In this document: positions 1 to 64,000 of the stretch, in pieces | Layout: the number at the start of each line of letters is the position of its first letter | Numbering within the stretch: the first letter of the stretch is position 1 | DNA from: Alphaproteobacteria bacterium | GTDB lineage: Bacteria > Pseudomonadota > Alphaproteobacteria > SP197 | Reading direction: 5' to 3' | NCBI GenBank assembly: GCA_964291265.2 | Contig: OZ219746.1 | Location: 64,001 to 128,000 of the forward strand | DNA length: 64,000 bases | Position numbers and translations under genes: made by a program | Notes under the pieces: generated by a model | Told to the model about the DNA's origin: nothing | The model's database searches: none | The model's input: only the letters and a program-made list of their open reading frames with translations

Positions 1-188
1 CGGGCGACGAGGTCCCCCATGGCGTAGTTGCGCACATGCCCCATGTGAATACGGCCACTGGGGTAGGGAAACATCTCGAGAACATAGGCCTTGGGTCGCT
101 CGTCATCCTCGACGGCGACAAAGGTCTCTCTTTCCTCCCAGACCTGTCTCCAGCGGGTTTCAGCCTCGTGGAAGTCGTAAGTGTCCAT
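1..188 (-). CDS. leuS: Leucyl-tRNA synthetase, N-terminal part (runs off window edge)
   Basis: Manual translation from ATG at 188: [17 protein letters not shown]...[21 protein letters not shown], with the LeuRS HIGH-type motif HMGH. Confidence 0.95.
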
Positions 189-223
189 CGCTGGCGCCCC
201 CGAAGGGATCGTCCGTCATCCGC

Positions 224-814
224 TCACTCGCCAAGCCAGGCGATGCGCAACAGCCGTGCCTTCGTCAGGATGGCGTTTTCGAGCGCCGTGGCCGTATCGT
301 CCGAGGCGGCCGCGTCCTGCCATCCGTCGGTGCCCTGGACCTGCCGGTTGACGGCAACACGCAGAGCCGAGGCCGTCAGTCTAGTGTCGAGTATGTAGAC
401 CGCTACCTTGAGCCGTTCCTCCGGTGATTCGGGCGGCCTGTACCAGTCGTAGATGATGACGCCGCCGAAGGGATCAGCGGAAAGCGGTGGCAGGAAGGCG
501 AGCGTGTCGAGTGAAGCGCGCCACAGGAAGGCGTTGACGCCAAGCCCCCCGCCCGGACGCTCGCTTGCGCTGCCGGACAACAGCGCGTTGATGCCTCCGC
601 TGCCGAAAATGGTCTCGCGATCGGGATCGTCGATGTCCGGTTCGAAGCGGCCCTGAGGTGTGCTTATGGTATCCTCGACGCCTTCGTAGGAAACATCCTG
701 GCCGCCGCAGGCGGCAAGAAAACCCGCCAGCAGGATGGCGCCGGACGCAGGAAAGCTGAGGTATGCAAGGGGTGTGCGCAAGATCACGACTGTCCTGTCA
801 GGATGGCTGTTCAT
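224..814 (-). CDS. DUF3576-family lipoprotein
   Basis: Lipobox-like FLAAC; VNAFLWRASLDTLAFLPPLSADPFGGVIIYDWY; usual position upstream of leuS in Alphaproteobacteria; start uncertain (ORF extends to 946). Confidence 0.8.
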   Translation of the reverse strand: MNSHPDRTVVILRTPLAYLSFPASGAILLAGFLAACGGQDVSYEGVEDTISTPQGRFEPDIDDPDRETIFGSGGINALLSGSASERPGGGLGVNAFLWRASLDTLAFLPPLSADPFGGVIIYDWYRPPESPEERLKVAVYILDTRLTASALRVAVNRQVQGTDGWQDAAASDDTATALENAILTKARLLRIAWLGE

Positions 815-1242
815 ATCCGTGCAGTCTGTTACGGCGACAGTCGGCGGGCAAGCAGATTCTCGTCGCCTGTCGGCGGCGCCGGGGTCGGCAGGATGCGCCA
901 GGTCGTCCTCCCTCTCGAGGCAGGTGTTCACGGCATGCGCGGGCATGGTCGAACCGCTCCCCGGCGCCGAGTTCCCGTGTGCGGTGCTCCTCGAGGCTGA
1001 AGAGAACGAGGATGTCCTGCATGGCCCCTCGCAGGGCCGCCACCGGCACGACCTTTCCCCGTGCAGTCACCTTCCGGTTGAGGAAGCGGCTCGCGGATTC
1101 ATCGGCCATCCGCGCCGGTTCCGTCTCCGCTCTCCGGTTCCGTGCCCGACGCCTCGATGAGACGCTTGACGGGTATCCGGCATGATGCAGGGCGACCTCC
1201 GGTCCATCTCCCGAACACAACGCGGTACGTCCGGCCGCGGGT

Positions 1243-2244
1243 TCAACCGGCACAGGTCTCCCGGCGTCCCACTCGGTCAGCCATGAGACAGAGCATTTCC
1301 CACATCATCTGCGCACCGTTGAGCGACGTGATGGAGGCGCTGTCAAAGGGAGGCGACACCTCGACGACATCCGCGCCGATGATATCGATGCCCATGAGTC
1401 CGCGCAGCACCTGCTGGGCCTCCCATGTCGTGTAGCCGCCGACTTCAGGCGTGCCTGTCCCCGGTGCGTAGACAGGGTCGAGCCCGTCGACATCGAAACT
1501 GACATAGACCGGACCATCGCCGACGACCTCGCGCGCCCGGGCGATGACGGCCTCGATGCCCATGGCATAGAACTCCTCGATATGAATGACGGTCATGCCG
1601 CTCTCGTAGCTGAAGTCCCAAAGGACTTCCGCCGGCCCGCGGATGCCGATCTGGATGGTGCGTTTCGGGTCGAGGGCCCCGTCCTCCACGGCCACCCTGA
1701 AGGGACCGCCGTGGTGGTGCTTGTGGCCGAACAGTTCGGGGCCGGTGTCGCAATGGGCGTCGAAGTGGATGAGCCCCATCGGTTCACCCAGCGAGTTCTT
1801 CAGTGCCCGCATGATCGGCAGGGTGATGGAGTGATCTCCTCCCGCGGTCAGCGGCATCACGTCGGCCGCTGCCACGCGATCGTAGAACGACTCGATGTCG
1901 CCCATGGCGCGTTCGAGTGCGTAGACCCCCTCGATCATGACATCGCCGATATCGGCGACCCGGGCCGTGTCGAAGGGACGCACGCCGGTCTTGTGGTTGA
2001 TGCGACCCATGAGGGTGGACTGCTCACGCAGGGCCCGGGGACCGTGGCGGGCTCCGGGACGGTTCGTCACGGCCCCGTCGAAGGGGACGCCTGCGATTCC
2101 GATGTCGATGTCGCCCCAGGATTCGGGATTCTCGCGCAACTCCTGGCGCATGAACGTCGCCACGCCTGCATAGCGGTGGCGGAACACCGCTCCCCAGGCA
2201 AGCTTGCGCGCCTCGGGTACTCCATTGTCCGTGGTGTCACTCAT
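1243..2244 (-). CDS. speB: Agmatinase / ureohydrolase family protein
   Basis: GGDHS, DAHCD, SFDVDGLDP and APGTGTP Mn-binding motifs; exact substrate not certain. Confidence 0.85.
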   Translation of the reverse strand: MSDTTDNGVPEARKLAWGAVFRHRYAGVATFMRQELRENPESWGDIDIGIAGVPFDGAVTNRPGARHGPRALREQSTLMGRINHKTGVRPFDTARVADIGDVMIEGVYALERAMGDIESFYDRVAAADVMPLTAGGDHSITLPIMRALKNSLGEPMGLIHFDAHCDTGPELFGHKHHHGGPFRVAVEDGALDPKRTIQIGIRGPAEVLWDFSYESGMTVIHIEEFYAMGIEAVIARAREVVGDGPVYVSFDVDGLDPVYAPGTGTPEVGGYTTWEAQQVLRGLMGIDIIGADVVEVSPPFDSASITSLNGAQMMWEMLCLMADRVGRRETCAG

Positions 2245-2319
2245 GACTGTCTTCCCGTTTCACGGTTTCCGTCATACTATCGGCGGGAATCGGGCCTGTC
2301 GCCATCGATCAATCGCCGT

Positions 2320-2791
2320 GGTGATCCTCATTCCGCACGACACTGCCATACCCCGACTGGGACGGCGCCTGCCCGGAGTCGTCTACCAGGAGCGGGCGAG
2401 CGTCTACGGGTTGGCATCGGACCGCGAAGGACGAATCCTTGCCTGCCGTCGGGGCGGAAACCGGGTGGTGCTTCCCGGGGGCGGCCTTGAGGAAGCCGAG
2501 AGCGAAGGGGAGGCACTCCGGCGGGAAGTCGCGGAAGAGACGGGTTACCGCGTTCTCGCTGCCCGTTCGCTGTGCCGGGCCTGGCAGTATCACAACAACC
2601 GCCATGCCAAGCCGCCGGCCAGGAAGCACTGCCACTTCTTCATCATGGACATTGCCTGCATAAGGTCGTCCCCGGTGGAAGCCGATCATGTCCCGGTCTG
2701 GCTCGATCCCGAAGAACTGTCCGCGACGCTGACCTTCGAGAGTCATCGCTGGGCCGTCACGGTGCTCCGCAGCCTGCCCCCCGTCCTGTAA
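2320..2791 (+). CDS. NUDIX hydrolase
   Basis: Nudix box GGGLEEAESEGEALRREVAEETG; start uncertain. Confidence 0.8.
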
Positions 2792-3409
2792 GCGTTCGGT
2801 CATGCAGTGATGGCTGGTGCGGCTCCGGTCTCTCTCAACGATCTGCCGACAGACAAGAGGCTGATCAAACGGTCCGCCGCACCTGCGGTGCCAATCAACT
2901 GATACAACATGCCCGATTCCTCTCGTTTCGGCTTGTCGTCTCCCCGATGTCACAGAACACCGAAGGAACCATGGCGACAACGCACCTCATCCAGCACCGG
3001 GTCGACGCGCTCAAGCGGGGGAAGGTCATCTCTGGATGGGGTGCGATACCGAACTGAAGGGCCTTGGCATCCGCATCATGCCCTCGGGCACGAGGCGCCG
3101 CTTCATTCACTCCCGGCACGAGGGCTAAGAGGATCTGGAAGACCTTCGACGATGCCGGCGCCGTGCAGGAACGGCAACCTGGCGGGCCTGTTGGATCGAG
3201 AGGGACGCACTCTTCGAGGCCGGCGCACGGGAAGTCCACCACGAACAGCTCTGGAAGCCTCGTACCCTCGAGGTCAACCGGCACCATCTTCGCAGACAGA
3301 TCCTGCCCTTCTTCGCTGGCCGCATGATCAGCGCCATGCAAGGCAGAACGTCGCAGCATGGTTCCGTTCTCTCCATGCAACACCGGTGGCGGCAAACCGA
3401 TCTGCGCCG

Positions 3410-5774
3410 GTAACTGCTCACCCCCCGCTGATCATGGATCGTTTCCTGGCGGCGTTCGGGTCCGGGCATCTTCTCTTGTCACCATCACTCGCCGAGCGTC
3501 GGGTGCCGGTTGGCAGGAACCGGTCCGGTCTTCGGCCCTTTCCGGCCCGTGGCGACAGGGCCGAACGGCTCACGGCTCAAGATGCCTTCCGGCCTCCGGC
3601 ACCGTTCCGCGGCATGGGCGTCCAGCTGAACGGCCCCGGAGTCATGTTCTCCCCGGTCGTATCCGGCCCTTGCTCATGGACAGGCAGGCGGATAGTTTGT
3701 CCGTGCGTTCGTCGCGGCCGTTCCGGGACATTCGGGGCCACGACAGGGAAGGTTCTCCGCACCCCACCCGGCCGCGGTTTCCGGCGCCGCGAAGGGAGAG
3801 ATCAATGACCCGCCGCCGTCTTCCGATCGGGATCCAGGGCTTTCCGACGATCCGGAACGAGGACTTCTACTATGTCGACAAGACATCGCTGGTCCGGCGG
3901 CTGGTGGACGAGGGGCGCCATTACTTCCTGTCCCGTCCGCGCCGCTTCGGCAAGAGCCTGCTGCTCGACACCCTGCGATCGCTGTTTGCCTGCCGCGAAC
4001 CCCTGTTCAGGGGACTGGCCATCCACCCCCACTGGGACTGGTCAACGCCCCATCCGGTGGTGCGGCTGAGCTTCGGCGGGAAATACAACGAACCCGGCGA
4101 GATCGAAGAGGACATCATCGTGCAACTGGACGGCGTGGAGCGCGAGCACGGTCTCCCGCCTGCCCGGATCTCCTATACCGGCCCGAGACGTCTGCGGGAC
4201 CTTCTCGACCGCCTGCACGACGCCACTGGCCGACAGGTCGTGGTGCTGGTGGACGAGTACGACAAGCCGATCCTCGACGCGCTCCACGATCCGGAGCTTG
4301 CGACGACCAACCGGGACTACCTGCGCGGCTTCTACGGCATCGTCAAGGACAGCGACGAGCATGTCCGCTTCGTCTTCGTCACCGGTGTCAGCATGTTCTC
4401 GAAGGTCAGCCTGTTCTCGGGACTCAACAATCTGAAGGACATCAGCCTCGATCCGCGCTTTGGCACGATCTGCGGCTACCGCGAGGAGGACCTGGACCGT
4501 GTGTTCGGCCCCGAAATGGCCGGGCTGGACCGCGAGGAGATCCGCACCTGGTACAACGGTTACCACTGGCGAGGCGGGGAGCGGGTCTACAATCCCTATG
4601 ACGTGCTCCTGCTGCTCGACAGTCGCGAGTTCCGCCCCTACTGGTTCGAGACGGGATCTGCGAATTTCCTGTTCCGGATGCTGATGGAGAAGTCGGTGAG
4701 TCCGATGGAACTGGAGGGGCGGCTGGCGGACACGTCGCTGGTCTCGAAGTTCGATGTCGGCGACATCGACATCGAGGCGCTGCTCTTCCAGACCGGCTAC
4801 CTGACCATCGCCGGGGAGGAAAGGCAGGACCACAGGACCCTCTACCGTCTGGACTATCCCAACCTCGAGGTCCGGATCAGCCTCAATGACGGACTGCTTG
4901 CCTGGCTGGGCAAGAAGGGGGGCGAGCCACTGGAGCGGGGCCGCGAGTTCTGCGCACTGCTGGAGGCGAACGACTTCGCGAGCTTCGGCGAGAAGCTCCG
5001 CGCCTGGCTCGCGGGCATACCCTATCAGTGGCATGCCAGGGGCGACCTGGCGCGCTACGAGGCCTGGTATGCGAGCCTTCTCTACATGTGCCTGCGTGCG
5101 GCCGGGGTGGGCTTGAGCGTGGAGGAGGCCTCGCATCGCGGCCGTGCGGACATGGTGGTGCGTCTCGGCGGGCAGATCTTCGTGCTGGAGTTCAAGATGG
5201 CCGACGGCGAGGAGGACGGCGCCGCCGCGCTGGATGCGGCCATGACGCAGATGCGCCAGCGAGGCTATGCGGAGACCTACCGCGACCACGACGGCTCGGT
5301 TCACCTGATCGGCGTGGCCTGCGGGCGCGAGGCGCGCAACCTCCTCGATATCCGCGCCGAGACCGCATGAACTCAGAGCCATGCAGGAATCCGGATGCGT
5401 CGACGGAACTCGACCGCGCCGACCGATCAAGAAGCCGGTGCTCCGTTGAGACCCCCGTTCGTCCAACGAATTGCCGACGCCGGTGATCCGTGCGGCGACC
5501 GTCCGGACCCTTTCAAGGAGACACGACGGACGATTCCCGGCTCGAACGCATGAGCAGCCGACGGAACCGGCACCGTCGGCTGAGGGTTTCGGGACCGCGC
5601 TGCAGACCATCACGCCACGGGACAACAAGGGGCCTGAAGACCGGACCGGTTCTTGCCAACCGGGGCCCGCACATCCGGTTCCCGGCAACGGACCCGTGAA
5701 GGTGACGAAAGAAGGTGCCTGACCCGAACGTCCTCGAGAAAAGGCGATCAAGGATCACCCGGGTGAGCAGTTAC
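3410..5774. mobile_element. Non-autonomous IS66-ended cargo cassette carrying an AAA-ATPase/nuclease gene
   Basis: Terminal IRs GTAACTGCTCACCC (3410) and GGGTGAGCAGTTAC (5761-5774); 8-bp TSD CTGCGCCG at 3402-3409 and 5775-5782; no transposase inside. Confidence 0.9.
3805..5370 (+). CDS. AAA-ATPase-like domain plus C-terminal PD-(D/E)XK nuclease (copy 1)
   Basis: LPIGIQ..YYVDKT; Walker A RPRRFGKS; Walker B VLVDEYDKP; nuclease motif GRADMVV...VLEFK; RBS GGGAGAG before ATG 3805. Confidence 0.9.
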   Translation: MTRRRLPIGIQGFPTIRNEDFYYVDKTSLVRRLVDEGRHYFLSRPRRFGKSLLLDTLRSLFACREPLFRGLAIHPHWDWSTPHPVVRLSFGGKYNEPGEIEEDIIVQLDGVEREHGLPPARISYTGPRRLRDLLDRLHDATGRQVVVLVDEYDKPILDALHDPELATTNRDYLRGFYGIVKDSDEHVRFVFVTGVSMFSKVSLFSGLNNLKDISLDPRFGTICGYREEDLDRVFGPEMAGLDREEIRTWYNGYHWRGGERVYNPYDVLLLLDSREFRPYWFETGSANFLFRMLMEKSVSPMELEGRLADTSLVSKFDVGDIDIEALLFQTGYLTIAGEERQDHRTLYRLDYPNLEVRISLNDGLLAWLGKKGGEPLERGREFCALLEANDFASFGEKLRAWLAGIPYQWHARGDLARYEAWYASLLYMCLRAAGVGLSVEEASHRGRADMVVRLGGQIFVLEFKMADGEEDGAAALDAAMTQMRQRGYAETYRDHDGSVHLIGVACGREARNLLDIRAETA

Positions 5775-6085
5775 CTGCGCCGGTCCTTTTCCTCACCATG
5801 CAGAAGGCCGAAGAACAGCAGCCACTGCTTCGGCTCGCTGCCGCTACCGCGAGACCAGGCGCGAACGGTTCCTCCTGCCGGAGGAGTTCCGCAGTCTTGC
5901 AGCGGTCCTGGCACGCCACCAGGCAAGGCGTCCCCTGCACACGGTCCTCTCTCGTTCATGATCGAGGCCATGGGTGCTTTCGACGAGCCGCGCGGAGCGA
6001 CGCAGCAGCTGACGGGAGGTGGCGACCGGCCTGTGTCTGGCGCCAGCGGCCTTGTCATGCGAGGCGACTGACTGGCGGTCGCTCC

Positions 6086-6280
6086 ATGAGGCCCAAGCGG
6101 GTCCGTGCGGATGCGGCCGAAGCGCGTATGCGGGAGCTGCGCTGTGCGGAGATGGACGCCCGTACGGGCCCATTCAAGGTCCATCTCGACCGCACCCGCG
6201 GCCATCTCGAGGCGGCTCGTGCGGAGGTGAGGGCGGTTCGCCGGGAGGCGAAGTTTCCCTCACCGCAAGTCTCGCGGCCG
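6086..6280 (+). pseudogene. Possible coiled-coil N-terminal fragment of a transposase
   Basis: KRVRADAAEARMRELRCAEMDART...LEAARAEVRAVRREAK resembles, from memory, the N-termini of some IS66-type transposases. Confidence 0.3.
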
Positions 6281-6302
6281 CGGTCCGGTCCGATCTCCTC
6301 CG

Positions 6303-9300
6303 CTACCAGGTCAGGGTCGCACGGAACATCAGTTCATGCTCGGGACTGCCCTCAGCGTCCCGTTCTCGGCGCAGGGTTTCCAAGCCCAGCACCATCGATG
6401 ACCCGAGTTCCAGACGCACCCCGGCCCGGTAGTTTCTCCCGCGATCTTCCGACAGCACGAACCCGGCATAGGGGGTCAGGAGGCCCTGTCCGTTCAGGGC
6501 CGGAAGTCCGTAGCCGACTTCCGTCACCAGATGCGGCGCTGCCGCATGCCGGTTCCGAGAACCGTCGTTCGCCCCCGTCGGCGGCAACGCCGTCCATCGG
6601 GACGGTCCGCCACCGCCGTCGACCACGCCCAGTCCCGGTGCGAGGCTCAATGACAGACCGTGCCCGTTGCCACCGGCACCCTTCCGGATCAGGCCCCCGA
6701 AGCCCCATTCTTCGGTCTCGCCGCTGTGGCCGGCCAGCGTCCGCCCGCGAATCTCCAGTGTCAGATCAAGGGCCGTATCGAGATAGCCCAACGCACCTGC
6801 GATCTCCAGGCCGGTCCCTGTTCCGCCGTCGCCGCCGTCGCTGCGGAACGCCACTTGCAGAGACGGCGTCAGGACCGTGTTCTCCGTGATCGTGTGCACA
6901 TGTCCTGCTTCCAGCGAAACCCGCAACAACTCCACATCGGAACGAATCGAAGCGAGAGATCCCGAACCTTCGATCTCGGCCCGGGCCAGTGCGCCGTCGG
7001 CCCCCATGTCGACCGTGGTTCGGCCGCCCTTGATCAGGCTGTCGCTTGCATACAGCTCCCCCTGGATGCCGGCCGCCACGGAAGTCTGGGTCAGGTCCCC
7101 GGACTGCGTGCCTTCGTGATTGTCCCTTATCTCGACATCGCCGGTGCCGTATCCGGCCATGGCCCAGAGCTCGACGCCCGACGACAGCGTCACCCCTGCA
7201 TACGGGTGGACACCGACCTGGTCCGTCTCGTAGGTCCCGGAATGCGCCGTCGCGCCCGAGCCCTCCTCATAGTCGAAACTGCCTCTCGACAGCGACAGCG
7301 ACAAGCCCGCAATCGTGTTGCGGCGAATCCGCATGTCGGCCCCGAGGTGGCCGCTCGTCATCCTGCCGTCCCACGAGACGCCGTTGCTCGTGCCCGACAA
7401 CTCGCGCCAGTCGCCACTGCCCCAGAACACCGCGCCACCCGGCACGGCCGAAGCATCGCCTCCCTCCGCGTTGAGCGGAAGTGCGAACGAGGAACCTGCC
7501 AGCATGCGGGCGGCCTCGAATCCGTCGTTCGCGAATTGCGGTCCGTGCATGTCCATCGCCTGCAGCCATCGGCTTGCCATTCCGGCATCGGACGTCTCCA
7601 TCTCCGATGGACCGGCGAGACCGGCGCCGATCCGGGCGCGGACCGCGTCCACGGTGCTCGCCAGGGTCACCCGCGTGGATTCCGACAGAAGCGTCTTGGC
7701 GATCTTGGCGATCTTACCGTTCGCGCCGTCGGGCGGGTAGACGCCCGGGTCGCTGCGCCCGAGCAGCGCCTGACCCACCTTGTCCACGTGCGCCTTCTGC
7801 ATGTCGCCCAGGATCTTCGCCGCGCCCGACCCCGGATAGTGCGCACAGTACGCGCTCGACGGGTCCGCCGTGTCGCCGTCCCCCGCCGCGATCCGCATCT
7901 TGCGGCAGTCGAGCGACTCCCACCACGCCCCGACGCTCGTGAAGCCGCCATCCCCGTAGATCAGGGCCGCCGCCGCATCCACCAGGCGTTTCGTCTCCGC
8001 ATCCAGGTCGGCATACATCTTCTTCGCCGCCGTCTCCTGCGCCGGTGTCGTATCGTCACCGTGCAGCGCCGCCACCATCTGCTCCGCCGTCAGCACGTTC
8101 CACCAGCGCATCGCCATCGCGTTGTCGGACGGGTAGACGCCCGGGTCGCTTCGCCCGAGCAGCGCCTGGCCCACCTTGTCCACGTGCGCCTTCTGCATGT
8201 CGCCCAGGATCTTCGCCGCGCCCGACCCCGGATAGTGCGCACAGTACGCGCTCGACGGGTCCGCCGTGTCGCCGTCCCCCGCCGCGATCCGCATCTTGCG
8301 GCAGTCGAGCGACTCCCACCACGCCCCGACGCTCGTGAAGCCGCCATCCCCGTAGATCAGGGCCGCCGCCGCATTGACCAGGCGTTTCGTCTCCGCATCC
8401 AGGTCGGCATACATCTTCTTCGCCGCCGTCTCCTGCGTCGGTGTCGCATCGTCACCGTGCAGCGCCGCCACCATCTGCTCCGCCGTCAGCACGTTCCACC
8501 AGCGCATCGCCATCGCGTTGTCGGACGGGTAGACGCCCGGGTCGCTGCGCCCGAGCAGCGCCTGGCCCACCTTGTCCACGTGCGCCTTCTGCATGTCGCC
8601 CAGGATCTTCGCCGCGCCCGACCCCGGATAGTGCGCACAGTACGCGCTCGACGGGTCCGCCGTGTCGCCGTCCCCCGCCGCGATCCGCATCTTGCGGCAG
8701 TCGAGCGACTCCCACCACGCCCCGACGCTCGTGAAGCCGCCATCCCCGTAGATCAGGGTCGCCGCCGCATTGACTAGGCGTTTCGTCTCCGCATCCAGGT
8801 CGGCATACATCTTCTTCGCCGCCGTCTCCTGCGCCGGCGTCGCATCGTCACCGTGCAGCGCCGCCACCATCTGCTCCGCCGTCAGCACGTTCCACCAGCG
8901 CATCGCCATCGCGTTGTCGGACGGGTAGACGCCCGGGTCGCTTCGCCCGAGCAGCGCCTGGCCCACCTTGTCCACGTGCGCCTTCTGCATGTCGCCCAGG
9001 ATCTTCGCCGCGCCCGACCCCGGATAGTGCGCACAGTACGCGCTCGACGGGTCCGCCGTGTCGCCGTCCCCCGCCGCGATCCGCATCTTGCGGCAGTCGA
9101 GCGACTCCCACCACGCCCCGACGCTCGTGAAGCCGCCGTCCCCGTAGATCAGGGTCGCCGCCGCATTGACTAGGCGTTTCGTCTCCGCATCCAGGTCGGC
9201 ATACATCTTCTTCGCCGCCGTCTCCTGCGCCGGCGTCGCATCGTCACCGTGCAGCGCCGCCACCATCTGCTCCGCCGTCAGCACGTTCCACCAGCGCATC

Positions 9301-9482
9301 GCCTTCGGATCATCCAGCGTCTGCGCGTTCGCCGCGGCCGACCAGGTCAGGACCAGAGGAACCACGAGCCCGGCCAGCGCCGCACCGATGCCCGGGCGGA
9401 TCCCGGCGAGGCCGCTCCTCCGGGCGCACGACTCACGTCGGGGGTGATGGGTATCGGCTCGAGTTGAGGCAACGTTCGTCAT
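6303..9482 (-). CDS. Autotransporter (type V) with a tandem-repeat passenger domain
   Basis: Signal peptide ending AANA|Q; four 132-aa repeats; C-terminal beta-barrel (FWGSGDWRELSG, HPYAG, LTPSLQVAFRSDGGDG, LTPYAG) ending in W. Confidence 0.85.
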   Translation of the reverse strand: MTNVASTRADTHHPRRESCARRSGLAGIRPGIGAALAGLVVPLVLTWSAAANAQTLDDPKAMRWWNVLTAEQMVAALHGDDATPAQETAAKKMYADLDAETKRLVNAAATLIYGDGGFTSVGAWWESLDCRKMRIAAGDGDTADPSSAYCAHYPGSGAAKILGDMQKAHVDKVGQALLGRSDPGVYPSDNAMAMRWWNVLTAEQMVAALHGDDATPAQETAAKKMYADLDAETKRLVNAAATLIYGDGGFTSVGAWWESLDCRKMRIAAGDGDTADPSSAYCAHYPGSGAAKILGDMQKAHVDKVGQALLGRSDPGVYPSDNAMAMRWWNVLTAEQMVAALHGDDATPTQETAAKKMYADLDAETKRLVNAAAALIYGDGGFTSVGAWWESLDCRKMRIAAGDGDTADPSSAYCAHYPGSGAAKILGDMQKAHVDKVGQALLGRSDPGVYPSDNAMAMRWWNVLTAEQMVAALHGDDTTPAQETAAKKMYADLDAETKRLVDAAAALIYGDGGFTSVGAWWESLDCRKMRIAAGDGDTADPSSAYCAHYPGSGAAKILGDMQKAHVDKVGQALLGRSDPGVYPPDGANGKIAKIAKTLLSESTRVTLASTVDAVRARIGAGLAGPSEMETSDAGMASRWLQAMDMHGPQFANDGFEAARMLAGSSFALPLNAEGGDASAVPGGAVFWGSGDWRELSGTSNGVSWDGRMTSGHLGADMRIRRNTIAGLSLSLSRGSFDYEEGSGATAHSGTYETDQVGVHPYAGVTLSSGVELWAMAGYGTGDVEIRDNHEGTQSGDLTQTSVAAGIQGELYASDSLIKGGRTTVDMGADGALARAEIEGSGSLASIRSDVELLRVSLEAGHVHTITENTVLTPSLQVAFRSDGGDGGTGTGLEIAGALGYLDTALDLTLEIRGRTLAGHSGETEEWGFGGLIRKGAGGNGHGLSLSLAPGLGVVDGGGGPSRWTALPPTGANDGSRNRHAAAPHLVTEVGYGLPALNGQGLLTPYAGFVLSEDRGRNYRAGVRLELGSSMVLGLETLRRERDAEGSPEHELMFRATLTW
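7734..9302 (-). repeat. Four tandem near-identical 396-bp (132-aa) coding repeats
   Basis: Period 396 bp; unit AMRWWNVLTAEQM...GVYPSDNAM; only a few SNPs between copies; fourth copy ends at GVYP. Confidence 0.97.
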
Positions 9483-10087
9483 CCTGATGGTCCTCTGGAT
9501 TGCTCACTGCATGTCTGGGACGCCGCAATCCGGCACACCGGGCGGCGACGATCAGGAACCATGCGATCGTCGCAAAAGCGATGTCAACACTCCCCGCCCG
9601 CCGGAACCCGGGCTCCTTCCACGGCGTTGAGCGGCAATCCGGCGCAAGCGGTCGAGCCCGGTGCAGGCCGCCGATGCCGCAACCCATTCCGCCGCCGGGC
9701 CCACTGCTCGACCGGAACATCGCCGGGCTTGCCGCCCGGCCTGTCCCGCCCGGAACCCGTTCGCGGCAACCGGCATCGCCACAACACACGCGGTATTGTG
9801 CGCACCGCGCGGCGGCGGGAATTCGCGGCGACGCCGTCACCCGGCCGCGCCGAAACCGGGTCAGCGGAACTGCAGCGCTCCGCAAGCCCCGCATACTTCG
9901 CCGGTGCGCAGTCCGGCGCGGCGATTGACGTTCGGAGCCCTGAGATGTCCGCGACCGTTTCGACCAGGGCCTCGACCGCCGCGTGTCATGCCATGAGGCA
10001 CCCCTATGGGGCAAGCGTTCGCTCACGCGGTGATCGGGGCCATGCGTGGTTGTCGCCGTCCCCCTTCGAGCGAACGCTTGCCTTCGC

Positions 10088-13021
10088 CTAGACGATCTGA
10101 CGCTGCGCCAGGTCAGCGAAGGGACCGTCCCGCGCCATGAGTTCTTCATAGTGGCCGGTCTCGACGATCCGCCCCTCCTTCATCACGAAAATCCTGTCGG
10201 CGTCGCGGATCGTGCTCAGCCGATGGGCGATGACGATGCGCGTGATGTTGAGTGTGCGGAGCGATTCCTGAACGGTCAATTGAGTTCGATTGTCAAGTGC
10301 GCTGGTCGCCTCATCGAACAGCATGACCCGCGGCTTGCGGGCCAGGGCGCGGGCGATCAGCACTCTCTGCTTCTGTCCGCCGGACAATCCGGTGCCGCCT
10401 TCGGGCAGCACCGTATGCATCCCCATCGGCATGGCCCGGATCTCATCCTCGAGTCCTGCAGCCCGGGCGGCCGCCCAGGCCTCCTCCATGGTCAACGAGG
10501 AGGAGCCCGAGATATTCTCCAGAATGCTCGCGGCAACCAGCTTGCTGTCCTGGATCACAACCCCCATCAGGTTCCGCACCGTTGGCAGGTCGAGATGCAG
10601 GAGGTCATGACCGTCAATCAGAACCGCTCCCGAATCAGGGCGTTCAAAGCCGAGCAGCAGACGGTAGAGCGTCGACTTCCCGGAACCGGACGTCCCGACG
10701 AATGCCACATAGTCGCCTTGCCGGATGCTGAAGGACACATTGTCCACCGCGTTGGGCGTGTCCGGCAGGTAGCGGAAGGTGACCCGCGCAAACTCGATAT
10801 GTCCCGTGAGGTCTGTCGGAACGAAACTGCCGACGCCGCTCTCGAGCGGGCATTCGAGGATCGGCCGGACGCGCTCGAACAGCGGAACGGCGCTGCTGAT
10901 CGTCGTCCAGGCGCCGGTCAGGGAAACGATCGAGGCGGCGAACTGTCCGAACGCCGCATTGAAGGACAGGAAATCGGCAATGTCGAAGGACTCCGACGGT
11001 CCGCCTTCAATGAGCGAATACCATATGAAGGCGAAGAGAACGAGCAGGGACAACGGCATGAACATCGCATTCACGGTGTGCTGTCCGGCCCCCCAGAATC
11101 GCGCGGCGAGCGTGGCGCGCCGCTGGGCGGCGAACTGACGCGCCCAGAGCGCAAGCGCATAGAATTCGGCGTTCGCCATCCGCAGCTTTCCCACCCCGGT
11201 GATCATCTGGAAGACGAACCCGTCGATAAGTCCCTGCGTGCGAAACGCGGTGCGGTGGCAACGCACCTGGCGGCGTACCAGAAACCATGATGCTGCGACC
11301 AGCGCCAGCGAGATGCCGCATGCGCAGAGGGCGAGAGTCCAGCTGTAGTGGAAGAGAAGGGCGAGGCTGAAGACGGAGAACAGGCTGCTGACCAGCCCAT
11401 GCACGGTGGCGCCGGTCAGCAGTTGTCGGATCATGCCGACGCCGTTGGCCCGGTCGGCGAGGTCGCCCGCGGTGAAGCGGCGGAAGAACGATGTCGGCAG
11501 GGAAACCAGCCGGTTCCACACGGAGGCCTGAAGCTGCTCGTCGACCCGGCCCTCGACCCGCAAGGCCGCCAGGGCGCCCACGACATCAAACGCCGCGGCG
11601 CCCAGCGCACCCAGGCCAAGCGCGCCGAGGGCAGCGATCCACATCTGCGTGTCACCACGCGGAATGATCTCGGCCAGAAGCTTGCCCGTGATGATCGGCG
11701 TCAGGAGGGCGACCAGGCTGCTCAGGACGGCCATTGCAGCCAGGAGCCGGAAATCCCGTCCACACCGGCGCAGGCCGTGAAGCAGCGCCGCCAGGCCGGT
11801 CCTGACGCGATCCGGCAGGGGAGCGTACAGCATGACAGCGCGACGTTCGATCCCCTCGGCGGCCTTGCGGTCGACAGTCCAGACCCGCCCGGCCTCCGGG
11901 TCGACGGCGCGGTAGGAGCCGCGGCCGTTCGAAAGGACCGCCAGCGGCCGGGCGCCATCGATCAAACGCCCGACGAAGGAAGGCCCGTGGCGCCTGGGCC
12001 AGTCGTCCGCAAGCGCTATCTCGCGCGTCCTCATCCCGGAAAGACGGGTAAAGGAGGCCAGGGTTCCCGCGTCAGACGTCTGGCTTGCTTCGTGGCTGTT
12101 TCGGGAAGCGCCAAGGTCGCCGCCGACGGACCTGGCGACCAGACTCGCCGCCGTGAACAAGGGCGCGCGGTTGGCTGCCGGCGCCGCCATCTCGTCGCCT
12201 GTCGCCGTGTTCAGGACCTCGCCGATACCCTGGAGGATCGTCGATGTGACCGTCTCGCGGTCCTTGCGGCTTGTCCGGCTGCGTTCCCGGGCGGTGGTGA
12301 TGTCCCTTTCGTCGACGAGCTGCGCCGCTCTGAGCAGCAGCGTGCTGAAACGGTCCATGGCCGGCCAGAGCCGGTCCGTGCCCAGGAGCGCCGGGGTGTG
12401 CACCGCCGAGACCTCGGTGTCGGCGGCGAGGTGCAGCCAGGTCCATTCCGACAGCGGCAGAAGCGTCCTCGCTCCGACGGCGAACTCTCGGTTTCCGATG
12501 AAGTGGGTCGACCGGTCCGCCGAGACCCAGATCACGTCCGAGTGATGCGCGCCCACCGCGAGGCCGGCAGGGTAGGGCACGTTCGGGTCGGCTTCGAGCA
12601 ACTGCATGCCGCGCGGCGGCAGAAGCCGGTTTCGCGACAGAAATTCCGACAGGTTCGATATCCACCCGTCGATGAGGGTGAGCGTGCCGATGCTCAACGC
12701 TCCCTCGGCGTTGAGCAACGATCGTTCCGTCTCCATGATGGCGGCGTCTCGAGACGGAACGGCAAGGAAGGAAAGCCTCTCCTGACCGGACTCGGCACTT
12801 TCCAGCGCCGGTCCGTCAAGGGCGGCCTGGCCGGCGACGACACGAGTGATGAAGGGGCTGCGGTGAAGCGGCAGGTCACCACTGCTCCTGACCGCGAAAA
12901 TGTCCAGATAGCCCCGGGCGACCATGACGACGCGCCCGGGATCGTTCAGAATGATGGGTCTGAACGCGCCCGTTTCCCGGGGTGGGCCGAAGATGTGCGC
13001 GATGGAGTCGGGTACGGGCAC
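10088..13021 (-). CDS. NHLP bacteriocin export ABC transporter, permease/ATPase subunit (no peptidase)
   Basis: TM domain; GTSGSGKST; LSGGQKQR; FDEATSALD; long N-terminal extension typical of the NHLP second subunit. Confidence 0.9.
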   Translation of the reverse strand: MPVPDSIAHIFGPPRETGAFRPIILNDPGRVVMVARGYLDIFAVRSSGDLPLHRSPFITRVVAGQAALDGPALESAESGQERLSFLAVPSRDAAIMETERSLLNAEGALSIGTLTLIDGWISNLSEFLSRNRLLPPRGMQLLEADPNVPYPAGLAVGAHHSDVIWVSADRSTHFIGNREFAVGARTLLPLSEWTWLHLAADTEVSAVHTPALLGTDRLWPAMDRFSTLLLRAAQLVDERDITTARERSRTSRKDRETVTSTILQGIGEVLNTATGDEMAAPAANRAPLFTAASLVARSVGGDLGASRNSHEASQTSDAGTLASFTRLSGMRTREIALADDWPRRHGPSFVGRLIDGARPLAVLSNGRGSYRAVDPEAGRVWTVDRKAAEGIERRAVMLYAPLPDRVRTGLAALLHGLRRCGRDFRLLAAMAVLSSLVALLTPIITGKLLAEIIPRGDTQMWIAALGALGLGALGAAAFDVVGALAALRVEGRVDEQLQASVWNRLVSLPTSFFRRFTAGDLADRANGVGMIRQLLTGATVHGLVSSLFSVFSLALLFHYSWTLALCACGISLALVAASWFLVRRQVRCHRTAFRTQGLIDGFVFQMITGVGKLRMANAEFYALALWARQFAAQRRATLAARFWGAGQHTVNAMFMPLSLLVLFAFIWYSLIEGGPSESFDIADFLSFNAAFGQFAASIVSLTGAWTTISSAVPLFERVRPILECPLESGVGSFVPTDLTGHIEFARVTFRYLPDTPNAVDNVSFSIRQGDYVAFVGTSGSGKSTLYRLLLGFERPDSGAVLIDGHDLLHLDLPTVRNLMGVVIQDSKLVAASILENISGSSSLTMEEAWAAARAAGLEDEIRAMPMGMHTVLPEGGTGLSGGQKQRVLIARALARKPRVMLFDEATSALDNRTQLTVQESLRTLNITRIVIAHRLSTIRDADRIFVMKEGRIVETGHYEELMARDGPFADLAQRQIV

Positions 13022-13025
13022 GTTC

Positions 13026-15215
13026 TCAACCCGACGTGATCAGCGTGCGGTAAAGACCGTCGGTTTCGATCAGTTCATCGTGCCGGCCTTCCTGGACAAC
13101 CCGGCCACCGTCGAGCACGACGATCCGGTCGGCGTCCCGGATCGTGCTGAGCCGATGGGCAATGATCAGGCAGGTGCAACCGCGCTGGCGGAGGTTGTCG
13201 TCAATCTCCATTTCGGTTGCAGGATCGAGTGCGGCGGTGGCTTCATCGAACACGATGATGTGCGGATCGGGCGCAAGCGCCCGCGCGATTTCAAGACGCT
13301 GGCGTTGACCGCCGCTCAAGTTTCGGCCGCCTTCCTCTATCGGCGCGTCGTACTTGTCCGGTCGCGCCATGATGTCGTCGAGAATGGCGGCATCGCGCAG
13401 GGCCTGGGCGACCCGACGGTTGCTGACGGTCGAGTTCCAGAGGGTGATGTTGTCCCGCACGCTTCCCTCGAACAGGACGATTTCCTGATCGACATAGGCG
13501 ACAGTCTCGGCGATGTGGCTCGGGGACAGGTCCTGCAGCCGGTCTGCATCGATGCGCACCGTACCGGACCAGGGATTGAGCAGGCCGCAAACCAGCTTGC
13601 CGACGGTCGACTTGCCGCTGCCGGAACCGCCGACAAGGGCAACCCGCTGGCCCGGATTGATCTCAAGGCTGAAATTCTCGATCAGCGGCGCCTCCTGCCG
13701 GTTGTAGCCGAAGGTGACATTGTCGAGCCTGACAAAACCCGAGCAGCGCGGACGTTCGCCCTCGTCGGACCGGCGCATGCCGCGAACGACCCGCCGATCC
13801 GGCCTGTAGTTCAACACGTCGTCGAGCCGGGCAATGTCGGCCTTGACTGTCTGCAGGCTGGCGCCGAACTGGATCAGACCCTCAATCGGCTGGGAGAAGC
13901 TGCGCGCAAGACTCTGAAAGGCAACCAGCCCGCCGACGGTCAGCACGCCCTCCAGGAGGCGCAGACCACCGACGCCCAGAATGGCAACGGTCGTCAGTGC
14001 CGTGAGCAGAGGCGGCACGACGTTCAGGAGGCTTGTCAACCGGCCGAGGTCCTGCTGGGCGGCCACGACGTTGGCATGCATGCCGGACAGGCGTGAGAAC
14101 AGGTCGCTCTCCGTGCCGTTGGCCTTCAGCGTTTCGATCATGCTGAGGCCGGCGACCGACGCACCCGCGACCTTGCCCTGTTCCTTGAGCAGGCGGCGGC
14201 TGGCATTCTCCCGGGCGCTTGAGACCACGCGAAGGGCGAACAGGTTGACGATCCCCATGGCGAACACGACGAGCGCCAGGATCATGTCGTAGGCCAGCAT
14301 GACGGCCGCATAGGCGATCATGGTGAGCATGTTGACGGCATTGGTGGCGAGCTCGCCTGAAACCACCCGCGCCACATTGTCGTTCGACGCGACCCGGTTG
14401 GCGATGTCGCCCGCAAAACGTTGCGAGAAGAATGCCATGGGCAGCGTCATGACATGCCAGAAGAATTGCGATGTCGCGACGAGCGAAAGCTTGGTTTCCA
14501 TACGCGCAAGACAGTGCTGCTGGAACCAGGTGAGCAGGCCTTGCAGGACGGTCACGAGTGCGAGGCCGATGAGAAGCGGTACAACGAGATTCTCGCTCCT
14601 CCCGACCAGGATCTCATCCACGAAGACCTTGGAGATGGTCGGCAGGGCAAGCCCTGGAACCAGCAGCGCGAGAGTCGCGAGGACAACGAACAGCAAGGCG
14701 GACCGCGCCCGGCCCAGACGAGCGAACAAGCCCTGCAGCAGACTCGGTCGCGCACCGCTTCGATCGAACTGCTGCGTCGGCTGGAAGGCGAGGCAGACCC
14801 CGGTGAACCCCTCGTCGAACTCCTGCATGGATATGCGGCGCGGGCCTTCGGCCGGATCGTTGATGTAGACGAGACCGCGCCGGATGCCCTCGAGCACGAT
14901 GAAATGGTTGAAATTCCAGAACACGATCATGGGGAAGGGAAGATCGAACAGGCGTCCCGGATCGCGGCGGAAGCCGCGCGCATCGAGGCCGAGTTCCCTG
15001 GCCGCCCGCAGCATGTTGACCGCCTTGCTGCCGTCGCGCGACACGCCGCAGCGCACCCGCAGTTCTTCCAGGGGCACCCACTTGCCGTAGCGGGCAAGAA
15101 TCATCGCCAGACAGGCGGCGCCGCATTCCGTCGCCTCCATCTGCAGGATGGTGGGTACGCTTCGCCTGCCGCCGCGCCTGCGGGAAAGGTTCGCTCGCAG
15201 CTTGGTGGAGTTCAC
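13026..15215 (-). CDS. NHLP bacteriocin ABC transporter with C39 peptidase (double-Gly leader removal)
   Basis: QMEATECGAACL with catalytic Cys; FWNFNHF; GGSGSGKST; LSGGQRQR. Confidence 0.93.
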   Translation of the reverse strand: MNSTKLRANLSRRRGGRRSVPTILQMEATECGAACLAMILARYGKWVPLEELRVRCGVSRDGSKAVNMLRAARELGLDARGFRRDPGRLFDLPFPMIVFWNFNHFIVLEGIRRGLVYINDPAEGPRRISMQEFDEGFTGVCLAFQPTQQFDRSGARPSLLQGLFARLGRARSALLFVVLATLALLVPGLALPTISKVFVDEILVGRSENLVVPLLIGLALVTVLQGLLTWFQQHCLARMETKLSLVATSQFFWHVMTLPMAFFSQRFAGDIANRVASNDNVARVVSGELATNAVNMLTMIAYAAVMLAYDMILALVVFAMGIVNLFALRVVSSARENASRRLLKEQGKVAGASVAGLSMIETLKANGTESDLFSRLSGMHANVVAAQQDLGRLTSLLNVVPPLLTALTTVAILGVGGLRLLEGVLTVGGLVAFQSLARSFSQPIEGLIQFGASLQTVKADIARLDDVLNYRPDRRVVRGMRRSDEGERPRCSGFVRLDNVTFGYNRQEAPLIENFSLEINPGQRVALVGGSGSGKSTVGKLVCGLLNPWSGTVRIDADRLQDLSPSHIAETVAYVDQEIVLFEGSVRDNITLWNSTVSNRRVAQALRDAAILDDIMARPDKYDAPIEEGGRNLSGGQRQRLEIARALAPDPHIIVFDEATAALDPATEMEIDDNLRQRGCTCLIIAHRLSTIRDADRIVVLDGGRVVQEGRHDELIETDGLYRTLITSG

Positions 15216-16462
15216 TGTCCGGTCAGCTTCTTCAGCAGCGGAATGGCCATGGCGATGGGGCGCTGGCTCGTGACCTTGACATCGATGCTGGCGAGCGTTC
15301 CGGAGATCAGCGCCTCACTTGCTCCCTTCGTCGTGGTCCAGGCGAAACCGCTCGCCGTCGATGGATCGGGCAGCAGCGTCACGCGGCTGGCGTATGGCGG
15401 CCCGTTCTGGGAGAAGATCTGGGCAAGCTCCTGATTCTGCAACACGGTGACCATGCCGCTGACGCTTACCGGAAACTCCGACACGTTCTCGACCAGACCC
15501 TTGACAAAGCCATGCGTCTGCGGCTGCGTGGTCGCAGGAGAGACCAACACCTTCATTCCCGGCTCGACCCGTTTGCCATCGGCCGGTGGAATGTACATCA
15601 GCACCTCGACTTCTTCGTTCGAGCCGGTCTTGATGCTGAGCACGGGCTGGCCCGAAACGAGCACCGAACCCAGGGCGGCCTTGATCTCGATGACACCGCC
15701 GGAAACCGGCGCCAGGATCTGTTGCGACTGCAGACGTGTCTGGAGTTCACGAGCCCGCAGGCGCGCCTCCTGAAGACGGGTGTCGGCACTGCCGACCTGG
15801 ACGCGGTGATCGTTGAGGCGCGTCAACTCCCGCGCTTCCAGCGTCTCGAGCCGGTGAGTGGTTTCGAACAACTCCTGCAGTGCGCGGTCAAACGCCTGCT
15901 GGCTGCGCTCCAGGGTAACCCTTGTGACGACGCGTTCATCGTAGAGCTGGCGGTGGCTGTCGAGGCGTTCACGGGCGCTGTGCACTGCCTCGCGGCCAAT
16001 GCTCTCGAGCTGTTCAAGGCGAGCCTGCTGCTTGGCCACGTTGTTCTTGAACAACTGATCCTCTGCTTCGAACGCTGCCTTGAGATTGTCCAGGGCCCGT
16101 TCGCTCTCTTCAACCAAGGCGAGAGCGCTGCGGTAGCGTTCCGTCAGATCTGGATTCACGGTCGTGGCAACGACCTCTCCCTTGTCAACCGATTCACCGA
16201 CCGTGAAGGCGATATCGGTCAGCGTGCCCGTATCGACGGCCACGGCGTCAATCACCGTGCCACCGGTGTTCAGCAGTATTCCGTTGGCACTCACATAGGT
16301 GGAAACGGATCCCCACACCGACCAGGCCACCAGCGCGGCGACGAATGCCATCAAGGCGCACAGCGCCACCCATTGCCTGGCCGAAACGATCGAAAGTGCA
16401 CGATCGATCTTCTCCGGTTCGGACAGCCGGTCCAGCGCTGCCTTTCTGAACAGTTCCGCCAT
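15212..16462 (-). CDS. NHLP bacteriocin secretion protein (HlyD membrane fusion protein)
   Basis: LFRKAALDRLSEPEKID N-terminus, one TM helix, coiled coil, C-terminal RPIAMAIP. Confidence 0.9.
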   Translation of the reverse strand: MAELFRKAALDRLSEPEKIDRALSIVSARQWVALCALMAFVAALVAWSVWGSVSTYVSANGILLNTGGTVIDAVAVDTGTLTDIAFTVGESVDKGEVVATTVNPDLTERYRSALALVEESERALDNLKAAFEAEDQLFKNNVAKQQARLEQLESIGREAVHSARERLDSHRQLYDERVVTRVTLERSQQAFDRALQELFETTHRLETLEARELTRLNDHRVQVGSADTRLQEARLRARELQTRLQSQQILAPVSGGVIEIKAALGSVLVSGQPVLSIKTGSNEEVEVLMYIPPADGKRVEPGMKVLVSPATTQPQTHGFVKGLVENVSEFPVSVSGMVTVLQNQELAQIFSQNGPPYASRVTLLPDPSTASGFAWTTTKGASEALISGTLASIDVKVTSQRPIAMAIPLLKKLTGQ

Positions 16463-16535
16463 TTGTGCACACCAGGAGTCTAATTGCGGACGACGCCCTG
16501 ACGGTCAGGGCATCGGGTGGGACAGGCTGCCGCCG

Positions 16536-18059
16536 TCATCTGGTTGAGAGGATCCCGGGAGCGAGCTTCCACTTCACCTCGCGGGCCTCGCGGGCGAGAT
16601 CCGGCACACCGGCAATCCCGAGTCTCCGCGAGGTCAGCGCACCCACCGCTTCCAGCAGGCGATAGGCCTCGACGGTCACGTCGCGTTCAGCCGAAAGCGC
16701 GCTGATCTGGCGCGTCACGACACGCCGTTCGGCATCCAGAATCTCCCGGGTCGTGCGCTCTCCGAACTCGGCCTCGCGCTTGATCCCTGCCAGGGCGGTG
16801 CGTGATGCCTCGACTGCGGTCGCAAAGGCCGCCTGCCTCTGCCGGGCCGCTTCCAGGTTCCGCCAGGCGCTTTCGACCAGTTGCGAGGCACTGCGCACCG
16901 CATCGAGCCATTCGTTGCGGCGCTGGGCCTGAAGATGTCGGGCTCGGCGAATCCGCGGACCTGTCACCCCCGCCTGATAGATCGGCACGGTCAGCTGCAG
17001 CGTCAGGCTCATTTCGGTACTGTCCGGAAGAGCCGTTCCTGTCTGTCTCTTGGCCGCAGCCCTGAGGTCGACGCGCGGTCCGAGCTCGGCCGTGGCCACG
17101 AGAACCGACGCCTCGGCCACGCGAATCGCGGTTTCGGCGGCGCGAACGGCGGGCCGCTGCGTGCGGGCTGTCCGGTGTGCTTCCTCCAGGGTTCGCGGCA
17201 GGCCGGCCGGCAGGCCTGCCGCCTCGAGACCGTCCGGCACCAGGCCGGTCAACTGGAGAAGGCGGGCTCTGTGGACGTTCAGTTCGCTCGTCGCCGCCAC
17301 CATGTCCGCTGCGGCGATCTCCCGTTCCGCCTCGGCCTGGGCGACATCGGCGCCGGTCCGGTCCCCGACATCGTATTGCGCCTTGACGTCGCGAACCTGC
17401 TCATCGAAGGCGGCAAGGGAGGCTGCGCGCAACTCCACGACCCGTTCCGCCCGGAGCGTGTCGAGATAGACTGTCGCGGCGCGAAGAAGAACGGTCTGTT
17501 CGCTGTCTTCCACGGAGGCGTGGCTCCTTGACACGCTCTGGACAGCCCTTCGGAGCGCAGCGGAGTCGCGGCCGCTGCGAAACAGGTTCTGCGTGATGGA
17601 GAATGTCCAGGAGCGCGGAGAAGAATACTGGGTTCGGTCAGCACCCAGGGAAAAGGACCGATCGGAGACGATCCGTTGCCGACCGGCGCTGGCGTTGAAC
17701 TGGAGCGTGGGCAGCCATGCCGAAACGGCCTCGGGCACATCCTGGTGGCGCGCGCGCGCAGCCTCGCGGACCGCGGCCAGACCCGGGTTCGACGCCGCGG
17801 CCGCGGCCAGCACCTCCTCGATGGTCAGCGCCGAGGCCGGCGCTGCGGTGAGCGCAAGGGCAGTGCCGAGCCAGGCAAGGCACGAACGAGCGATGCGCCA
17901 TCGCAAGGGCATGGTCCTGCAACCAGGCCGCGTGCGTCTGCGGCGCCCCTGGCGGCGGCCCGAGGCTTCCATCGGGCATGCTTGCCGTCGGGCAATTCTC
18001 AGCCATCCCCCGTGCAGCGGCCGGGCCGGACCGCTTTCCGCCATTGCCGTTCGGTTCAT
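16536..18059 (-). CDS. TolC-family outer membrane channel
   Basis: Signal peptide then LTIEEVLAAAAASNPGL; QNLFRSG; VPIYQAG; FGERTTREILDAE; start uncertain (18059 overlaps the upstream stop as ATGA). Confidence 0.85.
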   Translation of the reverse strand: MNRTAMAESGPARPLHGGWLRIARRQACPMEASGRRQGRRRRTRPGCRTMPLRWRIARSCLAWLGTALALTAAPASALTIEEVLAAAAASNPGLAAVREAARARHQDVPEAVSAWLPTLQFNASAGRQRIVSDRSFSLGADRTQYSSPRSWTFSITQNLFRSGRDSAALRRAVQSVSRSHASVEDSEQTVLLRAATVYLDTLRAERVVELRAASLAAFDEQVRDVKAQYDVGDRTGADVAQAEAEREIAAADMVAATSELNVHRARLLQLTGLVPDGLEAAGLPAGLPRTLEEAHRTARTQRPAVRAAETAIRVAEASVLVATAELGPRVDLRAAAKRQTGTALPDSTEMSLTLQLTVPIYQAGVTGPRIRRARHLQAQRRNEWLDAVRSASQLVESAWRNLEAARQRQAAFATAVEASRTALAGIKREAEFGERTTREILDAERRVVTRQISALSAERDVTVEAYRLLEAVGALTSRRLGIAGVPDLAREAREVKWKLAPGILSTR

Positions 18060-20356
18060 ATGAAGACCGCCACCGGGTTGAGATCGGCTTCGGCCTTGGG
18101 CGTTTCTCGCCACCCCATGGCAACCGGCACGTCGTACAGGCGGCCGGGAGCAAAACGCGGCCAGAAGTGACGCAATCCCGGCACGATGGTCCGGGCGACC
18201 GGCATACCGATATCCGGCCGGGTCTGGTCGAGCACCAGAAACTCCATGCCCCTCGCCTCAACCAGCGCCTGACAATACTCGACGTCATCCTTGATGTCGG
18301 TTGTCTGCGGCGCCGAATAGTCCCGGGCCAGACGTTGCCGCATCCGTTTGTCCGGCGCAAGATAGGGATGCTCGGCAAGTGTTGCATTGCGCCACCACCA
18401 GAGGCATTCCGGATCGTCATAGAGGTAGCCGTTGCCGTCGATGCCGACATCTCGAACGGCGACCAGATACTGGTTCAATTCGCACAGTGCACGGAAGGCG
18501 GCAATGCGTGGTTCGAAATGGGCGCCGGCCGAATACAGGATGTCTTCGGCCTCCTTGTCAGTCCGGCGCGACACCGCAACGAATACCGGGATACCGAGAT
18601 CGGTGGTCGCATCAAGCATTCGCAGATCGCGGTGGAAGGACTTGTAGTATTCGCGCGCGCGGTCGAAATAGGCTTCGCCGAAGCTGTCGAAGTCCAGCTC
18701 GGGAAGCGATACCCGATTGTACCACCAGCAGGCAAAGGCATCGCGCTCGACCAGCTCGAAAAATCCCTGGAGAATCGCCTCCTCCAGCGTGTTGCCTGAC
18801 GCGCAGCCGTTCGAATCCGGACCGCAATAGATCTGGCCGTCCTCCAGCGGTGCGGCGAAATAGAGCATGGAGGTGGGCAGGTGGCGGTGACACCCCCGAG
18901 TCATCGACCAGACCGGTGTCCAGCTCATCTCCACGGCAGGATCGAAACGCCTCGGGACAAAATTGAATCGCGCTCTGCGCGCGTTGATCTCTTCGGCGTG
19001 GTCGTACTGCCAGTCGCTGAAGAGCTGGACCGTGTTGGGATGGATCGCTTCGCCGTCGGCGAAATCCTCAAGGCGCGCGCGGCGGCGGATCTCGTCGCCG
19101 TGAAAGGCGCCGGAAACGCGCTCGATCGCCTCGCACAAAGCGCTCGCTTCGGCCTGTTCGGGACTGGCGCCCTTGCCCGAACTCTTGCTCCTCAGCGTGG
19201 TGCGCAGCAGGCGCAGGTTGTCGCTCCTCAGCGCTATGTTGCTGCCGGACCAGTAGACATGCAGCCACGGGTCCGTTTCGTTCGTGGAACGCACCAGTTG
19301 GGTGACCACGCCGCTCACCGGGCTGACCAGGTGACGGTAACGGGCAATCGTCTCCCGCGGTGGCACCGAACGCGAGCCGCCGGAATTGGCCACCGTTCGG
19401 GGGCATGGTGCGAGCGTGACTGGAACCGGCGCCCGGTCGGGGCGGTAGAGCGCCGCGTCGCCACAGACCCCGCATTGCGGTCGGCGGAACACCCGATGCC
19501 GGTCGTTTTCGAGACTGTGGGCATCGACCGAGATCGCGTGCTCATGGAGCGCCGCCCTCTCCCCGAAGACGATCCATCTGGCAATCTCGACCGCGGCGAG
19601 ACCGAGGATTGCCTCGACAAGCGGTGCTGGCGCGACTCGGCGCAGGACAGCGCCCCCCCCGCCGGTGCGCAGGAAACTCTCGATTTCGCGATTGCTGCGC
19701 AGACGATGGGCCAGACAGGCCCAGCACGGTCCGCCGTCGCCAGGCCGGAAAACCGGACCGAAAAGCGCCGTCAGGCCGTTGGGCGCCACCGGCAGCCACG
19801 GAAGTCCGGATGCCAGGTGACGGCGGTTGGCCTCGGCGCAGTCCTCACCGAGCAGGTCGTCGCACAGGATGACCGAGAGGGTCGGATTGTCGTCGGTCAC
19901 GGTGACGCCCATCGCAGCAAGCGCGGCACCGAGACCGTCGCCCGTCACCGCAACCCGCACGGCGTCCAGCCGTGTCTCCGCCCAGCGTGGCGACGCGCCG
20001 CACGCACTCCAGAAGGCAGCCATGTCCCGGCTGATCGTGGCGTCTGCTGAGACAACGTAGCCCTTCGACGCCAGCGAGACCAGCGCGGTCTGGACTTCGA
20101 TCGCCGAATACCGGTCGGCCAGCGCCGCGGCGATTTCGTGGCGCGAGTGGCTGCCGTCAAGCAGGGGCAGGATATCGATGTAGCGCCGGCCGTGGAGAAC
20201 TCCGCTGAACACCTCGGACACGATCAGCGCGGTCGTGTCGTCGTGAAGGCGAACATCGAGATGCGGCGCCAGCATCGGCCGCTCGACAAGGCCGCGGTCG
20301 TCCGCCAGACTGCACAGGATGGCCATTGACGGGGGAGTGACCGAATCGGCGGCCAT
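18056..20356 (-). CDS. Fused RRE/E1-YcaO cyclodehydratase (PatD/TruD-like), paralog A
   Basis: PCWAC and CGVC; ASALCEAIER; SNGCASGNTLEEAILQGFFELVERD; C-terminus LNPVAVFI. Confidence 0.93.
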   Translation of the reverse strand: MAADSVTPPSMAILCSLADDRGLVERPMLAPHLDVRLHDDTTALIVSEVFSGVLHGRRYIDILPLLDGSHSRHEIAAALADRYSAIEVQTALVSLASKGYVVSADATISRDMAAFWSACGASPRWAETRLDAVRVAVTGDGLGAALAAMGVTVTDDNPTLSVILCDDLLGEDCAEANRRHLASGLPWLPVAPNGLTALFGPVFRPGDGGPCWACLAHRLRSNREIESFLRTGGGGAVLRRVAPAPLVEAILGLAAVEIARWIVFGERAALHEHAISVDAHSLENDRHRVFRRPQCGVCGDAALYRPDRAPVPVTLAPCPRTVANSGGSRSVPPRETIARYRHLVSPVSGVVTQLVRSTNETDPWLHVYWSGSNIALRSDNLRLLRTTLRSKSSGKGASPEQAEASALCEAIERVSGAFHGDEIRRRARLEDFADGEAIHPNTVQLFSDWQYDHAEEINARRARFNFVPRRFDPAVEMSWTPVWSMTRGCHRHLPTSMLYFAAPLEDGQIYCGPDSNGCASGNTLEEAILQGFFELVERDAFACWWYNRVSLPELDFDSFGEAYFDRAREYYKSFHRDLRMLDATTDLGIPVFVAVSRRTDKEAEDILYSAGAHFEPRIAAFRALCELNQYLVAVRDVGIDGNGYLYDDPECLWWWRNATLAEHPYLAPDKRMRQRLARDYSAPQTTDIKDDVEYCQALVEARGMEFLVLDQTRPDIGMPVARTIVPGLRHFWPRFAPGRLYDVPVAMGWRETPKAEADLNPVAVFI

Positions 20357-20357
20357 C

Positions 20358-21764
20358 TCAATTCGCCTGTCCGCTGTCCTTCGGAGGACCGCCGAGGATG
20401 AAGTCGCCGACCGTACCCTCGATCACCGGATCCAGGCCGGTCACCCGCGCGAAACGCGCCGAGTTCCCCGTACCGAGGCCGCACGGAGAAAGACCGAGAT
20501 CCGTCGCCACGAGATACAGGGTCTGGTAAAGTGCGCCCACATTGCGCAGAATCACGCCATAGGCGATCGATCGGTACTTCCACATGACCCTGGCGAAACG
20601 GGCGCTGAACGCCAGCACGATCTGAGGGTTGGCGAGGTGTCCCGTCGCCACTCTGGCATCCTCCACGATCGCCTCCACCTCGGTCGTGCGCCCGGCGATC
20701 GCGACCAGTTCATGGGTCGCTGCGTCGTAGTGGTACAGGCCGGACTCCAGGCCGTCACAGCGATCGACCACCGGATAGATCTCGAGTTCGTAGCTGGCGC
20801 CGCCTGAGGGATAAGGCCGTCTCGTGACTTCAACATCGTAGGACGGCCCCGCGGGATCGCCGACCGGGACCGCAAAGCGTTCGAGAATCCGCGCGGCGCG
20901 GTCGAGCAGCGCGCCGAGGTCCGCCAGGGAGATCGGACGGGCTTCGTCATAGACCCTCTCCGATCGGCGCCGTTCGAGAATCCGGACGAGCGACTCTCCT
21001 CCGGCGTCCTCCGGCGCAACCGGCAACGCGGTCCGCCGGCCAGGCCAGGGGGGACGGACGCCAGGCGGCGGATCGACCTGGCCGACGAACGGGAAGATTC
21101 CGCCGATCGGATCACCATGCCAGCCCGGCCGATGATGCCAATGATACAGCAGGTCATGAAACTCCCACTGCATCAAGGCCTCGCTGCGCGGGTCGCCTGC
21201 CGCACCCCCGGTCTCCAGAAAGCCCTCGGCGGCCAGGGCCCGTCGGATGACAGGGACCTCGAGGCGGCTCGGATCGGAGAGGCGGAAGCGTGTGCCGGCC
21301 AGCGGAGATTCCAGTATCCAGTCCCGCCCGGAACGGCGCAGGCAGGCAAAGCGGTCGAGGTTGGCCTCCGGCGGCGGCATGTCCTCCGCCAGGCGGGGGG
21401 CATGGCCGTCCCACTGCGGCTGCATCACTGCCTGTTCGCCCGTCTCGTCGATCACGAGCAGTTCCATCCCCCGGAACCGATAGAGGGTCTGCAGGGCGAC
21501 AAGATAGGAGGCTGCGCACGACGGCCCGCCGGCCTCGATGACCGCGTCGCGGAGTTCGCTCAGCGGGGCGCCGGCGCGAAGCATCGTGTTGGCCGTCCCA
21601 TAGGCCCGCGCGTAGGGCGCGAAAGGCGGTCCGATCCCCAGCACCGAGTCCTCGACGACAAGGGACCTGCCGTCCGCAGACGCTGCCAGCTTTCGCCCGG
21701 CGGGCAGGCGGGCGAGGATCGCGGGCTCCCCGAGCAGATCGAAAAATCCCATCCGTCCCTCCAA
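20358..21764 (-). CDS. SagB/ThcOx-type FMN-dependent azoline dehydrogenase
   Basis: WEFHDLLYH; ERRRSER; RPYPSGGASYELEIY; KY motif in WKYRSIAY; LYLVATDLGLSPCGLG. Confidence 0.92.
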   Translation of the reverse strand: MEGRMGFFDLLGEPAILARLPAGRKLAASADGRSLVVEDSVLGIGPPFAPYARAYGTANTMLRAGAPLSELRDAVIEAGGPSCAASYLVALQTLYRFRGMELLVIDETGEQAVMQPQWDGHAPRLAEDMPPPEANLDRFACLRRSGRDWILESPLAGTRFRLSDPSRLEVPVIRRALAAEGFLETGGAAGDPRSEALMQWEFHDLLYHWHHRPGWHGDPIGGIFPFVGQVDPPPGVRPPWPGRRTALPVAPEDAGGESLVRILERRRSERVYDEARPISLADLGALLDRAARILERFAVPVGDPAGPSYDVEVTRRPYPSGGASYELEIYPVVDRCDGLESGLYHYDAATHELVAIAGRTTEVEAIVEDARVATGHLANPQIVLAFSARFARVMWKYRSIAYGVILRNVGALYQTLYLVATDLGLSPCGLGTGNSARFARVTGLDPVIEGTVGDFILGGPPKDSGQAN

Positions 21765-24080
21765 TCAGACGAACACTGCGACGGGGTTCAGATCGGCTTC
21801 CGCGGTCGGCTCGGCAAGCCATCCCATCTTGATCGGCACGTCATAGAGACGCCCCGGAGCGAACCGCGCCCAGAAATGCCTCATGCCCGGCACGATGGTG
21901 CGGGCGACCGGCATGCCGATATCCGGCCGGGTCTGGTCGAGGACCAGGAATTCCATGCCGAGGTCCTCGACCAGTGACCGACAATGCTCGACATCCTCGC
22001 GCGTATCGGTGGTCCGGGGAGCGCGATAGTGCTCCACGCTTCGCTCGGGCAGGGCGGAGTCCGGCACCAGGTAGGGATGCTCTCTCACGCGGGCATTCTT
22101 CCACCACCACAGGCTCTCGGGGTCGTCGAAGAGATAGCCGGTGCCGTCGGCCTTCACGTCCCGGACTGCGGTCAACTGCTGGTTCAGTTCGCACACGGCC
22201 CTCATGCCCGCGATACCGGGGTCCAGGTGGGCGCCGGCGGCAAACACGATATCCTCCTGGTCCTTGTCCGTTCGACGCGATACCGCAGCGAACACCGGAA
22301 TGCCGATATCGTGGGTCACGTCGATCATCCAGAGATCGCGGTTGCAGGCGGCGTAGTAGTCGCGCGCTTCCGCAAGGTAGGCGTCGCCGAAACTGTCGAG
22401 CGCCACCGCGGGACGCCGGAGTCGGTTGTACCACCAGCAAGCGAAGGCATCACGCTCCACCAGTTCCAGGAATCCCTGCAGGATGGCCTCCTCCAGGGTG
22501 TTGCCGGCCGCACAGCCGTTGGTGTCCGGGCCGAAGAACGGCTCGTCATGTTCCTGCGGCATGGAGAAATAGAGCATCCCGGTGGGCAGGTAGCGATGGC
22601 ATTCCTGCGTTAACGACCAGACCGGGGACCAGCTCATCTCAACGGTCGTGTCGAAACGTGCCGGAACATAGGCGAACTTCCGTTGCAGGGCATTGAGTTC
22701 CGCGGCGTTGTCGTATTGCCGGTCGCTGTAGTGCAGAACCGTTTCCGGGTGGATGGCTTCGCCATTGCGAAAATCCACGAAGCGGGTCCGGCGGCGGATT
22801 TCGTCGCCGCGGTAAGCGCCGGAATGCCGCTCGATGGCTTCGCACAGCGCGCTCGCTTCGGCCTGTTCTCGCGTGCTTCCCTTGCCGGAGTTAAGGGAGC
22901 GGATGCTGGTGCGCAACGCCAGCAGGCTGCGCGCCTGCATCGCGAGGTTGGCGCCGGCCACATTGACATGCAGCCAGGAATCCCGCTCGTCGGTGATGCG
23001 CAGCAACCGATTCACCGCCCCGGTGACCGGACTGACGAGGTGACGGTAGCGGCGCAGGGTGTCCTGCGGCGGCACGGAGCGAAAACCGCCGCTGGTGCGT
23101 ACCGGTTTCGGGCTGGGGGCGAGACGCAGCGGCGAAGCCGGCCGGTCCACGCGGTACAGCGCCGGGTCGCCGCAGGACCGGCACTGCGGCCGCCGCGTGA
23201 CCGGATGGATGGTGGTCCTCATGCCGAGTGCTTCCAGTGCCATGGTATGGCGGTGGAGCGTGGCGCTGTCCCCGAAGACGACCCATTTGGCAAGTTCCAG
23301 GGCCGCCAGCCCGATCACGACGTCGGACAGACTGTCCGGCGTATTCGCGGGGAACGCGAACCCGGCCGGGAGGCCGCGCAGATAGCTTGCGATCTCGACA
23401 TTGCTGCCGATCCGGCTCGCCAGACAGGTCCAGCACGGCGCGTCCTGCTCAGCAGGGCGGAACACCGGGCCAAAGAGGCAAAAGACGCCCACGGGCTTGA
23501 CCAGAGCCCAGGGGATGCCTGACTCGAGATGCCGGCGGTTGGTCCGCGCATGAGCATCGTCCAGGTAATCGTCCGTGACGACGACCGACAGCGTCGGCCT
23601 GTCCGGCCCAACGGTCAGCCCGAGGTCTGCGAGCGCCGCGCCGAGCCGCCCGTCGTCTCCGAAGAGGGCAATCCGGGCGGCGCCGAGACGCCGTTCGGCC
23701 CATCTCGGCGTGGCCCCCTGCGAACACCAGAACGCGGCGGACACCCTGTCCATGGCGAAGTCGGCCGAGACGACGCAACCCTTGGCTGCAAGCGAAACCA
23801 TGGCGGTCTGAACGCGCAGCGCCGAATGCCGCTCCGACAGTTCGGCGACGATCTCGCGGCGGGTATGCCCGCTCTCGAGCAGAGGCGCGAGGTCGCGATA
23901 CAACTCTCCGGCCAAGAGGATGCTCGCGGTCTCGGACGCCAGGATAAGGGCCCCGTCCTCCGAAACGCGGGAAGCAAGATGGGGTGCGAGCAACGGCCTT
24001 TCGATGATGCCACGGTCGCATTCGGTGAACCGTTGCGGCGGCGCGAATATCGGTTTCCACCCCGTTCGGTCGACAGACAC
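21765..24080 (-). CDS. Fused RRE/E1-YcaO cyclodehydratase, paralog B
   Basis: PCWTC and CRSC; ASALCEAIER; TNGCAAGNTLEEAILQGFLELVERD; C-terminus LNPVAVFV. Confidence 0.93.
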   Translation of the reverse strand: MSVDRTGWKPIFAPPQRFTECDRGIIERPLLAPHLASRVSEDGALILASETASILLAGELYRDLAPLLESGHTRREIVAELSERHSALRVQTAMVSLAAKGCVVSADFAMDRVSAAFWCSQGATPRWAERRLGAARIALFGDDGRLGAALADLGLTVGPDRPTLSVVVTDDYLDDAHARTNRRHLESGIPWALVKPVGVFCLFGPVFRPAEQDAPCWTCLASRIGSNVEIASYLRGLPAGFAFPANTPDSLSDVVIGLAALELAKWVVFGDSATLHRHTMALEALGMRTTIHPVTRRPQCRSCGDPALYRVDRPASPLRLAPSPKPVRTSGGFRSVPPQDTLRRYRHLVSPVTGAVNRLLRITDERDSWLHVNVAGANLAMQARSLLALRTSIRSLNSGKGSTREQAEASALCEAIERHSGAYRGDEIRRRTRFVDFRNGEAIHPETVLHYSDRQYDNAAELNALQRKFAYVPARFDTTVEMSWSPVWSLTQECHRYLPTGMLYFSMPQEHDEPFFGPDTNGCAAGNTLEEAILQGFLELVERDAFACWWYNRLRRPAVALDSFGDAYLAEARDYYAACNRDLWMIDVTHDIGIPVFAAVSRRTDKDQEDIVFAAGAHLDPGIAGMRAVCELNQQLTAVRDVKADGTGYLFDDPESLWWWKNARVREHPYLVPDSALPERSVEHYRAPRTTDTREDVEHCRSLVEDLGMEFLVLDQTRPDIGMPVARTIVPGMRHFWARFAPGRLYDVPIKMGWLAEPTAEADLNPVAVFV

Positions 24081-24153
24081 TACGACAGCACACCCGGTGG
24101 CCGGGCCGGCGCAGGAGGGTGGAAAAAGCGAAAGGGCGGCCCGGCTTCCCTAC

Positions 24154-24441
24154 TCATTCATCCTTGCGCGCCACGACATCCCGGTAGGTCGAAGGCGCCG
24201 GCAAGAGGATATGGACGCGGTCATGGGTGTTGAAGACCAGCTTGACCTTGGCCCCTTCCGGGAAATCGAAACCCTCGGACCTGAGGACGGCGGTCGGGTC
24301 GGCGTCCATCTTCGCCTTGAAGTCGGGGTCGCCGTAGTACTTCGCCACCACGTCTGCATAGAGTTGCTGACGTTCCTTCAGGTCCCCCGACGAAAGAAGG
24401 TCGGTGACCAGGGCGTCGATCGGCTTCAGTGGTTTTTCCAC
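24154..24441 (-). CDS. Leader-only NHLP (proteusin-like) peptide, 95 aa, no double-Gly and no core
   Basis: RBS GGAGGAGAG then GTG; VVAKYYGDPDFKAKMDADPTAVLRSEGFDFPEGAKVKLVFNTHDRVHILLPAP matches the NHLP leader pattern. Confidence 0.8.
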   Translation of the reverse strand: MEKPLKPIDALVTDLLSSGDLKERQQLYADVVAKYYGDPDFKAKMDADPTAVLRSEGFDFPEGAKVKLVFNTHDRVHILLPAPSTYRDVVARKDE

Positions 24442-24487
24442 ATCTCTCTCCTCCGCTGCACGATGACCATAGAGCAACCGCGACCTT

Positions 24488-24907
24488 CTAGCTGGCGCTG
24501 CCCGCGGTGCCCGCCGTGCCCGCCGTGGAAAACGAACTGAAGAAGGTACTGGTCTGGAAGGTACTCGCCGAGCTGACGCTGCCCGCGCTGCCAGCCGTGG
24601 CGCCACCCGACACCGCGCTCAGGCTCTCGTCAGCCAGGTCCATGTTCGGGTCGGGCGGCAAGATGAAATGCACGACCTCATCGGTGTTCGCGACCACGTC
24701 GACCTGCATGCCGACGACGGGAACGTCGAAACCGAAGGCCTTGTACACCTCGGTGCCGCTGGCTTCATCGATCGAGGAGCGGAACTCCTCGTCGCTCCGG
24801 TACCGGTCGGCGGTCTCGAGGAATCGCTCGTAGCTCTTCGTATATGTCCCCATGGCCATCGGCGACATGTCGATGTTGTCGAGAAAGTCATTGCTTGGGA
24901 CGTTCAT
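24488..24907 (-). CDS. NHLP/proteusin precursor 1; core ATAGSAGSVSSASTFQTSTFFSSFSTAGTAGTAGSAS (24491-24601)
   Basis: RBS AGGAGA; leader VANTDEVVHFILPPDP and LADESLSAVSGG double-Gly site; 37-aa Ser/Thr-rich core. Confidence 0.92.
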   Translation of the reverse strand: MNVPSNDFLDNIDMSPMAMGTYTKSYERFLETADRYRSDEEFRSSIDEASGTEVYKAFGFDVPVVGMQVDVVANTDEVVHFILPPDPNMDLADESLSAVSGGATAGSAGSVSSASTFQTSTFFSSFSTAGTAGTAGSAS

Positions 24908-24982
24908 GGTTGTGTCTCCTTGGCAAATCTTGTCTGAGGGGATCGTTGTCGGCAGGCCGGTGCGTTGCGCAAGGCCTCAGCC

Positions 24983-25372
24983 TCAACCAGCCGAACCCGC
25001 CGATCCGGCGGTGGATGCACTGCCGAGGCTGGAAAAGGACGTGAAGCAGAGGAAGGTGCTCGCCGATCCGACAGTGCCGGCCGTGCTGGCCGTGCTGCCG
25101 CCGGAAATCTGGCTCAACTGCTCATCCGCCAGATCGCTGTTGGGATCGGGCGGCATGACGAAGTGCGTCACCTCGTCGGAATCCATGAGAAACCGATAAT
25201 CCACTCCCTCCAGGCGTGTCATCCCGAACTCGTCGAAGACATCGTCGTTGTCGCCGCGGTCAATCCGGTCACGGAAAGCCGCATCGGTGTGGTAGCGGTC
25301 GGAAATGGCGACGACGAGATCACGGCGATCATCGTTCATTTCCACTTCCTGCATGAACTGCTGGCTGTTCAT
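24983..25372 (-). CDS. NHLP/proteusin precursor 2; core STASTAGTVGSASTFLCFTSFSSLGSASTAGSAGSAG (24986-25096)
   Basis: Leader THFVMPPDP and LADEQLSQISGG; 37-aa core; true start may be ATG 25339. Confidence 0.92.
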   Translation of the reverse strand: MNSQQFMQEVEMNDDRRDLVVAISDRYHTDAAFRDRIDRGDNDDVFDEFGMTRLEGVDYRFLMDSDEVTHFVMPPDPNSDLADEQLSQISGGSTASTAGTVGSASTFLCFTSFSSLGSASTAGSAGSAG

Positions 25373-25403
25373 CAGCTTGCTCCGTGAAGGTTGCAGGACG
25401 GCA

Positions 25404-25433
25404 GATTATCCCCTGTTGTATGCTTGTGCAAGG
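25404..25433 (-). promoter_or_regulatory. Candidate sigma70 promoter for the precursor operon
   Basis: Minus strand CTTGCA-N16-GATAAT just upstream of precursor 2; pattern match only. Confidence 0.3.
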
Positions 25434-25638
25434 GACGTTCGGACACATTCGACGATGTCGTGGCGGATCACGGTGACAGGGGTTCGACCGTGGCGGCGGC
25501 CCGGGGCATGGCTCGGTGTCTTCGTCGTTCCGCAGATACGGCCCGATCCTTCTGTCCGCCGGGACATTGACATTACACTGCGCCACGCTGGATGGCTGAC
25601 CCCGATTGGCCCTTTCACAGGAAGGCTCAAGCAGGCTT

Positions 25639-28149
25639 ATGGACCTCGACATTCTCATCGCCCGGGCGTCGCCGCCGCCGGAGCGCGGCGGCGACGGGCC
25701 GTTCGTCATGGCCCCCACCGACCCCGACTCCCGGTCTCGCCGCGAAGGAAGGCTTCTCGACGCCTTCGGCTCGCGGCAGGCGCTGGCCCGACATGCCGAG
25801 GGGCTGGGGTTGTCCGTGGGCGCCTATCTGGCGAGATTCGGCGATGTCCGCCTGGAGGGTCCCGCGCCGGACTGGGGTTGCGCCTTGCGGGAGATCCTCG
25901 CCCGGCTGGCTGATACCGAGTCGCCATTCTCGGCCGTCTATCCGTGGGCCCGCGGCCGCATCGAGGCGGAATGGCCCGGTGGCCTGCCGCACGGCGCCGG
26001 CGCGCTGGACGGGGCGGTGTCCCATCTCGAATGGCGTTTCCGCGCGATCCTGATGCAGACCATGCGGTATGAGGCCAGGTTGGGGGCGTCGCGCGTGACC
26101 TGGGCGGCGCGGTTCGCCCGCAGTCCGGCGCTGGCCTACGCGCTCGGCCGCACGCTGGCCGACTGGCGTGCGGACCTCGTTCGGATGCTGCGCCATGCAG
26201 CCGAAGACCGGGCCGAACTGTCCCGGCGCTTCTTCGACGGTAGAGATCCCGGGCTGCTGGTCGGTATCGAGCAGGGACTCGGCGATCCGCATGCCGGAGG
26301 GCGGTCGGTCGCAATCCTGCGCTTCGCCAACGGTTCGGTCGTTTTCAAGCCCAAGGACCTGCGAATCGCCGGCGTCATGCGGGAGATCGTCGGCCTGATC
26401 TCCAGCGTCGAGCTTTCGCCGCCCTCCACGGTGCCGCGTGCGGGCTATGCCTGGGAAAGGGAGTACGCGCCGCAGCCGGTCGCCGCCGCCGCGGATGCCG
26501 ACCGTTTCTATCGGGCGCTCGGCGGCTGGCTTGCCTTGCTCCAGGCCATGAACGCGAGCGATTTCTGGTTCGACAACCTGATCGCCGACGGCGCCACGCC
26601 GCGGTTCGTTGATTTCGAAACGGTCCTGCAGCCGGCCTCGGCATGGCCGCCCCGGATACGGCGCCTGGTCGATGAGGAAGCGATCAGCTTCAACATGCGA
26701 GTGGCCAGCGTCGGCATCCTGCCGCTTCTAATGTCGATCAGGGAGGGTCTGGAACCGACCGACCTCGGGTGCCTCTGCCAACCGGGGGAGCACCGCACGC
26801 CGATGGGTGCCGCAGAGAATGGCGGTCTGTTTGTGTGGCAGGAAGAGCGATATGCCCCGCGCTACGAGTCCGGCGACTTCGCGGACAGCGCGGCGCATTT
26901 CGACGCCCTCGAGGACGGCTATCTCCGGGTCGCCCGGGAGCTGGGGTCGGCGGCGACGCAGGAGCGAATCCTGGCGGCGCTCGAAAATGTGCCGGACGCG
27001 CAGCTTCGCGTCCTCCTGATCGACACCTGGACCTGCTATCGGATCGTTCAGGAATCCCTCCTTCCCGGCACCCTGTCAGACGGTGTTTGGCGCGAGATCG
27101 TCTTGCACAAGATGCTGCCCCGCCACGCCGAGCTGACCGGCCCTCTCCGCGAGGCGGCGGTGCGCGACATGCGCCGCCTCGACATCCCGCTGTTCCTGAC
27201 CGCGCCGGCCTCTCGGGACCTTCTGGGGGTGGAGGGTGAGGCGTGGCGGAACGTGTTCAGGAAGGATGCCATTGCCACCTTGCGCGGCGCATTCGGCACC
27301 ATGTCTGCAGCCACCGAACGGGAACGGCTGGCGTGGCTGCGTTCGTCGTTTTCCCTGCGCGCAGCCAATCCGCCTCGGCAGACCCCGGAGCGCGGCCGGC
27401 CGGCGCCGGCAAGGCCGGAGGATCTTCTGGCCTGGGCAGATCAGATCGCGAGCGACGTTCGGGATCTCGCCGTGACGAACGTGTGCGGATATCCGACCTG
27501 GGTCGGCATTGTGCACGAGGTTCACTTCGGAAGACGTTGCATGGCGCCGCTCCCCATCGACATCCTGTCGGGCCGCGCAGGAATCGCTCAGGCGTTGCTT
27601 GAGCTGAGCGACAGGCTCGGTCGTGCGGACCTGGCGGACCTCGCGTGCGAGACCCTGAGGGGGGCGGCGCGCGATTATGCCGAGGCCATGGACTTCAGCC
27701 AGGATCTGGGAGTCGGATATGCTGTCGGTGCCGGCGGACTCCTGCACATGCTGGTGTGCGAGCCCTCTCTGCGGGACGAAGCGCAGATGGTCTACCGAAG
27801 CGCTGCGGAAAAGGAAGCATGGATGCAGTCCGGGAGCGACTTCGTGTCCGGCCTCGCTGGTTGGAAGGACGCGGTTCTGACCCTCGGCGGCAGGGTTCCG
27901 GAGCGGCACGGCCGACAGCGGCCTTATGCGCCCTCGGCCCTGCCTCGACTCGCTCCCTGGCTGGACCCCGGACAGGCGAAGCCGGTCTGCGCCGACCGGC
28001 GGGCGGCAGCGCTCATGAGGCGGGATCGTGATCGACTGGGAAGCTGGTTCGCCGAGAGATGGGCCGATGATCGACACGATCTCTCGGGGGTGGATGGGAC
28101 CCCCGCGCTCGCCGTCGCCTTCGCGCGTCTGGCGGATGGCCCGGCTTAG
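25639..28149 (+). CDS. LanM-like (DUF4135) dehydratase with a truncated/degenerate LanC cyclase domain
   Basis: GLGDPHAGGRSV; VFKPKDL; SDFWFDNLIA; VDFETVL; LRVLLIDT; DIPLF; cyclase remnant GRAGIA but no WCHG/CHG Zn ligands. Confidence 0.85.
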   Translation: MDLDILIARASPPPERGGDGPFVMAPTDPDSRSRREGRLLDAFGSRQALARHAEGLGLSVGAYLARFGDVRLEGPAPDWGCALREILARLADTESPFSAVYPWARGRIEAEWPGGLPHGAGALDGAVSHLEWRFRAILMQTMRYEARLGASRVTWAARFARSPALAYALGRTLADWRADLVRMLRHAAEDRAELSRRFFDGRDPGLLVGIEQGLGDPHAGGRSVAILRFANGSVVFKPKDLRIAGVMREIVGLISSVELSPPSTVPRAGYAWEREYAPQPVAAAADADRFYRALGGWLALLQAMNASDFWFDNLIADGATPRFVDFETVLQPASAWPPRIRRLVDEEAISFNMRVASVGILPLLMSIREGLEPTDLGCLCQPGEHRTPMGAAENGGLFVWQEERYAPRYESGDFADSAAHFDALEDGYLRVARELGSAATQERILAALENVPDAQLRVLLIDTWTCYRIVQESLLPGTLSDGVWREIVLHKMLPRHAELTGPLREAAVRDMRRLDIPLFLTAPASRDLLGVEGEAWRNVFRKDAIATLRGAFGTMSAATERERLAWLRSSFSLRAANPPRQTPERGRPAPARPEDLLAWADQIASDVRDLAVTNVCGYPTWVGIVHEVHFGRRCMAPLPIDILSGRAGIAQALLELSDRLGRADLADLACETLRGAARDYAEAMDFSQDLGVGYAVGAGGLLHMLVCEPSLRDEAQMVYRSAAEKEAWMQSGSDFVSGLAGWKDAVLTLGGRVPERHGRQRPYAPSALPRLAPWLDPGQAKPVCADRRAAALMRRDRDRLGSWFAERWADDRHDLSGVDGTPALAVAFARLADGPA

Positions 28150-29412
28150 GCGATCGGGTCGGGCGCGGCCTTTCGACGGCGGCGTTCCCCTTGCCGGCCC
28201 GCCGCCGCTCGCCACGGGCCCGGCGACGATCGCATGGCAGCACCGACAGCCGCGCGCGGTTGGTTGTGCGCCGCATCGGTCGCCGCGGCATACTCGACGA
28301 TGTCGCACCGCGGGCCTGGCGCGCCGACAAACGACCGTGCGGACCGCACGCGTGACCGGCCGGCCGCGTGATCGGTTCCGCACCTGCGTCGTCGCATCGT
28401 GTTTCCCATGGTGCTGCTCGGAAGGTGGGCGACGGTTCGGCAATGGTCTCCTCACGTGCGCGGCGGGCACTGCTGCTCGAGCGTCGCTCGGGCTGGATGG
28501 CGACCATACAACTCGTGTATCGCCCGAAGGGCAGGGCGGTCAGGAAGCGCACCTGGAACGCGCTTCGGCGCGGTGGTTCTTACACCCTCACACCGATGGC
28601 GTGCTCGACACCGGGGCTGCAACTGTCGGAGGAGAGCTGCGCCGCCTTGTCGTGTCGGGAACACTTGTCACCGATCGATGGCGGCCGACACGCTGTCGAT
28701 GTGTGCGCATACGCCGCCTGCAGCATGATCGCGCAACACCGTCCGCCATGACCCGATTGGTCGCGGGCGTCGTGCCGTCTTGCATCGTGTCACCGATCAG
28801 CGTCATGAGTTCAGCGCACGATCCAGTTTCGTTTCCGCCAGGGATGCATCGCGTTCGAGCCGTGTGCATCAGCCGATGGCCACGCAGAACTACCGTGGAT
28901 CGACGTATGGCGAGCTTGCTGTCATCGACCCACGCTGCATCCGACAACAACCGCGAACCACGGGCAGATTCCGGAAACAGGAAGACGCTGAGCAGGCATG
29001 TCCACGTGCTCCCGGAACAGTGGGAGCGCATCGCAAGGGCCGCCAGGAGAAACGCCCTGAGCGGCGCCCGGCTCCCCGTCGAAACTGCCATCGCAGCCCT
29101 AGCCCGGAGGGAGCTCCCTGACGCGGACGCCCGGACAGCCGTGACGAGACCATGCACCGCAACGTCGTTCAGCGTGTTCGTCGTGATGCCCCCCGGACGG
29201 AGTCGATCGAGGTCGCGAAAGCCTGACGGGACTTCGGCTCGCAGGCGCTCCCTGTCGCGGCCATGTCCTTCGTCCCTTGCTCATGGACAGGCAGGCGGAT
29301 AGCGTGGCCGTGCGTCCGGGCGCGGCTGTTCCGGAACATCGGGAGCCACGGCAAGGAGGGTTCCGTGCGCCCTATCTGATCGCAGGTTCCGGCGCCGCGA
29401 AGGGAGAGACCG

Positions 29413-31014
29413 ATGAGCCGCCGCCGTCTTCCGATCGGGATCCAGGACTTTCCGACGATTCGCAGCGAGGATTTCTACTACGTCGACAAGACTTCGCTCG
29501 TCCGGCGTCTTGTGAACGAGGGGCGCCACTACTTCCTGTCGCGTCCGCGCCGCTTCGGCAAGAGCCTGCTGCTCGACACCTTGGGATCGCTGTTTGCCTG
29601 CCACGAACCCCTGTTCCGGGGACTCGCCATCCACCCCCACTGGGACTGGTCCTCGCCGCATCCGGTGGTACGGCTGAGCTTCGGCGGGAAGTACAACGAA
29701 CCCGGGGACATCGAGCGCAACATCCTGACCCAACTCGAACTGGTCGAACGCCATGCCGGGCTCCCGCCCGCTGCCTGCAGGGCCGGACCGGAACGCCTTC
29801 TCGACATCCTCGACCGCCTGCACGGCGCCACCGGCCGGCAGGTGGTGGTGCTGGTGGACGAGTACGACAAGCCGGTCCTCGACATGCTTCACGATCCCGG
29901 GCTTGCGAGGGCGAACCGGGACTACCTGCGCGGCTTCTACGGCATCGTCAAGGACAGCGCCGAACACGTCCGCTTCGTCTTCGTTACTGGTGTCAGCATG
30001 TTCTCCAAGGCCAGTGTGTTCTCAGGCCTCAACAACCTGAAGGACATCAGCCTCGATCCGCGCTTCGCCACGATCTGCGGCTACCGCGAGGAGGATCTCG
30101 ACCGTGTGTTCGGGCCTGAGCTTGTCGGACTGGACCGCGAGAAGGTCCGCACCTGGTACAACGGCTACCACTGGCGGGGCGGGGAGCGGGTCTACAATCC
30201 CTGGGATGTGCTCCTGTTCCTGCGGAACCGCGAGTTCCGTCCCTACTGGTTCGAGACCGGATCGCCGGACTTCCTGTTCCGCATGCTGATGGAGAAGTCG
30301 GTGAGCCCGATGGAGCTGGAGGGGCGGCTGGCGGGCACGTCCCTGGTCTCGAAGTTCGATGTCGACGACATCGCCATCGAGGCGCTGCTCTTCCAGACCG
30401 GCTACCTGACCATCGCGGGGGAGGAGAAGCAGGGCCACAGGACCCTCTACCGGCTGGACTATCCCAACCTCGAGGTCCGGCTCAGCCTCAACGACGAACT
30501 GCTTGCCTGGCTGGGCAGGCAGGGGGTCGAGCCGCTGGAGCGGGGCCGCGAGTTCTGCGCCCTGCTTGAGGCGAACGACTTCGCCGGCTTCGGCGAGAAG
30601 CTTCGCGCCTGGCTTGCGGGCATTCCCTACCAGTGGCACGCGAAGGGCGACCTGGCGCGCTACGAGGCCTGGTATGCGAGCCTTCTCTACATGTGCCTGC
30701 GTTCGGTCGGGGTGGACTTCGACGTGGAGGAGGCCTCGCACCGCGGCCGTGCGGACATGGTGGTGCGCCTCGGCGGTCAGGTCTTCGTGCTGGAGTTCAA
30801 GATGGCCGAGGGCGAGGGGGACGGCGCTGCGGCGCTGGATGCGGCGCTGGCGCAGATGCGCGAGCGTGGCTATGCCGAGACCTGCCGCGACCACGGCGGC
30901 CCGGTCCACCTCGTCGGCGTGGCCTGCGGACGCGAGGCGCGCAACCTCCTCGACATCCGCGCCGAGACCTGCATGAGCGACGCCCGCGAACGCCTGCCTG
31001 ACACCACGAAGTGA
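29413..31014 (+). CDS. AAA-ATPase-like domain plus PD-(D/E)XK nuclease (copy 2)
   Basis: Same motifs as 3805-5370; roughly 90% similar by eye; also shares ~140 bp of upstream sequence starting CCCTTGCTCATGGACAGGCAGGCGGATAG. Confidence 0.9.
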   Translation: MSRRRLPIGIQDFPTIRSEDFYYVDKTSLVRRLVNEGRHYFLSRPRRFGKSLLLDTLGSLFACHEPLFRGLAIHPHWDWSSPHPVVRLSFGGKYNEPGDIERNILTQLELVERHAGLPPAACRAGPERLLDILDRLHGATGRQVVVLVDEYDKPVLDMLHDPGLARANRDYLRGFYGIVKDSAEHVRFVFVTGVSMFSKASVFSGLNNLKDISLDPRFATICGYREEDLDRVFGPELVGLDREKVRTWYNGYHWRGGERVYNPWDVLLFLRNREFRPYWFETGSPDFLFRMLMEKSVSPMELEGRLAGTSLVSKFDVDDIAIEALLFQTGYLTIAGEEKQGHRTLYRLDYPNLEVRLSLNDELLAWLGRQGVEPLERGREFCALLEANDFAGFGEKLRAWLAGIPYQWHAKGDLARYEAWYASLLYMCLRSVGVDFDVEEASHRGRADMVVRLGGQVFVLEFKMAEGEGDGAAALDAALAQMRERGYAETCRDHGGPVHLVGVACGREARNLLDIRAETCMSDARERLPDTTK

Positions 31015-31232
31015 TCCATTCCGGATCCTTGCACCGAACCATACCCGGCCGATGCGGTCGTCCCGTGCGTCGCGGCTTCACCACGCTGTCCGGGGCCTTT
31101 CAACTGGGACGGATCCTCCGGGCGCTCCATTTCCGGGGTGACTCCTGGCGATTCGCGGCGGCATCAGGGATCTTGTAGCCGGGAATCCGGACGCCGGGCG
31201 AGCGGCTGGTGTTCCCGCTCCCGGCAGGCTTC

Positions 31233-31560
31233 TCAAGTGGGGTGGATGGGAGCCGCCTTCAGGCGGTGCGTCTTTTTAGTCGTTGGGCCCGTGCCTGCCT
31301 GTGCAGCAGCCCGGTGCAGTGGACAGCGAAGGCCGCCATGGACAGCGCCGTCATCCGCGCAAGGCCGTCCGCCCCATGGGATCAGGACCCGGTCCATGCC
31401 GCGTGGCTCGAGACCGTTGATCGCGGACTCCACGGACGGATGCCGCCGGCGCATCTCCCGGAATGTCGGGTCGGCCTCCCGTTCCCGGTCCGCCCGGGCG
31501 GACTTTCCCTTGTTCGGCAGCGCGTCGTGATCCAGCAGTTCGTTCAACGTGATCCGCTTG
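31233..31560 (-). pseudogene. Transposase C-terminal remnant (IS5/ISNCY-like)
   Basis: LPNKGK..ADREREADPTFREMRRRHPSVESAINGLE..GMDRV. Confidence 0.6.
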
Positions 31561-31589
31561 GAGGGGATGGGGAACCCCTGCCTGGAAAG

Positions 31590-33256
31590 GGGTGTAGTTC
31601 TCGTATGGCGAAGCCAAGTCATTGATTTATCACGGTTGTGCGTTCGCGATGGAACGGCGAAAACGGGGTTTCGTGACAATTGCCCGTTTCAGGGCCGGAT
31701 TTTGTCACGACAGCAGGGCTTGGCGGTGGATGCGGGAACGCTCCGCACCGCAAGATGCGATATGATGCTAGCTTGAAACCACAACATCAGGAGCGCTCCC
31801 ATGTCAGTGTCACAGCTTCGGCCTTCCGCGTCCATCGATCTTTCCGGCTTGCCGCCTCGGGTTGTCGAGGCGGTCACGCAAGTGACCGCGGTGTGTCATC
31901 GACAGCTCGGTTCAGAGCGCTCTGCCGAGGCTTTCGAGGAAGCGGAGCGGCGGGTGCTTGAGAGCGTGCACGCGCTTGGCTGCGAGATCCTGGGTGCCTG
32001 TGCCGAGGCCCGGGACGACGGTGCGCCCCGGATCGAACGGGACGGGCAGAACTGGTTCCGTGTGGCGCCGACGCCGAAGACGATCATGACCTCGCTCGGC
32101 CCGGTGACCTTTCGGCGTGCGCGCTATCGCACCGGCGGGCACTGCCGGTCGCTGATGCCGGTGGACGAAAGCCTGGGCCTCGTCGACGACGACCTGACAC
32201 GGCCGGCGGCTCAGCTTGGGCTGATGATGATGGTCCACTGCACGGCGCGGGAAGCGGAGGCGTTCTTCGGCAAGCTCGGCGCCATGACGCCGTCTGTGAG
32301 CACCTTGCAGCGCTTGAGCCTGACCATGCAGGAGCGTTGGGAACGTCTCGGCCCGCAGGCCCTGGATGGCATCCGGGAAGCCGAGGACATTCCGCAGGAC
32401 GCGGTCACCGCCTCGGTCTCGCTCGACGGCGTCATGGTGGCGCTGCGGGCCGGCGAGGACGGCCGTAGCGAGGCCTGCTGGCGCGAGGCGGCCTGTGGCA
32501 CAGTCTCCTTCCACGACGCCGACGGTGAGCGCCTGAAGACCGTCTATCTCGGCCGCATGCCCGAGCGCGGCAAGTGCACGCTGAAGGCGCAGCTGGCAAG
32601 CGAGGTCGCGCATATCAGGCGCAAGCGTCCCGAGATCAGGATCAGCGCCATCGCCGACGCCGCCGCCGACAACTGGACCTTCCTCTCTGGTCTTGATCCC
32701 GAGACCGAGGTGATCGACTTCTGGCATGCCTGCGAGCATCTGCGCGTGGTGGCCGATCATGCAGCGGCGCCCCACTGGTTCGAGAAGTACCGCGAGATCC
32801 TGCGTCACGACCCCCGCGGCATCGACAGGGTGATCCGGGCGCTGCGTCACCTTCGCGACACCGCCAAGCCGGCGGGCCGAGCCGACATCGACAGGGAACT
32901 GGCCTTCTTCCGCAAGCATCGCCACCGCATGCGCTACCACGCGCTGAAGCAACAGGGGATCGCCATCGGCTCGGGACTTGTCGAGGCGGCCAACAAGACC
33001 CTCGTCACACAGCGCATGAAGCGCTCCGGCATGCGCTGGCGCATCGTCGGCGGACAAGCCGTTCTCACCTTCCGCGCCCTCATCAAATCCGGCCGCTTCG
33101 AAAGCGCGTGGACCGCCATGATCGAGGGCGACAACGCACCAGCCAACGACAACATCAGCCCACATCACACCCCGGCGCTGGCCGCATGAGATGAAACAAT
33201 GGAACTAAGTCCATAACTTAAGACCATAACATAACTGCCATACTAAACTCACACCC
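31590..33256 (+). mobile_element. ISKra4-family (IS256/Mutator-like) insertion sequence, 1667 bp
   Basis: Imperfect IRs GGGTGTAGTTCTCGTATGGC / GCCATACTAAACTCACACCC; 8-bp TSD CTGGAAAG at 31582-31589 and 33257-33264. Confidence 0.88.
31801..33189 (+). CDS. ISKra4-family DDE transposase
   Basis: SLDGVMV; IADAAADNW; DFWHACEHL; IGSGLVEAANK..QRMKRSGMRW. Confidence 0.9.
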   Translation: MSVSQLRPSASIDLSGLPPRVVEAVTQVTAVCHRQLGSERSAEAFEEAERRVLESVHALGCEILGACAEARDDGAPRIERDGQNWFRVAPTPKTIMTSLGPVTFRRARYRTGGHCRSLMPVDESLGLVDDDLTRPAAQLGLMMMVHCTAREAEAFFGKLGAMTPSVSTLQRLSLTMQERWERLGPQALDGIREAEDIPQDAVTASVSLDGVMVALRAGEDGRSEACWREAACGTVSFHDADGERLKTVYLGRMPERGKCTLKAQLASEVAHIRRKRPEIRISAIADAAADNWTFLSGLDPETEVIDFWHACEHLRVVADHAAAPHWFEKYREILRHDPRGIDRVIRALRHLRDTAKPAGRADIDRELAFFRKHRHRMRYHALKQQGIAIGSGLVEAANKTLVTQRMKRSGMRWRIVGGQAVLTFRALIKSGRFESAWTAMIEGDNAPANDNISPHHTPALAA

Positions 33257-33260
33257 CTGG

Positions 33261-33285
33261 AAAGCCGCCGTGACGTACCGGCGGC
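33261..33285 (-). terminator. Probable terminator of the tRNA gene
   Basis: 7-bp stem GCCGCCG/CGGCGGC with 8-nt loop followed by TTT on the minus strand, just downstream of the tRNA CCA. Confidence 0.5.
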
Positions 33286-33306
33286 GGGTGCGAATCCGAC
33301 GCCAGG

Positions 33307-33383
33307 TGGCGCACCCGGCAGGACTCGAACCTGCGACCCCAGGATTAGGAATCCTGTGCTCTATCCAGCTGAGCTACGGGTGC
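33307..33383 (-). tRNA. tRNA-Arg (anticodon CCT)
   Basis: GCACCCG/CGGGTGC acceptor stem; anticodon arm CAGGA-TTCCTAA-TCCTG; GGTTCGAGTCC T-arm; encoded CCA; 77 nt. Confidence 0.96.
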
Positions 33384-33486
33384 CCATTGCAACATGGCCT
33401 GTCTACCAGAGAGATCGACAGGGTGCCACCGTCCGTGTTTTGCTGTGACATGGCGGACTGTAGGATGACCTGTGGAGGGGATCGTC

Positions 33487-36400
33487 ATGCGGCAGCGGGA
33501 CCATCACCAGTTGACGGAACGCATCGACGAGGTGGTGCGTTTGGTGCGAAGCGGTTTCGTGGCCGAGGCCGATCACGTGGTCCGGTTCACGAAGAATTTC
33601 CTTGGCGGGGTCATTGCCGAGGACATCGACGGCGTGTCGACGGAGAACCTCTACGGAGAGGTGGCTTCCCTGTGGCAGTTCTTTCGCCACCGCCGCGTCG
33701 GCGGGGCGAAGGTCCGGGTGTTCGATCCGGACCCCGAGGAGGACGGCTGGCAGTCGACTCACACGGTGATCGAGATTGTCAACGACGACATGCCGTTCCT
33801 CGTGGACTCCGTGGTTGCCGCACTCAACGTACTCGGGGTCCCGGTGCTGCTGCTCATACACCCGGTGATTCATGTCACCCGTGACGGTGAGGGCGTCCTG
33901 ACCGGGATAGACAGCGGACCGGCAGAATCCGTTCTTCACGTCGAGATCACCCAGCAGCCCGTGGAACGTCATCGGGAGATTGCCGAACGGCTGCATCACG
34001 TCCTTGGCCAGGTCCGCGCCGCGGTCGAGGACTGGCATTCCATGGTGGCGTGTCTCGAACGCCACACGGCGGCACTCAAGGCGGCGCCGCCACGCGTGCC
34101 GGCAGGAGAACTTGAGGAAGGTCTTGCCTTCCTGAAGTGGCTGCTGGACGACCATTTTACCTTTCTCGGATACCGGGAGTACCGTTTCGAAAGACGTGAT
34201 GGCGAGGTGTTTGCCCATATCGTGGAGGAGGAGAACCGCGGCATCCTGCGTGAGGTCACCGAGGAAAGCCGCAAGCGTCACGAAGAGGCCTTGCCCCAAC
34301 ACTTCGTGCAGTACCTGGAACACCGGCAGCTCTTCATCATTTCCAAGGCATGGACCCGTTCGGACGTTCACCGGCCGGTCTTCATGGACTACATCGGGCT
34401 GCGCCGATTCAACGGCGCGGGCGAGGTCGTCGGCGAGTACCGCTTCCTCGGTCTGTTGACATCGACCGCCTACCACACCTCGCCATCCCAGATCCCCCTG
34501 TTGCGACGGAAGGTCGCGATGGTGATGGAGCGTTCGGGAGTCACCCCGGGCAGCCACAATGCCAAGGCGCTGGAACACATCCTCGACACGTTTCCGCGCG
34601 ACGAACTGTTCCAGATCGATATCGACACCCTCGAATCCTTCGCCCGCGGCATCCTGCACCTCGAACATCGCCAGCGCATCCGCCTCTTCCTGCGACGGGA
34701 TTCCTATGGCCAGTTCGTCTCCTGCCTCGTCTACATCCCCCGTGAACGTTATTCCACCGGTCTGCGCCACCGGATGGAGGCCATCCTTCTCGAGGAACTC
34801 AATGGCAGTTCAGTGGACGTTCAGACCCAGGTGTCCGATGCGCCGATGGCCCGGGCCCAGTTCATCGTTCACACCCCGGACAAGGACAAGGTCGAAGGCG
34901 AACCAGGCGCCATCGAAAAGCGACTCGCCGCAGCGTCACGGACCTGGGACGACAATCTCCAGGATGCACTGACCGAGGAGTTCGGCGAGGGCCGGGGAGC
35001 CGTCCTCTTTCATCGCTACCGACCGGCGATTCCCGGTGGCTACAAGGAGATGTTCAGCACCCGCCTCGCAGTCGCCGACATCCAGCGCATGGAAACCATG
35101 GGTGACGATGATATCGCGATGAACCTCTATCGCCGTGTCGACGCCGCCGAAGGAGACCTCAACTTCAAGGTCTATCACCGCGGATCAGCGGTGCCGTTGT
35201 CGGGAATCATGCCCATGCTCGAACACATGGGCATGGTGGTCATCGAGGAAGCGCCCTACGAGATCCGCCCTGACGACAGAACGGTGATCTGGATTCACGA
35301 CTTCCGGGTCCAGCTCGAACACGGTTGGCCGGTCGACGTTGCGGAGGTGCGTCAGCGCTTTCACGAGACCTTTGCGCGGGTGTGGTCCGGCGAGATCGAG
35401 GACGACAACTTCAACGATCTCGTCCTCGTCGGCCTCGAATGGCGCCAGGTGGTCATCCTGCGCGCCTATGCCAAGTACCTCATGCAGATCAACGCGCCCT
35501 TCAGCCAGGCCTATGTCGAGCAGACCATGGCGGCGAACCCTGTCATCGTGCGCCTTCTCGTCGATATCTTCGAGACGAAGTTCGATCCCGACAGGCAGGT
35601 CAGGGCTCACGTGCGCGAAACCACCCTGCGCGAGCGCATTCTCGAAGCGCTCGAAGGCGTCGAGTCCCTGGATCAGGACCGCATCCTGCGCCGCTATCTC
35701 AACCTGATCGAGTCGACGCTGCGCACCAACTTCTACCAGACGGATGCCACCGGCGCCCTGAGGTCCTCCGTTTCCTTCAAGTTCGACAGCCAGGCCGTTC
35801 ACGGCCTGCCGGAACCTCGGCCATGGCGGGAGATCTTTGTCTATTCGACCAGGGTCGAGGCCGTTCATCTGCGCGGTGGACCGGTGGCGAGGGGCGGTAT
35901 CCGCTGGTCCGATCGCCTCGAGGACTTCCGTACCGAGGTCCTGGGCCTGGTGAAGGCGCAGATGGTGAAGAATGCGGTGATCGTGCCCGTGGGCTCCAAG
36001 GGGGGCTTTGTCGTCAAGAGGCCACCCCCGGCCAGCGCCGGGCGCGATGCCCTGCAGGCCGAGGGCATCGCCTGCTACCGGACGTTCATGGCCGCCATGC
36101 TTGATGTCACCGACAACATCACCGGTGGCCACGTTGTCTCGAGGGAGCGGCTGATTCGCCATGACGACGACGACCCCTACCTCGTGGTTGCCGCCGACAA
36201 GGGCACGGCAACCTTCTCGGATATTGCCAATGACGTGGCTGCCAGCTACGGCCACTGGCTCGGTGACGCCTTCGCATCGGGAGGATCGGCCGGCTACGAC
36301 CACAAGGCGATGGCGATCACGGCAAAGGGGGCATGGGAGGCCGTTCGCCGCCATTTCCGCGAAATCGGCAAGGACGTCGAGCGCGAGGATTTCACGGTCA

Positions 36401-38280
36401 TCGGCATCGGTGACATGATGGGCGACGTGTTCGGCAACGGCATGCTGCTGTCCCGTCACATCCGCCTCATCGGCGCCTTCAATCACATGCACATCTTCAT
36501 CGATCCGGATCCGAACGCCGAAACCGGCTGGAAGGAACGCAAGCGTCTGTTCGATCTTCCCCGGTCAACCTGGGCCGACTATGACACCGGTTGCCTGAGC
36601 GAAGGCGGCGCCGTCTATGAGCGCAGCGCCAAGTCGGTCACCCTGTCGCCCCAGTGTCGCAAGGCGCTTGGTATTGCCGAGGAGACGCTGACGCCTGCGG
36701 AACTCATCCACGCCATGCTGAAGGCCGAGGTCGAGTTGCTGTGGAACGGCGGCATTGGCACCTATATCAAGGCAGCCCGCGAAAGCCACGCCAGTGTCGG
36801 CGACCGGACCAACGACAGCGTTCGCGTCAATGGTCGCGAGGTGGGTGCCCGGGTGGTGGGTGAGGGTGGCAATCTCGGCGCCACCCAGGCCGGGCGCATC
36901 GAGTACGCGCTCGCCGGCGGACGAATCAACACGGATGCCATCGACAACTCCGGCGGCGTCGACTGCTCGGACCACGAGGTCAACATCAAGATCCTGCTTG
37001 GCGATATCGTCGAGGCTGGCGACATGACGGTCAAGCAGCGTGACCGCCTTCTGGAAAGGATGACCGGCGAGGTGGCCGGACTCGTCCTGCGCAGCAACTA
37101 CCTGCAGACCCAGGCGTTGTCGGTGGCCGAGGCTCAGGGTCCGGCGCTGATCGAGGAACTGGTGCGTCTGATGCGGGCGCTGGAGCACAAGGGCCTTCTC
37201 GACCGCAGGATCGAGGGTCTGCCCGACGACGAGGAACTGGGCGAATGGCGCGCCAGGGGCCGGAACTTCACACGCCCCGAACTTTGCGTGTTGCTGGCCT
37301 GGGCCAAGATGGATCTCTACGCGGAACTTCTTGGTTCGAATCTGCCCGATGATCCGGACCTGCAGGATGATCTGGTCACCTATTTCCCGGTTCCTCTCAG
37401 AAAGGATCACCACGAGCGGATCCGCGATCACAGGCTGCGCCGCGAGATTGTCGCCACGCTCACCACCAATTCCATCATCAATCGCGCCGGCATCACCTTC
37501 GTGCGCCGCCTGGCGGAGGAAACGGGTCACGGTTTCGCCGACATCGCCCGTGCCTATACGGTGGCCCGTGATTCCTTCTCGCTGCGTGAGATCTGGATCG
37601 GCATCGAGGCGCTCGACAACCAGGTTCCCGCCCACGTTCAGTCGGCGATGCTGAACGAGACCATTCTCCTCATTGAGCGGGTCACGGTATGGATGCTCCA
37701 TCACCGTCAGCATCCGATGGCGATCGGAGAGACAACACGCGCCTTTCGCCCCCAGGTCATGGCGCTGAGGGACAATCTTCCCGACCTGGTCAGCAAGCGG
37801 CGCCGGAAATCGATCGGGAGGGCTTACAGGCGCTTTGCCAAGGAAGGTGTGCCCGACGACATCGCCGCGCCGGTGGCGAACCTGCGCACGCTCGCATCGG
37901 CATGCGACGTCATCGAGACGGCCAATGTCATGGAGATCGACGTGATCGACGCCGCCACGGTCTTCTTCGAGGTCGGCGAGACCTTTGGCGCCGACTGGAT
38001 GCGCGATGCGCTGGCGCGCCTGCCGGTGGACAACCGCTGGGATCGTCTCGCCAGGCAGGCTCTCGTCGAGGACAGCTACCTCAAGCAGCGCCGCATCAGC
38101 CTCGCTGTCCTGGCCACGGGCGAGCCCGCACCCGCAGCCACGGCCTGCTGGATCAGGGACAACCAGGCCCGCGTCGCCCGGGCGGGTGCGATCATGAGTG
38201 ATCTCAAGAGCGCTGATTCTCCCGGCAGCTTCGCCATGGCCTCGGTCGCCGCCCGCGCTCTCGCCTCCCTCGCGGAGTGA
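33487..38280 (+). CDS. gdhB: Large NAD-specific glutamate dehydrogenase
   Basis: ~1600 aa; DDMPFLVDS; ARGGIRWSDR; KNAVIVPVGSKGGF; YLVVAADKGTATFSD; NTDAIDNSGGVDCSDHEVNIKI. Confidence 0.96.
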   Translation: MRQRDHHQLTERIDEVVRLVRSGFVAEADHVVRFTKNFLGGVIAEDIDGVSTENLYGEVASLWQFFRHRRVGGAKVRVFDPDPEEDGWQSTHTVIEIVNDDMPFLVDSVVAALNVLGVPVLLLIHPVIHVTRDGEGVLTGIDSGPAESVLHVEITQQPVERHREIAERLHHVLGQVRAAVEDWHSMVACLERHTAALKAAPPRVPAGELEEGLAFLKWLLDDHFTFLGYREYRFERRDGEVFAHIVEEENRGILREVTEESRKRHEEALPQHFVQYLEHRQLFIISKAWTRSDVHRPVFMDYIGLRRFNGAGEVVGEYRFLGLLTSTAYHTSPSQIPLLRRKVAMVMERSGVTPGSHNAKALEHILDTFPRDELFQIDIDTLESFARGILHLEHRQRIRLFLRRDSYGQFVSCLVYIPRERYSTGLRHRMEAILLEELNGSSVDVQTQVSDAPMARAQFIVHTPDKDKVEGEPGAIEKRLAAASRTWDDNLQDALTEEFGEGRGAVLFHRYRPAIPGGYKEMFSTRLAVADIQRMETMGDDDIAMNLYRRVDAAEGDLNFKVYHRGSAVPLSGIMPMLEHMGMVVIEEAPYEIRPDDRTVIWIHDFRVQLEHGWPVDVAEVRQRFHETFARVWSGEIEDDNFNDLVLVGLEWRQVVILRAYAKYLMQINAPFSQAYVEQTMAANPVIVRLLVDIFETKFDPDRQVRAHVRETTLRERILEALEGVESLDQDRILRRYLNLIESTLRTNFYQTDATGALRSSVSFKFDSQAVHGLPEPRPWREIFVYSTRVEAVHLRGGPVARGGIRWSDRLEDFRTEVLGLVKAQMVKNAVIVPVGSKGGFVVKRPPPASAGRDALQAEGIACYRTFMAAMLDVTDNITGGHVVSRERLIRHDDDDPYLVVAADKGTATFSDIANDVAASYGHWLGDAFASGGSAGYDHKAMAITAKGAWEAVRRHFREIGKDVEREDFTVIGIGDMMGDVFGNGMLLSRHIRLIGAFNHMHIFIDPDPNAETGWKERKRLFDLPRSTWADYDTGCLSEGGAVYERSAKSVTLSPQCRKALGIAEETLTPAELIHAMLKAEVELLWNGGIGTYIKAARESHASVGDRTNDSVRVNGREVGARVVGEGGNLGATQAGRIEYALAGGRINTDAIDNSGGVDCSDHEVNIKILLGDIVEAGDMTVKQRDRLLERMTGEVAGLVLRSNYLQTQALSVAEAQGPALIEELVRLMRALEHKGLLDRRIEGLPDDEELGEWRARGRNFTRPELCVLLAWAKMDLYAELLGSNLPDDPDLQDDLVTYFPVPLRKDHHERIRDHRLRREIVATLTTNSIINRAGITFVRRLAEETGHGFADIARAYTVARDSFSLREIWIGIEALDNQVPAHVQSAMLNETILLIERVTVWMLHHRQHPMAIGETTRAFRPQVMALRDNLPDLVSKRRRKSIGRAYRRFAKEGVPDDIAAPVANLRTLASACDVIETANVMEIDVIDAATVFFEVGETFGADWMRDALARLPVDNRWDRLARQALVEDSYLKQRRISLAVLATGEPAPAATACWIRDNQARVARAGAIMSDLKSADSPGSFAMASVAARALASLAE

Positions 38281-39185
38281 GCCAGGCCTTCCTCCTGGTC
38301 AGCCATCATGAGGATGCCGGCGCCTGGCGGCGGGAACTCCTCGCCCTGGTGCCGGACACGGACTTTCGCGTCTGGCCTGATTCCGCCGATCCCGCAGACA
38401 TCTCCGGAGAACCTTTCGCCGGATTCCCCAACCTTCGCTGCATCGTCTTTCTCGGTCACGGCGCTGGCGACCTGCTCGACCATCCAGCCATGCCCGAAGG
38501 CGTCGACATCGTCCGCCTGCAGGATCCGGGCCTCATCGGAGCCATGGTGGAGTATGTCGTCCTCCACGTTCCGCGCGACCTCAGGATGGAACGGCTCTAC
38601 CGCCGGCAGTAGCGGTCGCGTATGTGTGGCACCAGCACCTTCCCCGCCTCTCAAGGTGAAGTGCATGTCGGTGTCATGGGCCTCGGCTCGACAGGCAGCG
38701 CCATTGCCCGGGCCCTCGCGGACCTGCGTTTCAGGGTGTCGGGCTGGGCGAGGAGCGCACATGACCCTGAAGGCGTGACGTGCCTCCACGGCAGGACGCC
38801 CTTGCCGATTTCCTGAGCGATCTCGACTGCTGCGTCTCGACGCTTCCGCTCACCCGGGAAACGAGAGACCTCATCGATGCCACCACCATCGCCGCCACGA
38901 AGAAGGGGCTCATTTCATCCACATCGGCCGCGGCGCCACCGTGTCGAGGAGGACCTTCTTGCCGCCCTGGAGAACGGTCATCGGTCGGGCGCCACCCCGG
39001 ACGTCTTTCGCGCCGAGCCCCTGCCCCCGGATCATCCCTTCTGGTCCCATCCGGGTGTCACGGTCACACCCCACGAATCCGCCGGCCGCCTCGACGGCTC
39101 GCTCCCGGACATCGCCGGGACCTGGCGACGCCTCCTCGAGGGCCGGCCCTTCATCAATCTCGCCGATCCCCGAAAGGGCTGCTGA
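38277..39185 (+). pseudogene. ghrA: 2-hydroxyacid dehydrogenase (GhrA-like), frameshifted
   Basis: Pieces in several frames: DIVRLQDPG; VGVMGLGSTG; [12 protein letters not shown]; [25 protein letters not shown]. Confidence 0.8.
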
Positions 39186-39295
39186 GCAGGCACATGGGGT
39201 CGATTGCAAACTGTTCGGCTGCGGGGCAGGATTGGATGGCCGTCAACCGGGATTGTGCCCCATGCAGGCGGCGAGGGGAGGTCGAAGGGCACGGC

Positions 39296-40365
39296 ATGGC
39301 CAGGGGAACACCCAGGAAACAGCAAGGCGGCGCGTCAGCAGGGCGGGACAGCGGCGCGACGACCGGCCATGAGGCCGAGCTGCGGGCGATGGCCGATGCG
39401 CCGCGCGGCTCGACGGACGCGGCGGAATACAAGCATGTCGTTCCTGGCCTGATCTTCCTGAAATACATTTCCGACGCCTTCGAGGCGCGCCATGCGGCGG
39501 TGCTGGCCGAATGGGGCGTCGACGCCGCCGAGGACCGTGACGAAAACACGACCGAGAACATCTTCTGGGTGCCGCCGGACGCCCGCTCAGGGCATCTGAA
39601 GGAGCAGCGCGGCAGCCGACCGCGGGCCAGGCGGTGGACGAGGCGATGGCGGCGGTCGAGCGGGACCATCCCGCGCTCGAAGCCGTGCTGCCGAAGGACT
39701 ATGCCCGTCCGGCCCTCGACAAGCAGCGGCTCGGCCAGCTCATCGACATGATCGGCAACATCCGGGCAGGCGATGCGGAGGCCCGCTCGCGTGATGTGCT
39801 GGGCCGGATCTGCGAGTATCCTCTTCCGGTTCGCGAACGCCGAAGGCAAGAAGGGCGGCAAGTTCTACACTCCGCGCCGCGTCGTTCGGCTGCTGGTCGA
39901 GATGCTGGAGCCGTATCGGGGGCGGGTTTATGACCCGTGCTGCGGCTCGTCCGGCATGGTCGTGCAGTCGGTTGAATTCATCCGCGCCCATGCCACCGGC
40001 AACGGCAATGGCGGCAGGGCACACGGCGATATCTCCATCTGGGGTCAGGAATTCAACTACACGACATGGCGGCGAAGATGAACCTCGCCATCCGCGGCAT
40101 CGAAGGACGCATCGCCCATGGCGACGGCTTCCACAACGACCGCCACCCCGACCTCAAGGCCGACTTCATCCTCGCCAATCCGCCATTCAATGTGAAGGAC
40201 TGGGGCGGCGAACGTCTGGTCGACGACAGGCGCTGGCCATACGGGACCCTACCGCCGCGCAACGCCAACTTCGCCTGGGTGCAGAACATGGTCCACCATC
40301 TGGCGCCCGGCGGCACGGCGGGGATCGTGATCGCTGCTGAGAAGATAGTCGGAGAGGTTGCGTGA
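39296..40365 (+). pseudogene. hsdM: Type I RM methyltransferase subunit, frameshifted and 3'-truncated
   Basis: [18 protein letters not shown]; NIFWVP; KGGKFYTPR; [10 protein letters not shown]; ILANPPFN, spread across different frames. Confidence 0.88.
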
Positions 40366-40915
40366 CCGGCGGCTTGCTCACCGAACCAGATCGGAAGGAA
40401 GGACTGTCCCTGGTCTATGTCAAGGCACTGGCGGTGCGTGCGGGTTTTCTGACCACGGTGCCGGGGCCGGACCGCGACAGCGTCGACCTGCGGATTCAGG
40501 CGGGAGGTACATATCGCCCGGCCCTCGAGTTGCAGCTCAAGGCCACTGCCGGTTTCGACGGGCCGCGAAACGGCTTCTTGCCGTTTCGACTGCCTTTGAA
40601 GAACTACGGTAACTACTCACCCCCTACTGATGACGGATCGTTTTTCCTGACGGGTTCGGATTCGGCATTTTCTCTTGCCGCCTTCACTTGCTCGCTGCCG
40701 ATGATCGGATGTGCGTGTTCCGACTGACAAGAAGCGGATCGATCTTCGGCTTCAGCTCCACGTTCCGGCCTTACATAACCAGGTTTTGTCCCCGTGATGA
40801 TGCAATCATCCACAGCGGTTGGCTGCCTTTCCAATCCTCTGGAGATATGCGCTTGACATTGTAGGAGGGGCACTCTACATGCAGGCCATCGGGGCGGTTT
40901 GCGTCGGAGATATTG

Positions 40916-41590
40916 ATGGCGGCATGGTACGGATCGAAGGCGACGACGGGTCTGAGCCAGGCGATCGTCGCGGCCATGCCGCCGCATGACGTGTACATCG
41001 AGGCGTTCCTTGGGGGCGGCGCGATCATGAAGCGCAAGCCACCGGCGCTGCGCAGCATCGGCATTGACCTCAACCGCCGGGCGATCGACAGCTTCCGCTG
41101 TGACTATCCGGTGGAGCTTCACCAAGGCTGCGCCCTGCGTTTTCTCGAGACCTTCGCCTTCCAGGGCCGCGAGCTGGTCTACTGCGACCCGCCTTACGTG
41201 CAGTCGACGCGCCGGTCGCAGCGCCGCTACCGCTTCGACTGCACGGACGATGACCATGTTGCGCTCCTCGACATCCTGACGTCGCTGCCCTGCCAGGTGA
41301 TGATCTCCGGCTATCCCTCGCGGCTCTACGACACGCACCTCACCGGCTGGCGCTCGGCCGAGGTCCAGGTCAACAACCAGGCCTGCGTTGTCACCGAGAA
41401 GCTGTGGTTCAACTTCGCACCGGGCCGACCGCACTGGCATACGTGTGCGGGCAGGAACTCGATCGACCGCCAGCGCATCAAGCGCCTCGCAGAGAGCTGG
41501 GCGCGGCGCTACCGGACGATGCCCGAAGGCGAGCGGCTCGCCGTGCTGGCGGCAGTCATGGCGGTGGAGGCGTCGTCATGGCGAGCGTGA
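40916..41590 (+). CDS. Small Dam/D12-class N6-adenine DNA methyltransferase (passenger of the outer IS)
   Basis: WYGSK; motif I YIEAFLGGGA; IGIDLN; motif IV YCDPPY; VMISGY. Confidence 0.88.
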   Translation: MAAWYGSKATTGLSQAIVAAMPPHDVYIEAFLGGGAIMKRKPPALRSIGIDLNRRAIDSFRCDYPVELHQGCALRFLETFAFQGRELVYCDPPYVQSTRRSQRRYRFDCTDDDHVALLDILTSLPCQVMISGYPSRLYDTHLTGWRSAEVQVNNQACVVTEKLWFNFAPGRPHWHTCAGRNSIDRQRIKRLAESWARRYRTMPEGERLAVLAAVMAVEASSWRA

Positions 41591-42027
41591 ACGGCACGTC
41601 TGTGCGCCAGGAGGTCGACGTCTTCCAGAAGCAGTTCCAGGATCTCCGCAAGCAAGGCAAGGTCAACCAGGAGTGCGAGGAGCTCTTCCGCGGCCTGCTG
41701 ATGCTGATAAAGCTGTTGCTGACCGTGCTCATGGAGAAGATCACACGCAAGACGAGCCGGAACTCCGGTCTGCCGCCATCTCAGACTGACAAGGACGAGA
41801 GCGCGAGGCGCACCGGGAGCAACGGCAAGGGCCCGAAGCCGAACCAGCAGACGGGCGACAACCTGCGCACGACCACCGTCGAGGAGACGATCGTCGTTGA
41901 TGCCTGCGACGCCTGCGGCGCCGACCTCCACGACGTTGACCCCGTCGACCGGGAGTGCCGCGTCCTCTACGACATCGTGTTCGAAGTCGTCGAGCGCCGC
42001 GTCGAAGCCGAGATCAAGGGTAACTAC

Positions 42028-43506
42028 TCACCCCTTGTTAGGGTCTGGTTGTCCGTAGTGTTGGTTGAGGATGTCTACGGCCTTTCCGTCGAGGGCGATG
42101 TGGATGGCGACGTGAGGGTTGTAGCCGAGTGCGTCCATGGTGGTGAGGTAGCTTGAGCCGCGGCACCATGCTTTGGCGTGGGGCATGGTGCGGAAACATC
42201 CGGACACCTTGATCTTGACCTTTGTCATCCTGATCTTCTGCTCTCCGGTATTGTTGGTGAAACTGACGTTGGGGTCCTTCATGAAGCGCAGGACGGACTT
42301 CTCGTGTTTCACGAGACGTTCATGCAGGTTGTGCGCGTCGGACTTTGCGATGCGTCCACGTTTTCCTTTCGTCCGTGGCGGGATGTCGGGCAGTTCCTTG
42401 GCGCCCTGGGTGAGGATGGTGCGGTAGCGCTTGCGCACGGCCCGGCGGTCGGCCTCGTTCAAGGTCTTGGATGCGCTCTTGTTGACCCTGCGGGAGACCT
42501 CGCGCAGCAGGCTTTTCATCAGTCGCGCCCAGCGGTAGCCGTTGGACTCGACGACGAAGGTCAGTTCGCGCAGGAGATGGCTGCCGCACAGTTGGTGGCG
42601 GCATTGATCGTAGCCCATGTAGGCAGCCCAGCAGTCGTGGATCAGGACGCCCTTGTAGCGCGGGATGATGCCGATCTCTTCGATCGCCTCCCGGCCGCGC
42701 TTGGGGTGCGGGAACTTGCACGTCAGGGTGCCGTCGGTGACGACATGGAGCCATTGGGTCTTGCCGGCGACCCGGAAGCCGGTCTCGTCGACATGCAGGG
42801 CCGGTTGTTGCAGGAGATGGGCCACGGCGGCCTCCTCCCATGATGCGAGGGCATCGTGAAAGCGCCGGACATAGCCGAGGCAGGTCGCCTCGGAGAGCTT
42901 GATGCCGGAGATCGCGTGCACGAGCGAGACGGCACGACGCAGGGACAGCATCTGGGCGATCAGCAGGTTGATGACGAGGGCCTGGATGCTGACGCCGTAC
43001 TGCAGGGGGCCCGGCATGTTGTCTGGGAACCGGCCCTTGGTCCGGGCCCGGCACTTCGGGCATTCCTTGATCTCGGCTTCGACGCGGCGCTCGACGACTT
43101 CGAACACGATGTCGTAGAGGACGCGGCACTCCCGGTCGACGGGGTCGACATCGTGGAGGTCGGCGCCGCAGGCGTCGCAGGCATCGACGACGATCGTCTC
43201 CTCGATGGTGGTCGTGCGCAGGTTGTCGCCCGTCTGCTGGTTCGGTTTCGGGCCCTTGCCGTTGCTCCCGGTGCGCCTCGCGCTCTCGTCCTTGTCAGTC
43301 TGCGATGGCGGCAGACCGGAGTTCCGGCTTGTCTTACGTGTGATCTTCTCCATGAGCACGGTCAGCAACAGCTTTATCAGCATCAGCATGCCGCGGAAGA
43401 GCTCCTCGCACTCCTGGCTGACCTTGCCCTGCTTGCGGAGATCCTGGAACTGCTTCTGGAAGATGTCGGCCTCCTGGCGCACAGACGTGCCGTTCACGCT
43501 CGCCAT
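42028..43506 (-). CDS. IS66-family TnpC DDE transposase (492 aa)
   Basis: KTSRNSGLPPS; CDACG and CPKC Zn finger; HVDETG; IHDCW; HQLCGSHLLREL; FTNNTGEQKIR..K.KVSGCFR. Confidence 0.93.
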   Translation of the reverse strand: MASVNGTSVRQEADIFQKQFQDLRKQGKVSQECEELFRGMLMLIKLLLTVLMEKITRKTSRNSGLPPSQTDKDESARRTGSNGKGPKPNQQTGDNLRTTTIEETIVVDACDACGADLHDVDPVDRECRVLYDIVFEVVERRVEAEIKECPKCRARTKGRFPDNMPGPLQYGVSIQALVINLLIAQMLSLRRAVSLVHAISGIKLSEATCLGYVRRFHDALASWEEAAVAHLLQQPALHVDETGFRVAGKTQWLHVVTDGTLTCKFPHPKRGREAIEEIGIIPRYKGVLIHDCWAAYMGYDQCRHQLCGSHLLRELTFVVESNGYRWARLMKSLLREVSRRVNKSASKTLNEADRRAVRKRYRTILTQGAKELPDIPPRTKGKRGRIAKSDAHNLHERLVKHEKSVLRFMKDPNVSFTNNTGEQKIRMTKVKIKVSGCFRTMPHAKAWCRGSSYLTTMDALGYNPHVAIHIALDGKAVDILNQHYGQPDPNKG

Positions 43507-44168
43507 GACGACGCCTCCACCGCCATGACTGCCGCCAGCACGGCGAGCCGCTCGCCTTCGGGCATCGTCCGGTAGCGCCGCGCCCAGCTCTCTGCGAGGC
43601 GCTTGATGCGCTGGCGGTCGATCGAGTTCCTGCCCGCACACGTATGCCAGTGCGGTCGGCCCGGTGCGAAGTTGAACCACAGCTTCTCGGTGACAACGCA
43701 GGCCTGGTTGTTGACCTGGACCTCGGCCGAGCGCCAGCCGGCGAGGTGCGTGTCGTAGAGCCGCGAGGGATAGCCGGAGATCATCACCTGGCAGGGCAGC
43801 GACGTCAGGATGTCGAGGAGCGCAACATGGTCATCGTCCGTGCAGTCGAAGCGGTAGCGGCGCTGCGACCGGCGCGTCGACTGCACGTAAGGCGGGTCGC
43901 AGTAGACCAGCTCGCGGCCCTGGAAGGCGAAGGTCTCGAGAAAACGCAGGGCGCAGCCTTGGTGAAGCTCCACCGGATAGTCACAGCGGAAGGTGTCGAT
44001 CGCCCGGCGGTTGAGGTCAATGCCGATGCTGCGCAGCGCCGGTGGCTTGCGCTTCATGATCGCGCCGCCCCCAAGGAACGCCTCGATGTACACGTCATGC
44101 GGCGGCATGGCCGCGACGATCGCCTGGCTCAGACCCGTCGTCGCCTTCGATCCATACCATGCCGCCAT
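43494..44168 (-). CDS. Small N6-adenine DNA methyltransferase (passenger of the inner IS)
   Basis: Near-identical to 40916-41590; overlaps the tnpC start by 13 bp. Confidence 0.88.
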   Translation of the reverse strand: MAAWYGSKATTGLSQAIVAAMPPHDVYIEAFLGGGAIMKRKPPALRSIGIDLNRRAIDTFRCDYPVELHQGCALRFLETFAFQGRELVYCDPPYVQSTRRSQRRYRFDCTDDDHVALLDILTSLPCQVMISGYPSRLYDTHLAGWRSAEVQVNNQACVVTEKLWFNFAPGRPHWHTCAGRNSIDRQRIKRLAESWARRYRTMPEGERLAVLAAVMAVEASSWRA

Positions 44169-45789
44169 CAATATCTCCGACGCAAACCGCCCCGATGGCC
44201 AGCATGTAGAGTGCCCCTCCTACAATGTCAAGCGCATATCTCCAGAGGATTGGAAAGGCAGCCAACCGCTGTGGATGATTGCATCATCACGGGGACAAAA
44301 CCTGGCCATATAAGGCCGGAACGTGGAGCTGAAGACGAAGATCGATCCGCTTCTTGTCAGTCGGAACACGCACATCCGATCATCGGAAGCGAGCAAGTGA
44401 AGGCGGCAAGAGACAATGCCGGATTCGAACCCGTCAGGAAAAACGATCCGTCATCAGTAGGGGGTGAGTAGTTACGATCAAGGAATGTCCGAAGTGCCGG
44501 GCCCGGACCAAGGGCCGGTTCCCAGACAACATGCCGGGCCCCCTGCAGTACGGCGTCAGCATCCAGGCCCTCGTCATCAACCTGCTGATCGCCCAGATGC
44601 TGTCCCTGCGTCGTGCCGTCTCGCTCGTGCACGCGATCTCCGGCATCAAGCTCTCCGAGGCGACCTGCCTCGGCTATGTCCGGCGCTTTCACGATGCCCT
44701 CGCATCATGGGAGGAGGCCGCCGTGGCCCATCTCCTGCAACAACCGGCCCTGCATGTCGACGAGACCGGCTTCCGGGTCGCCGGCAAGACCCAATGGCTC
44801 CATGTCGTCACCGACGGCACCCTGACGTGCAAGTTCCCGCACCCCAAGCGCGGCCGGGAGGCGATCGAAGAGATCGGCATCATCCCGCGCTACAAGGGCG
44901 TCCTGATCCACGACTGCTGGGCTGCCTACATGGGCTACGATCAATGCCGCCACCAACTGTGCGGCAGCCATCTCCTGCGCGAACTGACCTTCGTCGTCGA
45001 GTCCAACGGCTACCGCTGGGCGCGACTGATGAAAAGCCTGCTGCGCGAGGTCTCCCGCAGGGTCAACAAGAGCGCATCCAAGACCTTGAACGAGGCCGAC
45101 CGCCGGGCCGTGCGCAAGCGCTACCGCACCATCCTCACCCAGGGCGCCAAGGAACTGCCCGACATCCCGCCACGGACGAAAGGAAAACGGGGACGCATCG
45201 CAAAGTCCGACGCGCACAACCTGCATGAACGTCTCGTGAAACACGAGAAGTCCGTCCTGCGCTTCATGAAGGACCCCAATGTCAGTTTCACAAATAATAC
45301 CGGAGAGCAGAAGATCAGGATGACAAAGGTCAAGATCAAGGTGTCCGGATGTTTCCGCACCATGCCCCACGCCAAAGCATGGTGCCGCGGCTCAAGCTAC
45401 CTCACCACCATGGACGCACTCGGCTACAACCCTCACGTCGCCATCCACATCGCCCTCGACGGAAAGGCCGTAGACATCCTCAACCAGCACTACGGACAAC
45501 CAGACCCTAACAAGGGGTGAGTAGTTACGAACTACGAGGATCTTCGTGTTGTTACGCAGACGCCACGGTTGCTCGTGGTGCTGGAGCTTCCCGAAGACGA
45601 AGCGCACTGGATGTCGGTGACTGAGGATGCTCTCATTCTGCGATATCGCGCGTACTGGCTGAGCTTGCAACGGGGCCATGATGACGTCACCGGTCGGAAG
45701 ACCGTCACGGTTCATGTCCCTGAACGCAACATACTCGATGTTGAGACCCTACAAGAGCTCATGGAGCAATCCAGGACGGGAGAACTCTG

Positions 45790-46935
45790 ATGCAGGTCAG
45801 CATTCAAGACCGTGACGCCTTGCTGGCGATTTCGCCGGCGGCGTTGTCCGCCTACGCTCGATGCGCGGGTTGGAGCCGCGGTGATTCGTACCGCGAGCAC
45901 TCGGAAATCTATGTTGGCGAAGCGCTGCCGGAAATCGTCTTGCCGCTCAACACGAGCCTCGGAGATTATGCGAGTGCGGTGGTGGCATTGATCGAGACCT
46001 TCGCGCAGGTCGCTGATCAGGACGCGTTGACCGTGTACCGTGCGCTGACGACAGCGGACCGGGATGCGATTCGTGTTCGGGCGGCGGAGAGCGATGAAGG
46101 CAGCCTGGGACTGAACGACGGCGTGGCCCTGATTGAAGGCGCCAGCGCCATGGTGCTGGCGGCGGCGTGCTCGCTTCAGGACCCGCGGCCGGTGTACCGC
46201 GCTGGCGCGAACCGGGAGGCGGCAGACATGCTGCAGCAGATGCGGCTTGGGCAGACGGAGCAAGGCAGCTTCGTTGTGACGTTGCTCACACCGCCTGTGC
46301 CACCCCCCATGTCGACGCTGTTCGACGATGAGGCCACGGGTGACCATAATGCGCCGATCTTTCGTCGGATGACGAAACGGCTTGTCGAGGCGCTGGCCGC
46401 GGTGCGGCGGGCGGCGGAGCGGGCGGGTTCCGGCGATGGCAGCGCCTTCGCAGAGTCAGTGGCCAGCGGGGTGAGCGCCAATCTGTGCGAGGCATTGATC
46501 AAGATCATCGCACCGTTCCCGAGGCTGGATATCAGCGTCTTGTGGGCGCGGACGCGGCCGGTGAAGAGGGCGTCACCACCGGTTTCCTGGTTCGGGCTGG
46601 CGGATGTCGCATTGCTGGACGAGGCCGCCCGATCCCTGCGGGAGCGTGCGCCGAAGCCCGACATGCATCTCCATGGCTTCATTCGCATCCTGGAACGCAC
46701 AGAGGAAGAGGCAGATGGGACAATCAGGTTCCGCGCCGAAGTAGACGGAAAATGGCAGTCGGTCGCGGCGGTTCTGGAACAGGCCGATTACGAGCGCGCG
46801 GTTCAGGCCCACAAGGACCGGGCACCGGTCATACTCAAGGGTGACCTCGAGCGCACAGGTCAGCGATGGAAGCTGCTGAACCCCCAACTGGAGAGTGTCC
46901 TGCGCGATGATGAAGAGGACCCGGAGTATGGTTGA
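45790..46935 (+). CDS. Hypothetical protein, 381 aa, coupled to the DUF4365 gene
   Basis: TGATG stop/start overlap; protein-like composition (GQTEQGSFVVTL, GVSANLCEAL). Confidence 0.75.
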   Translation: MQVSIQDRDALLAISPAALSAYARCAGWSRGDSYREHSEIYVGEALPEIVLPLNTSLGDYASAVVALIETFAQVADQDALTVYRALTTADRDAIRVRAAESDEGSLGLNDGVALIEGASAMVLAAACSLQDPRPVYRAGANREAADMLQQMRLGQTEQGSFVVTLLTPPVPPPMSTLFDDEATGDHNAPIFRRMTKRLVEALAAVRRAAERAGSGDGSAFAESVASGVSANLCEALIKIIAPFPRLDISVLWARTRPVKRASPPVSWFGLADVALLDEAARSLRERAPKPDMHLHGFIRILERTEEEADGTIRFRAEVDGKWQSVAAVLEQADYERAVQAHKDRAPVILKGDLERTGQRWKLLNPQLESVLRDDEEDPEYG

Positions 46936-47291
46936 GCTCGCCGGCGATACTGACGCGGCCGTTTCCGAGAGGTGGTGCCTTCTCCGGGAATATGACGAGA
47001 ACCAACGGAAAGGCCGTCCGGCGTGAAACCGGCTTAGCGGTGCGATCGAGTATCTGAAACGCGCTCTCGTGGCGAGAAGCGAGGCATCGCCGCTATCCGG
47101 AAACCGGCGAGACGGTACCTTGGATGCTATCGTCGATAACATCGAGCAACCCATGGCCGGCGAACCGCTCTTTCACAGTTGTGAGGAGAAACCGTAACTG
47201 ATGCCCGCCCCAGCAGGGCCTATCTTTTGTCCGCTTTCGTCCGGCAAGGGGCGATGCAGGCAGATCTGGGTGCGCCAGGGATTGGACTGCG

Positions 47292-47834
47292 TTGTCGATA
47301 TGCCGGTTCCGACCTCGAGAAGGCGCCACCGACTTCAAGAACGGTCACTCTGCCGCGGTGGTCCGCCGCCGATCGCGACAAGAGAATGCTCCTGCCCGTC
47401 CCAGAAACAGAAGCAATTCTTGATGTACTCTGCGCGCCGGTCGAGCCGGACCGGCACGGACGCCGTTTCCGCTGCCGGACCGCCTTCCGCGAAGCGCGCG
47501 AACAACTCCCGGTAGTGGAGTACGGCGGGCCCGAGCGCCACGGCTGCCTCCGCGGCTTCCGACGGACCAGCCGGGGGCCGCACCGCCTCGGCTGCGATGA
47601 CGGCCTCGTCGCGCGGCCGCACCTCCATCGGATAAGTGCCGAGATGGAACGGCCGGTTCTTCGATGCGCGGTGGAACAGCATGGCCCCGCCGCCCGCCCG
47701 GCTGTCAACCGTAACGCTTGGCGGTCACGATGTCAGGACCATGCTGTTGTCGCGATCGGCGGTGGATTACCGGGTCAGAGGCCGTTCTTGAAGTGGGTGG
47801 CGCCTTCTCGAGGTCGGAACCGGCATATCGACAA
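47292..47834. repeat. ~100-bp inverted repeats (47292-47394 and 47734-47834) enclosing a gene fragment
   Basis: TTGTCGATATGCCGGTTCCGACCTCGAGAAGGCGCCACC.ACTTCAAGAACGG occurs in both orientations; no TSD found. Confidence 0.88.
47400..47682 (-). pseudogene. N-terminal fragment resembling catabolic reductive dehalogenases
   Basis: SKNRPFHLGTYPME resembles, from memory, the NpRdhA-type N-terminus (NRDRPxHLGxxxxE); later VPVRLDRRAEYIK; truncated. Confidence 0.45.
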
Positions 47835-47944
47835 TGAAAACCGGTCCCTTGTGCCTGATCGGCGCTGAAACTTCGGTTTGGTGCTCCGGCTGTCACCAAC
47901 CGGATTCTTGCCGGCAGGACCGCTTGGCGGTGTCATGCAGGCCT

Positions 47945-49096
47945 TCAGGCCTCGCGGCGGCAGCGGATGATGGCTTGCGCGAGGCGATCGTTGGCGAAGG
48001 CGATATCGTCAGACGTGGTGAAGCGGCCGATGCCGAGGCGGATGGACGAGGCGGCCTGTTCGGGCGTGAGGCCGATGGCGCGCAGCACGTAGGAGGGTTC
48101 GACCACGGCGGACGTGCAGGCCGAACCGGTGGAGAAGGCGAGTTCGGGAACACGTGTCATCAGCTCTCCGGCATCCACGCCCTCGATGGCGAGACTGAGG
48201 TTGCCGGGCAGGCGCCTGTCGAGCGGCGGTCCGTTGAGGGAAACGCCGGGGAGACCGTCCATGAGGGCGTGTGCGAAGGCTCTCAGTCTTGCCGCTTCCC
48301 TTTCCCGGCCGGCGGCGGCAAGGTCCGCGGCCTTGCCGAAGCCTATGGCCAGGGGTGCCGGCACGGTGCCCGAACGCAGGGTCCGTTCCTGGCCGCCACC
48401 GGAAAACAGAGGTTCGATGCGCGCCCGCGGCCGGCGGCGCACGTAGAGGATGCCGATGCCCTTCGGTCCGTAGACCTTGTGGCCGGAGAGACTCATCAGA
48501 TCGATGGCGGCAGCGTCGACATCGAGCGGAGTCCGTCCGGCGGCCTGGGTCGCATCGCAGTGAAAGAGGGCGCCGCAGGCGCGGGTCATGGCGCCGATGT
48601 CGGCGAGGGGCTGCAGGGTGCCGATTTCGTTGTTCGCCGCCATCACCGACACCAGGATGACGTCCTCGCCGAGTGCGCTCCGGAGGCGTTCGGTCTCCAC
48701 CGTGCCATCGGTTCCGACCGGCAGCACGTCCGCAGCGAACCCTTCTGCCGCAAGCACCTTCACGCTTTCGAGAACACACTTGTGCTCGCTTGCCACGGTG
48801 ACGATCCGGTTGCGGCGTCCCCTCATTCTCCTTTCGAACCGGGCTGCGCCCTTGATCGCCAGGTTGTTCGACTCCGTGGCGCCGGAGGTGAAGATGATCT
48901 CCCGCGCATCGGCGCCGACGAGACGGGCGATGGACCGGCGCGCCTCCTCGACGGCCGCAGCGGCATCCGTCCCGAACGTGTGGTTGACCGAGTGGGGATT
49001 GCCGAACTGCTCGCGGAACCAGGGCATCATGACATCGACGACCAGGGGGTCCACCGGGGTGGTGGCATTGCAGTCGAGGTAGAGCGGCGTCATCAC
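47945..49096 (-). CDS. iscS: Cysteine desulfurase
   Basis: YLDCNATTP; FTSGATESNN; SLSGHKVYGPKG; RSGT; STGSACTS. Confidence 0.93.
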   Translation of the reverse strand: MMTPLYLDCNATTPVDPLVVDVMMPWFREQFGNPHSVNHTFGTDAAAAVEEARRSIARLVGADAREIIFTSGATESNNLAIKGAARFERRMRGRRNRIVTVASEHKCVLESVKVLAAEGFAADVLPVGTDGTVETERLRSALGEDVILVSVMAANNEIGTLQPLADIGAMTRACGALFHCDATQAAGRTPLDVDAAAIDLMSLSGHKVYGPKGIGILYVRRRPRARIEPLFSGGGQERTLRSGTVPAPLAIGFGKAADLAAAGREREAARLRAFAHALMDGLPGVSLNGPPLDRRLPGNLSLAIEGVDAGELMTRVPELAFSTGSACTSAVVEPSYVLRAIGLTPEQAASSIRLGIGRFTTSDDIAFANDRLAQAIIRCRREA

Positions 49097-50610
49097 ACCG
49101 TCTTCCGCTGCATCCGGTGGCGGGCATCCGCCGCCTTCCAGGCCCTCACCGCGGCATCGCAGTCTTCAGGCGTACTCGACCACCCGAGGCTGAGGCGCAC
49201 CGCGTGGCGGCTGAGCGATGGAAACCCCATGGCCTCGATGACGGACGAAGGTTCCATCCTGCCGGAGGAGCAGGCGGACCCGGCGCTGATCGCAACACGG
49301 TCCAGATCGAAGCTCATCACCATGGTCTCGGCATCGATGCAGGGGTGGGCGATGGCCAGTGTGTTGTCGAGGCGTCCGACTCCTGCCGAGAAGACCACGG
49401 CGTCTGGCACCGCGTCCAGCATGCGCGCCTCCATGTCGTCGCGAAGCAGCCGAAGGTGCGCCGTGTCGTCGCCGCAAGCGGCAGTCACGGCCGCACCGAA
49501 GGCGGCAATGGCAGCGAGCGACTCGGTGCCGGCGCGCAACCCATACTCCTGGCCACCACCCCGTGAACGGGCGGCAAGGGGAACGCCGTCCCGCACGATC
49601 AGCGCTCCGGCTCCGCTCATGCCACCGAACTTGTGCGCCGAAACACTGACCAGGTCCGCCTCCTGCCAGGCGCCGCAGTAACGCCCGGCGGCCTGTACGG
49701 CATCACAGTGAACCAGGGCGCCGTGCTGTCTGGCGAAATGCATGACGTCCGTCAGGGGCTGCACGACTCCGGTTTCGTTGTTGGCTGCCATCACCGAGAC
49801 CACGGCCGGACCGCCGCCACGGGCAAGCTCGGCCTCCAGGACTTCCAGGTCGACACGGCCATGGCGGTCGACGGGAATGGTGACGGCGCTCGGGACGGCC
49901 TTCACCACCGACGGGTGCTCGACGGCCGAGACCAGGACGCGCCTGCGGTCCGGGCCGAGGAGCGCCAGGTTGTTGGCTTCCGTTCCACCCGAGGTGAAGA
50001 CCACCTCGAGGGGACTGCATCCGACGCATGACGCCACGATCTCGCGGGCGTCCTCGATGAGCGATCGGGCCCGGCGGCCGTGGCGGTGAACCGATGAGGC
50101 GTTGCCGGCACACGCCATCGCCCGGGAAGCCGCCCTGCGTGCTTCCGTGCGCAAGGGTGAGGTGGCGTTGTGGTCGAGATAGTGGGTCGCGGCAGGCCGC
50201 GGCCCCCGGCACACGTCCTCGAGGGTGACGCCGTCAAGGTAGGCCTCGATGTGATCACCGAGTCCGGCCCACAGGCCGTGGGTGAGGCAGCGGGTGCGGT
50301 TCGCCATGCAGCCTCTTGAGGAGCCATCGCTGCGGCACCGCGTGACCTGCGTCGGTTCGTCCACTGCTGCCACGACATCCATGATCGAGATGCGATGGGC
50401 AGGACGGGCGAGCAGGTATCCTCCACCGGGTCCGCGGATGCTGCTGACAAGTCCGTGACGGCGCAGCGGGGCGAACAGCTGTTCGAGGTAGGAGAGCGGG
50501 ATTTCCTGCCGGTGCGAGACGTCCGCAAGACGAACGGGGCGCACCCCGTCATTGAGGCCGAGGTCGACCATGGCCATCACGGCATAGCGTCCCCGGGTCC
50601 CGAGCTTCAT
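49093..50610 (-). CDS. IscR (Rrf2) regulator fused in-frame to a cysteine desulfurase
   Basis: [31 protein letters not shown] reads without a stop into [25 protein letters not shown]. Confidence 0.85.
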
Positions 50611-51350
50611 GCGGCGTCGGCCCCTGCGTTGCCGTCGTCGCCGGCTGCTTGCGGAGTTTCGCGAGGGAGGCGCTGCTCCCCGGTGCCGGCAGGGGCGCTC
50701 GGGTCCTCGATGCGGACAAGGCGGGACTCGAGGTCGTCGATGTGGTCGAGAACGCTGGTCAGCGCCTTGCTGACCGGGTCGGGCATGTCGGCCGAAGAGA
50801 CGCCGTAGGCGGCGAAGAACGAGTCGCGCTTCTGTGCGCCGGACTCGACGGCGCGCGCCGGAATGCCGACAACCGTGGTCCCTGGAGCGACGTCCTTGAC
50901 GACAACGGCATTGGAGCCGACCAGAGCGCCCTTGCCGATGATGACGGGTCCGAGAATCTTGGCGCCGGCGCCAACGACGACATGGTCGGCCAGGGTTGGG
51001 TGACGCTTGCCCTGGTTCCAGGTCGTCCCGCCGAGCGTCACGCCGTGGTAGAGCGTGACTTCGTCGCCGATTTCGGACGTCTCGCCGATCACCACGCCCA
51101 TGCCGTGGTCGATGAAGAATCCGCGCCCGATGGTGGCGCCCGGATGGATCTCGATACCGCTGAGGAATCGGCCGACATGGGAGATGAAGCGTCCGGGCAG
51201 CTTGAAGCCGCGGATCCACAGCCAGTGGCTGATCCTGTAGAACGCGAGAGCGTGGAAACCGGGATAGCACAGAACCACTTCCAGGAGAGTGCGCACGGCG
51301 GGGTCGCGCCCGAAGGGTGCGCGCATGTCCTGTCTGAGGGTCTTGAACAT
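50607..51350 (-). CDS. cysE: Serine O-acetyltransferase
   Basis: RDPA..YPGFHAL; GIEIHPGA; [13 protein letters not shown]; TLGGT..KRHPTL. Confidence 0.95.
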
Positions 51351-51408
51351 GATGCCTTCCAGCCATCCGTTTCGGTGACGGCGATTGATACCCGTCATTC
51401 AGACATAG

Positions 51409-51433
51409 ATATCCGACTTCAGGCGTCAAGTAT
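51409..51433 (-). promoter_or_regulatory. Probable IscR type-1 operator upstream of cysE-iscR-iscS
   Basis: Minus strand ATACTTGACGCCTGAAGTCGGATAT fits the 25-bp ATASYYGAC-N6-AGTCRRSTAT pattern and includes a TTGAC -35 box. Confidence 0.7.
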
Positions 51434-51464
51434 TGCCGTTTCGCCGCAACAGCAAGAGAACCTG

Positions 51465-52036
51465 ATGTCTGAACTCTTCATCTCCGGTCCCCGGGGGAGG
51501 CTGGAGGCACGTCATGCCGCCTTGGCCGATCCCTCCTCTCCGGTGGCCGTCGTCCTTCATCCCCGTCCGCTTCATGGCGGCACCATGAACAACAAGGTGG
51601 TCCTCATCCGCAGCCTCGTCGAGGCGGGATGCCACGCGGTTCGTTCCAGTTTCCGGGTGTCGGGCGCAGTTGCGGAGAGCACCTCGGTGGTGACGGAGAG
51701 GTCAAGGACGCACCGCCGGCATCCGCAATCGTCGACGACGCGGATCGCCGGACTTTCCCCTGGAGCCTGATGACGCGTTCCGACATCGACCGGTTCGTGC
51801 TGGCGGCTCCCGGCGCAACCACGCGTGACTGGTCGTTCCTCGATCAGACCCCCGCAGACGGTCTCGTCGTCCAGGTCGGTGCCGATTCCGGTGACGTGGC
51901 GACACTGACCGGGAACCAGGCTTCTCTCTCGCGGTCGCTGCATTTCGAGGTGATCGAAGGCGCAGGACACGTCTTCGAAAACGACCTGAAAACGGTGCGG
52001 GAACTCGACCGGAACTACGCCCGCCGGGCGCGATGA
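51465..52036 (+). pseudogene. Alpha/beta hydrolase, frameshifted and internally deleted
   Basis: MSELFISGPRGRLEARH..LHPRPLHGGTMNNKVV, then broken frames; DWSFL..EGAGHVF near the end; conserved neighbour of cysE. Confidence 0.7.
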
Positions 52037-53115
52037 CAGGCGCCTCCCGTGACCGGTTCGCGGCACCCGGTGGTCGAGGGCTGGCTGAGCGGCAGGCCGG
52101 CAAGGGAGCGCACGGCAAGGTAGGCGAAGGCCTCGGCTTCGAGGCTGTCTCCGTCCCAGCCGACATCTTCGGCCAGCACCACCTTCGCAGGCAGGCGGTG
52201 CTGCAGCGAGGCGACGAGATGCCGGTTGCGGCGGCCGCCGCCGCAGACGACCCACAATACCGGATCGCGCGGCATGAAGCGGCGGGCCCGCACCACGGCC
52301 TCGGCCGTGAGGTCAACGAGAGTGGCGGCGCCGTCAGCCGTCGTCAGGCCGGCAAGGTCTATGGCAACCGCGTCACGGTCCAGTGACCGGGGAGGCGGAC
52401 GATCGAACCACGGGTGATCGTCGAAGACGGCTGCCACGCGATCATGATGGGGTCGTCCCAGGGAAGCCAGGCTTCCGTCCCTGTCGAAGGGTGCCCCGGT
52501 CCGTGCCAGGACCCAGTCGTCAAGCAGCGCTCCGCCGGGTCCGGTATCGAAGGCGATAGGCTCCCCGTCGCCGATCCACGTCACGTTCGCCACGCCACCG
52601 ATGTTGAGGACGCAGACGGGAGAGGGGTCCAGGGCGGCGGCGAGGGCGGCATGATAGAGGGGCGCCAGCGGCGCTCCCTCGCCACCCGACGCCATGTCGC
52701 GGCTGCGAAAGTCGCAGACCACGTCGATGCCGGTGTTCTCGGCCAGGAGGGCGCCGTTGCCGATCTGCCAGGTCAGCCCTTCCGCGGGGCGGTGTGCGAT
52801 GGTCTGCCCGTGAAAGCCGATCACATCGATGTCGTCTGGCGCCGTGCCGGTTCTGTCGAGCAGGCAAGAGACGGCCTCTCCGGCCATCACCGTGAGATGG
52901 TGTGCCGTTGACGGGACATCTCCGCCTCCTCCGAGACACGCCTTGAGGTTGCTGCGAAGAACGGCATCGAAGGGAAGCGTCAGGGCGGCGCCACGGCGTA
53001 CGTCCGTCACGCCGTCTGTCTCGATGAGCGCCGCGTCGATCCCGTCGAGGGAGGTGCCGCTCATCAGTCCGATGGCTTTCTTCACCGGCCTCTGAGCTTC
53101 CCGGTCGACCTTCAT
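52015..53115 (-). CDS. anmK: Anhydro-N-acetylmuramic acid kinase
   Basis: [13 protein letters not shown]; GFHGQT; GGEGAPL; NIGGVAN; FDTGPG; EAEAFA. Confidence 0.95.
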
Positions 53116-53195
53116 GGGCCAATCTAATCCCGTGCTCCCGTCATCCGCAAGGTGACGCTTGCCTGATCCGCCGAGCGGCGGCAGACTGCGCCATC

Positions 53196-54449
53196 ATGAG
53201 CGGCCCCGTTTCCGACTTCCTGCGGACGATCATCGACCGCGGGTTCATGCACCAGTGCACCGATCTGCAGGACCTCGACGCGAAGGTCGCGAACGGCCGG
53301 GTCGTCGGCTACATCGGTTTCGATTGCACGGCGCCCAGTCTCCACGTCGGCAGCATGGTCCCGATCATGCTGCTGCGGCACATGCAGCGGTGCGGTCACA
53401 AGCCGATCGTTCTCATGGGTGGCGGCACCACCAAGATCGGGGATCCCTCGTTTCGCGACGAGGCGCGGCCGCTGCTCGACGACGAGTCGATTGCCGCCAA
53501 CAAGGCGAGCATCAGGAAGGTGTTCTCGAGGTACCTTGCGTTCGGTGACGGAGCCACGGACGCCGTGATGGTTGACAACGACGAGTGGCTTTCGGAACTG
53601 CGCTACATTCCGTTCCTGCGCACTGTCGGGCGCCACTTTTCGGTCAACCGGATGCTGTCTCTGGATTCGGTCAGGTCCAGGCTGGAACGCGAACAACCCC
53701 TGTCGTTCCTTGAATTCAACTACATGATCGTCCAGGCCTACGACTTCGTGGAACTGCAGCGACGTTTCGGCTGTACGCTGCAGATGGGTGGATCGGACCA
53801 GTGGGGCAACATCGTCAACGGTGTTGAACTCGGGCGCCGTCTCGTGGATGCGCCGCTCTTCGGTCTGACGGCACCGCTCATCACGACGGCGTCCGGAGCC
53901 AAGATGGGCAAGACGGCGAGGGGCGCCGTGTGGCTCGACGCCGGCATGTGTTCGCCCTGGGACTTCTGGCAGTTCTGGAGAAACACCGAGGACGGTGATG
54001 TCGGTCGCTTTCTTCGCCTGTTCACCGATCTTTCCATCGACGACATCGTCCGCCTTGAAAGCCTCGAGGGAGCGGAGATCAACGAGGCCAAGAAGGTCCT
54101 TGCCAACGAGGCGACCCGCCTGTGCCACGGCGAGGTCGAGGCGAGTCGCTGTGCGGCGACCGCACGAAGCACCTTCGAGGAAGGGGCGGTATCGCGGGGC
54201 CTGCCCGTCACCACACTTCCCCAGGGCAGTTTCGATGACGGACTGGTGGCGTTCGAGGCATTGCACCTCGCCGGACTCGCCGCCACTCGCTCGGATGCCC
54301 GCCGGCTCATCCGGGGGGGCGGCGCCCGCCTCAACGGCACGGTCATTGCCGACGAGTTCCTGAAGATCACCCGTGCCGACCTCGAGAATGGTGCGGTCAA
54401 GCTCTCCGCCGGACGCAAGCGTCACGCCCTCATCGTGCCTGGCCCCTGA
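53196..54449 (+). CDS. tyrS: Tyrosyl-tRNA synthetase
   Basis: [13 protein letters not shown]; [11 protein letters not shown]; KMGKT; C-terminal S4 domain. Confidence 0.97.
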
Positions 54450-54503
54450 CGGTCTGCGCAGGATCGCGGGCCGGCCGCATCACGCGCGGTCCGGGTCTTC
54501 GGC

Positions 54504-57500
54504 CTATTCTCCTGCGGGCGAATCGGTGAAGAGCTTGCGCAGAATTCCGGGTGCGAGGATGGAGAGAGGGTTGACCCTGACATCCGGATCGTCGGCCGAT
54601 CCGTCAACGTTGAAGGTGAAGGCGAAGATGCCGCCGTCCTCTTCGGTTCCGGTGATGATGTCGCTCAGCAGGGGAATGTTCTCGAACACGGTGTTGAGCG
54701 GATTCGTCGGCACCATGGTGCCGGCGAAACTGACCCGGTCGTGAGCGGTGTCGATGCTGCCATCGAGGAGGATCCTGATCCCCTGCCCGTAGAGGCGCCC
54801 TTCGGCAACGGTGACGCGATCGCCTTCCTGGCGGAAGGGAAGCAGGGCAGAGTCGAAGACGAGGCCTTCGTTGTTCAGGATGTTGGCCAGGCCGGGCAGT
54901 GAAGCGGCGGCAAAGATGTGTGCCATGACAGGGGCGTCATGCACTGCGAAGCGGTCGGCCGTGACGGTGCCGATGACGACCGGGGGAGTCCGTGACTCGT
55001 CGAACCAGCCACTGACCGCGAGTTCGCCTCCATGGATGTTGTCCATTCCGGCAAACACCCGCACGGTATCGCCCATGTTCTCGGCGCGATAGTCGAACCG
55101 GCGTTCGTGCTGCGACACCCTGCGGATCTGCAGGGCCACCAGCGACCCGCCATCGATCTCCCCGGCGGCATTGAGGGTTTCGAACCTGTCGTCGTCAAGG
55201 TCGGCGTCAAAGACGAGATTGCGCACCAGCTGGTCGTCCTCGGTCCACAGGCGGTTGAGCGTACCCGCGACCTTCAGGCGGGGCAGTCGGGCAGTCGCGT
55301 CGTCACTGTCGCCCAGCGGGACCATGTCGATCGATCCCTCACGGATCGTGACGGAATGGAGACCGTCCGGTGAGACTTCGAGCCTTCCGGTGACATCGGT
55401 GCGGCCGAACGCCAGCCTTGCCACGTCCAGTTCTGCGAATTGCGGCCCGATGGTGCCGCTCGCGCGTGCCACGATGCTTCCTGCCTGAATGTCGAGAGCG
55501 CGGATGACGAGCGCATCGTCTTCCTCGATGACGAGAAGGTGGGCGAATCCGGGTTCTCCCGGGGACTTGGCGCCGAGAAGGGTGCCGGAAACGAAGGTGA
55601 GATCCCGAAGGTCCGCGTCCACGCGCCACGAGACTGCGCCGTGTCCCGACACGGTTCGCGACAAGGTAACGTCAACGTCTCCGCTGGAGGCGAGGGGATC
55701 GACCAGGCCCAGTGCGGCGCGATGGTCTGCGTCCATGCGGGCTGTGAGCTGCAGCCGCTCGCGCGCCTCTTCCTCGTCGCCGGCGAATGCCAGCCGCCAG
55801 CTGCCGGCAACAGGCACGCCGTTGATCTCCAGGTCGCCGTCGAGTTCGAGCAGGCCGGGCTGCGCAACGGAGAACGTCCCCTTGCCTCCCGTGACCTGGT
55901 AGCCGGAGACGGGAAGGCCGATACCGTCAAAACTGCCGGCAAGACGGTAGCCTACATCGTCTGTTGCGGGGTCAGTCAGGTCTGCGAGGGTGATGTGAAG
56001 GGCGCCGGAGAGCGAACCGGTGATCAGGTCGGGATCAAATCGTTCCGCTATCCCATAGGACAGGGGCGCCCGGGCAGCGACGGCCAGCACCTCCCCCGCC
56101 GGACCGGCAAGATCGACATGAATCTCCATCACGCCGTCGAATCCCTCCAGTGTCACGAGACCCCGACCGGCCGTGATCGCGCCCGTGCCGCCACCGGAGG
56201 TTTCGATCGAGACCCTGTCGTTGCCCACGGCGACATCACCGTCGACGTCCGCAAGGGGTGGCATGCCACGCAGGTAGTCGATCGTCACACCGTCAACATC
56301 GACCGTGACCTCGAGGCCGGACGTCTCGGGATCATCCGAGGCGAGGTTGCCGAGGGTCGAGTGCATTCCAAGGGCGCCTTCCCTGATGACACCGTTCGAG
56401 AGATTGTTGACGACCCAGTGTCGCGCCTGCGGTGCCGCGGTGGCGGGCCAGTAACGGGAGAGATGGTCGACCGGCAGGTCGCTGACGGCAATGGTCCAAT
56501 CGATGGTGGAATCATCGGTCCAGCCGTTCAGCGTCAGGTTCGCCTCGAAGCTTCCCTCTTCGATGCCTGCCACGAGATGGCTGATCTCCAGCCCCCCGAA
56601 GGCGGGCAGGAACCGTCCCGCCAGCGTGGTCGGACCGAGATCGAGTGGGTTTTCGAAGACACCCCCCATGGCGAGGCGCCCCCCCGCGGAGTCGAGAGTG
56701 AATGAGCCTTCGGTCAACTCAAGTTCATCGTCGAGAGTCAATTGGAACGACGTGTCGAGCAGCAGAGTCGAACCGGAGAAATCAACCGGCGTCGGCATGA
56801 TGTCCGGAAGCGATGCGGGGCCGAGGTTCAACAGCTCCCCCGACACATCGACTCGGGACGTCCCTCGATTATGAACAGCCGAAAGCTCGAGGGGAAGCGA
56901 CCGGGATTCGGAGATGAGAACGGTTTCGAGGTCGATGCGCAGCACATCGTCATCGCGGGCGATGACGAGAAGGGAATCCGGCGCATCCCAGGCAAGGCCG
57001 CTTCCCAGGTCCTCGAGGACGATGTCGGCCCCATCGAAGCGGACATGATGCAAGCGGTCCAGGGGTGGCATGGTGCCGGCGTGAAGCACCCGGTCGAGAA
57101 GCGGGCCGTCCGGCGATCCGTCCGTCGGCATGTCGGCCAGCGCATAGCCGAGGCTGCCACCGATTTCCCGAACGAGCCGGATCCTGGCTTCGGTGATCGT
57201 CATGCCGACGGGCCGCAACTCCGCCTCGATCAGTGCCGACAGGGACATGTCGAGTTCGATGTCCCGCGATTCGAAGATGGTGGCACCTTCCCTGTCGAGG
57301 ACACGAACGTCGGAAAGTCCGAGGCGGTAGGTTGTCCGCCAGTCGCCGCCGGAGAGAGCGGCATCGGACGCCTCGAATGAGAAGCCCGGGACGCTCCTTT
57401 CGATCATGCCCATCACCCAGGGCGTTGCCCCGCCGAGAAGGATCGGACCATCCTGGAGTCTCCAGGCGAGCCCCAGAAGCGCCAGAATGATCAGGCCGGC

Positions 57501-57566
57501 GAGGATTCCCAGACCGTGGATGAAGGTCCGCAGCAGGCGGCGGCCTACAATTCCGGCATACCGCAC
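54504..57566 (-). CDS. YhdP/AsmA-like (DUF3971) periplasmic protein
   Basis: N-terminal TM anchor, beta-rich body, YWP..AR.WV..N..G motif, C-terminal VRVNPLSILAPGILRKLF; start uncertain. Confidence 0.8.
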   Translation of the reverse strand: MRYAGIVGRRLLRTFIHGLGILAGLIILALLGLAWRLQDGPILLGGATPWVMGMIERSVPGFSFEASDAALSGGDWRTTYRLGLSDVRVLDREGATIFESRDIELDMSLSALIEAELRPVGMTITEARIRLVREIGGSLGYALADMPTDGSPDGPLLDRVLHAGTMPPLDRLHHVRFDGADIVLEDLGSGLAWDAPDSLLVIARDDDVLRIDLETVLISESRSLPLELSAVHNRGTSRVDVSGELLNLGPASLPDIMPTPVDFSGSTLLLDTSFQLTLDDELELTEGSFTLDSAGGRLAMGGVFENPLDLGPTTLAGRFLPAFGGLEISHLVAGIEEGSFEANLTLNGWTDDSTIDWTIAVSDLPVDHLSRYWPATAAPQARHWVVNNLSNGVIREGALGMHSTLGNLASDDPETSGLEVTVDVDGVTIDYLRGMPPLADVDGDVAVGNDRVSIETSGGGTGAITAGRGLVTLEGFDGVMEIHVDLAGPAGEVLAVAARAPLSYGIAERFDPDLITGSLSGALHITLADLTDPATDDVGYRLAGSFDGIGLPVSGYQVTGGKGTFSVAQPGLLELDGDLEINGVPVAGSWRLAFAGDEEEARERLQLTARMDADHRAALGLVDPLASSGDVDVTLSRTVSGHGAVSWRVDADLRDLTFVSGTLLGAKSPGEPGFAHLLVIEEDDALVIRALDIQAGSIVARASGTIGPQFAELDVARLAFGRTDVTGRLEVSPDGLHSVTIREGSIDMVPLGDSDDATARLPRLKVAGTLNRLWTEDDQLVRNLVFDADLDDDRFETLNAAGEIDGGSLVALQIRRVSQHERRFDYRAENMGDTVRVFAGMDNIHGGELAVSGWFDESRTPPVVIGTVTADRFAVHDAPVMAHIFAAASLPGLANILNNEGLVFDSALLPFRQEGDRVTVAEGRLYGQGIRILLDGSIDTAHDRVSFAGTMVPTNPLNTVFENIPLLSDIITGTEEDGGIFAFTFNVDGSADDPDVRVNPLSILAPGILRKLFTDSPAGE

Positions 57567-57629
57567 GGGAGCCACTTGACCGCGACGGTCGGTCTGACCA
57601 CGGTTAACACAGTATGTCCTGGTGCCGAC

Positions 57630-60407
57630 ATGACCTTCCGGACCCTTGAAGAGATCGCCACCCTGCCGGAACCATACGACAGGGAACAGGCAATCGTGTG
57701 GCGGGAACGCTGGCTGGCTGCCTGCGATCTTCTGCCCGAAGTCAGGGAAGTGTCGCACGAGTTGGGCCGTGATGCCACCGGGAGTGCCCTGCTCGACGCC
57801 GTGTTCGGCAACAGCCCCTACCTGGCTCGCTGTCTTGTGCGGCATCCGGGACTCGTCTCGCTCTGGGCGACCGCGGGTCCGCAGGCCAGCGTGCGGTCCG
57901 CCCTGAATTACCTTGTCGGAGACGAGGCAGGACACGACCTCGCGCGCCGGTTGCGTCAGGCGCGAGCCATGATCGCCGTGGCGACGGCCCTCGGCGACAT
58001 CTCCGGGTTGTGGGACTGGCGGGAGGTGACCGGCGCCCTCTCCGACTACGCCGAAACCGCCTGCCGCGTTGCCACGTCCCACCTCCTCGCCGGAATTCCC
58101 GGGGGGGGCGGCCGGCGTGACGACCCGGCAAGGGAGAGCGGCTTCATCGTTCTTGCCCTGGGCAAGCTCGGGGGCCGCGAACTGAACTACTCGAGCGACA
58201 TCGATCTCATGGCGCTGTGGGACGATGAGCGGTTTGCCCGGTTTGGCCCGGATTCACGGGCGGTCGCGGTGCGTCTTGTCCGGAGCTTCATCAGGCTGCT
58301 CCAGGAGCCCACGGCCGACGGTTTCGCCCTGAGGACGGACTTCAGGCTGCGCCCCGACCCCAGGGCCACGCCACTCGTCATGTCGGTCGATTCCGCGGAA
58401 CTCTACTACGAGAGCCTGGGCCAGAACTGGGAACGTTCGGCCATGATCAAGGCGCGCCCGATCGCCGGCGATCTGGAGGCGGGCGAGGCCTACCTGGCAC
58501 GGCTCAGCCCCTTCGTGTGGCGCCGCCATCTGGATTTCGAGGCGATCAGGGACATTCACGCCATCCGGAGGAAGATTCATGCCGAAAGAGGTGGAGAGGT
58601 CATCCGGGTTCCCGGTCACAATCTCAAGCTGGGCCGCGGCGGCATACGGGAGATCGAGTTTTTGGCCCAGGCGCACCAGCTGATCTTCGGTGGCCGCAAC
58701 CCGGACCTGCGGCGCCGGGCGACCTGCGATGCCCTCGACGCGCTCCGCGACGCGTCGCTCATCGACCGCCGGGCATGCCTCGACCTCAAGGAAGCGTACG
58801 CTGAACTGCGCCGTGTCGAACACCGCCTGCAGATGATCGACAACGCGCAGACGCACGAGGTTCCCGTTGGCCCGGGACGACTCGACCACGTCGCGACCTT
58901 CCTTGCACAGCGAGACCGCAGGGCGTTCGCCGATCACCTCGAGGGTGTGCTGCGGTCGGTCGAATGTCACTACAGCCGCTTCTTCGAATCCGACGACGAG
59001 GCTCGGCCCGGGCCTGGGGCCCGGGAGGGGGACCTGGTGGTCGCATTGCAGGAGATGGGGTATGTCGATTGCGCCGGGATGGCAGCGCGCCTTGAGTCCT
59101 GGCGCGCCGGCGAGGTTCGGGCCCTGCGTCACGAACGGTCACGAGAACTCGTCGAATCGCTGCTTGCGCGCCTGCTGGCCGGGATGGCGGCGACCGGGGA
59201 TCCCGACAGGGCGCTGCGGGCCTTTCACGAGTTTCTCTGCCGCCTTCCGGCCGGCGTGCGGTTCCTTTCCCTGCTGGAGCGGCATCCGCGTCTCATCGAT
59301 CTCGTGGCCGGCATCATGGCAACGGCTCCGCGCCTCGCTGCCATGCTCGGTGCGTCCCCGGTTCTCCTTGACTATGCCCTCGCCGGCGAGTTCGGCGAAC
59401 CGTTGCCGGCGAAGCCCCTTCTCGACGACGACCTCGCCGCCAACCTCGAGATGGCGGAACACGAGGAAGATCTGCTCGACCGGGTGCGTCGCTGGTTCCA
59501 CGACCGCGAGTTCCGCCTCGCGGTCCGTCTCCTTGAAGGAGATGACGATCCCGCCGGAGCCCTCAACGACCTCGCCAACCTGCGTGATGTGGTCGTGGCG
59601 CAGCTCTTCCGCCGCTCGGTTGCCCGATTTGGTGAGCGGCACGGGTGTCTGCGGAGCGGCGAACTGGCCATTCTGGCGACGGGTCGCCATGGCAGACGCA
59701 CGTCTGCCTTCGAAGCGCCCATCGATCTTGCCATCATTCATCGCCACGACGACCCGGAGGCGCGTTCCGAAGGGCCGAGACCGCTGGATGCACGGACTTG
59801 GACCGACAGGCTGGTGCAACGCCTGCTGACGGCCTTGACGGTCACGACCAATGCCGGCCCTCTCTTCCAGGTCAGGCTCGATCTCGTTTCTCCTGACCGG
59901 GTCTCTTCGCGGACCTCGAGTCTCGAGAGTCTGTGCCGCTCGGATGCGCCTGCGGCGGACCGGTCAGTCCTCGCCGGCGCCAGGGTGGTCGCGGCAACGG
60001 GATCCCTTGGTGAGGACATCGACCGGGTCATCGCCCGTGCCCGATCCGGGGACGTGGCCGAACCTCTTCCAGTCAGTGGGGCGACGCTCGATCAGGCGGA
60101 GTGGCTCTGCCGCATGACGCCGCCTTCGCGCGATCTTGTCGCGGCGCGAGACCTGCTGCTCGGAGTGTGTGCGATGAGAGAGTGCGCCCTGGGGAAATCG
60201 TCGTCGGATCCTTCCGCGGCCTACATCGACCGTCTTGTCCGTCTTACGGGATCGAGAGATGCCGGTGAGCTGCAGGATCGTCTCGACCGCGCACGCCATG
60301 ACGTGGAATCCGCATTCTCCTGCATCCTCCGCACTCGTGATCAGACCGGGGTCAGGTCTGTCCCGATGCCTTCAGATCCTGCGCCCCGTGGTCCGTCATC
60401 GGGGTGA
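57630..60407 (+). CDS. glnE: Glutamine synthetase adenylyltransferase/adenylyl-removing enzyme; second nucleotidyltransferase domain degenerate
   Basis: LGKLGGRELNYSSDIDL; DFRLRPDP; GQNWERSAMIKAR; NLKLGRGGIREIEF. Confidence 0.9.
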   Translation: MTFRTLEEIATLPEPYDREQAIVWRERWLAACDLLPEVREVSHELGRDATGSALLDAVFGNSPYLARCLVRHPGLVSLWATAGPQASVRSALNYLVGDEAGHDLARRLRQARAMIAVATALGDISGLWDWREVTGALSDYAETACRVATSHLLAGIPGGGGRRDDPARESGFIVLALGKLGGRELNYSSDIDLMALWDDERFARFGPDSRAVAVRLVRSFIRLLQEPTADGFALRTDFRLRPDPRATPLVMSVDSAELYYESLGQNWERSAMIKARPIAGDLEAGEAYLARLSPFVWRRHLDFEAIRDIHAIRRKIHAERGGEVIRVPGHNLKLGRGGIREIEFLAQAHQLIFGGRNPDLRRRATCDALDALRDASLIDRRACLDLKEAYAELRRVEHRLQMIDNAQTHEVPVGPGRLDHVATFLAQRDRRAFADHLEGVLRSVECHYSRFFESDDEARPGPGAREGDLVVALQEMGYVDCAGMAARLESWRAGEVRALRHERSRELVESLLARLLAGMAATGDPDRALRAFHEFLCRLPAGVRFLSLLERHPRLIDLVAGIMATAPRLAAMLGASPVLLDYALAGEFGEPLPAKPLLDDDLAANLEMAEHEEDLLDRVRRWFHDREFRLAVRLLEGDDDPAGALNDLANLRDVVVAQLFRRSVARFGERHGCLRSGELAILATGRHGRRTSAFEAPIDLAIIHRHDDPEARSEGPRPLDARTWTDRLVQRLLTALTVTTNAGPLFQVRLDLVSPDRVSSRTSSLESLCRSDAPAADRSVLAGARVVAATGSLGEDIDRVIARARSGDVAEPLPVSGATLDQAEWLCRMTPPSRDLVAARDLLLGVCAMRECALGKSSSDPSAAYIDRLVRLTGSRDAGELQDRLDRARHDVESAFSCILRTRDQTGVRSVPMPSDPAPRGPSSG

Positions 60408-61029
60408 TCCGGTATCGGCAGCGGCCGCTCCCCGCCATCAGATGATCGATGCGTTCGACCTTCACCTTGCGGCCGAGAATGTTCTGGAACATCTGGAGTT
60501 CCGCCGTGCACAGTTCACTGCATGCGCGCGCGGCGGCGGCAATGGAACAGTGGTTCTCGATGAAGACGTGACTACCGTCCTCTTCCTGATGCCATTCCGC
60601 CATGTATCCCTCCACCGTGCGCTGGTCGGCGAGGACAGCGAGTCGGTCCTCCGTGGAACTGCCGGTCTCGATGAAGGAACGGTATCTCTCGGTTGTTTCA
60701 CGGCGATAGGCCGTGATCAGCTTTCTCACCCCCGATGTGCCGAAGACCTTGCGCACGCTTCGAAGGAGTGCCTCGGAGAGGTCGAGATGGTTGTCCGGAA
60801 ACTCGCCGTTCCCCCTCGACGTCAGGGCCCAGATCCGGGCCGGACGCCCGACGCCCGACCAGAATTCCCGGTAGTCGGTCAGGCGGTCCGCATGCAGGCG
60901 ATTCAGGTGCTGGCGCACGGCGACCGTGCTGATATCCAGGTGGGAAGCGAGGGTCGATGCCGACATCGGTCCCTGTGTCTTGAGCAGAAACAGGATCCTC
61001 TGCCGTGCATGTCTCCTGATCTGCGCCAT
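60352..61029 (-). CDS. ArsR-type HTH transcriptional regulator, SufR-like
   Basis: N-terminal HTH (AVRQHL..L, GVGRP); ENHCSI..C..LC..E and GRCRY cysteine pattern. Confidence 0.75.
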   Translation of the reverse strand: MAQIRRHARQRILFLLKTQGPMSASTLASHLDISTVAVRQHLNRLHADRLTDYREFWSGVGRPARIWALTSRGNGEFPDNHLDLSEALLRSVRKVFGTSGVRKLITAYRRETTERYRSFIETGSSTEDRLAVLADQRTVEGYMAEWHQEEDGSHVFIENHCSIAAAARACSELCTAELQMFQNILGRKVKVERIDHLMAGSGRCRYRITPMTDHGAQDLKASGQT

Positions 61030-61139
61030 GCAGCACAGTGATGCATGCGCCCGCCGCGGTCAAGGCGCCCGGACGGCAACGGCCGATCCCGACATCGCCG
61101 TGCAAGCGATTGGAGTACGGCGTTGTCTGTTCGCCTGCG

Positions 61140-61335
61140 CTGGCCGTGGACGGCCATGTCAAGGTCTGCCACGGCAAGGGCCAGGTGTCGAAGCACATCG
61201 TCGTGCGCCGGAAGCTCTGCCTTCCGGCCACGGCACGCTCCTGGATCAACGCCCTTTCGGGCACCCGCTGGTGTGTCAGGGAGTTCGCCGTTCTTCCCCG
61301 TCGCTGGGTTGTGGAGAGGACCTTTGCCTGTTCTC
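61140..61335 (+). pseudogene. Fused transposase remnants
   Basis: LAVDGHVKV..RKLCLPA..WINAL followed by the IS5-type motif FAVLPRRWVVERTFA. Confidence 0.55.
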
Positions 61336-61419
61336 ACCGGGCGGCACGCACGCGAAGGCGGGTGAGTTCGCAGGTATTGACGACTTCGAGACGGCAGCGT
61401 TTCTCGATCCGATGCTACT

Positions 61420-61872
61420 GATCGTTGTCGAAACGACGAGACCGAGCCTTCGCTGGCACACAAGCGTTGGTCTCGGCGCGAAGCTGGCAAGACCGTGATC
61501 GACGGTGAGATTGTCGCCGTGCGGCTCACGGGCGACTGCACGGACCAACCCATCGTCGCACTCCGCGATGCACCGGCCCTTGTCGGCCAGCCTCGAAGCT
61601 CGCTTCACGCCCTCCATCAAGGCTGGATCGACACGGTACAGGCGTAGGCGTTGCGTGCTGCGGGAATCACCGGTATCTTCTCGTTGCCGTCCTTGAGGGC
61701 CGTCGCGGCTGACCGGGCGGCAACGCTGCGAAAGCGTCGCCTGTTGGACGACAGGATCGTAGAGACTTGCGCGGCTGCGGATAAGGAGAGCGAGGTTTAC
61801 CGCCGCGTCGAGATGAATCTGGAGCTTGGGCGCCTTCGCACCGACCGCGAGGCCGCGCGAGCCAAGTCGTGA
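61420..61872 (+). pseudogene. DUF4391-like remnant (type III RM-associated)
   Basis: LAHKRWSRREAGKTVIDGE and C-terminal KESEVYRRVEMNLEL; lies directly before mod. Confidence 0.55.
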
Positions 61873-61887
61873 ACGGAGCGGAACTCC

Positions 61888-63040
61888 ATGGACAAGATCG
61901 GCGGCGGCGATCCGGAAACCTGCTCGTCGGATGTCGTCACCGAGAAACTGCAGCACCTGAAGGCACATGTTCCCGGATGCGTTCACTGATGGCATGGTCG
62001 ATTTCGAGGTGCTCAAGCAGCTTCTCGGCGGTACGGTGGAGGAGCGCGAGGAAAAATACGGCCTTACCCGGCACGGCAAGCGACAGGCGAGACAGCACGC
62101 TCTGACGCCGTCTACCGGAACACTGCGCCCATGTCCGGAAGATAGCGTCGATTGGAATACGACCCGGAACCTGATGATCGAGGGCGACAACTTGGAGGTG
62201 CTGAAGCTTGTACAGAAAAGTTACGCAGGGAAAGTGAAGCTGATCCACATCGACCCACCCTACAATACGGGAAAGGACTTTGTCTACCCGGACGACTACA
62301 GGGACAGCATCCGAAGCGACCTGGAATCAACGGGACAGACGAACGGCGAGAGCCGAAAACTGTCGTCGAATACAGAGACATCCGGGCGGTATCACGCCGA
62401 TTGGATGAGCATGATCTATCCGCGACTGAAGGTCGCGCGAAATCTTCTGGGCAATGACGGCTTCACCCTGATGTCGATAGACGAAAACGAAGACTCCCAT
62501 TTGCGTATCTTGTGTGATGAGCTGTTTGGTTCGGAGAATTTTCTCTCGACGGTGACTTGGCGCCGCAAGAGAGAATCATCCAATGACGGAAAGGGGTTTG
62601 CCGTAAAAGGAGAGTTCCTATTGGCCTTTGGACGTGGTGAGGAAGGACAGCCGAATCGTCTTCCTCTTTCGGAATCATACTTGAATTCATCATATGGCAT
62701 CGACCATATCAGGCCCGACCGGAGCGAGCAGCACATCCTTTACGAGTTGCTGCTGAAGCTGGACCTCGATCTCTGCGGGCCCATCGAGAACCGGACCGTC
62801 GGTGGCAAATCCGTTCATTCGGTCGGGGCCGGCACGTTGATTTCCTGCTTGGACAAGAGGATTTCCCGTGAGGATGCCGAGACTTTGGCGCTCGGCATCG
62901 CCGAGTGGCGCGACGAGCTGGCGCCCGCCGGCGACACCGTCGCCATATTCCAGGACAGCGCCATCACAGACGACGTTGCCAAGACGAACCTCGCCGTGAT
63001 CCTTGAGCAGCGCGGTCTGGGGAATGTCCGAAGCCTGTGA
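61888..63040 (+). pseudogene. mod: Type III RM Mod methyltransferase, frameshifted with an internal deletion
   Basis: IEGDNLEVLK; IDPPYNTGKDFVY; jumps near 62700 to the C-terminal RSEQHILYELLLK; SAM-binding motif I absent; no res gene follows. Confidence 0.85.
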
Positions 63041-63065
63041 CGGGGCGAGATGAAGAAGATGGCCG

Positions 63066-63320
63066 ATGAACCGGCATGAGCGGCTGTTGCAGACCATTCT
63101 CGGTGGACGATCGGACGCGAACATCCGCTTCGCCGACCTTCGATCTCTGATGCAGCATCTGGGATTCGAGGAACGCATACGCGGAAGCCACCACTTTTTC
63201 GACAAGGTTGGGATTGTGGAGATTGTCAACCTGCAAAGCCGCAGCGGGCACGCCAAACCCTATCAGGTGAAGCAGGTCCGGCAGTTGATCCTGAAGTACG
63301 GACTGGGGAGAGATAACTGA
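63066..63320 (+). CDS. hicA: HicA-family toxin
   Basis: NIRFADL..LGFEERIRGSHH..NLQ..AKPYQVKQV. Confidence 0.88.
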   Translation: MNRHERLLQTILGGRSDANIRFADLRSLMQHLGFEERIRGSHHFFDKVGIVEIVNLQSRSGHAKPYQVKQVRQLILKYGLGRDN

Positions 63321-63532
63321 TGCACAAGTATGAGATAATTCTCTACTGGAGCAACGAAAACCAGGTGTTCATCGCCGAGGTGCCTGAATTGCCCGGGTGC
63401 ATGGCACACGGTGGCAGCCAGGAAGCCGCTCTCAGGAACGTAAACGACGCCATGAAGTTCTGGATCGAACGGGCGCAGGAATTGGGACGGCCCGTCCCTC
63501 AGCCGAAGGGCGAGCGCCTGATGCTTGCATGA
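63320..63532 (+). CDS. hicB: HicB-family antitoxin (short, no DNA-binding domain)
   Basis: YWS.E..FIAEVPELPGCMAHG..EAL..W..GRPVPQPKG; TGATG coupling to hicA. Confidence 0.9.
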   Translation: MHKYEIILYWSNENQVFIAEVPELPGCMAHGGSQEAALRNVNDAMKFWIERAQELGRPVPQPKGERLMLA

Positions 63533-63569
63533 TCGCGAACGACGATGACCGCATCGAAATTGGCGCTTG

Positions 63570-64000
63570 TCAGTCATGAAGCTGCGCACCGGCAGCCCGT
63601 CGGGGGTGAGCCTGGTGTTGGCCCTGACCTTCGCACTCTTCGAGACCGTGGCCCACCTTTCCACCGACGAGTTCCACCGCGCCCGAGCACCTTCGCGGTC
63701 GTCGTCCTCGGACAGCATCGGCGCGAGGCGCTGAGCGCATGTGCCATTCGCCATGCCGGACCAGCATGCACAGGACCATGTGGGCACGGACGTGATCCGG
63801 CGAACAGACGTAGACCGGACGGATCCGGAGGTGGCTCCTGGCGTTCCGGAACGCGCGCTCCACGCCTGCGAGGCTCTTGGTGAACCTCCACCGCCTCATC
63901 GCGGCCGATCGTCTCCGGACCGAGACTGAGCAGGAATGCGCATTGTCTCGATGACAGGCATACTCTGCGTTCGGACATGGAGACCGCCCGCCGGGTGGGG
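63570..64000 (-). pseudogene. IS1634-family transposase C-terminal remnant
   Basis: KSLAGVERAFR..LRIRPVY..HVRAHMVLCML..EWHMR, with frameshifts. Confidence 0.75.

Follow-up and report, generated by a model that had tools for sequence, protein, structure and literature searches.

A transposase-less cassette with two inverted IS66 left ends, likely mobilised in trans by a resident single-transposase IS66

The window, that is the whole stretch of 64,000 nucleotides that was analysed, contains a 2365-bp cassette (3410-5774) in which a nuclease gene lies between two inverted IS66 left ends. We hold with considerable confidence that this transposase-less cassette has been inserted as a unit at different sites and was likely moved in trans by the TnpC protein of an IS66 resident in the genome. 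A sequence-only reading of the window had proposed a non-autonomous cargo element, and this proposal is borne out by two copies with different 8-bp duplications, by empty sites and by a third junction in another sample.

Structure of the cassette

The inverted repeats and the perfect 8-bp duplication described at the outset are exact: the cassette begins and ends with identical 14-bp tips (GTAACTGCTCACCC, at 3410-3423 and, inverted, at 5761-5774), and CTGCGCCG is repeated directly outside them (3402-3409 and 5775-5782). In none of five Markov-simulated sequences of the length of contig C1 did 14-bp inverted repeats occur within 10 kb of each other with an exact 8-bp repeat at their flanks. The cassette and its host site are composed as follows (window coordinates, strand).

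2942..3401, +: degraded tyrosine-integrase gene, 5' part, the insertion target
3402..3409, +: target duplication CTGCGCCG, left copy; the two paralogous integrase remnants have it once, at the corresponding position
3410..3423, +: terminal inverted repeat, 14 bp; the tip of the resident IS66 differs once (position 7)
3410..3556, +: first IS66 left-end module, of the sister lineage, ~147 bp, with a ~15-bp internal deletion
3551..3804, +: the cargo gene's own leader, common to non-cassette paralogues
3805..5370, +: cargo, an intact 521-aa DUF1703-type AAA-ATPase-like + PD-(D/E)XK_9 nuclease gene
5371..5569, no strand: spacer of captured downstream DNA; other matches only in copy 2 and over 37 bp beside a cargo pseudogene (C2:401 kb)
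5570..5774, -: second IS66 left-end module, in inverted orientation, with ~205 bp of homology to the left end of the sister lineage
5761..5774, -: terminal inverted repeat, same as the left one
5775..5782, +: target duplication, right copy
5783..5944, +: integrase remnant, continuation

The two ends, initially described as imperfect inverted copies over ~150 bp, are 72% alike over ~145-160 bp. The first left-end module meets the cargo leader at a 6-nt microhomology (3551-3556), as a deletion would leave. The nuclease gene is indeed the only cargo, a single intact gene with PF09820 and PF08011 domains; a tblastn search of the cassette with three IS66 transposases and the methyltransferase gave one match (E 0.02, 30% over 54 amino acids), which was taken as noise. 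No inner tip within the cassette was found in the end lists or in a right-end profile scan. The possibility that each end is a complete miniature element was considered and rejected: an inner boundary that seemed common to three ends vanished with the sister-lineage left end. Repeat-like letters at one orphan end turned out to be the stop region of a neighbouring gene.

Insertion sites

That the cassette lies within an integrase remnant was confirmed by comparison within the genome. Empty-site alleles, which the first reading had suggested looking for, are represented by two paralogous integrase remnants that read through with one CTGCGCCG; removal of the cassette and one repeat from the window restores continuity with both. 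One of them carries Arm-DNA-bind_3 and Phage_int domains, and the window's own frameshifted integrase frame gave no Pfam match. Just before the remnant lies a solo end of a third IS66 family (2788-2812), and a contig of public run X3 (see below) departs from the window at 2774. Positions 6303-9482 are occupied by a gene for an autotransporter-like protein with four 396-bp repeats, labelled from sequence features.

A genome-wide search for further copies, also suggested at the outset, yielded one more (copy 2, C2:860127-864855), which has the same ends, is 98% identical and is flanked by a different 8-bp duplication, CGCTTACC. Its site is nested: an AAA_14 ATPase gene is split by a 2883-bp IS66 of the third family, and the cassette sits at the tip of that IS66, with CGCTTACC repeating 7 nt of the host's tip repeat. 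Since the host IS66 differs by only 0.07% from the nearest of its siblings (comparison of 8 copies) and its tip was duplicated, copy 2 arrived after a young IS66 and thus recently. An IS4-type element lies inside the left repeat of copy 2, a 2.35-kb insertion that separates the left tip from the rest of the end; copy 2 may have moved on ~17 bp of left tip. The IS4-type element is 1.75% from its nearest sibling, most siblings also being 1-1.7% apart, and these distances fit an arrival of the element before as well as after the move of the cassette. This element (L070:5527-7543; G000 C2:862486-864838; nine near-full copies compared) has a DruA-like domain before its transposase, and the third IS66 family seems, by eye, to have a similar DruA-like reading frame near its right end.

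The two cassette copies differ at 55 places, 29 of which fall within an 85-bp patch at the 5' end of the cargo gene; outside this patch the difference is 26 of ~2270 bases. The patch matches other paralogues better, and we read it as a likely gene conversion.

Three public runs hold the region, all from one study, and no RNA run was listed among them. Run X1 shows no differences to the window flanks in most pieces listed and may be the source of the window. Run X3 has 26 changes in 1575 flank bases, and its contigs depart from the window exactly at 3410 and 5774, with a depth close to that of neighbouring single-copy DNA. The X3 letters after 5774 map (29 of 30) to C1:170570, inside a gene for a 368-aa enolase-superfamily protein which is intact in this genome. 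The X3 junction, read from the right flank, is a third cassette site, empty in this genome. At the window site X3 shows no cover immediately to the right of the tip, an observation that by itself proves nothing, and no joint that skips the cassette was among the joints listed.

These sites bear on the idea that two unrelated old insertions face each other by chance and that the segment owes its copies to recombination or to passive transport within other elements. Such an origin would fit the several orphan left ends found among a total of 34 left-end-like matches in the genome, and the limited likeness of the two cassette ends. It is contradicted by the two different perfect duplications that abut the exact tips, by the empty site in the paralogues and by the divergence of the X3 contigs at those same tips. 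Facing relics could explain the first formation of the cassette, not its movement, and the idea is largely refuted; we consider it very improbable.

Ancestry of the two ends

The ends were compared with the first 20 nt left out and with 200 shuffles. Both cassette ends match the left end of the resident IS66 (z 14-19), whereas z is 1-2.5 against right ends (four of this group and one of a second IS66 family), with no score above the best shuffle. Both cassette ends are left ends by this comparison, as had been claimed. In the relatives examined, right ends of this IS66 group are transposase coding sequence, and no coding sequence of this right-end type is present in the cassette. The right end of the cassette was also considered as the right end of another IS66; it did not rise above shuffles against five right ends and scored 17-21 against two more.

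Homology to the IS66 left end extends over ~140 bp, and over up to ~205 bp in comparison with the sister lineage. The earlier alignment of both ends, over ~85 bp, to the left end of an autonomous IS66 at 40609 was thus right in the match and too short in its length; moreover, the IS66 starting at 40609 is not intact, because an inverted second copy (42020-44475), which carries the full transposase, splits it.

Several comparisons place the cassette ends apart from the resident IS66. An orphan end of this genome gives both of them higher scores (z 32-41) than the resident left end does. In a tree built from 13 ends, in which 7 of 10 forks are open, both group with the sister lineage (90/92), the resident clade standing apart (99/98). 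A pattern scan of species genomes gave four loci in two Paracoccaceae genomes, in one of which cassette-type left ends head methyltransferase+TnpC elements that are 82% like the resident IS66. The cassette ends thus trace back to an older lineage that is sister to the resident IS66, and not to a resident copy itself. Beyond the tip their resemblance to the resident left end is ~70-80%, and the better scores are those with the sister lineage, which leaves room for the action of a different transposase.

Five orphan ends have no IS66 body or cargo gene within 6 kb inward, and no shared duplication was seen. The cassette tips carry 0 changes in 28 positions versus 11 in 56 in four orphan ends of the same lineage (by eye; Fisher p 0.013, a value biased because the cassette was found by its intact tips). 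The 28-nt end pattern had no match in metagenome_contigs, and the right end of the cassette matched in 0 of 22 congeners. At two places (G000 C2:3242255 and C2:3254353) a sister-lineage left end abuts the stop of a convergent transporter-like gene, the two having been duplicated together over ~900 bp; this left end is possibly a relic of another cassette.

The resident IS66 as the likely mover

The window contains two copies of the resident element.

42020..44475, -: intact resident IS66, 2456 bp, with 8-bp duplication GATCAAGG; D12 adenine methyltransferase-like gene at 43494-44171 and TnpC at 42028-43503
40609..45528, +: outer IS66 copy, interrupted by the inner copy, with duplication GAACTACG

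The segment 40609-45528 consists of one IS66 copy inserted in inverse orientation into a second copy, and both have an 8-bp duplication of their own. The D12 adenine methyltransferase-like passenger is found in the resident family and also in the second IS66 family.

The resident transposase is an IS66 DDE enzyme (PF03050, E 3e-42; NF033517, 251 bits with a cut-off of 180). The element has a single transposase: a 978-bp leader and methyltransferase-like stretch is followed by TnpC, which extends to the right tip, and no TnpA/TnpB was seen in the layout. Its tip is identical to that of the cassette at 13 of 14 positions, with the difference at position 7. All 13 full-length TnpC matches in the genome belong to the resident family, of which the copies are 0-1.6% from their nearest sibling and some are identical; related matches (50-92% identity) are fragments of at most 214 amino acids. 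Inverted-repeat pairs with 8-bp duplications were listed together with their cargo, a check that had accompanied the first reading. Nineteen duplication-flanked pairs with this tip were obtained, 17 with TnpC sequence and two without, the latter being the cassettes.

In the second IS66 family of this genome, copies flanked by duplications have either A or G at position 7, and this position differs between the two ends of ISDge4, an element seen to transpose, with an 8-bp repeat and with donors remaining, according to the sections on this element in PMC12898284. For the third IS66 family, flanking repeats were found at 8 miniature elements and at 4 cassettes that lack a transposase, and action in trans therefore seems routine in this genome. 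As movers of the cassette the second and third families appear less likely, their tips matching at 10/14 and 9/14 positions (by eye). The resident single-transposase IS66 is the likely mover, as judged from tips and copies.

The four cassettes with third-family ends form a second transposase-less cassette family (C1:38865-40833; C2:64403-66252 (L069); C2:1597656-1601907; C2:3086228-3092790 (G000)). Each copy has a perfect 8-bp duplication and a YhgA-like (Transposase_31 + DUF4351) gene and is built from miniature elements; in one, the gene has been amplified to four tandem genes inside one duplication.

A different mover can be envisaged, namely the transposase of a sister-lineage IS66 with G at position 7 of its own tip, now lost or residing on a passing replicon. 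Both cassette ends carry this G and group with the sister lineage, and another genome has elements of this lineage whose TnpC frames are long. This genome, however, has no full-length sister transposase, and copy 2 was inserted later than an IS66 that is 0.07% from its sibling, while the resident family made identical copies. We consider movement by a sister-lineage transposase improbable and retain the resident TnpC.

Proposed origin of the cassette

The cassette could have originated from two inverted copies of an older sister IS66 that lay on either side of a resident DUF1703 gene, the left ends facing outward. Deletions, one of them at the 6-nt microhomology, would have taken out both IS bodies, leaving the gene and its own leader between ~150 and ~205 bp of IS66 end. 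TnpC would pair the two 14-bp tips, from which its own tip differs at position 7 only, and would insert the unit with an 8-bp duplication; as two tips would be paired, a right end would be unneeded. Two independent relics, or one end copied onto the other, may also have given rise to the cassette. No birthplace copy of the cassette was found.

A probable intermediate toward a left-left cassette is present in the same Paracoccaceae genome that has the methyltransferase+TnpC elements (L059:168-8160, G041). This 8-kb left-left composite consists of a left end with part of a methyltransferase gene, a GmrSD_N gene, an HTH-peptidase gene and an inverted IS66, so that one arm is a full-length but decayed IS and the other is truncated; inverted composites that erode to left-left cassettes would be expected to take this form. 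Outside its two left tips are GGGAAATC and AGGAAATC, which match at 7 of 8 positions, a match seen in 2 of 650 comparisons among unrelated duplications, and its site is the gap between convergent genes.

In a more general form, for which we see an evenly balanced case, a single-transposase IS66 would recognise only a short symmetric tip and could do without a right end, so that any pair of decayed left ends that face each other and have kept their tips, even of an extinct sister lineage, could capture a chromosomal gene and be mobilised by the current IS. The Paracoccaceae composite and the cassette would then be early and late stages of one route.

The cargo gene and its family

The 521-aa cargo protein consists of an N-terminal PF09820 and a C-terminal PF08011 domain and possesses Walker A/B and D...EFK nuclease motifs. 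Its dN/dS is 0.18-0.31 versus 16 paralogues. The cargo leader contains a predicted promoter-like motif (TTGCTC-17-TAGTTT, 3670-3698), found in 17 of 20 leaders, and a strict sigma-70 scan of this leader gave no site. In a comparison with described anti-phage systems, which bears on the defensive role raised as a possibility at the outset, the protein matched 0 families among the PADLOC models at E 0.01, and it matched none in NCBIfam; the function of the DUF1703 family is called unknown in the passages of PMC6387759 that treat it. The family has two alternative N-terminal segments (window 3805-3920; one type in 6 of 18 members), which are scattered across the tree and differ between the cassette copies; this suggests segment exchange.

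The suggestion that the cassette explains the multicopy spread of this family did not hold. Among 20 cargo loci examined, 18 have intact frames, and only two of these are cassette-borne. A role of the cassette as the engine of the expansion, with other paralogues delivered by it and their ends lost later, would agree with the dispersed location of many of the 18 intact paralogues and with a solo IS66 right end between two DUF1703 genes in the Paracoccaceae genome that has the left-left composite. Yet the other 16 lack a 12-bp inverted pair with flanking repeat within 8 kb, a feature confined to the cassette-borne two, and six paralogues are arranged in two tandem arrays. Moreover, the two cassette genes form a single 100/100 clade on a long stem (0.12) nested inside the family tree. 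Their synonymous distance to 15 close non-cassette paralogues is 0.23-0.35 (distant paralogue C2:4221741 left out). Three congeners (G001, G009 and G012) have the gene and show no match to the ends; in G012 a tip lies 6 kb from the cargo homologue and has no partner. When the whole cassette served as query, matches were obtained in 3 of 40 relatives, in the cargo only (7 candidates per genome scored). Expansion of the family by the cassette is thus highly unlikely. The cassette appears to have captured one member of an already expanded family, and it is a late, minor copying route for that family.

Relation to known mobile elements

In the structural features that were tested, the cassette agrees with a mobile insertion cassette (MIC), a known kind of element. 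The Bacillus MICs have IS231 ends. Following the definition in the relevant passages of PMC4337579 and PMC3129680 (MICs are also named in PMC3281130), the cassette carries its passenger gene inside inverted repeats related to an IS, encodes no transposase and is flanked by a target duplication of the length usual for the parent family, namely 8 bp in each of the two genomic copies and in the 17 TnpC-bearing pairs. As to a cognate transposase acting in trans, there are 13 full-length resident TnpC genes with 13/14 tip identity, and the cassette ends are of the sister lineage. The MICs of Bacillus cereus and of the TnXax1 type, as portrayed in PMC4337579, share this layout, with the cognate transposase elsewhere in the genome. 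Unlike them, the cassette has IS66-type ends, both of them left ends and of an older sister lineage than the resident transposase, whereas TnXax1-type MICs have Tn3 ends; mobilisation in trans would apply here by analogy. A Tn3-family derivative with two left repeats is mentioned in PMC4337579.

TIME-COMPs and IMU-bounded elements, in the part of PMC13367494 devoted to them, likewise have cargo between two inverse non-autonomous modules with like ends outermost, and are moved in trans. Each of their modules is a complete miniature element of the Tn3 family that has two repeats, and their duplications are 5-6 bp long, whereas the modules of the cassette are truncated left ends that are 72% alike, with no inner repeat seen and an 8-bp duplication. 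Having neither complete miniature modules nor Tn3-family repeats nor a 5-6 bp duplication, the cassette is not a TIME-COMP.

The ISBst12 group, as represented by ISDge4 in PMC12898284, shares with the cassette a tip beginning GTAACT and the 8-bp duplication. The resident IS66 resembles this group and the transporter tIS66 described in PMC12888890, where passengers in IS66 are documented, in having a single transposase and a passenger gene. The cassette, unlike ISBst12-group IS66, has no transposase and no right end. As for the cargo, the DUF1703 expansions of Cardinium cCpun also combine PF09820 with PF08011 and show many paralogues with recombination among them; the account of these expansions in PMC6387759 names no transposable carrier, whereas here one DUF1703 lineage is cassette-borne. 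In the open-access literature, a scope outside which the main IS66 survey falls, no IS66 cassette with two left ends was found.

Implications

A DUF1703 gene has been moved by transposition, interrupting genes differently between strains; why and how the DUF1703 family expanded is left unexplained by the cassette. Transposition of IS66 elements is described as insufficiently characterised in a 2026 paper (PMC12898284). The cassette is a natural left-left substrate with several insertion sites, and as such provides a test of whether an IS66 transposase needs two different ends. It also offers a test of cross-mobilisation between sister lineages.

Follow-up and report, generated by a model that had tools for sequence, protein, structure and literature searches.

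The 64,000-nucleotide stretch of alphaproteobacterial DNA analysed here, which we call the window, carries a gene cluster for two precursor peptides whose cores are built from successive three-residue units. Codon changes among orthologues point in a clear direction, towards selection of this triad pattern at the protein level. Judging from the genes present and by analogy with characterized systems, we consider it probable that the cluster specifies a dehydrazole-type pathway, in which azoles would form at the second slot of each triad, Ser residues in the first slot would then become Dha, and the products would be cleaved after Gly-Gly and leave the cell by type I export. The triad code of azoles and dehydro residues is already published, as the chemistry of nostatin A, carnazolamide and phazolicin is in print; what we describe is therefore a widespread variant and not a new code. 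Its new features are Gly-rich cores of 12 triads, a clade of dehydratases with a His-to-Trp change and a short C-terminal domain, a spread over several phyla, and a conserved leader protein that has no core. As the triad unit is known, the code itself will not surprise RiPP specialists.

Two precursors with triad cores

Precursor A (24488..24907, minus strand; 139 aa) and precursor B (24983..25372, minus strand; 129 aa) share 51% identity over 106 aa. Each consists of a leader of the nitrile-hydratase-like (NHLP) type with an L-x4-L motif (LADESL in A, LADEQL in B), an S-G-G end and a core directly after it, which is the arrangement of a proteusin. The leader model TIGR03793 matched both with significant E-values that stayed below its cut-off of 50.9 bits (3.5e-10 and 39.6 bits for A; 1.4e-6 and 28 bits for B).

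Core A (24491..24601, minus strand; core 1 of an earlier sequence-only reading) comprises 12 triads followed by Ser and has no Cys: ATA GSA GSV SSA STF QTS TFF SSF STA GTA GTA GSA S. Core B (24986..25096, minus strand; core 2 of that reading) comprises 12 unbroken triads followed by Gly and has one Cys: STA STA GTV GSA STF LCF TSF SSL GSA STA GSA GSA G. Translation and shuffle tests bore out this parse of two cores of equal length, 37 aa each, exactly as it had been written. The middle residue is Ser, Thr or Cys in 11 of the 12 triads of core A and in all 12 of core B, and the third residue is hydrophobic, counting Ala, in 11 (QTS being the exception) and 12 respectively. When the composition of each core was kept and the best of three registers allowed, shuffled sequences gave P = 0.0011 (A) and 3.5e-5 (B) for the middle-residue rule, and the full rule of Ser/Thr/Cys followed by a hydrophobe was matched by one (A) and none (B) of 200,000 shuffles. 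In a six-frame regular-expression scan of the 4.8-Mb genome, core B was the sole match with at least six consecutive triads. The pattern had been called strict for both cores. That word fits core B only, since both slot rules are satisfied together in just 10 of the 12 triads of core A, which is interrupted by the hinge QTS-TFF at triads 6–7, a central break that recurs throughout the family.

Ser or Thr stands directly before a cyclizable residue at four sites in core A and at six in core B (five Ser, one Thr). Neither core contains Asp, Glu, Lys, Arg or His, so the description of them as free of charge holds; phazolicin, a peptide discussed below, differs in carrying charged residues. The centre of each core is rich in Phe (positions 15, 20, 21 and 24 in A; 15, 18 and 21 in B), as had been noted, but this proved a local trait: at least three central Phe residues occur in 5 of 68 homologous cores, all of them from the three nearest loci.

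Genes of the cluster

Seven further genes for modification and export lie downstream of the precursors on the same strand. YcaO cyclodehydratase 1 (21765..24080, minus strand) is a fusion of RRE/E1-like and YcaO parts with a C-terminal PxAVFV, and scored over the cut-offs of TIGR03604 and TIGR03882. A SagB/ThcOx-type FMN dehydrogenase (20358..21764, minus strand; TIGR03605, PF00881, PF22767), predicted to take azoline to azole, is followed by YcaO cyclodehydratase 2 (18056..20356, minus strand), which is 60% identical to the first. A TolC outer-membrane channel (16536..18113, minus strand; TIGR01844), an NHLP-system HlyD adaptor (15212..16462, minus strand; TIGR03794), an NHLP exporter whose C39 peptidase would cleave after Gly-Gly (13026..15215, minus strand; TIGR03796 at 1034 bits, PF03412) and a second ABC subunit (10088..13021, minus strand; TIGR03797) make up the export route, the last three models all scoring over their cut-offs. 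A core-less NHLP-like protein of 95 aa (24154..24441, minus strand) has a GTG start with GGAGGAG upstream. The LanM-type dehydratase (25606..28149, plus strand) is transcribed divergently and combines a DUF4135 domain with a short LanC-like domain (approximately residues 604–847). The cluster ORFs that were scanned included no radical-SAM enzyme, methyltransferase or S8 protease, and the genome holds no further full copies of the cluster enzymes or precursors. Away from the cluster there is a YcaO remnant of 47–63 aa with 54–77% identity (C2:2481741-2481929 of the same assembly, G000).

Several features of the surroundings deserve mention. Just beyond the exporter (6303-9482, minus strand) lies the gene of a 1059-aa autotransporter. 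This protein contains a tandem array of four nearly identical units, each about 130 aa long, which include Trp and Cys and gave no convincing Pfam match; its C-terminal part has several paralogues elsewhere in the genome. The cluster is flanked by direct repeats in the form of two AAA-ATPase/PD-(D/E)XK genes (3358-5370 and 29413-31014, plus strand) that are 88% identical over 1.7 kb, and this family has 17 other long copies in the genome, a count that includes the left flanking one. Transposase genes, one ISKra4-like and two IS66, are found at 31801-33189, 42028-43680 and 44531-45520.

Selection on the cores and the triad code in the wider family

Codon differences were counted over orthologue pairs, which are not independent, although the direction is nonetheless clear. 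Four core A orthologues gave 60 synonymous against 9 non-synonymous differences (93:48 in the leader), and five core B orthologues gave 78 against 34 (93:75 in the leader). A fifth core A orthologue, outside the codon count, also keeps the register. All four slot-2 positions that vary among the orthologues exchange only Ser, Thr and Cys, and the variable slot-3 positions remain hydrophobic.

A period of three residues could also be a functionally meaningless by-product of 9-bp DNA duplications. The self-identity of the core DNA is indeed highest at lag 9 (0.51 and 0.52), but such a peak is given by any tripeptide repeat. We rejected duplication as an artefact, and regard it as the most remote of the readings considered here, on account of the large excess of synonymous over replacement changes, the alternation of AGY and TCN Ser codons within the cores, and the slot classes maintained across distant genomes.

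For a wider test, an alignment of the dehydratase was searched against species-representative genomes and gave 26 loci: 25 form a near clade (45–90% identity over the best segment) and one is an outlier (34%). The records are titled Alpha- and Gammaproteobacteria, Acidobacteriota (Vicinamibacteria, Ca. Marinacidobacterium), Ca. Binatia and Ca. Porisulfidus, and all genomes under those titles are metagenome-assembled. Some of the host genera are sponge-associated. At 22 of the loci, a profile of the leader picked up 132 NHLP ORFs: 17 are core-less, 8 have no recognizable cut site (two of these being additional core-less copies) and 107 carry cores, 103 of them distinct. The test set comprised the 68 cores of at least 30 aa, after one 140-aa tail had been dropped and 34 shorter cores left out.

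Conservation of the period of three in homologous cores had been proposed as a check on the code. Of these 68 cores, 31 are unbroken, having a single register with at least 90% Ser/Thr/Cys, 24 fit two registers with one shift, mostly of +1 around residue 18, and 13 fit neither description. In the unbroken cores, slot 2 is Ser, Thr or Cys in 351 of 373 triads, and consistently so except in the seventh triad, where 9 of 31 have Ser. Slot 1 is Gly in 175 triads, Ser in 113, Ala in 31 and Thr in 25, and slot 3 is chiefly Ala, Val, Phe, Leu or Ile. Every unbroken core has between two and six Ser or Thr residues immediately ahead of a slot-2 residue. A central C-S/T-S/T-x-P hinge is present in 15 of the 68 cores, and a central Pro in 34. 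The family plan read from these alignments is arm-hinge-arm, with arms that hold the code and a central hinge that breaks it; the failure of core A at QTS-TFF corresponds to this hinge, and core B is of the unbroken type. Two sets collected with the precursors as queries, which agree with the locus set but are biased toward similar cores, contained 24 unbroken cores of 36 and 30 of 105, with 10 and 48 shifted; their shuffled controls gave no unbroken core in either set, and 2 and 4 in two registers.

Three loci (L028, L016 and L020) hold precursor libraries of up to 16 precursor-type ORFs per locus. Two genomes (G044 and G046) have 33 and 44 NHLP-like matches, some with aromatic cores that are not made of triads.

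The LanM-type dehydratase

The window enzyme keeps the equivalents of CylM K274, D347, N352, D364, E366, R506 and T512, which are catalytic positions of CylM, and these are retained in 92–94 of its 94 near relatives. The position of CylM His349 is Trp in the enzyme and in all 94. The WCxG and CHG zinc motifs are absent here and occur in one and two of the 94, respectively; among 48 more distant matches, all Trp-type proteins are without them. The structural model (pLDDT 92) has a fold nearest to LicM2 and CylM. In a FastTree analysis of 56 proteins (12 of the 94 near matches, distant matches longer than 780 aa, an enzyme of Thalassospira and the window enzyme), the enzyme fell within a 37-row clade without the His or zinc ligands (support 100), separate from the LanM proteins that have them. 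Members of this clade include the Thalassospira marina enzyme and a DUF4135 protein of Cystobacter fuscus, a species named in PMC10676384, so that the link to the tree protein is at species level only. A YcaO gene lies within 10 kb of the dehydratase at 23 of the 25 near loci and elsewhere in the genome in the other two.

Thalassospira marina is a cultured strain, and its plasmid (NZ_CP024200.1, L032:11953-22736) carries a Trp-type LanM with YcaO, P450 and S53 peptidase genes. The LanM gene has as neighbours the YcaO gene and that of an NHLP precursor whose core is built of triads and which is annotated 'thiocillin family RiPP'. At the locus of the closest relative (L042:2320-4621), the second YcaO occupies two overlapping frames, through sequencing error or decay, and the dehydratase is about 13 kb away from the precursors.

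An enzyme of this ancestry might be expected to make lanthipeptides, dehydrating the cores and then closing thioether rings. It does match TIGR03897 (E 1e-75, below the cut-off), and its fold is that of LicM2 and CylM. The zinc-ligand motifs WCxG and CHG are missing, however, and cores with no Cys (A) and one Cys (B) offer little for such rings; we rejected a class II lanthipeptide, which we regard as very improbable.

Alternatively, the LanM-like protein might dehydrate nothing and serve for binding or as an accessory, leaving azole-only linear peptides with free slot-1 Ser as in phazolicin. The His349-to-Trp change would suit such a role, as would the C-terminal domain, which is modelled as a helical LanC-like fold of about 245 aa and is thus about 125 aa shorter than the 371-aa domain of the carnazolamide dehydratase CcaM, where, according to the available text of PMC10676384, the fused domain is required. 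Gly is also commoner than Ser at slot 1 by the counts above, and one genome of the same genus as that of the window (G022) has YcaO, dehydrogenase and exporter genes while LanM was not found there, which suggests that this lineage can do without the dehydration module. Against this reading stand the near-invariance of the remaining kinase and elimination residues in the 94 relatives, the fixation of Trp in every one of them and its occurrence in distant YcaO-linked enzymes, and the two to six Ser or Thr residues placed just before a slot-2 residue in every unbroken core. The conserved residues and the shared Trp point to a changed rather than a dead active site, and we think it quite unlikely that the peptides would carry azoles only. 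The His-to-Trp change may be of use as a marker for recognizing those LanM-type dehydratases that are linked to azole formation.

Predicted products and their role

In the dehydrazole-type pathway that we favour, the YcaO enzymes and the dehydrogenase would convert the middle Ser, Thr or Cys of each triad to an azole, and the LanM-type enzyme would subsequently dehydrate each Ser immediately preceding an azole. Slot 1 would then act as a switch, Gly being left untouched and Ser becoming Dha. The C39 exporter would remove the leader at Gly-Gly, and the two peptides released from the cell would be rigid and free of charge. We infer the order, azoles first and dehydration second, and the sites from carnazolamide and nostatin A. 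The reading as a whole is based on the enzymes of the cluster, the published chemistry of these two compounds and the confinement of slot-2 changes in the orthologues to Ser, Thr and Cys. The chemistry put forward in the sequence-only reading, a middle azole with a dehydro-Ser ahead of it, is thus probably right. The hinge of core A (triads 6–7) may follow a displaced register, as the centre of nostatin A does.

Fully modified core A was computed to contain 11 azoles and four Dha residues (S10, S13, S22 and S25), with S18, T19 and S37 free and a monoisotopic mass of 3059.17 Da. Fully modified core B was computed to contain 12 azoles and five Dha residues (S1, S4, S13, S22 and S28), at 2960.12 Da, or 2942.11 Da with an additional Dhb at T19. 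After removal of the leader, the N-terminal Dha of core B should turn into a ketone by hydrolysis, as general enamine chemistry suggests. With a core of 12 perfect triads, no epimerase or methylase, and exact masses predicted, the cluster makes an unusually clean and minimal test case. A chemical test for Dha-azole units is available (PMC13480372, in the text accessible). Complete conversion and bioactivity are not assured, because the available text on carnazolamide reports that its YcaO modified 8 of 20 Ser, Thr and Cys residues and that the product was inactive in the assays run (PMC10676384).

It had been proposed that the products, each alone or A and B together, might span membranes or bind metal ions. 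The absence of charged residues and the equal length of the cores would suit such roles, as would the presence of A-type and B-type cores (hinge and L-T/C-F-T-S types) together at eight loci (L007-L010, L024-L026 and L042). Azole macrocycles of the patellamide type bind copper. Yet the hydropathy of the unmodified cores is modest, with best 19-residue windows of 0.4 and 1.0, and the centre with at least three Phe is restricted to the nearest loci. A fixed A+B pair is possible, but the precursor sets look more like a library, given that three genomes with both core types have a single YcaO and that many related loci hold 4–16 varied precursors each. Characterized relatives are reported as binders of specific targets: nostatin A, which has the tripeptide unit in common with the cores here, is described as non-haemolytic up to 800 nM, with nanomolar cytotoxicity (PMC11583998), and as linked to V-ATPase, direct binding not being formally shown (10.64898/2026.03.27.714872), and phazolicin is reported to bind the ribosome, all according to the parts of these sources at hand. 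The membrane-spanning or metal-binding role thus found no support, and we rate it as unlikely. That the products are secreted inhibitors of a specific macromolecular target, and not pores, is by analogy with these relatives about an even bet. With 103 distinct cores at 22 loci, the family is in any case an untapped set of precursors related to a compound active at nanomolar concentration.

A conserved leader protein without a core

The core-less NHLP-like protein lacks the L-x4-L motif, the Gly-Gly and the core. Between distant loci it is 62–70% identical, as against 36–54% for the precursor leaders and 59–68% for YcaO. Its gene is present at 16 of the 25 near loci and elsewhere in all nine other genomes, hence in 25 of 25 near-clade genomes; the core-less ends were confirmed by translation in eight of the nine genomes with a copy outside the locus. 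It was not found in the genome of the 34% outlier.

The protein might supply a part of the leader in trans. For the YcaO system of PMC12455567, the available text describes a need for a helix-1 face of the leader (Gln7, Ala14 and Trp17) and for L-x4-L. When positions were mapped by spacing, 26 core-less proteins had Gln in 23, Ala in 26 and Tyr or Trp in 26 at the helix-1 places, and none had L-x4-L. Among 117 precursor-type ORFs, in turn, Ala occurred at position 14 in 17, position 17 was mostly Arg, His or Gln, and an L-x4-L-like motif was present in 91. This division of the two elements suggested a split leader.

The distribution of the gene points elsewhere. Among 40 relatives it occurs only in two genomes (G017 and G022), adjoining the exporter in both. 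LanM was not found in either of these, and YcaO was not found in G017, an assembly that is 94% complete, which weakens the idea of the core-less protein as a specific partner of YcaO or LanM. G017, G022 and the genome of the window are the three top scorers for TIGR03796; the gene is missing from 16 further genomes in which an NHLP exporter was matched. By this count the core-less protein tracks one exporter lineage, and a putative adaptor for export or cleavage is accordingly a better guess than a split leader. A complex prediction of the core-less protein with the N-terminal domain of YcaO-2 (residues 15–140) scored 0.00 twice, which is evidence neither way, and the ESM Atlas placed the protein in a generic NHLP cluster only (0.90). 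Its role should be easily testable.

Taken to its full extent, our picture is of a widely distributed family of 12-triad proteusins that has spread laterally in marine bacteria not yet in culture, with the longest regular azole ribbons in the literature searched, an arm-hinge-arm plan and up to 16 precursors per locus. The family would need a dedicated core-less leader in trans, either as an adaptor of the peptidase-exporter or to provide a helix-1 docking face since lost from the precursors. We offer this combined picture tentatively and think it somewhat doubtful in its entirety.

Spread of the cluster

Lateral spread is likely, since the near-clade dehydratase was found in none of 22 genomes of the same genus (three have distant matches), and copies 82–90% identical to it occur under records titled Alpha- and Gammaproteobacteria.

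Comparison with known systems

We found no paper on a family of Gly-rich 37–38-aa cores or on a core-less NHLP protein, which is weak evidence of absence as subscription journals were thinly covered. Many NHLP/YcaO clusters are known from sponge metagenomes, and such cores are not described in the available text of those reports (PMC9426513, PMC11832590). We rejected the srp sponge proteusins as a match, as the cores here have no LCCC-type motif (PMC11832590, available text). The NHLP family itself was defined by Haft, Basu and Mitchell (2010; PMC2887384), and its NHLP/TOMM clusters (TIGR03793/94/96/97) share with the present one the leader family, the Gly-Gly site, the fused cyclodehydratase and the three-gene exporter. 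The portion of that paper available to us calls the cores hypervariable and does not describe a triad-hinge-triad layout or a core-less member.

Phazolicin resembles the predicted products in having an azole at every third residue (PMC6783444), and goadsporin in having Dha next to azoles. Phazolicin differs from our prediction in being without Dha. In the available texts, neither these two nor the spongiicolazolicins are described as NHLP-leader peptides (PMC6783444, PMC11583998, PMC10676384), and the dehydratase of goadsporin is a split LanB, not a DUF4135 enzyme (PMC11583998, PMC10676384).

Nostatin A is closer. As far as the accessible text of Delawska et al. (PMC11583998) goes, it is a proteusin of tripeptide blocks, each opening with Dha or Dhb, continuing with a heterocycle and closing with a residue left unmodified, and similar blocks were noted there in phazolicin, the spongiicolazolicins and goadsporin. 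It also shares with our cores a mid-core break of register (at Pro15), and with our cluster a YcaO, an oxidase and a LanM-like enzyme. By the same partial comparison, the cores here differ in having no Pro, at most one Cys and frequent Gly at slot 1, and the cluster in having no radical-SAM enzymes, which argues against an alkyl-proline and probably against a bridge. The LanM-like enzyme of nostatin A, NstG, has 1075 aa, against 836–847 aa for the enzyme here.

The nearest counterparts are the dehydrazoles (Pei, Zhu and Nair 2023; PMC10676384), defined in the text available by an NHLP precursor, a YcaO/dehydrogenase pair and a DUF4135 domain fused to a zinc-less cyclase-like domain; the carnazolamide dehydratase is described as specific for Ser that precedes an azole, as working after cyclization and as having no need for the leader. 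Our cluster has in common with them a DUF4135 dehydratase without zinc-ligand motifs, syntenic with YcaO and dehydrogenase genes, an NHLP precursor, and cores rich in Ser, Thr and Cys with Ser directly ahead of cyclizable residues. Within the published descriptions, the differences from carnazolamide are cores that are 37 aa long, of 12 triads, Gly-rich and nearly free of Cys instead of 30 aa with eight azoles; a C39 exporter in place of the radical-SAM epimerase, methyltransferase and S8 protease; a dehydratase of 836–847 aa compared with 1015 aa for CcaM; and the extra core-less NHLP gene. The Ca. Thioglobus cluster noted in the same paper, in which one dehydratase is accompanied by two YcaOs and a number of precursors, is, from what that source gives, much like the present one. 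By these sequence-level features, with CcaM and NstG compared through their descriptions, the cluster is likely to be of the dehydrazole type.
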